Made by a program: the position numbers and the translations under genes | Origin: Candidatus Firestoneibacteriota bacterium | GTDB lineage: Bacteria > Oederibacteriota > D2-FULL-39-29 > JBDRBU01 | Assembly (NCBI GenBank): GCA_043822305.1 | Contig: JBDRBU010000006.1 | Span: 1-40,030, forward strand | Length of the DNA stretch: 40,030 nt | Direction of reading: 5' to 3' | Notes under the pieces: model-generated | Seen by the model: the letters and a program-made list of their open reading frames with translations, nothing else | Database searches by the model: none | What the model was told of the DNA's origin: nothing | Shown: one piece after another, positions 1 to 40,030 of the stretch | How the letters are laid out: the number at the start of each line of letters is the position of its first letter | Numbering within the stretch: the first letter of the stretch is position 1

Positions 1-2
1 AC

Positions 3-328
3 ACAATAGATAAGGGTTGTACTCGAATTAACAGTTTAAGTGGGTCTCATGCTGGGTACAATACACAAATAGTAGTTGATGAGAAGCATGGAATAATAGT
101 GAACAGCGATGTAGTAAGTGAGAATAACGATGTTAATCAATTTGCTGAACAAAGTTACCTTTTGGACATATTAAACGGAATTTAGGAATGGATGCATTTC
201 TTCTACGAGGGGTTGAAGGAGTAAAAGCAGAGATATCGTTGTTAGCAAGTTGCTTTGATATAAGGAGGATGATAAGCATAGTAGGAGTTTCAACACTAGT
301 AAAACAGTTAACAAGTTTAAGCAAGTAG
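3..328 (+). mobile_element. IS1182/IS5-type DDE transposase C-terminal remnant, cut by the window edge and split between two frames (frame 3 to the TAG at 183-185, then frame 2 from 188 to 328)
   Basis: Frame-3 translation reads TIDKGCTRINSLSGSHAGYNTQIVVDEKHGIIVNSDVVSENNDVNQFAEQSYLLDILNGI*. Frame-2 translation reads MDAFLLRGVEGVKAEISLLASCFDIRRMISIVGVSTLVKQLTSLSK*. Both segments resemble the conserved C-terminal blocks of IS1182/IS5-family transposases (AGYN.Q..VD..H.II and F.LRGLEKVK.E..L...A.NL.K). The track ORF 133..324(-) is antisense to it. Confidence 0.55.
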
Positions 329-570
329 TAGAAGAGTTGTTCATGACCACTATAAGGTTAAAGAAATGTTTTCTTTTGGTAACTTGAGAGGATAAGGGGC
401 TAAATTTGTGGTTTATATGTTAAAAAATCACTTTTAAAATTTCATTGCGACACAGTCTCAATAACAATGTTCAGTAAGGATTTACCTTTTACTAATACTA
501 AAGGCAGATATCACCTATAAATATTGTTCTTATTTTATTCCCTAATTTTATCAATTTGCCCATATTTTAC

Positions 571-649
571 AATAAAAAAGAGGGTAACCCCCCTTACTAA
601 GTAAAACACTTAATACTGCAAACGATGCAGTCCGTAAAGGTTACCCTCT
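571..649 (-). terminator. Putative intrinsic terminator of the rpmH...mnmE operon: an 11-bp stem (579-589 / 639-649) enclosing two small hairpins, followed on the minus strand by a U-run
   Basis: agagggtaacc (579-589) pairs with ggttaccctct (639-649). The inner hairpins are ctgca-aacga-tgcag (616-630) and ttac-taa-gtaa. The reverse complement of 569-580 is cttttttattgt, directly 3' of the stem on the minus strand. It lies ~135 nt downstream of the mnmE stop. Confidence 0.4.
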
Positions 650-766
650 AATATGAGTATAACACAAAATTTTAATTTGTCAAGCCCCTATCAAAAATTT
701 GTCAAAAATTGTCAAGGCAAAATATAAGTGGAGTTTGCCTATTTCTGTGGATTGATAATATTAATT

Positions 767-778
767 TGACTCTGACCC
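767..778 (-). repeat. GGGTCAGAGTCA motif, copy 1 (minus strand), 4 nt after the mnmE stop
   Basis: Minus-strand reading: TAA-aaag-GGGGTCAGAGTCA-aattaatatt. Compare the copy after dnaN. Confidence 0.45.
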
Positions 779-782
779 CTTT

Positions 783-2168
783 TTATTTCCCAATACAAAA
801 TTGGGTGAATATGGTGTTTAAAATATCTTCGGTTGAGGTTTTGCCTACAATTTCTCCTGTAGAATCAAGAGCGGAGCGTATATCTACTATTATAAATTCT
901 TCGGACATTTTGTTATCTATTGAATCAATAGCGGATTTTATGCTTTCTTTGGCTTCTTGAAGCAGGATTTTGTGCCGGACATTCGTAATAAGTACTTCTC
1001 CCTCTTCTCTTCTTCCTTTTTCTAAGACAATATTTGCCATGCTTCTCTTTAAATCCTCTATGCCTATTTTTTTTAATAATGAAATTTTTAATATTTTTTC
1101 TTTAGAAAAGATTTTTTTAATATCCTCTTCATTTACTTTTAATGGTAAATCTATTTTATTTATTATTATAATAATTTTTTTGTTTTTTATTTCATCGGCT
1201 AGACTATAATCTTCACTTGATAAGTCTTGTGAACCGTCTAATATAAATAAAACTAAATCTGCTTTTTCAAGCGAACTAAATGCCTTCTCTATCCCTTTCT
1301 TTTCTACAAAATCATCTGATTTTCTTATGCCAGCCGTATCAACCAAGACAAAAGGAATACCTTCTATATTGATGGATTCTTCTATAACATCTCTTGTGGT
1401 TCCAGGGATATGTGTCACAATTGCTCTTTCTTCTTCAAGAAGTTCGTTAAGTAAACTTGATTTCCCTACATTCGGTTTACCAGTAATGACCGTCTTAACC
1501 CCTTCTCTTAAAATTTTCCCTTCATCAAAAGTTTTAAGTAACTTATCTATACTTTCTGAAATCTTTTTAAGAGAATTCTTCACCCCTTCCATATTTGTCA
1601 CTTCTATTTCTTCTTCTGGAAATTCTATATTTGCTTCGATTAAAACACAGATATTTTTTAATTCATTATTTATATTATTTATCTTTTCTGATAATCTCCC
1701 CTTAAGTTGATTTATGGCTGCTTTTAAACTTTCTTCTGTTTTTGCTTTTATTATATCCATGACTGCTTCTGCTTGGGTTAAATCAATCCGTCCATTTAAA
1801 AATGCTCTTTTTGTAAACTCACCAGGCTCGGCTAATTTAGCCCCAGCTGAGATACATAATTCTAAAACTTTTTTAAGCGGGATGATTCCACCATGACAGT
1901 TTATCTCAACAACATCTTCTCTTGTATAAGTTTTTGGTGCTTTCATCACCGAGACAATAACTTCATCTATGGTTAGATTATTTACTGGATGGACAATATA
2001 ACCGAAATGTACAGAAAATGTAGGGACAGTAGATAGGTTTTTACCGCTTTTGGGTTTAAAAACTTTGCTGACTATGTCCAATGAATTCTTACCGGAAAGT
2101 CGAACTATCCCTATTCCGCTTTCTCCCAGAGGGGTAGAAATCGCAACTATAGTTTCTTCTTCTTTCAT
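783..2168 (-). CDS. mnmE: tRNA modification GTPase MnmE (TrmE)
   Basis: 461 aa. G1 motif GKPNVGKSSLLN, DTAGIR, and the C-terminal CIGK tetrapeptide typical of MnmE. Last gene of the rpmH operon. Confidence 0.95.
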   Translation of the reverse strand: MKEEETIVAISTPLGESGIGIVRLSGKNSLDIVSKVFKPKSGKNLSTVPTFSVHFGYIVHPVNNLTIDEVIVSVMKAPKTYTREDVVEINCHGGIIPLKKVLELCISAGAKLAEPGEFTKRAFLNGRIDLTQAEAVMDIIKAKTEESLKAAINQLKGRLSEKINNINNELKNICVLIEANIEFPEEEIEVTNMEGVKNSLKKISESIDKLLKTFDEGKILREGVKTVITGKPNVGKSSLLNELLEEERAIVTHIPGTTRDVIEESINIEGIPFVLVDTAGIRKSDDFVEKKGIEKAFSSLEKADLVLFILDGSQDLSSEDYSLADEIKNKKIIIIINKIDLPLKVNEEDIKKIFSKEKILKISLLKKIGIEDLKRSMANIVLEKGRREEGEVLITNVRHKILLQEAKESIKSAIDSIDNKMSEEFIIVDIRSALDSTGEIVGKTSTEDILNTIFTQFCIGK

Positions 2169-2204
2169 TTTTAATGATTTTTGGCAGGGGTTAAAGACCC
2201 TGCA

Positions 2205-4130
2205 CTACTTTTCTAATCTGATTTGAATTCTATTTGAAATCAATGGTGTTTCTATCCAGCCATTTTCATATCCACTTAAAGGATTACCACCGATGTATGA
2301 TAAAATTATTTCGTACTCCCCCTCAATATTGCTCTCATACTCTTTTAATAAAGAAATATCCGCTTCCAATGATTTATTCGGTTCTATTTCAAAGACATTA
2401 TTAGTTAATATTTCCTGTGGAGTTTCTCTTGAAAAATTTGTTTTTAACCTTTTTATTAGAATTCCATTATTCATTACTATTAAATCAAATCCTAAACTTC
2501 CTTCTGCATCATTTAAAACATAAACATTAGACTCTAAATTATTTTGCAAAATAATTTTAAGGTTAATCTCTTCACCTATTTTATAAACATTTTTTTTTGT
2601 TTTTATTTCTACAATTAAATTCTCCTCTCTAATTTCTTCTTTTAAATTAAGCGCCAATTCTTCTTCTTTTATTCTCTCTTTACACAATGATGCTTCTTCG
2701 TCTAATTTTATCTCCCATTCTTTTGTATTAATTAATTTTGTTAATACCTCCTCTGCGTTCTTGTACTCTTCTATCTTTTTATAAAATGTATATAAATACC
2801 ATAATTTCTTGCATGTTAGTTCATCACTATCTTTTAATTTTTTCTGGATGATTTCTATTAAAGGCAAATATGCGATTATTGTCGATATATCCCTTATTGG
2901 ATTAATTTCCCTTGCCTCAGCAAACCTTCCCAGATTGGACAGGCAATCTGAAAGTATTTTAATGTATTCTTTATCATAACCTTCTGCGTAGTCTTCATAA
3001 AACCTTAAATAATTTAATGCTTTTTCATAATCATTTAACCCGTAGGCAAAAAACCCTGCTATCTTTTTGTAGGTATCTTCTTCCCTTTTTATTAAAAGTA
3101 AGTTTTGAATTTTTTCAATGTACTCCAAATAATTTTTTTTGTCAGGGCCCGTTATAATCTCATATTCTAAAATATTTTCCTCTTTTCTTTCTATTAAATC
3201 TATTATTAAATTTGCCACATCAGAATTAACTGGCTCATTTAATAAAATATCAATTAATCTATCCGGCTTAATTTCATTTAAAGACTCTAAACAAATAAAA
3301 AATAACGACGACTCTTTTAATTGGGCTTCTATTACAGGGAGCACCCTTTCATCCTGTAATTTAGATAACGATTTTATAAAAAATCCTAAAATTTTATTAT
3401 CATCTTTTGATTTTATCATTTGTAATTCCTGCCAGATGATATCTTTTGCCGTAGGATATTTTGAGAGATCTAAAACTAAATACTCACAAAAATAATCTTG
3501 TTTCTTGAATGCTTTTTCTTTCATTGTTTCAACTAATTTTTTTATTTTTTCTTCATCGCTTTGTAAGTTTTTAATTTCTTCTTTAATCTTTATAAGTTCT
3601 ATCGCTTCCCGAGCGGCTATCCTTACCGGATAAACATCTTTTCTTAGTGTATATTTATCGTACAATAAAGAGGTTAATTTTGGGATGATTTTAGTATCCC
3701 CAATGTTCCCTAATAATCTTGCCGAAAGAAGTTTAACCTCTGAACTAACATCCTTAAGAGAAAGAACCAGGGCATTAATAATTTTTATATCGGGGTTTAA
3801 TTTTTCAAACGATTTAATTATATGCACTTTTAAATAGCCATTTCTTAATTCTTTAAGTAAAATAATTAAATGGTCTATCCCTTTTTCTCTTAGGATTATT
3901 AATTTCTCTAAATCATCGGATGTTTCTTGGATAGAAAATAACGCTTCCGGAAACTCACCTACTTCTTTATCATCTTTAAGAATATTAAAAACTAAATTCT
4001 CGCAGTATGTTTTTATTCTCTCGTCTTGTTCGGTAACTTCTTCTGAAATCTTTTCTACTTGAGGGGCGATAATAAGTGGTTCGGCTAAGATTGTAGAAGA
4101 AAAAACTATCCAGAGAAGTTTTTTTACCAT
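2205..4130 (-). CDS. Secreted HEAT/PBS-lyase-like and TPR-like repeat protein of unknown function
   Basis: 641 aa. N-terminal signal peptide MVKKLLWIVFSSTILA. HEAT-like repeats (LLGNIGDTKIIPKLTSLLYD..VRIAAREAIELIK). TPR-like segment (YEKALNYLRFYEDYAEGYD). Beta-rich C-terminus. Two nt separate it from the yidC stop. Confidence 0.6.
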   Translation of the reverse strand: MVKKLLWIVFSSTILAEPLIIAPQVEKISEEVTEQDERIKTYCENLVFNILKDDKEVGEFPEALFSIQETSDDLEKLIILREKGIDHLIILLKELRNGYLKVHIIKSFEKLNPDIKIINALVLSLKDVSSEVKLLSARLLGNIGDTKIIPKLTSLLYDKYTLRKDVYPVRIAAREAIELIKIKEEIKNLQSDEEKIKKLVETMKEKAFKKQDYFCEYLVLDLSKYPTAKDIIWQELQMIKSKDDNKILGFFIKSLSKLQDERVLPVIEAQLKESSLFFICLESLNEIKPDRLIDILLNEPVNSDVANLIIDLIERKEENILEYEIITGPDKKNYLEYIEKIQNLLLIKREEDTYKKIAGFFAYGLNDYEKALNYLRFYEDYAEGYDKEYIKILSDCLSNLGRFAEAREINPIRDISTIIAYLPLIEIIQKKLKDSDELTCKKLWYLYTFYKKIEEYKNAEEVLTKLINTKEWEIKLDEEASLCKERIKEEELALNLKEEIREENLIVEIKTKKNVYKIGEEINLKIILQNNLESNVYVLNDAEGSLGFDLIVMNNGILIKRLKTNFSRETPQEILTNNVFEIEPNKSLEADISLLKEYESNIEGEYEIILSYIGGNPLSGYENGWIETPLISNRIQIRLEK

Positions 4131-4132
4131 AC

Positions 4133-5791
4133 TTAAGTAGTTGCTGGAACAGGTGTTTTATTTATAATATACTGCTGAACTACTGATAGAATATTTTGAA
4201 CAACCCAGTAAAGCAAAACTCCTGCCGGTAAAGAAGCAAACAAGAAAGTAAAAACAAAAGGTAGTATTAACATTATTTTAGCTTGTTGCTGGTCTGTGGT
4301 TGGAGTCATTTTTTGCTGGATGAACATAGTTATACCCATAAGTATGGCTAAAATATAATACGGATCTTTTAATGAAAGATCTTTTATCCAGAACATAAAA
4401 GGAGCTCCTTTTAATTCTATGGCATTTATTAAGATCATATAAAGTGCAAAAAATATTGGCATTTGAAGTAATAGCGGTAAACATCCTCCAAGCGGGTTAA
4501 TCTTTTTCTCTTTATACAATTTCATCATCTCTTCATTCATCTTGGGCATATCATTTTTATGTCTTTCTTTAATGGTCTTAATATGTGGTTGTAATTCTTG
4601 CATTCTTTTTAAAGATTTATAACTAGCTTGCGTTGGCCACCATAAAATAATTTTTGTTAAGATAGTTAAAAATATTATGGCCATCCCGTAGTTGTGAAAT
4701 ATATTATAAAAGAATTTTAATATAACCAGCAAAAGTAATCCAAGCCATCCAAACCATCCAAAATCTAATGTTTTGTAAAGAAATGGATCCGCTCGTTTTA
4801 ACTGCTCAATTAATAGTGGCCCGGCATAAAAACTAAACTTAAAAGATTTTTCTTCTGCCCCGTTAAAATCGGGCAAGATAAACCCGCAGGCTGGCATTTC
4901 ATAGGCTAATATATTATTGGATATTTCGTCCGTTTCCGCTTCAAATTTAAGTGTTTGGACAAATCCTTTAAATTTACTTTCCTGTTTTGTTATAAAGACA
5001 AAGATAAAGTATTTATCTTTAATACCAACCCAGTTAAAGGTATCATCACTTATAACTTTTTCCTCTCCCTCTTTTAATTTATTATTAATAACTTTATCAT
5101 TTACATATGCAATATTAGTTATCGTGCCTAATTTCTCATATATCAACTTTACTGTCTCTTTTTTAACTTTAATATCTTTTGAGGATGGGATATAATTATT
5201 AATACCGGTTCCCAGATAAACTTTTGTATTCTGAATTAGTTTCTTATCCTTATCTAAGTTTTTTATGCTGATTTCACAGTCTGCCTTAAAACCACTCGGC
5301 GAAAATGTATATATTTTCTTAATAGCGACATTATTCTTCTCATCCCCTGTGAATTCTATGGCTAAATCGCTCTTTTTATAACTATAGATAAGATTATCGT
5401 TAAAATTATTAGATGGGATTTCGACCGTACAGGATGATGAATTCTGCTCATTATGCCAGATAATATCAATGTTTTTCCCGTCTTCTTTGTAGTCTTTCAA
5501 GCCCCAACTCTTTATTATGGCGCCTCTTGTGTCAAATTTTACAATTACATCTTTTGTCTCTAATGTTACTTCTTCTCCTACCAACTTCATCTTTTTTCCC
5601 TTTGGGATTTCTTTTTTAACTTCTACAACTTGTTTTTCTTTTATTATTTGTTCCTGAGGTTTTAATTCTTTTTCTTTCTCAACAACTTCCATTGTTCTAT
5701 GTATTGGCTTTTGATTTTTGGCTGACTGCATATTAAAGACAAAAAGAACTACCATTGAAAGCACTATAGCTAAAATTAATCTTTTTTCCAT
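4133..5791 (-). CDS. yidC: Membrane protein insertase YidC
   Basis: 552 aa. Conserved YidC core: MPKMNEEMMKLYKEKKINPLGGCLPLLLQMPIFFALY, with N-terminal TM plus periplasmic domain. Confidence 0.95.
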   Translation of the reverse strand: MEKRLILAIVLSMVVLFVFNMQSAKNQKPIHRTMEVVEKEKELKPQEQIIKEKQVVEVKKEIPKGKKMKLVGEEVTLETKDVIVKFDTRGAIIKSWGLKDYKEDGKNIDIIWHNEQNSSSCTVEIPSNNFNDNLIYSYKKSDLAIEFTGDEKNNVAIKKIYTFSPSGFKADCEISIKNLDKDKKLIQNTKVYLGTGINNYIPSSKDIKVKKETVKLIYEKLGTITNIAYVNDKVINNKLKEGEEKVISDDTFNWVGIKDKYFIFVFITKQESKFKGFVQTLKFEAETDEISNNILAYEMPACGFILPDFNGAEEKSFKFSFYAGPLLIEQLKRADPFLYKTLDFGWFGWLGLLLLVILKFFYNIFHNYGMAIIFLTILTKIILWWPTQASYKSLKRMQELQPHIKTIKERHKNDMPKMNEEMMKLYKEKKINPLGGCLPLLLQMPIFFALYMILINAIELKGAPFMFWIKDLSLKDPYYILAILMGITMFIQQKMTPTTDQQQAKIMLILPFVFTFLFASLPAGVLLYWVVQNILSVVQQYIINKTPVPATT

Positions 5792-5795
5792 TTTC

Positions 5796-6014
5796 TCACT
5801 CCTTTTCCTCTACGGGATTATATCCCCCCGGATTTAACGGATGGCATCTTAAGATTCTTTTTAAAGACATCCAACTCCCTTTCAATACTCCAAACTTATA
5901 AATTGAAGTAAGAGCATATTCAGAACATGTAGGATAAAACCTGCATGAAGACATTAAAAACGGTGAAATTAATTTTTTATAAAGTTTTATAAAAAAAATT
6001 ATTATATATTTCAT
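5796..6014 (-). CDS. yidD: Membrane protein insertion efficiency factor YidD
   Basis: [57 protein letters not shown] matches the YidD family. The ATG at 6014 overlaps the rnpA TGA stop as ATGA. The track ORF extends to 6026. Confidence 0.85.
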
Positions 6015-6328
6015 ATTGATATGCATTTAAGTTGCTCTAAAATTATTTTTTGAAGTTCTTGATATTTTAAATTTAAAGTTCTGGTTGATGTTAGGATTAT
6101 AATATTTCTCCCTTTTTTTATTTCTCCTGCATTTGATCTAATAATTGCCCTGATTCTTCTTTTTATCTTATTTCTTTCATGAGATTCGCTCTTCCCGACC
6201 AGAGCCACACCAAATTTCAACAAAGCATCTTTTCTTTCTTGAACGAGTATAGTTATCTGTTTCCCTTTGTATCTCAAACCTTCAGAAAAAATTTTTTTTA
6301 TTTCATTTCTTTTTAAGGAATCAAACAT
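6011..6328 (-). CDS. rnpA: Ribonuclease P protein component RnpA
   Basis: 105 aa, basic. [28 protein letters not shown] resembles the RnpA RNR motif region. Conserved position between rpmH and yidD. Confidence 0.85.
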
Positions 6329-6450
6329 TTTCTTTTTTTTGCTCTTCTTCTTTGTAAAACTCTTCGGCCATCCTTGGTTCTTATCCTTTTTAAAAATCCG
6401 TGCGTCCTTTTTCTTTTCCTGACATGCGGTTGAAATGTTCTTTTGGGCAT
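6313..6450 (-). CDS. rpmH: 50S ribosomal protein L34
   Basis: Not in the ORF track (45 aa). Minus-strand translation reads [45 protein letters not shown], matching the L34 consensus MKRTFQPS..KR.R.HGFR.RM.T..GR.VL.RRRAKGR. SD ggaggt lies upstream. Confidence 0.85.
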
Positions 6451-6594
6451 TTTACCTCCGTTTAAAATTTATAGTCTGGTTACTTTCGTAACCAACTATT
6501 CCTGATATTATTTATTTACATTATAGAAAGTCATTGATATTTTCTTTTGAAGATGTTATTATAACCTAATAAATTTCTTTTGTCAAATTTTATC

Positions 6595-6623
6595 TTGACA
6601 ATTTAATTTATTAGTATTATTAT
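6595..6623 (+). promoter_or_regulatory. Near-consensus sigma-70-type promoter (TTGACA-17 nt-TATTAT), reading towards dnaA
   Basis: TTGACA at 6595-6600, a 17-nt spacer, TATTAT at 6618-6623. The -35 element is also the right arm of the inverted repeat ttgtcaa(6580-6586)/ttgacaa(6595-6601). Confidence 0.35.
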
Positions 6624-6677
6624 TTAGTAAAGTATTTTTTTTGTCATGGCGAGCCCTGTACCGGTAAATAGTCAGTG

Positions 6678-6736
6678 AAAGCCGTGAGGATTGTATTCCC
6701 CCTTTGTTAAGGGGGAATTAAAAAATAGACGGCTTT
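6678..6736 (+). other. Nested inverted-repeat structure (candidate small RNA or leader element) between rpmH and dnaA
   Basis: Outer stem aaagccgt (6678-6685) / acggcttt (6729-6736). Inner perfect 10-bp hairpin attccccctt-tgtt-aagggggaat (6695-6718). A T-run (ttttatt) follows the outer stem. It lies ~50-110 nt downstream of the predicted promoter. Confidence 0.3.
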
Positions 6737-6803
6737 TATTAAATATTTACCATTATACTATATATTGTAGAGAGATACACTTATTAACACTATAAATTGT
6801 GGT

Positions 6804-6812
6804 TGTGGATAA
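6804..6812. promoter_or_regulatory. Perfect DnaA box (TGTGGATAA, the reverse complement of TTATCCACA) upstream of dnaA
   Basis: Exact 9-mer. TTATTAACA lies at 6782-6790 just upstream. Confidence 0.6.
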
Positions 6813-6870
6813 CTCATAAAAACTCTTATAAAATAAAGAGTTTTATAGATATTAACACTGTTGATAAGTT

Positions 6871-6879
6871 TGTGGATAA
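6871..6879. promoter_or_regulatory. Perfect DnaA box (TGTGGATAA), 17 nt upstream of the dnaA start codon
   Basis: Exact 9-mer inside the N-terminal extension of the track ORF 6797. Supports 6896 as the true dnaA start. Confidence 0.6.
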
Positions 6880-6895
6880 AGTCATAAGGAAAGCC

Positions 6896-8251
6896 ATGGA
6901 TAGTATTTCAATTTGGAACATATTGCTTGATGAACTAAAGAAAACAGTTAACAAACATAGTTTTGCTACCTGGTTTACTCCCACAAAATTCATATCTTAT
7001 AATGATAATGTTGTAACGATTGAGGTACAAAATAATTTTTCGAAAGAATGGTTAGAGAAAAATTACCTTTCAATTATTGAAGAGACTTTAAAAACATTAG
7101 AGAATAAAGACATAAAAGTGTCTTTTATTGTTTCAGAAAATCAATTTTTGCCAATAACAACCCCTGTCCACACTCAAAGCTTGGAAAATCAAAACCAAGC
7201 ACCCGATAACAGTACGATCATAGGTTCTCCTTTAAACCCAAAATATATTTTTGAAAACTTTATAGTCGGGGATAGTAACAGATTTGCAAATGGAGCCTGT
7301 GTTTCCGTAGCAAAATCTCCTGCAAAATCTTACAATCCTGTGTTTATCTATGGTGGAGTAGGGCTGGGGAAAACACATTTACTACACGCCATAGGTAATT
7401 TTATAAAAAAAGAAGTTCCTGCTTCAAAAATTGCTTATCTTTCTTCGGAACAATTTTTAAATGAGATGATAAGTGCCTTAGTAGCCGGTAAGATGAAAAT
7501 AGAAGATTTTAGGAATAAATACCGTTTGGTAGATGTTTTATTAATAGACGATATACAATTTTTAGAAGGTAAGGAAATGATGCAGGAAGAATTTTTTCAT
7601 ACTTTTAATGTTTTATATGATGCCAATAAACAAATTGTGGCCACATGTGATAGCAAACCTCAGGAGCTTAAAATAGAAGAAAGGTTAAAATCAAGATTTG
7701 AAATGGGTTTAATAGCAGATATAATACCGCCCGATCTTGAAACAAGAGTGGCCATTCTTAAAAAGAAAGGGGAAGGTGAAAAAATTTTTCTAACCAATGA
7801 TATTTGCTTATTTATTGCAAATCTAATTAATGATGATGTAAGGAAATTGGAAGGTTGTTTAACAAAATTAATTGCATATGCTTCAATCACAAAATCAAAA
7901 ATTTCTTTAGATTTAGCCAAAGAATGTTTAAAAGAAATATTTACTATAACTCCAGAGAAAAAGGCAACCGTAGAAAGCATAAAAGACGCTGTAGTTAAAT
8001 ATTACAAGTTAAGGCCTTTGGATATGGCTACCAAAAAAAGAACTCAACCGGCAGCATTTGCCAGACAGGTGGCCATGTATATTACCAGAGAACTTACAGA
8101 TATGAGTTTACCGGAGATAGGACAAAATTTTGGCGGAAGAGATCATTCAACAGTCATACATGCATATGAAACAATAAACAATAAAAAAGAAACGGATTTA
8201 GTTTTTAGTGAAGAATTAAAAAATATTATTACTTTAATAAATAAAAGTTAA
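6896..8251 (+). CDS. dnaA: Chromosomal replication initiator protein DnaA
   Basis: N-terminus MDSISIWNILLDELKK..FATWFTPTKF is DnaA-like. AAA+ Walker A GGVGLGKTHLLHAIGN. C-terminal DNA-binding domain. Start moved from the track's 6797 to 6896 because the extension covers the DnaA boxes. Confidence 0.93.
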   Translation: MDSISIWNILLDELKKTVNKHSFATWFTPTKFISYNDNVVTIEVQNNFSKEWLEKNYLSIIEETLKTLENKDIKVSFIVSENQFLPITTPVHTQSLENQNQAPDNSTIIGSPLNPKYIFENFIVGDSNRFANGACVSVAKSPAKSYNPVFIYGGVGLGKTHLLHAIGNFIKKEVPASKIAYLSSEQFLNEMISALVAGKMKIEDFRNKYRLVDVLLIDDIQFLEGKEMMQEEFFHTFNVLYDANKQIVATCDSKPQELKIEERLKSRFEMGLIADIIPPDLETRVAILKKKGEGEKIFLTNDICLFIANLINDDVRKLEGCLTKLIAYASITKSKISLDLAKECLKEIFTITPEKKATVESIKDAVVKYYKLRPLDMATKKRTQPAAFARQVAMYITRELTDMSLPEIGQNFGGRDHSTVIHAYETINNKKETDLVFSEELKNIITLINKS

Positions 8252-8267
8252 CACTATTATAAACATT

Positions 8268-8428
8268 TTATTAACACAATCTTTTTTTTAACTTATTAAC
8301 AATCTCCACAGGTAAATAACATTTTATTAACATATTTATTAACAAGAATATATATATATATTTCTATTGTTTTTAGTCTTATCAACATGCTACCGGACTA
8401 TAATAATAATAATAATATTTATATATTG
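8268..8428. promoter_or_regulatory. Putative oriC core: cluster of five same-orientation DnaA-box-like 9-mers TTAT(T/C)AACA plus an AT-rich DNA-unwinding element
   Basis: TTATTAACA at 8268, 8293, 8324 and 8336; TTATCAACA at 8379. (AT)7 at 8349-8362 and (ATA)n at 8401-8428. Canonical dnaA-dnaN intergenic location. Confidence 0.6.
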
Positions 8429-8507
8429 ATTTAGTAAAAGTAATTAAGTATAATATAAATGTGATAGCCTAATTTATTAGGCTAATTTATTAGAGGAGGA
8501 AATGTTT

Positions 8508-9611
8508 ATGAAAATGATATGTAAAAAAGTAGAATTGTTAGAAAGTGTTCAAAAAATAGAAGGAGCTGTAAGTATAAAAACACCTTTACCGGTATTAAAT
8601 AATTTTTTAATGGAAAGTGTAGATAAAAAATTACAATTAATAGCAACTGACTTAGAAATAACCATAAAATGTTTAACGGAAGATATTAATATTATAAAAG
8701 CAGGTTCAATAACTATCCCGGCTAAAAAATTTATTGATATTATAAGAGAATTACCGGAGGCGGAGATAAATATAGAAGTAAATGACAAAAATTTAATAAC
8801 CATTATATGTAATAAAACTATATATAAAATAATGGGTTTACCAAAATCAGAATTTCCGGCTATTTTAGAGCCTAAAAAAGAAATTACTAATCTAAAAATT
8901 AATCAAGGATTATTAAAAAATATGATCAGGAAAACTGTTTTTTCTGCTTCTACTGATGAAACTAGAAAAACATTAACCGGAGTGTTTTTAATAATTGAAG
9001 ATAAAGAAATAAAGATGGTAGGAACAGATGGGCATAGATTAGCCTTTATAAAAGAAAACATTGGGAAAGAAGCCAAAAATGTTAAGGTAATCATTCCCAC
9101 AAAAATACTAAATGAGTTAACAAGACTTTTAAAAGATGATGATCAAGATATAGATATATCAATATTAGAAAATCAAATTATCTTTAAATTCAATGATTTA
9201 GTTCTAATCTCAAGGTTAATAGAAGGACAGTATCCAAGTTATGAACAAATAATAAATAAAATATTTGATAAAAAGATAAAAGTAGAAAAAGAAGCATTTT
9301 TAAGGGCAGTAAAAAGAGTTTCACTTCTGGCTATGAATGAAGCCACGGCCATAAAATTAAAAGCAGTAGATAATAAACTTGTGATTAATACAGTGGCCGC
9401 TGATATTGGAGAAGCAGAAGAAGAAATACCAGCAGAATATAAAGGAGAAGAAATCCTAATTTCGTTTAATGCAAAATACACAATGGATGTATTAAGAGTT
9501 ATAGATCAAAACGAAATTGAAATAGAATTACTTGATTCTACATCGGCTGGATTAATAAAACCACTGAACGATAAAAATTATTTATACATAATTATGCCCA
9601 TTAGACTTTAG
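8508..9611 (+). CDS. dnaN: DNA polymerase III beta subunit (sliding clamp)
   Basis: 367 aa, MKMICKKVELLESVQKIEGAVSIKTPLPVLNNFLMESVDKKLQLIATDLE. AGGAGG lies 8 nt upstream of the ATG at 8508. The track starts two codons earlier, at 8502. Confidence 0.93.
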   Translation: MKMICKKVELLESVQKIEGAVSIKTPLPVLNNFLMESVDKKLQLIATDLEITIKCLTEDINIIKAGSITIPAKKFIDIIRELPEAEINIEVNDKNLITIICNKTIYKIMGLPKSEFPAILEPKKEITNLKINQGLLKNMIRKTVFSASTDETRKTLTGVFLIIEDKEIKMVGTDGHRLAFIKENIGKEAKNVKVIIPTKILNELTRLLKDDDQDIDISILENQIIFKFNDLVLISRLIEGQYPSYEQIINKIFDKKIKVEKEAFLRAVKRVSLLAMNEATAIKLKAVDNKLVINTVAADIGEAEEEIPAEYKGEEILISFNAKYTMDVLRVIDQNEIEIELLDSTSAGLIKPLNDKNYLYIIMPIRL

Positions 9612-9618
9612 TGAAAAA

Positions 9619-9630
9619 GGGTCAGAGTCA
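9619..9630 (+). repeat. GGGTCAGAGTCA motif, copy 2, 7 nt after the dnaN stop
   Basis: TAG-tgaaaaa-GGGTCAGAGTCA-tttgataatc. Same orientation relative to the upstream gene as copy 1. Confidence 0.45.
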
Positions 9631-9771
9631 TTTGATAATCATTTTAACCAAGCAGGATTTACAAAGATTTTATAAATCCTCACTAAATACCGGTAATAGG
9701 TAACCATTCTAAAGGCAAAAAGCCTGATAAACCAAATAAAAATGGGATGTGTCCCTATTAAAGGCTATTAA

Positions 9772-10855
9772 ATGTATCTTAAATCTTTAGAGATCAAAAA
9801 TTTTAGAAATCTTTCAGAAGTTAAATTGCCTGATTTAAACAAGATAAATGTAATTACAGGAGAAAATGCCCAAGGCAAAACAAATCTTCTTGAAAGTATT
9901 TATTTTCTCGCAACCTTAACCTCTAATAGAATAAGCACTTATCAGGATTTAATTAAATATGGGGAAAATTTTTTTTATTTAAAAGCAGAAGTAATAAAAA
10001 ATAATCTTAAAAAATTTTTAGAAGTTAATTTTCTTTACCCAAATAAATTAAGAATAAAAACGAACGAGAAGTTAGTTGCAAAAAAGAGTGATTATAGCGG
10101 TGAACTTAAAGTAGTTAAATTTTCGCTGGAAGATGTAGATATAATAAAAAGAGAACCGGTTAATCGCCGGAGAAGTTTAAATATACTTATTTCACAGGTA
10201 GATAAAGTATATTTGAACAGTTTACATAAATATTATCATATATTAAGTCAAAAGAATAAATTACTTCAACAGGATATTCATCAGACACAAAGTCAAAGGA
10301 ATTTAAATGTGTGGAATGAGCAGTTAGTAAAGGAAGGAGTAAATTTAATAAAAACAAGAATCGATGTTTTGAATTTTTTAGAAAATCATATGGCAAATAT
10401 TCAAGAGCATATCTCGGAAGGAAAAGAAAAAATAAATTTAATTTACAAAAGTTCTTTCGAAATCAAAAATGATATGGAGAAAAATTTTAGAGAAAAGATT
10501 GAAGAAACGAAAAGAGAAGAAAGTTTAAAAAAGATTTCTTTGATAGGTCCCCACAGGGACGATATAGTTTTCCTTATTAATGGTAAAGATTCGAAATATT
10601 TTGCTTCATCTGGGCAACAAAGATCTATTGTTATAAGTTTAAAAATAGCCGAGCATGAATTTCTTAAAAAAGACTCAAATGAAGAAGCGATTATTTTGCT
10701 TGATGATATATTTTTTGAACTCGACGAAAGAAGAAGAAGGTATGCTTTAGATTCTTTTAATAAAGAAGGGGAGATTTTTATGGCGTTAACCTCAGATAAA
10801 GATTGGACAAAATATTTTAATAATGCAAAAGTCATTAAAATGAAAGAAGGGAATA

Positions 10856-10863
<8 letters not shown>
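9772..10863 (+). CDS. recF: DNA replication and repair protein RecF
   Basis: MYLKSLEIKNFRNLSEVKL..VITGENAQGKTNLLESIYFLA (Walker A) and a C-terminal ABC-signature-like region. Confidence 0.93.
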
Positions 10864-13713
<2,850 letters not shown>

Positions 13714-13719
13714 AAGGGG

Positions 13720-14712
13720 GTGAAAGATTTGTTGACATTATTTCGTATTATTTTTATTGTCGTTTGTGGGGTGGTGGGATTTTTTATAGCAGGTAGTTCT
13801 AATAGCTCTTGTTTAACGGGTATTATAATTGGAGTTGTCGGGAGTTTTGTTTTTGTATTATTAGATATTTTTTCCGGCAAGATATCATTAAAGGATTTAT
13901 TAGCCATCTTAGTCGGATTAACATTTGGTTTGATTATTGCCTCTTTGCTTTCATATGGGATTTCGCATATTCCTTCTTTTCAGTCTCCAGAATATGTTTT
14001 TGTCCCGATGATAATTTATCTTATATGTATATATCTTGGCGTTGTAATGGTTTTAAGGAAAAAAGACGAATTCCTCGGATTTAAAAGTTTAGTAGGAATA
14101 AAAAGTTCTGGAAGCACCTCTATTAAAATTTTAGATACCAGTGTTATAATTGATGGCAGAGTTGCAGAGATATTAGAAATAGGTTTTTTGGATGGCGAGA
14201 TTGTAATCCCAAGATTTGTTTTACAGGAACTTCAGATGATAGCCGATTCTCCTGATGCCATTAAAAGAAACAGGGGAAGACGAGGATTAGATATTCTGAA
14301 TAAGATGCAAAAATTATCCTCTAATGTGAAAGTATATGAAGATGATTTTCCTGAAACTCACAAGGTGGATGAAAAACTCTTAAAACTGGCCAAGAAATTA
14401 AACGCAAAGGTTATAACCAACGATTTTAATTTGAATAAAGTTGCAGAATTAGAAAAAATAAAAGCGTTGAATTTAAATGACCTTTCAAATGCTGTTAAAC
14501 CAATTGTTTTACCTGGCGAGGCGATGAAAGTTAGAATATTGAAAGAAGGGAAAGAATTAACCCAAGGAATTGCTTATTTGGATGATGGAACTATGATCGT
14601 GATCGATGGGGCGAAAAATTTTATAAACAAAGACTTGGAAATTATTGTTACTTCAGCCATTCAAACCTCTGCGGGAAGGATGATCTTTGCAAAAAGAAAA
14701 GAAGATAAATGA
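13720..14712 (+). CDS. YacL-like membrane-anchored PIN/TRAM domain protein
   Basis: N-terminal TM helices, then a PIN domain (ILDTSVIIDGRVAEI..IVIPRFVLQELQ) and a C-terminal TRAM-like domain. Conserved position upstream of ispD, as in Bacillus yacL. Confidence 0.75.
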   Translation: MKDLLTLFRIIFIVVCGVVGFFIAGSSNSSCLTGIIIGVVGSFVFVLLDIFSGKISLKDLLAILVGLTFGLIIASLLSYGISHIPSFQSPEYVFVPMIIYLICIYLGVVMVLRKKDEFLGFKSLVGIKSSGSTSIKILDTSVIIDGRVAEILEIGFLDGEIVIPRFVLQELQMIADSPDAIKRNRGRRGLDILNKMQKLSSNVKVYEDDFPETHKVDEKLLKLAKKLNAKVITNDFNLNKVAELEKIKALNLNDLSNAVKPIVLPGEAMKVRILKEGKELTQGIAYLDDGTMIVIDGAKNFINKDLEIIVTSAIQTSAGRMIFAKRKEDK

Positions 14713-15377
14713 GGATATCGGTTGTCATAGTTGCTGCTGGTTTAAGTAAAAGAATAGGTGGTAAAATAAACAAGCCTTATATTTGTTTAAAAGGCTTCCC
14801 TGTTATTTATTATTCCATTTCTATTTTTATTAAGGATCCACAGATTAAAGAAATAATTCTTGTCATAAGAAAGAAAGATGAAAAAACCTGTAAACAGGTT
14901 TTACAAAAATATAATTTTAAAAAAATAAAAATTACTTTTGGAGGCAAGGAAAGGATAGATTCAGTATGTAATGGCTTAAAGAAAGTTAGTAAAGCTACTG
15001 ATATCGTTTTAATTCACGATGCAGCCAGACCTTTTATTACAAGAAAACTAGTAGATAGAATAATAAAAAATGCAGTTAAGTATAAAGCAGTTATCCCCGT
15101 GATTCCCGTTAAAGATACGGTAAAAGAATCTTTAGATAAAAAATTTGTTCATGCAACATTAGACAGGCATAACCTTTTTTTAGTCCAAACACCACAAGGA
15201 TTTGATTACAGATTAATTATTGAGGCGTATAAAAATGCCTGTAAAGATAAGTTTCATTACACAGATGATGCCATGCTTGTTGAAAAAATAAATTATCCGG
15301 TAAAAATTATTCGTGGTGATGAAAAAAACAAGAAAATAACTTTAGGGTCAGACCTTGAATGTGGAATGCGGTTTTAA
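14709..15377 (+). CDS. ispD: 2-C-methyl-D-erythritol 4-phosphate cytidylyltransferase
   Basis: MRISVVIVAAGLSKRIGGKINKPY..IHDAARPF..VQTPQGF. Overlaps the yacL stop by 4 nt. Confidence 0.85.
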   Translation: MRISVVIVAAGLSKRIGGKINKPYICLKGFPVIYYSISIFIKDPQIKEIILVIRKKDEKTCKQVLQKYNFKKIKITFGGKERIDSVCNGLKKVSKATDIVLIHDAARPFITRKLVDRIIKNAVKYKAVIPVIPVKDTVKESLDKKFVHATLDRHNLFLVQTPQGFDYRLIIEAYKNACKDKFHYTDDAMLVEKINYPVKIIRGDEKNKKITLGSDLECGMRF

Positions 15378-15431
15378 GTTATATGTTAAAATCCTTATGA
15401 AATAATTTATTTAAAACAGGAGGTGATAATT

Positions 15432-15521
15432 ATGGTGTATGAAATAGGAGCAGTTGCATTGGTTTTTATGTTTATTGGGTTTATAGTAGGTTATATAGTC
15501 GGCAACAAGACAAGAAAATAA
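15432..15521 (+). CDS. 29-aa single-TM micro-protein (MVYEIGAVALVFMFIGFIVGYIVGNKTRK)
   Basis: Not in the ORF track (below 60 aa). Strong SD aacaggaggtga lies 7 nt before the ATG. It ends 21 nt before the SPFH gene, which has its own SD. Confidence 0.4.
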   Translation: MVYEIGAVALVFMFIGFIVGYIVGNKTRK

Positions 15522-15542
15522 AGATTGAAACAGGAGGATAAA

Positions 15543-16352
15543 ATGAAAGAATACACAAGTAATGATGTAAAAAAAATTACTTTTATGGGCGTAGCCATAG
15601 TTTTAATAGGAATTGGATTAATTATATTCTTTGGAAGTTGGTTTATTGTTGAAGTGGGAGAAGTGGGAGTAACTTTTAATCAGATGACAGGGGTAACGAA
15701 ATCGAATAGTCAGGGCTTTCATTTAAAAATGCCATTGATTGAATCAGTTACAAAATTTGATGTAAAGACACAAAAAATAGAAGTAAGGGCAGATGGTGCT
15801 TCTAAAGATATTCAAACAGTAGTGCTTGATGTTGTCTTAAATTACCATTTGGAATATGAAAAGGTTAACGAATTATTTACTAAAGTTGGAGATGATTATT
15901 GTGATAAAGTAATTACTCCGGCAATTTCCGAGATGGCTAAACTAGCGCTTTCGCTGTATCCAGTTGAGGAAATAATTTCTAAAAGGGAAGAATTAAAAGA
16001 AAAAATACATAAGAACTTGTTAGAGCGGTTGGCTCAGTATAATATTATTTTAGAAAATACTAATTTAACAGATATTGATTTCACAAAAGAATTTAATGAT
16101 ATAGTCGAGAAAAAACAAATAGAGGAGCAAAAGATTAAGACGGCTGAATATCAAAAAAAGCAAGCAGAACAGTTTAAACAAAAAACCATACTTGAAGCTG
16201 AAGGAGAAGCAAGAAAACAAGAATTAATTAAACAAACTGTTACTGATAAAATCATAGACTTAGAATGGATAAAAAAATGGGATGGTCGATTACCTCAAAC
16301 CATGCTTGGCGATAAAACGATGTTTATGGTGACTCCAGGTAAGGAAAAATAG
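15543..16352 (+). CDS. SPFH/band-7 (prohibitin/HflK-C-like) domain membrane protein
   Basis: N-terminal TM, an SPFH core, and a C-terminal coiled-coil with repeated Q/E/K. The ATG at 15543 is preceded by caggagga. The track ORF begins at 15525. Confidence 0.8.
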   Translation: MKEYTSNDVKKITFMGVAIVLIGIGLIIFFGSWFIVEVGEVGVTFNQMTGVTKSNSQGFHLKMPLIESVTKFDVKTQKIEVRADGASKDIQTVVLDVVLNYHLEYEKVNELFTKVGDDYCDKVITPAISEMAKLALSLYPVEEIISKREELKEKIHKNLLERLAQYNIILENTNLTDIDFTKEFNDIVEKKQIEEQKIKTAEYQKKQAEQFKQKTILEAEGEARKQELIKQTVTDKIIDLEWIKKWDGRLPQTMLGDKTMFMVTPGKEK

Positions 16353-16370
16353 AAGAATATGGGGACAGAC

Positions 16371-16391
16371 ACCATATTAATATTGTAATGA
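16371..16391 (+). repeat. Dispersed short repeat, copy 1 (GGGGACAGACACCATATTAAT), 19 nt after the SPFH stop
   Basis: Exact 20-nt match to 23981-24000. In this copy aatatgg / ccatatt form a 7-bp hairpin around ggacagaca. Confidence 0.6.
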
Positions 16392-16442
16392 TGTATATGA
16401 TAAAGAAAGTTGAATCGAGAGTATGATTTTATGAAACAAATC

Positions 16443-19088
16443 TTATACTAACTGATGTAACTTTTGTATCAGATTCTCGAATTCTTTTTCTTTAAAACAA
16501 AACCTTAAATCTAAAAATTTTTGTCTGAATTTTTTTACTTCTTCGTTTATATTTTTATTCTTTATAATAACATCGTGTAGAAATTGGGCAACACACTTAA
16601 AATCTTTTTCTTTCATTCCAAATCTTGTCATTTCAGATACCCCCATTCTAATTGCACTTGAGGCAGTAAATCCTTCTTCTCCCGGCATAACCTGATAGTT
16701 TACTATAATATTATTTTCTTCTAATCTTTTGGCTATCTCGGGTCCTTTTAAATATCCAACATTTACAATTACCTGATGAGTTTCTGTGAAAGATACCGCT
16801 GAATCACCGGCTACATCTATTCCAAGGTCTTTTAATGCTTTAGCTAATGTCTTAGCATTATCAATAACGTTTTTCTGATATTCATCTTTAAAATAATTCA
16901 TCTCATATGTGGCTAAAAGAAGTCCAAGTAATGTCCCTAAATGGTGATTACTTACACTACCCGGAAAAGTTCTATTCTCTATAAATTCCCACAGATGATA
17001 AAGTTTATCGTGTTTATTTAAATTACCTGCGATCACTCCTCTTTGTGTACCAAAAAATGTTTTATGAGTGGAGCCAGTAACTATATCGGCACCTTCTTTA
17101 AATGGTTCCTGAAAGTATGGACCGATGAGTCCTAAAACATGTGCCATATCATACATAATTATACTTTCGATTTTTTGTGCATCTATAAATGTTCTTATTT
17201 CTTCTAATGGCTCCGGATGCAAGACCATACTTTTCCCAAATATGATTAGTTCTGGCTTATATTCTTCGATAATTGTTTTAGTTTTGGATACATCTATCTT
17301 GTATGGATTATTAGACAAGACAGGGAAATTAATAACAGCAGGTTTATCTGTCTTTGGATTTATTTTTACGAAGTTGTGTAATGCTCCCATGGGCTGAGCA
17401 CTTAAATGCCCACCACGAATAATATGGTTATTTAATACACATTGAATTTTTTGTGGTTCGGATTTTTTATCTCCAATATTTAAATAGTCAATCAAAGCAC
17501 TAAAGGTAGCTGTGTTGGCCATCTGCCCGCTTATAATCCTTGTCTCTATCTGTTTACAACCAAAATATTTTTTCATCTCTTCGATCAGTAATTCTTCCAC
17601 CTCATTTATAAAATTAGTTCCCTGATAATAAAATACTTCAATATCGTAAAAAGACTTTATCTTTTTATGTTCCGCATATCTAAAAGAAGGGTCCATTATA
17701 GAAAGAAGCCTGACTAATGGAGATGGTGTCATCTCTGATGGGATTAAATTTATACATTCTTTTTGTCTCCAGTTTGTGTTTTCTATTGTTTTTGTTAAAA
17801 GTTGTTTTACTTTTTCCTGGTAAGTAGCGGCTAATGGTTTTTTTATCTTAACTCCCTGCCCGTATATAATTGGTCTTGCGTAAGGCGGAGTATCTGTTCT
17901 TAAATGAAATGGCACTATAACTGCCTCTACTTTATTCCCGCGTATATCTACAATAATTTTATCATCTTCCTTTAAGTTGCTGTCTAATAGTGCGAGGCAT
18001 ATGGCCCGCATCCCTTTTTCATCCAATAATTTTGTTTCTAAACCCTCTCCGGTTGTTTTCCAGTAAGGCACCATTGTCCCGCTGGTTATATATCCCACTA
18101 ACTTATCATCTTTAAATACTTTAAAACCGGATCTACCTACGCCTTTTCCTAAAATTGCTACGGGCATAACAATTCTTGGAAGGGTTTTTATTAATGAGTA
18201 ATCTTGATTTATAATTTTTTTTAATGCTTCAAACTGAAATAAAAGAGGTTCTTTCCCCAGAAATTCTCCTTTGACCGGTGAGAAAGAACTTGCAAGTCGT
18301 GACAGAGGGCAGGCAAATATTTGAATCTCTTTTCCTTCAATATCGGTTCCTAACTCATGTCCGTATAAAGGCAATCCAGCTTCTAATCTTAAAGTATCTC
18401 TTGCTCCAAGTCCAACAGGTGTTGCTCCTTTTTGTATTAACAAATCCCAGATATCTAAGGCAGAGTTATTATCCATAAAAAGTTCAAAGCCAAGTGGCTC
18501 ACCCGTATAACCAGTTCTGGCTAATAAAACGTTGTTTCCTTTTATCTTAACAATACTTAATGCATTTTTTACTGGCTCAGGCAACTGCCCTTCTTCTATA
18601 ATACTACTAATTATTGTTTTAGAAAGAGGTCCCTGCAAAGAGATCATAGATGATTTATCCGAGTTGTTTTCAATATCTAAATCTTTAAATTTTTTAGCAA
18701 TTAACTGTAAATGATTCCAGTCTTTTTTTTGATTAGATGCATTTACAACTAATATATATTCATCTTTTACAAAGCGGTACAGGTAAGCATCGTCTACTGC
18801 CCCTCCATTTTTGTTTTGAATCATTGTGTATTGTGCTTGACCTATATCTAAAGCAGAAGCATTATTTAGCAAGGCATACTGCAAAAAAGAAAGAGAATCC
18901 AGCCCTTTAATTATAAACCTGCCCATATGAGAGACATCAAATAAACCTGCTTTTTTTCGGGTAGTTAAATGTTCCTCGATAATTCCCGCAGGATATTGAA
19001 TCGGCATATTCCATCCGCCAAAATCAACCAGGGTGGCGCCTGATGAAACATGTTTATCGTAAAGCACTGTCTTTTGTAATTCGCTCAA
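16443..19088 (-). CDS. Fusion protein: N-terminal glycine-cleavage T-protein (aminomethyltransferase GcvT, ~aa 1-400) plus C-terminal serine hydroxymethyltransferase-like PLP domain (~aa 440-881)
   Basis: N-terminus VLYDKHVSSGATLVDFGGWNMPIQYPAGIIEEHLTTRKKAGLFDVSHMGRF and the barrel motif VGYITSG are GcvT. The C-terminus has SHMT-type motifs NLIPSEM, GGHL, DMAHVLGL, and the PLP-lysine block TGSTHKTFFGTQRG (SHMT consensus TTTHKTLRGPRGG). Confidence 0.8.
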   Translation of the reverse strand: MSELQKTVLYDKHVSSGATLVDFGGWNMPIQYPAGIIEEHLTTRKKAGLFDVSHMGRFIIKGLDSLSFLQYALLNNASALDIGQAQYTMIQNKNGGAVDDAYLYRFVKDEYILVVNASNQKKDWNHLQLIAKKFKDLDIENNSDKSSMISLQGPLSKTIISSIIEEGQLPEPVKNALSIVKIKGNNVLLARTGYTGEPLGFELFMDNNSALDIWDLLIQKGATPVGLGARDTLRLEAGLPLYGHELGTDIEGKEIQIFACPLSRLASSFSPVKGEFLGKEPLLFQFEALKKIINQDYSLIKTLPRIVMPVAILGKGVGRSGFKVFKDDKLVGYITSGTMVPYWKTTGEGLETKLLDEKGMRAICLALLDSNLKEDDKIIVDIRGNKVEAVIVPFHLRTDTPPYARPIIYGQGVKIKKPLAATYQEKVKQLLTKTIENTNWRQKECINLIPSEMTPSPLVRLLSIMDPSFRYAEHKKIKSFYDIEVFYYQGTNFINEVEELLIEEMKKYFGCKQIETRIISGQMANTATFSALIDYLNIGDKKSEPQKIQCVLNNHIIRGGHLSAQPMGALHNFVKINPKTDKPAVINFPVLSNNPYKIDVSKTKTIIEEYKPELIIFGKSMVLHPEPLEEIRTFIDAQKIESIIMYDMAHVLGLIGPYFQEPFKEGADIVTGSTHKTFFGTQRGVIAGNLNKHDKLYHLWEFIENRTFPGSVSNHHLGTLLGLLLATYEMNYFKDEYQKNVIDNAKTLAKALKDLGIDVAGDSAVSFTETHQVIVNVGYLKGPEIAKRLEENNIIVNYQVMPGEEGFTASSAIRMGVSEMTRFGMKEKDFKCVAQFLHDVIIKNKNINEEVKKFRQKFLDLRFCFKEKEFENLIQKLHQLV

Positions 19089-19163
19089 TTTATTTCTCCT
19101 TAAGTCTTAATAATACCAAAATAATAACCAAATTTCTATCTTTTTATTGACAAAATATAGTTT

Positions 19164-19841
19164 ATGTTATATATTTATAATATGCCCTGGGATTTCAAAA
19201 AGGAAATAATTAGAAAATCAATTCATCTGCTCTCTATACTCTTTTTATCTATTTATGTATTTTTCGCTGAAGCAGTTAATCATAAGGTTGCACTTTTAAT
19301 ACTTTCTTTTGTTTTAATAATTTTGCTCGAACTTGAATATGCAAGAATTGAGCTTGGGGCTAAGATTCCATTAATTAAAAAACTATGGGAGTATCGAAGG
19401 GAGAAAGAAAAAGAAAATCTGGGGGGAGAGATTTATTTCTTAATAGGTGCTATTATCTGCCTGGCCATATTTGATAAAAGAATTGCCACAGCGGCAATTT
19501 TAATGACTACTTTTGGAGATATGGCCGCAGCAATCATTGGGACTAAATTTGGGAAAACATGGATTCCTTTTTTAAAAAACAGAGCAGTAGAAGGAGTTAT
19601 TGCAGAATTCACAGTAAATTTAATTATAGGATTTTTAGTTCTAAGAAATTATATAAATGAAAGAATGTGGTGGGCAACTTCATTGATCCCAAATGGTGAA
19701 CCCTTGTGGCTTATAATTATTGTTATGGCCTTAACCGCAACTATTGTCGAGACTGTTGTGCATAAATTAGATGATAATTTACTTGTCCCTGTTTTTGCAG
19801 GATTTAATGGTGAAATAGTTTTTCTTATTATGATGTGGTAG
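19164..19841 (+). CDS. Polytopic membrane protein of the CTP_transf_1 superfamily (CdsA / dolichol kinase / phytol kinase-like)
   Basis: 7-8 TM helices. Motif FGDMAAAIIGTKFGK..KNRAVEGVIAEF resembles the GD..A..iG...G...KT.EG signature. The start may be the ATG at 19182. Confidence 0.45.
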   Translation: MLYIYNMPWDFKKEIIRKSIHLLSILFLSIYVFFAEAVNHKVALLILSFVLIILLELEYARIELGAKIPLIKKLWEYRREKEKENLGGEIYFLIGAIICLAIFDKRIATAAILMTTFGDMAAAIIGTKFGKTWIPFLKNRAVEGVIAEFTVNLIIGFLVLRNYINERMWWATSLIPNGEPLWLIIIVMALTATIVETVVHKLDDNLLVPVFAGFNGEIVFLIMMW

Positions 19842-20034
19842 ATTGTATTTGCTCCTGTAAGTTTACAATGCAATCAAGTTGAAAAGCAATAGTGGCTAAA
19901 ATGCTTGTAAAATAAGGAGATTCAACAATTTTTATGAAAATCTTTAACAAAGTCCTGACTAACATATTACTTCTCTTGAAATGAATATATTCTTTCTGAG
20001 GAATTTTGATAAAAAAGGGGGTTAAGCGGCGAAT

Positions 20035-23000
20035 ATGCAGAATCAAACATTTCATAAAAAAGAAACTTATTTTTTACTAATTTGGGTCCTCGTTGGGTTA
20101 ATGGGACTGTTTATCTTTTCTATGTTTTACAAACATGCATTTCCACAAGCTGGACTTAAACTTAAAGTAACAGCAGCTCAAGCCCTAAATATTTCCAAAA
20201 ATTTCCTTAAAGAACAGGGGATAAATCTTAATGGTTATAGAAGCAATGTTATTTTTGATGTAGATAATTATTCTCTTATTTACCTTGAACGAGCAGTTGG
20301 TTTAGTAAAGACAAATGAACTTGTTAATAGTAAAGTGTTTATATGGTGGTGGCACTGTCGCTGGTTTAAACCATTGCAAAAGGAAGAGTTTGAAGTAGAT
20401 GTAGACCCTTCAGGAAAAATCAGATTTTTTAGACATAAAATAGAAGAGAAATCTAAAGGAGAGAATTTAGATAAAGAAACCGCTGGAAAAATAGCAGAAG
20501 ATTTTTTGAAAAAAAATAAATCATTGAATCTTTCTGAATATCGTCTAATTGAAGATACATTAACTAAACGACCGAATAGAACTGATTTTTATTTCGTGTG
20601 GGAAGATAAAGAATTTAAAGTTAAAGATGCTACCTATAGACATGAGGTAACAATATTAGGGGATAAAGTAGGAAGGTTTAATGAACATTTAAAAGTACCT
20701 GAAGAATGGATTCATAATTATGAAAAATATTCAGCTAAAGGTAGTTTGTTATCTAATATATTTTGGGTTTTTTATGTTGGTTTAAGTATTGCTCTTTTGA
20801 TTGTTTTTTTATTTAAAATTCGCGCTCGTCAGATTAATTGGAGATTCGGCATTTTTGCAGGAATTGCTCTGGCCATAGTTATTATTATTACTAATATTAA
20901 TTCTATTCCACTATACTGGTCCTCTTATTCTACAACTTCTGAAATAAGTAGTTTTATTTTTTCAATAATAATACAATCTCTAATAGGTGGAGCAACAGCA
21001 GGTCTCATCATTCTAATTATGGCTCCAACTTCTGATTCTTTATCACAAGAAATTTGGAAAGGACATCTGCCTCTTAATAAAATATTTACAAAATCAGGAC
21101 TTGTTTCAAAAGAGTTTATTAAATCTTCTGTGGTTGGTTATTCACTGGCTTTTATTTTTCTTGCATATATTGTAATTTTTTATTTACTTGGACAAAAGAT
21201 TGGAGTATGGGTTCCTCCTGATATTCCATATGATAATATACTCTCAACATATATTCCTTGGATTTATGCATTGCTTATTGGTTTATCTGCTTCTTTAAAT
21301 GAGGAACTCTTATTCCGACTTTTCAGTATACCATTTTTAAAAAAATATTTGAAGTTCACCTGGTTAGCAGTTATTATCCCTGCTATTATATGGGCTTTTT
21401 TACATTCTACTTATCCACAAAGACCTTTTTATATTAGAGGTGTTGAACTTTCTATAGCAGGAATTGTTTTTGGAGTTATATATATACGATATGGTATTTT
21501 AACAACAATCATAACACATTATGTTATAAATGCAACTCTTACAAGTATTCTATTTTTTCAATCATCAAATCTTTATTTTATTATATCTGGTTTTTTAGTA
21601 ATTGGGGTGATACTCATTCCAATTTTACCTGTTTTATTCTCAATTATTACAGGAAAGCGAAAAAAGATCATTGAAGAATATGAAAAATCAGAAGCATTAC
21701 AACAACCTCCTTTAAGTTCGGTAAATATTGATGAGAATATTAAAACAGAAGGACCAACTGTATTATCTCAGATTATCATTGCTAAATATGTTCCTATAAG
21801 TAAAAAGAGTTTAAGAATTCTAATTTTAATAAGTATTTTAAGTATCTGTGTATTTTTTATTATACCTTATAATAAACTTGGTGACTTTATTAATGTTGAA
21901 ATATCAAAGGCCAAAGCATTACAGACAGCAAATCAATATATAAACTCATTAAAAGTACCTCTTAAAGGTTTTGAAAGAAAAGTAATAAGTTTATCAGAAG
22001 AATTAAGTGGCAATAAGTCCCGTTATGTTCTTGAACAATTACCGGTTAAAGAAACTAATGAGTTTTTCAAAAAGGAATTTCCATGTGCTTTATGGACTGT
22101 CTGCTGGTTTAAACCACTTTCCAAAGAAGAATATTATGTAAATGTTGATACAAAAGGTAATGTTTATAGTTATGACCATATATTAGAAGAAGATAAAGAA
22201 GGAGAAAAATTATCGCAACTACAAGCAAGAAAAATAGCAGAAGAGATTTTAACAAAAAACAAGAATATTAAAATTGATAAATATAATTTAATGAATTCTT
22301 CTACTGAAAAAAGAAAAAACCGGAATGACCATTCGTTTACTTGGGAACTAAAAGATTTTAAGATTAAAGAGGCAACCTCTCGTATGAGCATTGAGGTAAA
22401 CGGAAATGAAATTGTTAATTATGATAAATATCTTAAACTACCCGAAGAATGGGTTCGTGAAAAAAGTAAGACAACTTTAATAGAAACGATACAGAGTTCT
22501 ATAATAACTATTATTATTTTAGGTACTGTAATATTATGTGTAGTCCTTTTTATTATAAAATTTGTTAAAAAAGATATTAAATGGAAATTTTCTTTCACCA
22601 TAGCAGGTATTCTTACAAGTTTGTTTGTAGTAGAAAAATTTAATGAACTACCTACTATTTACCTTAATTATATAAATACTGACAGTATTTTAAACTTCTA
22701 CATTCAGCAAGGTATTAGCTTTCTCATCACAACTTCTTTAATGTTTTTATATATAAGTATATTGGTTGCTTTATCTGAATCGTTGTACAGGGAACAATTT
22801 TCAGAACAAAGGACTCTTGATAACTGGTTTAATGAATTTCGTTTTTCTAAATTAAAATCAATAGAATGGTTTGATGCAGCGATGATATGTTTGATAATAC
22901 CAGTTTATGCTGTATGTGAACATTTGTTTCTCTGGGTTAAACAAATCTTTATAGATTCTTCAATTGAAAGGTCGGTTGATATTTCTACTAATTTTATTAA

Positions 23001-23442
23001 TACTTTCTCTCCTGCAATACATATATTAACACAGGGTTTATATTATGCAATTGGAACGATTTTCCTTCTCGCCTTAAGTATTTCATTACTAAAAAAGTAC
23101 ATTAAGAGAGTTGATTATATTCTTGTTTTACTTACTATTTTATTCACAGTTATTACTTGTGATACAACAAAATTGAATATATTCTTATGGGATTTTAGTA
23201 GAAATATTGTTGGAGTACTTTTTATTTATCTAATTATTGTAAAATATATAAAGCATAATTTATTAGCATATTTTTTACTTATGTTTATTGATATTTTAAT
23301 TGAGAGCAGTATTACCCTTATTTCTTATTATTCCTGCCTTGAATACCGCTTAAATGGTCTGATTATTTTATTAATAGTCGTAATACCTTTTTTGTATCTA
23401 ACTCTTCTAAACAAAAGATTAATTTTTAATTTGAGAGAATAA
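20035..23442 (+). CDS. 1135-aa membrane protein built from a tandem duplication of [TM + extracytoplasmic domain + CPBP (CAAX/Abi) intramembrane metalloprotease domain]
   Basis: Paralogous ecto-domains (WWWHCRWFKPLQKEEFEVDVDPSGK vs LWTVCWFKPLSKEEYYVNVDTKGN; LKVPEEWIH vs LKLPEEWVR). The first CPBP half has NEELLFR, FLHS and HYVIN motifs. The second half is degenerate (SESLYRE, CEH). Confidence 0.7.
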   Translation: MQNQTFHKKETYFLLIWVLVGLMGLFIFSMFYKHAFPQAGLKLKVTAAQALNISKNFLKEQGINLNGYRSNVIFDVDNYSLIYLERAVGLVKTNELVNSKVFIWWWHCRWFKPLQKEEFEVDVDPSGKIRFFRHKIEEKSKGENLDKETAGKIAEDFLKKNKSLNLSEYRLIEDTLTKRPNRTDFYFVWEDKEFKVKDATYRHEVTILGDKVGRFNEHLKVPEEWIHNYEKYSAKGSLLSNIFWVFYVGLSIALLIVFLFKIRARQINWRFGIFAGIALAIVIIITNINSIPLYWSSYSTTSEISSFIFSIIIQSLIGGATAGLIILIMAPTSDSLSQEIWKGHLPLNKIFTKSGLVSKEFIKSSVVGYSLAFIFLAYIVIFYLLGQKIGVWVPPDIPYDNILSTYIPWIYALLIGLSASLNEELLFRLFSIPFLKKYLKFTWLAVIIPAIIWAFLHSTYPQRPFYIRGVELSIAGIVFGVIYIRYGILTTIITHYVINATLTSILFFQSSNLYFIISGFLVIGVILIPILPVLFSIITGKRKKIIEEYEKSEALQQPPLSSVNIDENIKTEGPTVLSQIIIAKYVPISKKSLRILILISILSICVFFIIPYNKLGDFINVEISKAKALQTANQYINSLKVPLKGFERKVISLSEELSGNKSRYVLEQLPVKETNEFFKKEFPCALWTVCWFKPLSKEEYYVNVDTKGNVYSYDHILEEDKEGEKLSQLQARKIAEEILTKNKNIKIDKYNLMNSSTEKRKNRNDHSFTWELKDFKIKEATSRMSIEVNGNEIVNYDKYLKLPEEWVREKSKTTLIETIQSSIITIIILGTVILCVVLFIIKFVKKDIKWKFSFTIAGILTSLFVVEKFNELPTIYLNYINTDSILNFYIQQGISFLITTSLMFLYISILVALSESLYREQFSEQRTLDNWFNEFRFSKLKSIEWFDAAMICLIIPVYAVCEHLFLWVKQIFIDSSIERSVDISTNFINTFSPAIHILTQGLYYAIGTIFLLALSISLLKKYIKRVDYILVLLTILFTVITCDTTKLNIFLWDFSRNIVGVLFIYLIIVKYIKHNLLAYFLLMFIDILIESSITLISYYSCLEYRLNGLIILLIVVIPFLYLTLLNKRLIFNLRE

Positions 23443-23518
23443 TTTTATCTTTACCCGTAATATTATGATCTAATAAAATTATCTTTCAAAAATTTGTTTT
23501 ATGTGGTATAACATTCTT

Positions 23519-24022
23519 ATGTCAAATACACGAGTTGGCATAGGTTATGATATACACAGGTTGGTTAAAGGCAGAAAACTTATCTTAGGTGGAGTTCATA
23601 TTCCATTTCCTTTAGGTCTTGATGGTCATTCTGATGCGGATTGTTTAACTCATTCAATAATTGATGCATTACTTGGAGCAACAAACAAAGGTGATATTGG
23701 GAAAATATTTGGTATAGATAAGCCAGAAACAAAAGGGATTTCAAGTTTAATTTTATTAAAAAAAGTTTGGGATAATTTAAAAAAAGATTACAAGATAATA
23801 AACATAGATACGGTTATAGTAGCAGAAAAACCAAAACTCTCAGAATATCTGCCAAAAATGAAAGAAAATATTGCAAAGATTTTGAAAATAAAAAAATCTC
23901 AAATCAGTATAAAATCAACCACTTCAAAAGGATTAGGAGAAATTGGCAAATCAAAAGCAATCGCCTCTTTCACCGTTATAGGGACAGACACCATATTAAT
24001 TTTACACAAACAGCAGGTGTGA
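23519..24022 (+). CDS. ispF: 2-C-methyl-D-erythritol 2,4-cyclodiphosphate synthase
   Basis: MSNTRVGIGYDIHRLVKGRKLILGGVHIPFPLGLDGHSDADCLTHSIIDALLGA. The C-terminal ~12 aa (TDTILILHKQQV) are encoded by a copy of the GGGACAGACACCATATTAAT repeat. Confidence 0.9.
   Translation: MSNTRVGIGYDIHRLVKGRKLILGGVHIPFPLGLDGHSDADCLTHSIIDALLGATNKGDIGKIFGIDKPETKGISSLILLKKVWDNLKKDYKIINIDTVIVAEKPKLSEYLPKMKENIAKILKIKKSQISIKSTTSKGLGEIGKSKAIASFTVIGTDTILILHKQQV
23981..24000 (+). repeat. Dispersed short repeat, copy 2 (GGGACAGACACCATATTAAT), forming the 3' end of ispF
   Basis: Exact 20-nt match to 16372-16391, with similar flanks (ata-gggaca...taat-tt). Confidence 0.6.
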
Positions 24023-24108
24023 TACATTTTAATTTAGAAAAGTGGTTTATTCGCATAGAAGTAATAAAATACGACGATTTAATTTCTTAAAATAAAAAAT
24101 AGGGGGGT

Positions 24109-24339
24109 ATGATGACATTTTGTGAAAAATGGTTTAGTTTGGTTGTAATAGGTTTATTGGTGATGATACCTATAGGATGTGGGAAAAGTACAGATAACAA
24201 AGAAAAGGTAGTAACTGAAAATAAGATTGCAGATAATACCACGAGGATAGAGAGTGTAGATTTAAACAAAATAGACTCTGGTCTTTTATTGGAAATATTC
24301 AAAGGGGCTGGTTATGATATAGATGAGACTGCAAAATAA
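24109..24339 (+). CDS. Small secreted protein or possible lipoprotein of unknown function
   Basis: 76 aa. Hydrophobic signal sequence ending IPIGCGKS, with an imperfect lipobox. SD aggggggt lies upstream. Confidence 0.3.
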   Translation: MMTFCEKWFSLVVIGLLVMIPIGCGKSTDNKEKVVTENKIADNTTRIESVDLNKIDSGLLLEIFKGAGYDIDETAK

Positions 24340-24491
24340 GTGGTGATGTGATTTGTATAAAAAACGACACATTATAATAATGGGAAATATTTAAATCCAT
24401 TAGCCCAAGATATAAACAAGGACATATCCTATAATAAATAATAATAAGAAAACAAAAGCCTATCCCCTTTTTTTGAAAGAGATAAGAAGAT

Positions 24492-24935
24492 TTGAAAACA
24501 GTATATTCTTCAATACATTTACATGAAGTTTTACTTGCCAAGACAATTTTAGATAGTGTAGATATTAAATCAGTTATAGCTGAAGAAAATATTGCTGCAA
24601 TTGCTCCACATTTAATATTGGCTATAGGTGGAATAAGGTTAATGGTTGGCGATAATAACTATGATACTGCAAAACAAATATTAGATGAATGTTTTAAGAA
24701 TACATCTATGTCATTAGAAAGGGAAATGGTTCAACATCCTGTTAATATTTATAAATGTCCTAAATGTGATAGCGAGAACATAAGGATTTTAAAAACACAC
24801 TTGAAACTACCTTCATTAATAATTTCCTTATTATTGATGTACCCAATTCCCATAAGGAAGAAATGTTGTCAATGCAAAAACTGCGGAGAATATTGGGGAA
24901 TAAAGTTGACATGTTTTCCAGATTATGATAAGTAA
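24492..24935 (+). CDS. DUF2007-like domain protein with C-terminal Cys4 zinc ribbon
   Basis: The N-terminal ~70 aa fit DUF2007. C-terminus: CPKCDSEN...CCQCKNCGEYWG. TTG start. Inserted between ispF and gltX. Confidence 0.4.
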   Translation: MKTVYSSIHLHEVLLAKTILDSVDIKSVIAEENIAAIAPHLILAIGGIRLMVGDNNYDTAKQILDECFKNTSMSLEREMVQHPVNIYKCPKCDSENIRILKTHLKLPSLIISLLLMYPIPIRKKCCQCKNCGEYWGIKLTCFPDYDK

Positions 24936-25000
24936 GTTTGAGAGTAATTCTTATTGAAAAAACAAGATTAAAATGGCATAATTAAAAAGAAAAATAGGGG

Positions 25001-25023
25001 AAATAGGGTGTCTGTCCCTATTT
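25001..25023 (-). repeat. Dispersed short repeat, copy 3 in inverse orientation (the reverse complement contains GGGACAGACACCC), forming the hairpin aaataggg-tgtctgt-ccctattt 12 nt upstream of gltX
   Basis: Reverse complement is AAATAGGGACAGACACCCTATTT. Degenerate relatives lie upstream of recF (9744-9760) and the cNMP gene (32720-32738). Confidence 0.5.
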
Positions 25024-25034
25024 AGCGAGGGAAT

Positions 25035-26471
25035 ATGGAAGAAAAAATTCGGGTTAGATTTGCTCCATCACCAACTGGTTATATGCATATAGGAAATGCC
25101 AGGACAGCTTTATTTAATTTTTTGTTTGTAAGAAAACATAATGGTGCTTTTATTTTAAGGATCGAAGATACAGATGCAGAAAGGTCGACTAAAGAAGCAG
25201 TACAAACAATAATCAACTCATTAAATTGGCTTGGGTTAAATTGGGATGAAGGATATTTTGGTGAAGGGAAAGAAGCAGGAGATTATGGCCCATATACTCA
25301 GATGAAAAGGTTGGAAATATATAATAGGCATATAAATCAATTACTTAAAGAAAAAAAAGCATACTGTTGTTTTTGTACAGAAGAAGAAATAGAAGAAAAA
25401 AGAAAAATAGCTGTCCAAGAAGGTTTGGTTTATAAATACGATGGTGTATGCAAAAATTTAAAGAACGAAGAAATAGAAAGATATAAAAAAGAAAAAAAAT
25501 ATGTTGTCCGATTTAATGTTCCGGCTAGAATTATTGAATTTGAAGATTTAATAAGAGGTACTGTTCAATTTGATTCAAAAGAAATAGGAGATTTTGTTAT
25601 TGCCCGAGGAGATGGTGTTCCAATTTATAATTTTGCAGTGGTCATAGATGATGCTTTAATGAAAATTACTCATGTAATAAGGGGAGAAGATCATCTTTCA
25701 AATACACCAAGACAGGTTTTAATTTATAAAGCATTAAATTTTTCAATTCCAAAGTTTGCTCATCTTCCAATGATATTAGGTCCTGATAGGACCAAACTTT
25801 CTAAAAGACATGGTGAAACATCCTTGCTTAGTTATAAAGAAAAAGGATATTTACCTTCCGCGTTATTTAATTATTTAACCTTACTTGGCTGGTATCCAAG
25901 AGATGGTGTTGAAATAAAATCCAAAGAACAAATCATAAATGAATTTGATATAAAAGATGTTGGGCATAGCGGAGGAATATTTGATGAAAAAAAATTAATG
26001 TGGATGAACTCTGAATATATAAAAAAATTAAGCATAGGCGAGATATTAAATTTAGCCAATCCTTATATTGATAAATCAAAATTAGCAAAATCAGATGAAT
26101 GGTGGAAGATGGTTTTAGAGTCAGTAAGAACAAGTATAAATTATTTAAGCGAAATACCTTCTTTAATTAGTATTTATTTTGAGCCAGATAAGATAAAAGA
26201 AGAAGATTTAAAAATAATTAATACTGATAGTGCAAAGAATGTTTTGAAAGTGTTTAAGGAAATTTTACAAAATAATGAAATAACAAAAGATAATTTTAAG
26301 ATATTAATACAGGAAATTAGTAAAAAAACAGGAGCAAAGGGGAAGGACCTGTATATGCCAATCAGGATAGGTATTACTGGTAATAATCATGGACCAGAAT
26401 TAATGTTTGTTTTACCGATACTTGGCTCAAAAGAATGTATTAGAAGAATAGAAACTACTGTATTATTATGA
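25035..26471 (+). CDS. gltX: Glutamate--tRNA ligase
   Basis: HIGH motif PSPTGYMHIGNARTALFN, KMSKS motif KLSKRH, and the Cys-rich insert CCFCTEEE...CKNL. Confidence 0.95.
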   Translation: MEEKIRVRFAPSPTGYMHIGNARTALFNFLFVRKHNGAFILRIEDTDAERSTKEAVQTIINSLNWLGLNWDEGYFGEGKEAGDYGPYTQMKRLEIYNRHINQLLKEKKAYCCFCTEEEIEEKRKIAVQEGLVYKYDGVCKNLKNEEIERYKKEKKYVVRFNVPARIIEFEDLIRGTVQFDSKEIGDFVIARGDGVPIYNFAVVIDDALMKITHVIRGEDHLSNTPRQVLIYKALNFSIPKFAHLPMILGPDRTKLSKRHGETSLLSYKEKGYLPSALFNYLTLLGWYPRDGVEIKSKEQIINEFDIKDVGHSGGIFDEKKLMWMNSEYIKKLSIGEILNLANPYIDKSKLAKSDEWWKMVLESVRTSINYLSEIPSLISIYFEPDKIKEEDLKIINTDSAKNVLKVFKEILQNNEITKDNFKILIQEISKKTGAKGKDLYMPIRIGITGNNHGPELMFVLPILGSKECIRRIETTVLL

Positions 26472-27232
26472 CCATATTTCAATCAATCATACTTGGGATA
26501 ATTCAGGGGTTAACAGAATTTTTACCTGTTAGCAGTTCAGGCCATTTAGTTATAGCCCAGAGTTTAATAAAAGAATTTAAACAACCGGGAGTTTTGTTTG
26601 ATGTTACACTTCATCTGGGAACATTGATTGCTGTTATTATTTATTTTAAAGATAGGATAATAAAGATTTTAAAAGATATAAAACTTTTAAGTTTTATAAT
26701 CTTAGCCACTGTTCCTACGGGCATAATTGGAATTTTATTTAAGGATAGGTTTGAGGAAATGTTTTCAAATGTAAAATTAGTTGGTTTAATGTTGATGGTA
26801 ACAGCAGTAATTATCTTTATTGCTGACAGGGTTAAGTCGGATAGCAAAGATTTAAGTAAAGTAAACTGGTTAAACTCTGTTATTATAGGGATAGCTCAGG
26901 GGATTGCAATAATTCCAGGAATTTCCCGTAGTGGTTCTACAATTTCAGCAGGGATACTTTTAGGACTTGATAAAAAATTTGCGATGGAATTTTCTTTTCT
27001 AATTTCAATCCCAGCAATTTTAGGGGCAATGGTTCTTGAAGTTAAAGATTTAACAAGCGAAAAATTACAAAATATTAATTATTTTGTTTATATTGCCGGT
27101 TTTTTAATGGCAGCCATTGTTGGGTATCTATCTATTAAGCTACTTTTAAATCTTTTGCAAAAACAAAGATTATATATCTTTTCAATTTATTGTATTGTTT
27201 TAGGTCTAGTAATCTTAGGGACAGGATTATGA
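26468..27232 (+). CDS. uppP: Undecaprenyl-diphosphate phosphatase (BacA/UppP)
   Basis: IILGIIQGLTEFLPVSSSGHLVIAQ and PGISRSGSTISAGILLGL motifs. 8 TM helices. Confidence 0.92.
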   Translation: MTIFQSIILGIIQGLTEFLPVSSSGHLVIAQSLIKEFKQPGVLFDVTLHLGTLIAVIIYFKDRIIKILKDIKLLSFIILATVPTGIIGILFKDRFEEMFSNVKLVGLMLMVTAVIIFIADRVKSDSKDLSKVNWLNSVIIGIAQGIAIIPGISRSGSTISAGILLGLDKKFAMEFSFLISIPAILGAMVLEVKDLTSEKLQNINYFVYIAGFLMAAIVGYLSIKLLLNLLQKQRLYIFSIYCIVLGLVILGTGL

Positions 27233-27246
27233 TGGGAGTAAGTGTT

Positions 27247-27640
27247 TATAATTTTGGTTTAATACTAATTTTAAATGAACAAATTGCCCTTTTGCCGATA
27301 GTAAAATTATTTTTCAAAGATCTCGGATTGGTTGGTGGTACTGCTATTGCACTTCATATTGACTTTAGCGGCAATGAAAGCATATGCTTTGGGCCGAGGA
27401 GCCAAATGGAAAGATTATGTTGATATGTATTTCATAATAAAGAATTATTACTCAATCAAAAAAATAACAAAAAAAGCCAGAGAAATTTTCGGCTTAGAAT
27501 TCAACGAGAAATTATTTAGAACCCAACTTTCTTATTTTAAGGATATAGATTACACTGAGAAAATTATTTATTTAAAAGGGTATAAGTTTTCTAACAAAAT
27601 TATTAAAAAAGGATTGATTGATTTTAGTTTAGAAAGATAA
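27247..27640 (+). pseudogene. Degraded AbiEii/AbiGii-family nucleotidyltransferase (type IV TA toxin-like) remnant with a frameshift and internal deletion
   Basis: Frame 1 carries the N-terminal motif LGLVGGTAIALHIDFS (family consensus GGTAL.L.YG..R.S.DLDF). Frame 3 (27332-27640) carries the distal block AAMKAYALGRGAKWKDYVDMYFIIKNY (family consensus KL.AL..R...KDlYDl..L). The frames switch near 27365-27375. The total length is about half a full protein. Confidence 0.45.
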
Positions 27641-28620
27641 TGGATTTTAAAAAACGATTTTTACTGCTCATATTAGTGCTATTTGTTGTTTTCCTTACTG
27701 GTGTAATTGGCTATGAGATCATAGAATGCTGGAATTTTTTAGATTCTGCTTTTATGACGATTATCACCTTAGCCACAGTTGGATACGGTGAGACACATCC
27801 TCTTTCTAATGCAGGTAGAATTTTTACAATACTGCTTATAATGGGAGGGATGGGAGTAGTTTCATATACTGTTATAACAGTAACTACTTTAATTGCTGAA
27901 GGGGAATTACAAAGATTTTTAAGGAGGGGAAGAATGGATAAAGAGATATCTAAATTAGACCATCATTATATAATATGTGGTGTAGGTGAAACAGGTAAAC
28001 ATATTATTCAGGAATTGATTCATACAAAAAGGGAGTTCGTTGCAATTGATAATAATATAAAGAAGATAGACGAGAAAAATATTTTATATATTGAAGGAGA
28101 TGCTTCGTCTGATACAGTATTAATTAATGCTGGGATAGAAAGAGCAAAAGGGATATTTTGTACATTACCAATGGATAAAGATAACCTATTTGTTGTTCTT
28201 ACCGCAAGAGAGCTAAATGAAAATATTAGAATTGTAACAAAATGCATAGAAGATGAGTCAGAGCAAAAATTCTTAAGAGCAGGTGCTAATAAGACAATTT
28301 CCCCAACTTACATAGGAGGGTTAAGAATGGCTTCAGAGATGATTAGACCTACTGTTGCATCTTTTCTTGATGTTATGCTTAGAGATAAAAAAGGAGTAAG
28401 ATTTGAAGAGGTGGCCATAAGCCAAATCTCTAAATTGGTTAATAAAACTATTGCAGAAATAGAGATATTAGAAAAAACAGGCGTTATAGTTGTTGCTATA
28501 AAAAACAATAAAGGAGAATATCTTTATAATCCACGAGGAAATACAAAAATCAATGTAAAAGATACTTTAATAATTTTAGGGGATGTAGAACAAATACGAA
28601 ATTTAATAAGTTTAGTTTAA
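27640..28620 (+). CDS. Two-TM potassium channel with cytoplasmic RCK (TrkA-N/TrkA-C) gating domain (MthK/Kch-like)
   Basis: Pore/selectivity filter TLATVGYGE. Rossmann motif YIICGVGETGKHIIQEL. C-terminal TrkA-C. The ATG overlaps the upstream frame-3 ORF stop as TAATG. Confidence 0.85.
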   Translation: MDFKKRFLLLILVLFVVFLTGVIGYEIIECWNFLDSAFMTIITLATVGYGETHPLSNAGRIFTILLIMGGMGVVSYTVITVTTLIAEGELQRFLRRGRMDKEISKLDHHYIICGVGETGKHIIQELIHTKREFVAIDNNIKKIDEKNILYIEGDASSDTVLINAGIERAKGIFCTLPMDKDNLFVVLTARELNENIRIVTKCIEDESEQKFLRAGANKTISPTYIGGLRMASEMIRPTVASFLDVMLRDKKGVRFEEVAISQISKLVNKTIAEIEILEKTGVIVVAIKNNKGEYLYNPRGNTKINVKDTLIILGDVEQIRNLISLV

Positions 28621-28721
28621 ATGATACATAATAAAAATAACGTAGTAATTGCAAATTGGGTAAGATTTGTGGTAAAATAGGTGTAATTAAAATCAGATAG
28701 AAAATCTAAAAGGAGGGAAAG

Positions 28722-29312
28722 ATGTATAAAAAAGTAGTAGCCGGTTGTTTTGTCGTAAGCATGGCATTTGCATTGATTTCCTGTACTCAAAAACCTTCGC
28801 AGGAAGAAATGATTGAGAGAGGGAAATACTTAGTAAACGCAGCAGGAGTCTTGTGGTATCACACACCAATTGGAAAGGACGGAAGCCAGGATTTTTCAAA
28901 ACTTATGGCCGGAAGTTCAGTTGGTTATCAGGGTTCGTGGGGTGTGACATATCCAAAAAATTTAACTCCTGATGTAGATACTGGAATTGGTGGATTAACC
29001 GATGATGAAGTTATAAGTTTAATAAAAAATGAATCAAACAGCGGAAAACTAACGATGTTTAGTTATCACTATAAAGATTTAACAGATGAAGATTTAAAAT
29101 GTATAGTCGCTTTTTTAAGGAATTTACCACCAGTATCAAATAAAATTCAAGATGATTTAAAGCCAGGCGAAGCGCCAAAAACATCTGTAATTAACTTGAA
29201 TGTTGTAGAACCTAAAGTAATAAAAGCAGCACCTGTTAAGAAAACACCTGCAAAGCCAAAAGCTAAACCAAAAACGACAAAGAAAACAGGGTCAACAAAG
29301 ACAAAGAAGTAA
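28722..29312 (+). CDS. Lipoprotein with a class-I cytochrome-c-like domain lacking the CXXCH motif and a lysine/proline-rich C-terminal tail
   Basis: Signal peptide plus lipobox LISC. ERGKYLVNAAGVLWYHT aligns with cytochrome-c EKGKKIFVQKCAQCHT (Cys to V/Y, His retained). GKLTMFSYHYKDLTDEDLKCIVAFLRNL aligns with [23 protein letters not shown] (Met ligand retained). Tail KKTPAKPKAKPKTTKKTGSTKTKK. Confidence 0.55.
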   Translation: MYKKVVAGCFVVSMAFALISCTQKPSQEEMIERGKYLVNAAGVLWYHTPIGKDGSQDFSKLMAGSSVGYQGSWGVTYPKNLTPDVDTGIGGLTDDEVISLIKNESNSGKLTMFSYHYKDLTDEDLKCIVAFLRNLPPVSNKIQDDLKPGEAPKTSVINLNVVEPKVIKAAPVKKTPAKPKAKPKTTKKTGSTKTKK

Positions 29313-29370
29313 TTAGTTTCTGCTCACTTTTGGAGCATAAATTAAACAGGGAATTTTATGGATAAAAATT

Positions 29371-30366
29371 ATGTCAGAGAATAATTTTGGAAAAGGTGAA
29401 ATTGTAATTTATAAAAGCCCCCAAGGACCGGAAATCCAGGTTAAACTTGACAAAGATACTGTATGGATTGATGCTCATTTAATAGCACGGCTTTTTGATG
29501 TGAATCGTCCGGCAATAGTCAAACATATAAATAATATCTACAAAACTGGTGAATTAAATCCAAAATCAACCTGTTCCATTTTGGAACAGGTTGCTGCTGA
29601 TGGAAAGATTAGGAAAATGAATCTTTATAATTTAGATATGATTATTTCCGTTGGCTACCGTGTTAATTCTAAACGAGCAACCCAATTTCGTATCTGGGCA
29701 ACAAAGACCTTAAAAGACCATTTAATCAATGGCTATACCATTAATGAAAAACGGCTTTTAGAGTCGCGAGGAAAATTTAAAGAATTGCAATCCGCCATTA
29801 CTTTTCTTCATGAAAAATCAAAAAAAGAATTGTTGTCTGGACAAGCAAGTGAGATTTTGAATCTGCTTTCCGGTTATGCCAAAACTCTAACTTTATTAGA
29901 AGAATATGACAAAGGAGAATTGAAAACCGCTAAAGGCAGGAAAGCAAAATTTGTTTTGAAATATAAAGAATATCAACAGATTGTTAAAGAAATTAAAAAA
30001 GAATTAATGACAAAAAAAGAAGCAAGCACATTATTTGGTCAGGAAACAGGTGGAAAATTTGAGGGGATTATAAGAGGGTTATATCAAACTTTTGACAGAA
30101 AAGAATTATATCCAACGATTGAAGATAAAGCAGGGCATCTTTTGTATTTAACTATTAAAGACCATCCATTTACTGACGGCAATAAGCGAATTGGTTCATT
30201 TTTGTTCGTGTATTTTTTGGACAAAAACAATTATCTTTATCGTGGAAATGGAGAAAAGAAAATAAATAATAGTGCCTTAACAGCAATGGCGCTTTTAATT
30301 GCTGAAAGCGATCCCAAAGAAAAAGATATTTTAATTAAAATAATTACCAATCTTATAAGCGATTAA
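29371..30366 (+). CDS. RhuM-family N-terminal domain fused to a Fic/Doc domain (putative AMPylator or toxin)
   Basis: The N-terminal ~120 aa (GEIVIYKSPQGPEIQVKLDKDTVWIDAHLIARLFDV..YNLDMIISVGYRVNSKRATQFRIWATKTLKDHLING) are typical of RhuM. The C-terminal Fic motif is HPFTDGNKRIGSFL. Confidence 0.8.
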   Translation: MSENNFGKGEIVIYKSPQGPEIQVKLDKDTVWIDAHLIARLFDVNRPAIVKHINNIYKTGELNPKSTCSILEQVAADGKIRKMNLYNLDMIISVGYRVNSKRATQFRIWATKTLKDHLINGYTINEKRLLESRGKFKELQSAITFLHEKSKKELLSGQASEILNLLSGYAKTLTLLEEYDKGELKTAKGRKAKFVLKYKEYQQIVKEIKKELMTKKEASTLFGQETGGKFEGIIRGLYQTFDRKELYPTIEDKAGHLLYLTIKDHPFTDGNKRIGSFLFVYFLDKNNYLYRGNGEKKINNSALTAMALLIAESDPKEKDILIKIITNLISD

Positions 30367-30377
30367 TTATTTTCTAT

Positions 30378-31181
30378 ATGAATAAAAAATTGGGAAAATT
30401 GAAAAATATTTTAAAAAAGATGAGCAGTGTGCTTGTAGCCTACTCAGGTGGTGTTGATAGCACCTTTTTACTTAAAGTTGCATTAGATACACTTGGGAAA
30501 AACAATGTTTTTGCTGTTATGGCCAAATCAGAAACTTATCCATCTTCTGAAATAAAATATGCTATAAACATAGCAAAGTTTTTAGGTGCAGAATATTCTG
30601 TTATTAAAACTAATGAATTGAAAGATAAAAGATTTGTTAAAAATCCAATAAATAGATGTTATTACTGTAAAAAAGAATTATTTTCCAGGTTGAAAAATAT
30701 TGCAAAAAAATTAAAAATAAACTGTGTTGTTGATGGGACAAATTATGATGATAGATTGGACATTAGACCAGGGGCACTTGCCGGAGAAAAATTGGGAATT
30801 GAAAGTCCACTGAAAGAAGCAAAAATGACAAAAAAAGATATAAGAAAATTATCAAAGAACATTGGACTTTCTACATGGGATAAACCATCTTTTGCTTGTC
30901 TTTCTTCAAGAATCCCATATGGGGATAAAATAGATGTTAAAGTTTTAAGGATGATAGATGCTGCCGAAAAATTTTTAAAAGAATTTGGATTTGCTCAAGT
31001 AAGGGTAAGACATCACAATAACATGGCCAGGATTGAACTGGGTAGAGAAGATATAAAAAAAGTTTTAAAGAATAATTTAACAAAAAAAATAGCAGAAAAA
31101 TTAAAAAAAATAGGATATAATTACATTACCTTAGATTTGGAAGGTTATAGGACCGGAAGTATGAATTTAGTAAGGGATTGA
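30378..31181 (+). CDS. PP-loop ATP pyrophosphatase of the LarE/TIGR00268 family (ATP-dependent sacrificial sulfur transferase-like)
   Basis: PP-loop VAYSGGVDSTFLLKVA. The conserved C-terminal FACLSSRIPYGD block contains the cysteine equivalent to the LarE sacrificial Cys. It sits 11 nt after the Fic gene. Confidence 0.75.
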   Translation: MNKKLGKLKNILKKMSSVLVAYSGGVDSTFLLKVALDTLGKNNVFAVMAKSETYPSSEIKYAINIAKFLGAEYSVIKTNELKDKRFVKNPINRCYYCKKELFSRLKNIAKKLKINCVVDGTNYDDRLDIRPGALAGEKLGIESPLKEAKMTKKDIRKLSKNIGLSTWDKPSFACLSSRIPYGDKIDVKVLRMIDAAEKFLKEFGFAQVRVRHHNNMARIELGREDIKKVLKNNLTKKIAEKLKKIGYNYITLDLEGYRTGSMNLVRD

Positions 31182-31187
31182 TCAAAA

Positions 31188-32135
31188 ATGAAGAAAAAAA
31201 AGTTGAATATTTATAATGGAGTTCAAGAAAACCCGGCAAAAACTGTTAGTGAACAGATAGGATTAGGAATTTATCCAGCGATAAAGAAGGATACACCAAT
31301 AATTGAAATTCCCAATTCTAAATATCCTAAAGTTTCCCAATTTAACGATATTGATTTAAATCAATGGAAGAAATATGAAGAAATAATAACAGATAGTCTT
31401 TGGTTGCTTGGGTCTCGTGATAAGAGTGGTGCTCATAGCGGCGAATATCACGGTAATTTTATACCTCAAATTCCGCATCAAGCGATGTTAAGATATACAA
31501 AAAAAGGAGAAATTGTTTTAGCTGCTTTTTTAGGAAGCGGTACAACTTTAATTGAATGCAAAAGATTAGGACGGAATGGAATTGGTATTGAACTTTTGCC
31601 ACATATGGTTAAAAGAGCAAAAGAACTTATGGCTCAGGAGAGCAATTTACACAATGTAAAAACATCTGTAATTGAAGGAGATAACACGGAAAACAAAACA
31701 ATAGAAAATGTAAAAAAAACATTAAATGAAAATTACAATTCTAAAACCGTTCAACTTATTATAATGCATCCACCATATCACGATATAATTAAATTTAGTG
31801 ATAACCCGAATGATTTGTGTAATGCAAAAACTACTGATGAATTTCTGAATAAATTTTCATACGCAGTTAAAAGTACCTATCCTTTACTTGATGAAAAAAG
31901 ATTTTTAGTGCTTGTTATTGGCGATAAATATAGCCAGAGTGAATGGGTGCCTTTAGGCTTTTATACGATGCAAAAAGTATTGGAAAATGGATATAAACTT
32001 AAAAGTATTGTGATAAAAAATATTTCTGGTAATCGGGCAAAAAGAAATGCAGAACACCTCTGGCGTCGTCGTGCGTTAGGCGGTGGATTTTATATTTTCA
32101 AGCACGAATATATAATGTTTTTTCAAAAAAGGTGA
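31188..32135 (+). CDS. N4/N6 DNA methyltransferase (PF01555-like) with circularly permuted motif order (motif I before motif IV)
   Basis: HGNFIPQIPHQAMLRYTKKGEIVLAAFLGSGTTLIECKRLGRNGIGIEL matches the HPA.FP.eLp...VLDPF.GSGTT..a.k.lgR.fiGiE block. Downstream, QLIIMHPPYHDII (a D/N/S-PPY variant) and DEFLNKFSYAVKSTYPLLDEKRFLVLVIGD match the N-terminal half of PF01555. It starts 6 nt after the LarE-like gene. Confidence 0.65.
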   Translation: MKKKKLNIYNGVQENPAKTVSEQIGLGIYPAIKKDTPIIEIPNSKYPKVSQFNDIDLNQWKKYEEIITDSLWLLGSRDKSGAHSGEYHGNFIPQIPHQAMLRYTKKGEIVLAAFLGSGTTLIECKRLGRNGIGIELLPHMVKRAKELMAQESNLHNVKTSVIEGDNTENKTIENVKKTLNENYNSKTVQLIIMHPPYHDIIKFSDNPNDLCNAKTTDEFLNKFSYAVKSTYPLLDEKRFLVLVIGDKYSQSEWVPLGFYTMQKVLENGYKLKSIVIKNISGNRAKRNAEHLWRRRALGGGFYIFKHEYIMFFQKR

Positions 32136-32138
32136 AAA

Positions 32139-32699
32139 ATGGCAACAACCCATGTTTTTATAGTCAATACAAACACATTCAAATATCATTTAGAATATTT
32201 ATTTGCAGGAACGGGAGCCAAAGACGATAAAGCATTTGAAATACATTTACAGGCATATATAGTTCAAAATATTGGCAAAGGATTTAATAAAAGTTTAGAT
32301 AAATGTTTACTTAACGATCTGACTTTTGAATGGTTAGGGAATGAAGTTTCTTGTGGTGTGGGTATGCAAAGAATAGATATTATGCTTTCAGTTATTAAAA
32401 ATAATGTTAAAATTGTTGTTCCAGTTGAATTAAAATCTGTTGAAGCAAGCACAGATAACATTATCCAAATTCAAAGATATGTTGAGTGGTTAGAACAATA
32501 TTATGTTCCAAACAGGATTAGCGATATTCAACCAGTTTTGATTTCCAAAAAGATAGATGACAAAAACGATACAACCTATAAGGGAATTATCAAAAGTTTC
32601 GAACAATTTAACAATAAAAATAAGTCCTGCTATCCTATTAAATATATAGAATTTGAATTGGTAAATATGGATTTAGTTTTTGATGAAGTTAAATATTAA
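32139..32699 (+). CDS. Putative PD-(D/E)xK nuclease (candidate restriction endonuclease partner of the methyltransferase)
   Basis: 186 aa. Motif arrangement E..G (EWLGNE), D (GMQRIDIMLSV), ExK (VVPVELKSV), Q (IQIQRYVEW). It starts 3 nt after the methyltransferase stop. Confidence 0.4.
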   Translation: MATTHVFIVNTNTFKYHLEYLFAGTGAKDDKAFEIHLQAYIVQNIGKGFNKSLDKCLLNDLTFEWLGNEVSCGVGMQRIDIMLSVIKNNVKIVVPVELKSVEASTDNIIQIQRYVEWLEQYYVPNRISDIQPVLISKKIDDKNDTTYKGIIKSFEQFNNKNKSCYPIKYIEFELVNMDLVFDEVKY

Positions 32700-32758
32700 A
32701 GCAGATAACAGTATAAAAAAGTAGGCGCTGTCCCTACTATTTAAGGAGGGTAATAATC

Positions 32759-33232
32759 ATGGAAGAAAAATATGATAAATTAGGACAACTTCCTACTATT
32801 GTTTCAGCATTAGAGGAGCATCCTAATTTTATTCAGTTTACTGAAGATGAACTAAGGGTGTTTTCTAAATATTGTAGCGAGAAGAAAATAAGAAAAGATG
32901 AGATACTATTTAATGAAGGTGATGCTGCAGAATCAATGTTTATTGTAAAGAAAGGAACAATAAAAGTTTTAAAAATGGGATATTTGGGTGAAATTGTAAT
33001 TGTTCAAATTAACCCCGGCGAATTTGTTGGAGAGATGGCAGTGATAGATGGAAGTCCTCGTTCTGCAACAGTAAAAGCAGTAGTAGATTCAGAATTATTG
33101 GAACTTGCTTCGGAAAAATTTAATTTATTAAAGAAAGAGAATCCGCAGATAGCCATGAAGATAATGGATTTACTCTTAAGAATTTTAAGTATAAGATTAA
33201 GAACAACAACATTAAAAATGTTAAAAAAGTAG
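32759..33232 (+). CDS. Stand-alone cyclic-nucleotide-binding (CAP/CRP-type cNMP) domain protein without an HTH
   Basis: ILFNEGDAAESMFIVKKGTIKVLK....GEFVGEMAVIDGSPRSATVKAVVDSELLEL. 157 aa. No DNA-binding domain is apparent. Confidence 0.75.
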   Translation: MEEKYDKLGQLPTIVSALEEHPNFIQFTEDELRVFSKYCSEKKIRKDEILFNEGDAAESMFIVKKGTIKVLKMGYLGEIVIVQINPGEFVGEMAVIDGSPRSATVKAVVDSELLELASEKFNLLKKENPQIAMKIMDLLLRILSIRLRTTTLKMLKK

Positions 33233-33243
33233 GAGGTAAAGTT

Positions 33244-34317
33244 ATGTATATAAATGATATTTTAAAAAAAATGGTTGAAAGGAATGCATCAGATGTCCAT
33301 TTGAAAGCAGGTTCTCCGCCTACTTTTAGAATAAATGGAGTATATGAAGATTCAGATTTTCCAACATTAAGTTCGACACAAGTAAGAGAACTCATAAACC
33401 AGATGACAGATGATAAACAAAGACAAAGGTTTGACGATGAGAAGGAATTGGACTTTGCTTATAGTGTTCCTGATTTAGCCAGGTTTAGGGTAAATGTTTA
33501 TCTTCAAGCAGAAAATTTAGCAAGCGTTATGAGAGTAATACCCTTAAAAGTTTTAACAATAGATGAGTTAGGACTCCCCCATATCTTAAAGACATTAGCA
33601 GAAAAACCACGAGGGTTAATTTTAGTTACAGGTCCTACTGGTTCAGGAAAGTCCACTACAATTGCTGCTATGATAGACCATATTAATACAACAAGAAGAT
33701 GCCATATTATAACCATAGAAGACCCAATTGAATTTATTCATAAGGATAAAGTGGCCATAGTAGACCAAAGAGAAGTTGGGAGAGATACTTTATCGTTTCG
33801 TAATGCTTTAAGAAGGATATTAAGACAGGATCCAAATGTAATAGTCATAGGAGAAATGCGTGATTTAGAAACAATATCTATTGCCATAACAGCAGCCGAG
33901 ACTGGACATCTTGTATTTGCTACCCTCCATACAGGTTCTGCTGCCCAAACAATTAGTAGAATAGTTGATGTATTCCCGCATGGCCAACAGCAGCAAATTA
34001 GAAGTCAGTTATCTTTATCTCTTGAAGGAATATTGTGTCAGATTCTTCTTCCAGGGATAGACAATAAAGGCAGGGTTGCTGCTTTAGAAATAATGACAGT
34101 AACCAGTGCTATGAGAAGTTTAATCAGGGAAAATGAATTAGCCCAGATTCCATCAGCAATATTAACGGGTAAAGCAGAAGGGATGAAAACATTAGATACA
34201 TCCTTAAAGGAGTTAGTCGATAGTGGGATTATATCATATGATGTGGCTCTAGCCAAGGCCTCAAATTCGGAATCACTTAAAAGAATATTTTTAGAAGACA
34301 CAAAGAAGAAAAAATGA
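33244..34317 (+). CDS. pilT: Type IV pilus retraction ATPase PilT (PilT/PilU family)
   Basis: N-terminus NASDVHLKAGSPPTFRINGV, Walker A LILVTGPTGSGKSTT, GEMRD, His box. It starts 11 nt after the cNMP-binding gene. Confidence 0.9.
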   Translation: MYINDILKKMVERNASDVHLKAGSPPTFRINGVYEDSDFPTLSSTQVRELINQMTDDKQRQRFDDEKELDFAYSVPDLARFRVNVYLQAENLASVMRVIPLKVLTIDELGLPHILKTLAEKPRGLILVTGPTGSGKSTTIAAMIDHINTTRRCHIITIEDPIEFIHKDKVAIVDQREVGRDTLSFRNALRRILRQDPNVIVIGEMRDLETISIAITAAETGHLVFATLHTGSAAQTISRIVDVFPHGQQQQIRSQLSLSLEGILCQILLPGIDNKGRVAALEIMTVTSAMRSLIRENELAQIPSAILTGKAEGMKTLDTSLKELVDSGIISYDVALAKASNSESLKRIFLEDTKKKK

Positions 34318-34351
34318 CTTTCCATAGTGTAATTATAAATATTAGGAATAG

Positions 34352-34768
34352 TTGTTCGCCAGAGGTGAGCAGACTGTGATTTATGAAATCAGTGTCCAGA
34401 CAACTTCAAGAACCCAGTTTAAAGATATTACAGATGATATTCAAAAAGTAATAATCAAGTCAAAAGCCAAAGAAGGTATTTGTTTTATTTTTATCCCCCA
34501 TACAACAGCTGGAATTACTATAAATGAAAATGCAGATCCATCCGTAAGAGAAGATATAATAGAAAAATTGGCTGATGTAATACCTGAAAATAGTAATTAT
34601 TCCCACGCAGAAGGTAATTCAGATGCTCATATAAAAGCATCAATGGTTGGTTTTTCTCAAACTGTTTTTATTGAGGAAGGTAAACTATTACTTGGAACTT
34701 GGCAGGGAATTTATTTTTGTGAATTTGATGGACCAAGAACAAGAAAGGTAATGGTAAAAATAATATGA
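34352..34768 (+). CDS. YjbQ/UPF0047 family protein (secondary thiamine-phosphate synthase-like)
   Basis: IPHTTAGITINENADPSVREDI..HAEGNSDAHIKASMVGFSQTVFIEEGKLLLGTWQGIYFCEFDGPR. The start is uncertain (TTG at 34352 or GTG at 34376). Confidence 0.8.
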   Translation: MFARGEQTVIYEISVQTTSRTQFKDITDDIQKVIIKSKAKEGICFIFIPHTTAGITINENADPSVREDIIEKLADVIPENSNYSHAEGNSDAHIKASMVGFSQTVFIEEGKLLLGTWQGIYFCEFDGPRTRKVMVKII

Positions 34769-35730
34769 TAAAAAATATTGGAGTAGCTACAACGGGTGGA
34801 GATGCACCAGGGATGAATGCAGCCATAAGAGCGGTTGTAAGAACAGCCATATATCATCATAAAAGGATTTTTGGAATTAAAAGGGGCTTTAAAGGAATGG
34901 TAGAAGGAGATATTGAAGAAATGAATCTATCTTCGGTCTCTGGTATTATAAATAGAGGAGGAACTATTCTTAAAACAATAAGAGCTCCTGAATTTAAGGA
35001 AATAAAAACCCAAAAAAGAGCAGTAGAGAATTTAAAAAAATTTGATATAGATGGATTAATTATAATAGGTGGTAATGGCTCACTTATTGCAGGAGATATT
35101 TTATATTCAAGATGGCAGATTCCTGTTGTTAATATTCCTGCTTCTATTGACAATGATTTATGTTTTACTGATTATACAATAGGATTTGATACAGCAGTAA
35201 ATACTGCTTTAGAAGCCATAGACAAGATAAGAGATACTGCAACATCTCATGACAGGATTTTTATAGTTGAAGTTATGGGAAGAAATAATGGTCAGATAGC
35301 GTTAGAAGTTGCATTAACTTCTGGCGCTGAGGGTGTTTTAATTCCAGAGATTAAATTTGATTTAAATAAAATATGCAAGACATTGATTAAGGGACACCAG
35401 AGAGGGAAAAAGAGTAGCATAATAATTGTTGCCGAAGGAGTAGCAAAAGGAATTGATGTGGCTAAGTTTATTGAGAAGAAAACAAAACTTGAAGTAAGAG
35501 TTAGTATATTAGGCTATGTTCAAAGAGGAGGAGCGCCTACTTCTTTTAGTCGAGCATTAGCCTTAAGATTAGGGAAGATAGCAGTTGAGTTGCTAATTTC
35601 AGGTAAATACAGCAAGATGGTTGGAATATCCGGAAATAAAATTATTACCACAGATACAAAAAAAGTATTAAGATATAAAAGAAAAATAAGATTAGAAGAT
35701 TATAAATTGATTAACATCCTTTCAATATAG
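34765..35730 (+). CDS. pfkA: ATP-dependent 6-phosphofructokinase
   Basis: IGVATTGGDAPGMNAAIRAVVR, GGNGS, and MGR motifs. Confidence 0.93.
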   Translation: MIKNIGVATTGGDAPGMNAAIRAVVRTAIYHHKRIFGIKRGFKGMVEGDIEEMNLSSVSGIINRGGTILKTIRAPEFKEIKTQKRAVENLKKFDIDGLIIIGGNGSLIAGDILYSRWQIPVVNIPASIDNDLCFTDYTIGFDTAVNTALEAIDKIRDTATSHDRIFIVEVMGRNNGQIALEVALTSGAEGVLIPEIKFDLNKICKTLIKGHQRGKKSSIIIVAEGVAKGIDVAKFIEKKTKLEVRVSILGYVQRGGAPTSFSRALALRLGKIAVELLISGKYSKMVGISGNKIITTDTKKVLRYKRKIRLEDYKLINILSI

Positions 35731-35755
35731 GGACACATCTCATTTAATAAAACAA

Positions 35756-36898
35756 ATGGCAATAAAAGAAATCGAAGCAAAGTCAATACTCACCAAGCAC
35801 AAGAAAATAGATTCATGGTTTATCTCTCATTATGGGATGAACTTATATAGAGGCTGTCTTCATAATTGTATATATTGTGATGGTCGAGGAGAAAGTTACT
35901 ATGTAGATGGAGAATTTGGGGAAGATGTTGTTGCAAAAATAAATGCAGTTGAAATTTTAGAAAATGAATTAGACCCAAAAAGAAAACGTTCTCCTCTTAA
36001 AAAAAGTTATATTATGTTAGGTGGTGGTGTTGGTGATAGTTACCAACCAATTGAAAGCAAATATCAATTAAGTCAAAAAGTTCTTCAATTAATTTATAAA
36101 TATAATCTCCCGGTTCATATACTTACAAAATCAATACTTGTTAAAAGAGATGTAGACCTTCTTAAAAAAATTAATGAGAAAAATAAAGTAATTGTAAGTT
36201 TTAGTTTTTCTTCAGTAGATAATAAAATAAGTAGTATTTTTGAACCAAATGTTCCATCTCCAGAAGAAAAATTAAAAATACTTGCTTTTTTTAAGAAAGA
36301 GGGTATTGCCTGTGGAATGTTTTTACTTCCAGTTATTCCTTTTATAACTGATACACCAGAATTGATAGAAGAGGCTATTAAAAAAGCAAAAGAAAATGGG
36401 ATTGATTTTATCATTTTTGGAGGAATGACATTAAAAGAAGGAAGGCAGAAAGAATATTTTTTTAATGTTTTAAGAAAAACTTATCCAAAACTCATTACAG
36501 AATATGAAAGTATCTATAAGGACAATAAATGGGGAGGAGCAGAAAAAGAATATTATGATTCGATAAACTTAACATTTAATAGTATTGCAAAAAAATATAA
36601 AATGCCTATAAGGATTCCTCATTATCTTTTCAAAGATATATTAGATGAAAATGATTTAGTGATAGTTGTATTAGAACATATTGATTATTTTTTAAAGATG
36701 CAGGGTAAAAAATCTTCTTTTAGTTATGCTGGTTATTCAATATCGCAATTAAAACAATCTTTATCATCCATGAAAGGAGAATTGCAGAAGATAAAGGGAG
36801 TTGGTAAAATAACAGAAAAAATTATACTTGAAATACTTAAAACAGGTAGTTCGTCTTATCTGGAAGAATTGTTAAAAAGTGTCATTACAAAATCCTGA
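35756..36898 (+). CDS. Radical SAM protein (SPL/DNA-photolyase-like family) with C-terminal helix-hairpin-helix
   Basis: CLHNCIYCDGRG (CxxxCxxC). C-terminal HhH KGVGKITEKIILEILK. Confidence 0.7.
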   Translation: MAIKEIEAKSILTKHKKIDSWFISHYGMNLYRGCLHNCIYCDGRGESYYVDGEFGEDVVAKINAVEILENELDPKRKRSPLKKSYIMLGGGVGDSYQPIESKYQLSQKVLQLIYKYNLPVHILTKSILVKRDVDLLKKINEKNKVIVSFSFSSVDNKISSIFEPNVPSPEEKLKILAFFKKEGIACGMFLLPVIPFITDTPELIEEAIKKAKENGIDFIIFGGMTLKEGRQKEYFFNVLRKTYPKLITEYESIYKDNKWGGAEKEYYDSINLTFNSIAKKYKMPIRIPHYLFKDILDENDLVIVVLEHIDYFLKMQGKKSSFSYAGYSISQLKQSLSSMKGELQKIKGVGKITEKIILEILKTGSSSYLEELLKSVITKS

Positions 36899-37203
36899 CA
36901 GCATTTTGTTTATTAATGTTGCTTGATTTAAGATGAGAAATTATTGAAAAACTATTTTTGGTACTTTTACTTATATCCATAGAGGTCAGGAGGTCTGAAT
37001 TTATACAATAAAAAGACAGGATAAGTATTTACTTTTCTAAAATTTCTCATTAAAAATAGATTTACAAAGTCCAGATAAGTTGATATACTACAATAGCGAT
37101 AAAAATGCAGGTGGTTCAAGGGGAAAAAAATAATTAGTATCCGAATCACAATTACCTCAAGTATTTAATTGATTTTTATTAACTTTTCTTGTATATTTAA
37201 TAT

Positions 37204-39936
37204 ATGCCCAATACATCAGAAACAGATTTAACATTCTTTACTAATGAAAAAGGCAAGACTCTCCTGGATAGGTTCAAGATAACCTTAGAAAATAACACCA
37301 AATTCTTTGATGTTATTGTGGGCTTTTTTAGGACCAGCGGGTTTTTCCACCTATACAAATCCTTAGAAAAAGTAGAAAAAGTTAGAATATTAGTTGGGAT
37401 TAATGTCAATAAGCAAGTAAAAGATCTTGTAGATCAAGCAAAAGGAACTCAATTAACGATCAAATTTTCACATAAGGAAGCAAAGGACAAATTTTCTGAT
37501 GAAGTAGCTTCGGAAATGGAAGAATCTGAAGATAATGTAGATGTAGAGTTAGGAGTTCAGAAGTTTGTAGAATTTATAAAATCAGGAAAATTAGAAATCC
37601 GAGCATATCCTTCTCAAGATATTCACGCCAAAGTATATATCATTAGAAAAGATACAACCAAGAGCGAAGATTATGGAAGAGTTATAACTGGCTCAAGTAA
37701 TTTTTCATATGCAGGGCTACATGAAAACCTTGAATTTAATGTAGAACTAAAAGACAGTAGGGATGTTAGATATGCTCTTGAAAAGTTTGAAACCTTGTGG
37801 AAAGATTCCATAGATATTTCAGAAAAATACATTGAAACAATCAATCAAAGAACCTGGCTAAATGATACTATTACTCCTTATGAGCTTTATTTAAAATTCC
37901 TTTATGAATATTTTAGAGAAAAGATAAATGAAGATATGGACGAGATTTACAAGGATAGGAGGTATCTGCCACTTGGTTTTATGGATTTAGAATATCAAAA
38001 TGAAGCTGTAAAGGATGCTATGGCTAAATTGGGTGATTATGGTGGGGTATTTTTGGCAGATGTAGTGGGTTTAGGTAAAACATACATTTCAGCTATGTTA
38101 GCTCAGCAATTAGAACCATATACACTTGTAATATGTCCACCGGTCCTAAAAGAATATTGGCAGGATACTTTTAGGGATTTTGGTGTAAGAGGATTCGAAG
38201 TTGAATCACTAGGTAAGTTGGATAAGATAATTGAAAAGGGTGTAGAAAAATACAGAAATATATTTATAGATGAGGCCCATCGTTTCAGGAATGAAACAAA
38301 CCAAACTTATGAAAATCTTAAACAAATATGCTGGGGAAAAAGAGTTATTTTGGTTTCTGCGACACCTTTAAACAATACTCCATATGATCTTTTAAGCCAA
38401 ATAGGATTATTTCAGAAAAAACATAATAGTGTTATCCCCGGAGTAATGGATTTAGATAAATTTTTTGGAGGACTTCAAAAAAAACTTAAATCAGTAGATC
38501 GTAAAAATATAATAAATTATCTAAAAATAGTAAAAGAAAACTCGCATGAAATAAGGGAATCAATTTTAAAATATCTAATGGTAAGAAGGACCCGCTCGGA
38601 GGTACTAAAGTATTTTGAAAAAGATTTGGAACAGCAAAAATTAAACTTTCCTTCTGTCGAAGAGCCAAAAAAAGTATATTATGAATTCGATGCTAATCTT
38701 GATAAAATATTTACAAGAACAATTGAATTAATAAAAGTATTTAAATATGCAAGATACATGCCAATTGTTTATCTTAAAGAGCCGGATCCACAATTAAAGA
38801 CTGGACAGTTAAATATGGGTCGTTTTATGAAGATTTTACTTGTTAAACGATTAGAAAGTAGTTTTTATGCCTTTAAAAAGAGCATAGGCAGATTTATTTA
38901 TTCTTATACTAAGTTTATTGAAATGTTTGAAACAGGGACAATATTAATAAGCAAAAAATATGGAGATAAAATATTTGAAGCATTAGATAATGATGATGAA
39001 GAAAAGATTATGAAACTTATTGAACAAGAAAAAATACAGAAGTATGAATCCAGTGATTTCATAGATAGTTATAAACAGCATTTGCAGGAAGATTTAGATA
39101 TACTTTTAGAAATTAAAAAACTTTGGGAAGACGTTAATACAGATCCAAAGATAAATAAATTTAAGACCATATTATTAAAAGATGAAGTATTAAAAACCAA
39201 TAAGATTATTGTTTTTACAGAGTCAAAAGAAACAGCGGAATACTTAGAAAAGAATTTAAAGCCGATTTTTAATGAAAAGATTTTATCTTATTCAAGTGCT
39301 TCCGGTGCTGTTATAAGAGACAGGATTATAGAAAATTATGATCCAAGATGCAATAAACAAAAGGATGATATTCAAATAATTGTAACCACAGATATTCTTT
39401 CTGAGGGTGTTAATATGCATCGCTCTAATGTGGTTATTAATTATGATATCCCATGGAATCCTACAAAAATATTGCAAAGGGTTGGCAGGGTAAATAGAGT
39501 GGATACAAAATATAGTAAAGTCCATGTGTATAATTTCTTTCCTACAATACAGTCTAATAGTGAAATTAAACTCGAAGAATGTGCAATAGCTAAGATTCAG
39601 GCATTCCATTCTACTTTAGGTGAAGATTCCCAGTATTTAACGGAAGGGGAAGAAATATCTTCCTATGGGTTATTTAACATGGTAAATTCAAGAAAGATAC
39701 TAGAAAATGGTGGAGAGGAATCAGAAGATTCAGAGCTTGAATATTTGTCAGAAATAAGAGATATAAGGGATAAAAAAACAGATTTATACGAAAAGATAAA
39801 AAGATTGCCTAAAAAAGCAAGAAGCGCAAAATCCATAAGTGATAAGAATGAATCTGTGGTAACATTCTTTAGAAAGGGTAAATTAAGAAAAATATTGGTT
39901 CTTTCGTATTTATTGTGGGTACCTCCTTGGATTTAA
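37204..39936 (+). CDS. N-terminal PLD/HKD-family nuclease domain fused to an SF2 SNF2/DEAH-type helicase (putative restriction or defence translocase-nuclease)
   Basis: HKD motif DIHAKVYIIRK...GSSNFSYAGL. Helicase motifs GLGKT (I), FIDEAHRFRN (II, DEAH), VSATPLNN (III), QRVGRVNR (VI). The ORF ends 94 bp from the window edge. Confidence 0.8.
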   Translation: MPNTSETDLTFFTNEKGKTLLDRFKITLENNTKFFDVIVGFFRTSGFFHLYKSLEKVEKVRILVGINVNKQVKDLVDQAKGTQLTIKFSHKEAKDKFSDEVASEMEESEDNVDVELGVQKFVEFIKSGKLEIRAYPSQDIHAKVYIIRKDTTKSEDYGRVITGSSNFSYAGLHENLEFNVELKDSRDVRYALEKFETLWKDSIDISEKYIETINQRTWLNDTITPYELYLKFLYEYFREKINEDMDEIYKDRRYLPLGFMDLEYQNEAVKDAMAKLGDYGGVFLADVVGLGKTYISAMLAQQLEPYTLVICPPVLKEYWQDTFRDFGVRGFEVESLGKLDKIIEKGVEKYRNIFIDEAHRFRNETNQTYENLKQICWGKRVILVSATPLNNTPYDLLSQIGLFQKKHNSVIPGVMDLDKFFGGLQKKLKSVDRKNIINYLKIVKENSHEIRESILKYLMVRRTRSEVLKYFEKDLEQQKLNFPSVEEPKKVYYEFDANLDKIFTRTIELIKVFKYARYMPIVYLKEPDPQLKTGQLNMGRFMKILLVKRLESSFYAFKKSIGRFIYSYTKFIEMFETGTILISKKYGDKIFEALDNDDEEKIMKLIEQEKIQKYESSDFIDSYKQHLQEDLDILLEIKKLWEDVNTDPKINKFKTILLKDEVLKTNKIIVFTESKETAEYLEKNLKPIFNEKILSYSSASGAVIRDRIIENYDPRCNKQKDDIQIIVTTDILSEGVNMHRSNVVINYDIPWNPTKILQRVGRVNRVDTKYSKVHVYNFFPTIQSNSEIKLEECAIAKIQAFHSTLGEDSQYLTEGEEISSYGLFNMVNSRKILENGGEESEDSELEYLSEIRDIRDKKTDLYEKIKRLPKKARSAKSISDKNESVVTFFRKGKLRKILVLSYLLWVPPWI

Positions 39937-40030
39937 CAGCCCGCAATGTTGATGGATTTTTAGTTTAAAATATTCGACATCCCTATACCCATAAGCCATT
40001 CGTTTAAGCCGTTTAATTTTATTGTTAATT

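Follow-up and report, generated by a model that had tools for sequence, protein, structure and literature searches.

The window analysed here, a stretch of 40,030 nucleotides, contains at positions 16443..19088 on the minus strand an uninterrupted open reading frame of 881 codons plus a stop, in which Pfam recognizes both a glycine-cleavage T-protein (GcvT) and a serine hydroxymethyltransferase (SHMT) domain. The plus-strand translation of this interval is interrupted by many stops. The coding strand, minus, had not been specified in the original prediction. The frame opens with a TTG start codon (19086-19088, minus strand), and the ribosome-binding sequence AAGGAG lies 7 nt upstream of it (19096..19101, minus strand), both being read from the sequence. 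The product matches with 100% identity a protein of a Candidatus Firestonebacteria MAG that is entered in the database only as 'GcvT'. The single polypeptide of 881 residues that had been predicted is indeed encoded, and the motifs quoted for it, NLIPSEM, GGHL, DMAHVLGL, and TGSTHKTFFGTQRG, were all located in the translation. The gene thus specifies one protein, in which GcvT is joined to a full SHMT-fold domain.

The fusion region is flanked by ispD (14709-15377) and ispF (23501-24022). A divergently transcribed gene on the plus strand (19164..19841) encodes a 225-aa membrane protein, which has no Pfam match and is probably not functionally linked to the fusion. In the closest relative (locus L081, 69% identity), the same divergent pair of fusion and membrane protein genes adjoins ispF, with a membrane protein gene that is 81% identical and occupies the same position, and the other side of the pair is occupied by pyrG/purF/carAB. 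Flanking by both isp genes had been predicted correctly, but the proposed insertion splitting ispD from ispF found no support: no direct or inverted repeats flank the window locus beyond AT-rich chance matches, no tRNA, integrase, or Rfam element was found there, the GC content is flat without a compositional break, and the synteny with L081 argues for a native context. No gcvH, gcvP, or lpd is present in the whole 40-kb window, which extends the earlier statement that none is adjacent. The window copy is an orphan, and the H, P, and L proteins that it needs must come from genes at other sites of the genome.

The N-terminal half consists of the GcvT folate-binding domain (residues 9-251; 18336..19064, minus strand; Pfam GCV_T, PF01571, E = 4e-75) and the C-terminal barrel (residues 252-398; 17895..18335, minus strand). 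The barrel is assigned from alignment, from an AF2 model in which its pLDDT is mostly 80-93, and from a Pfam GCV_T_C match (PF08669) at residues 361-393, scoring 26.7 bits against a cut-off of 25.9. For residues 1-398, the score for TIGR00528, the NCBI GcvT equivalog, exceeds the cut-off (263.7 against 235.85), as does that of the GcvT half for NF001567 (316 against 300). In contrast, the scores of the fusion for soxA (101.8), Tdm (124.5), and DmdA (52.2) are below their cut-offs of 1164, 1100, and 410, respectively. This half finds its best PDB matches, over the full domain length, in 1woo of T. maritima and 1yx2 of B. subtilis; alignment to them reveals that, compared with canonical T-proteins of 364 aa, the C-terminal barrel has insertions.

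In the GcvT half, D99, D100, N116, E197, and R230 are invariant among 38 orthologues. When aligned to 1woo and 3a8i, D99/D100, N116, and R230 coincide with the motifs GGxxDD, VVNA, and GARDTLRLEA of those proteins, and the E. coli equivalents of these catalytic/folate-binding positions are D97, N113, and R223. In addition, R319 in the barrel, which a motif alignment places at the H-protein-contacting Arg of the E. coli T-protein, is invariant among the 38 orthologues, orphan copies included. The profile matches bear out the GcvT hallmarks predicted for residues 1 to ~400, barrel included, and identify the N-terminal half as a bona fide GcvT family member.

The two halves are connected by a linker of 32 residues (399-430; 17799..17894, minus strand), DTPPYARPIIYGQGVKIKKPLAATYQEKVKQL, close to the ~35 residues predicted, which contains neither a stop nor a Met and shows an AF2 pLDDT below 50 at residues 399-417. 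Across all fusion clusters, the linker is 36-45 aa long and poorly conserved in sequence. An AF2 model of the full protein, calculated with 38 homologues, gives high confidence for the GcvT half, whereas pLDDT values in the SHMT half mostly stay under 50-60; since the SHMT half is unreliable, the inter-domain geometry is unreadable from the model.

The C-terminal half is an SHMT-fold PLP domain of the archaeal type (residues 431-868; 16485..17798, minus strand), as judged from Pfam and PDB homology. The Pfam SHMT match (PF00464) at residues 431-836 (E = 2.8e-40; 138.6 bits against a cut-off of 27) spans profile positions 8-398 of 399, as expected for the complete domain that had been claimed. 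The best PDB match is M. jannaschii SHMT (MjSHMT; 4uqv) with 200 bits along the entire domain, compared with ~90 bits for E. coli/Salmonella SHMT, and the third-best is the threonine transaldolase ObiH (7k34). The scores for PRK00011, the NCBI bacterial SHMT model (268.6), and for TIGR04506, the fluorothreonine transaldolase model (160.1), are below the cut-offs of 335 and 650, respectively. Neither the archaeal type nor the sub-cut-off score of this half had been recorded in the original prediction. By these comparisons, the SHMT half represents a divergent subfamily, to which archaeal MjSHMT is closest.

The PLP-binding lysine, K676 (codon 17061..17063, minus strand), lies in the THKT translated from 17058-17069 and occupies, in the alignment, the position of the Schiff-base lysine within the THKT of both MjSHMT and Salmonella SHMT. 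K676 is invariant among 38 orthologues together with S451, E452, Y471, E473, Y488, H561, D647, H650, H675, R683, and R814, and the equivalents of S35, Y55, E57, Y65, H126, D200, H203, H228, K229, and R363 are invariant in the clade of the window. The Asp to the pyridine N (D647), the stacking His (H561), and the substrate-carboxylate Arg (R814) align with the SHMT motifs. Of the folate-/phosphate-contacting positions, E57 and Y65 have kept equivalents, and E. coli R235 and N347 are replaced by Q682 and Q799.

Database searches recovered the fusion in ~54 species genomes, including those of cultured acetogens and sulfate reducers. Cultured hosts are Sporomusa ovata, Acetobacterium carbinolicum, and A. 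malicum, as well as Desulfamplus, and other hosts include Desulfobacterales. Closed genomes are available for S. ovata (NZ_CP146301), A. carbinolicum (NZ_CP173357), and Desulfobacterales (CP070694). The full-length orthologues number more than 120, show 60-70% identity, come from independent assemblies, and share an architecture of 876-885 aa. The fusions form at least 11 separate 50%-identity clusters, down to 36% identity, and the catalytic residues of both halves, the PLP lysine among them, are kept in 10 of the 11 divergent clusters; in the remaining one, P0244, four catalytic residues are lost, the PLP lysine included. Co-evolution links the two halves (r = 0.94 over 1275 pairs), and the mean identity is higher in the SHMT half (64%) than in the GcvT half (55%). 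Both halves are under strong purifying selection. The fusions are monophyletic with respect to stand-alone SHMT-like proteins. A search with the C-terminal domain only gave mainly contig-truncated fusion fragments, and other searches yielded the stand-alone relatives of the SHMT half (50-58% identity), which are single genes in Dehalococcoidia, Aminicenantes, and WOR-3. GcvTs likewise occur in a stand-alone 'long' form of 410-420 aa, which carries the same tail. The fusion is of old origin, has spread widely among anaerobic bacteria, and is conserved in at least 10 bacterial phyla or candidate phyla, with model acetogens among its hosts.

An assembly or frameshift artefact uniting two neighbouring genes could be invoked, since the window is a MAG contig and a few database copies are split. 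The comparative data refute this reading: the intact gene, with the same 876-885-aa architecture, recurs in the more than 120 independent sequences and in closed genomes of cultured strains, and the linker length is conserved. The split copies (L053, L079, and L080) are themselves single or double frameshifts with homology continuous over the break, one of which falls within the GcvT barrel, away from the domain boundary, and they were rejected as evidence of separate genes. Judged by their contig names, the assemblies that contain them look long-read.

The genomic context of the orthologues points to a function in glycine cleavage. At no fewer than 29 of the 54 loci, gcvH and/or gcvP is encoded at the same locus and on the same strand, and at these gcv-linked loci no second gcvT or SHMT-like gene was found within 10 kb. 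The fusion takes the T slot, replacing gcvT, in gcvH-gcvPA-gcvPB operons. The A. carbinolicum operon reads riboswitch-gcvH-fusion-gcvPA-gcvPB-sdaAB-sdaAA, with intergenic gaps ranging from overlap to 84 nt, and the L-serine dehydratase genes sdaAB-sdaAA likewise come after the fusion in the Acetobacterium-type loci. A glycine riboswitch was detected immediately ahead of the fusion, or of the operon that contains it, at 11 loci, with a motif regular expression followed by Rfam confirmation (nine confirmed by Rfam, two by motif only); a covariance model of our own, built from four aligned aptamers, was dropped because these were too few and their alignment was poor. In Bacillota, the glycine riboswitch acts on gcvT operons as an ON switch. 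Conversely, the window and ~24 other loci are orphans without nearby gcv genes.

Taken together, the comparative evidence makes it probable (roughly 0.7) that the fusion is a glycine-induced bifunctional T-protein/SHMT, which would convert two glycines to serine and, with serine dehydratase, further to pyruvate. The N-terminal half would transfer the C1 unit of aminomethyl-lipoyl-H-protein to tetrahydrofolate (THF), yielding 5,10-methylene-THF, NH3, and dihydrolipoyl-H-protein, and the PLP-dependent C-terminal half would use methylene-THF and glycine to form serine and THF. When H, P, and L proteins from other genes take part, the net reaction would be 2 glycines to serine, CO2, NH3, and NADH, and serine would proceed to pyruvate where serine dehydratase is co-encoded. 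Both enzyme activities and the use of THF are predictions, and the function of the window copy is predicted from orthology, since it is 63-65% identical to the operon-embedded copies. The link to glycine-to-serine conversion that had been proposed finds strong comparative support in the T slot, sdaAB-sdaAA, and the glycine riboswitches. Counting against this reading are the orphan loci, the window included, the PRK00011 score under the cut-off, the use of tetrahydromethanopterin rather than THF by the nearest characterized relative, and Q682/Q799 at the E. coli R235/N347 positions.

The same enzyme could also work in the reductive direction, as in the reductive glycine pathway, and such an assignment is compatible with the bifunctional T-protein/SHMT because the enzyme is identical. 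Methylene-THF, CO2, and NH3 would then give glycine, and a further methylene-THF would give serine and pyruvate; the hosts would be acetogens and sulfate reducers with CO2 or formate as their source of methylene-THF, and the fusion would co-localize two methylene-THF consumers with no intermediate passed between them. The hosts are indeed largely Wood-Ljungdahl/anaerobic C1 organisms (Acetobacterium, Sporomusa, and Desulfobacterales), the genes gcvH-T/SHMT-PA-PB-sdaAB-sdaAA constitute the exact reductive glycine pathway set downstream of methylene-THF, and all the reactions are reversible. However, the glycine riboswitches at 11 loci point, as ON switches in the characterized gcvT cases, to induction by surplus glycine and hence to the cleavage direction, and neither formate-THF ligase nor folD was found among the annotated neighbours of the fusion loci. 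We consider the reductive direction rather unlikely.

Two other functional alternatives were weighed. It is improbable that the C-terminal domain is a PLP aldolase/transaldolase, or a non-catalytic dimerization or regulatory module on an ordinary T-protein: the sub-cut-off NCBIfam SHMT score, the rank of ObiH among the PDB matches, and cluster P0244, which indicates that some part of the family tolerates a non-catalytic role, are outweighed by the invariance of the entire SHMT residue set in the clade of the window, the higher conservation of the SHMT half, and the fluorothreonine transaldolase score of 160 against 650. In addition, its stand-alone relatives are ordinary single genes, and the serine dehydratase linkage fits serine as the product. 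Even less probable is an H-protein-independent module, in which the GcvT-like half would serve as a folate-dependent C1 trap or donor for the SHMT half, like the GcvT-like domains of dimethylglycine oxidase, sarcosine oxidase, and TMAO demethylase, and the protein would work alone. This would explain the orphans, nearly half of the loci, and has precedents in GcvT-fold domains fused to C1-releasing enzymes, as in the soxA and Tdm matches. The N-terminal half nevertheless scores above the GcvT equivalog cut-off and far under those of Tdm and soxA, no fewer than 29 gcv operons have the fusion in place of gcvT, R319 is invariant in the orphans too, and gcv genes are scattered in many bacteria.

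For the bifunctional T-protein/SHMT, the SHMT half may mediate a dimer that carries two T domains, and the benefit of the fusion may lie in a 1:1 stoichiometry, in local THF recycling, or in keeping glycine-derived C1 apart from the bulk folate pool of the Wood-Ljungdahl pathway. Any channelling of methylene-THF from the T-site to the SHMT-site or back is purely conjectural. A self-contained 'glycine-to-serine synthase', in which one bound, possibly polyglutamylated folate would move back and forth between the T and SHMT active sites of the SHMT-mediated dimer, is offered as a tentative and doubtful proposal. If it is correct, glycine-derived C1 would never enter the bulk folate pool, and the protein would provide a private C1 circuit for anaerobes running the Wood-Ljungdahl pathway and a ready-made natural part for reductive-glycine-pathway engineering.

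The fusion shares with GcvT (EC 2.1.2.10; 1woo, 1yx2, and 3a8i) the three-domain fold region and the conserved Asp/Asn/Arg, but differs in a longer T half (~400 against ~364 aa), the barrel insertions, and the C-terminal 480-aa PLP domain. The C-terminal half resembles MjSHMT (4uqv/4bhd) in the GSTHKTFFG and FPGxVSNHHL motifs and in a Gln at the E. coli R235 position, whereas MjSHMT is stand-alone and the window domain is GcvT-fused with extra loops at ~475-485 and ~535-590. MjSHMT uses tetrahydromethanopterin (H4MPT); the fusion hosts are bacteria, which are expected to use THF as the carrier. With bacterial GlyA (E. coli 1dfo and Salmonella 3gbx), the fold and the PLP and substrate-carboxylate residues are shared, but the match reaches only ~90 bits, NLIPSE(Q/M) replaces ELIASEN, and Q799 stands at the E. 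coli N347 position. The proposed net chemistry is the same as that of plant-mitochondrial GDC-SHMT in photorespiration (2 Gly to Ser, CO2, and NH3), and the Acetobacterium operon encodes exactly the enzymes (GCS, SHMT, and serine deaminase) at the core of the reductive glycine pathway; in both of these systems T-protein and SHMT are separate, whereas in the fusion they are covalently joined. Dimethylglycine oxidase, sarcosine oxidase alpha, and TMAO demethylase (9q5a) likewise combine a GcvT fold with a partner for handover of a labile C1 unit. In contrast to the fusion, whose partner is a C1-consuming PLP enzyme, they are H-protein-independent, and their oxidase or demethylase partner produces the C1 unit.

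A full-text literature search found no published description of a GcvT-SHMT fusion, in agreement with the original prediction, and the databases examined name it 'GcvT' only. A 'gcvTHP' cluster of A. woodii has been published and was expressed heterologously as a plain GCS. Glycine/serine metabolism centres on two folate enzymes, the GCS and SHMT, which also make up the core of the reductive glycine pathway that is being engineered for formate/CO2 assimilation. SHMT capacity is under-annotated in the genomes that carry the fusion, and metabolic reconstructions may wrongly infer a missing or single glyA. The fusion is an unexplored candidate for substrate channelling of labile methylene-THF, and since Acetobacterium and Sporomusa ovata are cultured, it is directly testable.

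The interval 16443-19088 is occupied by one unbroken ORF of 881 codons on the minus strand, which opens with a TTG codon (19086-19088) preceded 7 nt upstream by AAGGAG; plus-strand translation of the interval gives many stops. The product contains the Pfam domains GCV_T (residues 9-251, E = 4e-75), GCV_T_C (the barrel, residues 361-393, with a score barely over the cut-off), and SHMT (residues 431-836, E = 2.8e-40, practically the entire profile covered), and the 32-residue inter-domain linker (17799-17894, minus strand) includes neither a stop nor a Met. The protein passed the NCBIfam GcvT models TIGR00528 (263.7 vs a cut-off of 235.85) and NF001567 (316 vs 300) and fell below the cut-off of the bacterial SHMT model PRK00011 (268.6 vs 335). 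These results bear out the original prediction of a single polypeptide joining GcvT to an SHMT-fold domain, to which the minus strand is now added. All the motifs it quoted were found, and the THKT codons were confirmed by translation at 17058-17069 (minus strand).

An assembly or frameshift artefact that joined two genes would be an alternative explanation. The protein is a 100% match to a Candidatus Firestonebacteria MAG entry from a contig that consists of exactly this 40,030-nt window; the sole name of the entry is "glycine cleavage system aminomethyltransferase GcvT". Against an artefact, intact orthologues are widespread. Among the matches listed, at least 120 were full-length fusion proteins (876-898 aa, 60-70% identity), all with the same three Pfam domains; they came from NCBI, JGI, ENA, and Logan assemblies attributed to Firestonebacteria, Elusimicrobia, Desulfobacterales, Planctomycetota/Phycisphaerae, and Acidobacteriota. 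The domain architecture was also searched for more broadly, as had been suggested with the original prediction. When one genome of each GTDB species was scanned, 75 loci were found, about 54 of them with full-length fusions (51-64% identity), among them loci in the closed Sporomusa ovata DSM 2662 and Acetobacterium carbinolicum DSM 2925 genomes. Further carriers include A. malicum, Desulfamplus magnetovallimortis, Desulfocapsa, and MAGs of Nitrospirota, Desantisbacteria, Pirellulaceae, Terriglobia, and the verrucomicrobial 'Moanabacter'. An exhaustive HMMER search of 1.84 billion 50%-identity representatives yielded no fewer than 11 distinct clusters of full-length fusions, with identity down to 36%, and each representative checked by Pfam contained both domains.

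Three MAG contigs, the names of which suggest long-read assembly, carry split copies for which gene callers give separate 'GcvT' and 'SHMT' genes (loci L053, 10001-12654; L079, 4749-7404; L080, 4812-7467). Their reading as separate genes was rejected, because each contains 1-2 frameshifts and the homology is unbroken across the break; in one case the break falls within the GcvT barrel. The frameshifts are probably sequencing errors, and such copies could mislead domain-architecture censuses. Neither of the grounds given with the original prediction for rejecting it, a gene-joining artefact or a C-terminal domain devoid of the PLP lysine, is borne out.

In an alignment of 38 fusion orthologues, D99, D100, N116, E197, R230, and R319 of the GcvT half are invariant; they sit in the GGxxDD, VVNA, RTGYTGE, and GARDTLRLEAG motifs, which align with the T. 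maritima and E. coli T-proteins. In the SHMT half, S451, E452, Y471, E473, Y487/488, H561, D647, H650, H675, K676, R683, and R814 are invariant, including the expected PLP lysine (K676, in THKT). Their aligned E. coli SHMT counterparts are S35, Y55, E57, Y65, H126, D200, H203, H228, K229, and R363. The full catalytic set is kept in 10 of the 11 divergent cluster representatives, and, judged by these residues, both halves look catalytically competent. P0244, an 889-aa representative of a 50%-identity cluster from outside the window, keeps all the GcvT catalytic residues and carries K676H, H561L, H650Q, and E473T substitutions in the SHMT half; it may be a 'pseudo-SHMT' variant.

An AF2 model of the fusion, built on a 38-sequence alignment, had a mean pLDDT of 70.9. 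The GcvT half was confident (mostly 85-95), the linker was below 50, and the SHMT half was largely below 60, with long stretches below 50, so that neither the inter-domain geometry nor a tunnel is readable from the model. The low values of the SHMT half are probably caused by the shallow alignment and the location of SHMT active sites at the dimer interface.

When 51 fusions were compared in pairs, the identities of the N-half and the C-half were correlated (r = 0.94), with a higher mean identity for the SHMT half (64%) than for the GcvT half (55%). Neighbour-joining of the C-domain sequences showed the fusions to be monophyletic relative to 21 stand-alone SHMT-like genes. The correlation and the monophyly fit a single ancient fusion event, with the product passed on whole by inheritance or transfer. 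The linker keeps a length of 36-45 residues across the cluster representatives, and its sequence is not conserved. Stand-alone 'long' GcvTs of 410-420 aa (cluster representatives P0259, P0261, and similar) share 51-53% identity with fusion residues 1-411 and end in P-x-x-R/I-P-(V/L)-(L/I)-(F/Y)-G-E, as at the start of the fusion linker; these may show the T half as it was before fusion (or became after fission).

The C-half scored 200 bits against Methanocaldococcus jannaschii SHMT (4uqv/4bhd), compared with ~70-99 bits against bacterial or eukaryotic SHMTs, and shares GSTHKTFFG and FPGxVSNHHL with the former. The cofactor of M. jannaschii SHMT is tetrahydromethanopterin. Stand-alone bacterial relatives (50-58% identity) are present in Dehalococcoidia, Aminicenantes, WOR-3, and Aegiribacteria, none with a gcvT nearby; the clade is therefore also represented in bacteria by an ordinary single-domain enzyme, and THF would be the naturally expected carrier.

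All ORFs up to 10 kb on either side of a fusion were clustered, and recurrent clusters were annotated with Pfam. At least 29 of the 54 fusion loci have gcvH and/or gcvPA-gcvPB on the same strand, in the orders lrp-fusion-gcvH-gcvPA-gcvPB(-lipB-lipA) in Desulfobacterales-type genomes, lpd-lipB-lipA-fusion-gcvH-gcvPA-gcvPB in an Elusimicrobia MAG, and gcvH-fusion-gcvPA-gcvPB-sdaAB-sdaAA in Acetobacterium and relatives (9598-17113 in A. carbinolicum, where neighbouring genes overlap or are up to 84 nt apart). None of the fusions has another gcvT or SHMT-like gene within 10 kb, so that in these operons it is the fusion that encodes the T-protein. In addition, Rfam glycine riboswitch aptamers lie directly upstream of the fusion or its operon at nine loci: L007, L009, L011, L012, L014, L032, L034, L033 (tandem, 9781-9930; gene start 10001), and the Nitrospirota locus L044 (tandem glycine-GGAnGA model, 5634-5820; gene at 5988). 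Two additional loci have one by motif match only. Glycine-induced expression, occupation of the T slot in the GCS (glycine cleavage system), and the downstream L-serine dehydratase point to a putative route of 2 Gly to Ser + CO2 + NH3, and then to pyruvate. Acetobacterium loci have a T-box leader after the operon (L011, 17413-17682; L009, 17440-17688; L012, 19024-19396); in L011 the next gene is LeuA/citramalate-synthase-like, and beyond it lie lrp, divergently oriented, and a gene for glutamate dehydrogenase. This is an amino-acid-metabolism neighbourhood.

For the window copy, the original prediction noted no adjoining gcv genes, and none was found anywhere in the window, nor any lipoate or folate gene or Rfam element. 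Other Firestonebacteria copies are orphans as well. The role of this orphan is thus inferred from orthology with the operon-embedded L001 and L044 proteins (63-65% identity).

The window spans the chromosomal replication origin region: in 1-14000, the minus strand carries mnmE, a HEAT-repeat protein, yidC, and rnpA, the plus strand then carries dnaA, dnaN, recF, dciA, and gyrB, and the GC skew changes sign at ~6.5-7 kb. After gyrB come PIN-TRAM, ispD, SPFH, the fusion, a 225-aa membrane protein, a 1135-aa CAAX/DUF4901 protein, ispF, gltX, uppP, and further genes. The fusion is the only non-overlapping minus-strand ORF of at least 100 aa right of dnaA, and so would be on the lagging strand.

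The earlier view that the fusion belongs to an insertion splitting ispD-ispF is unsupported. In the closest relative, L081, the fusion (69% identity) and the membrane protein (81%, the more conserved of the two) form the same divergent pair adjoining ispF, with pyrG-purF-carB-carA on the far side, and no flanking repeats, tRNA, integrase, or compositional break was found around the window fusion. The multi-pass membrane protein (19164-19841, plus strand) has no Pfam match; its motif TFGDMAAAIIGxKFGK...EG reminds us of polyprenol/dolichol kinase or CTP_transf_1-type enzymes, and such a candidate would fit the ispD/ispF neighbourhood. The 1135-aa protein (20035-23442, plus strand; DUF4901 with YcdB/YcdC repeats and an Rce1-like CAAX protease domain) is not at that position in L081. 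Genes for a RhuM/Fic-domain protein, an NAD-synthase-like (PP-loop) protein, and an N6/N4 DNA methylase in a row (29371-32135, plus strand) may together represent a small islet of the defence or mobile kind.

Each half of the fusion is a textbook family member, and the net chemistry proposed is shared with photorespiratory GDC (the plant GCS) plus SHMT and with the core of the reductive glycine pathway. The novelty lies in the covalent fusion, in how widely it occurs, and in its naming as "GcvT" alone in the databases examined. No fusion-specific NCBIfam model, no PDB chain matching both halves, and, by full-text search, no description in the literature was found; a ribosome-profiling paper on A. 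woodii regarded the 'gcvTHP' cluster of that species, a possible carrier of the fusion, as an ordinary GCS and expressed it in a heterologous host. Channelling of methylene-THF between the halves would be an attractive, putative feature. The fusion is readily testable in cultured acetogens and is relevant to C1-assimilation engineering.
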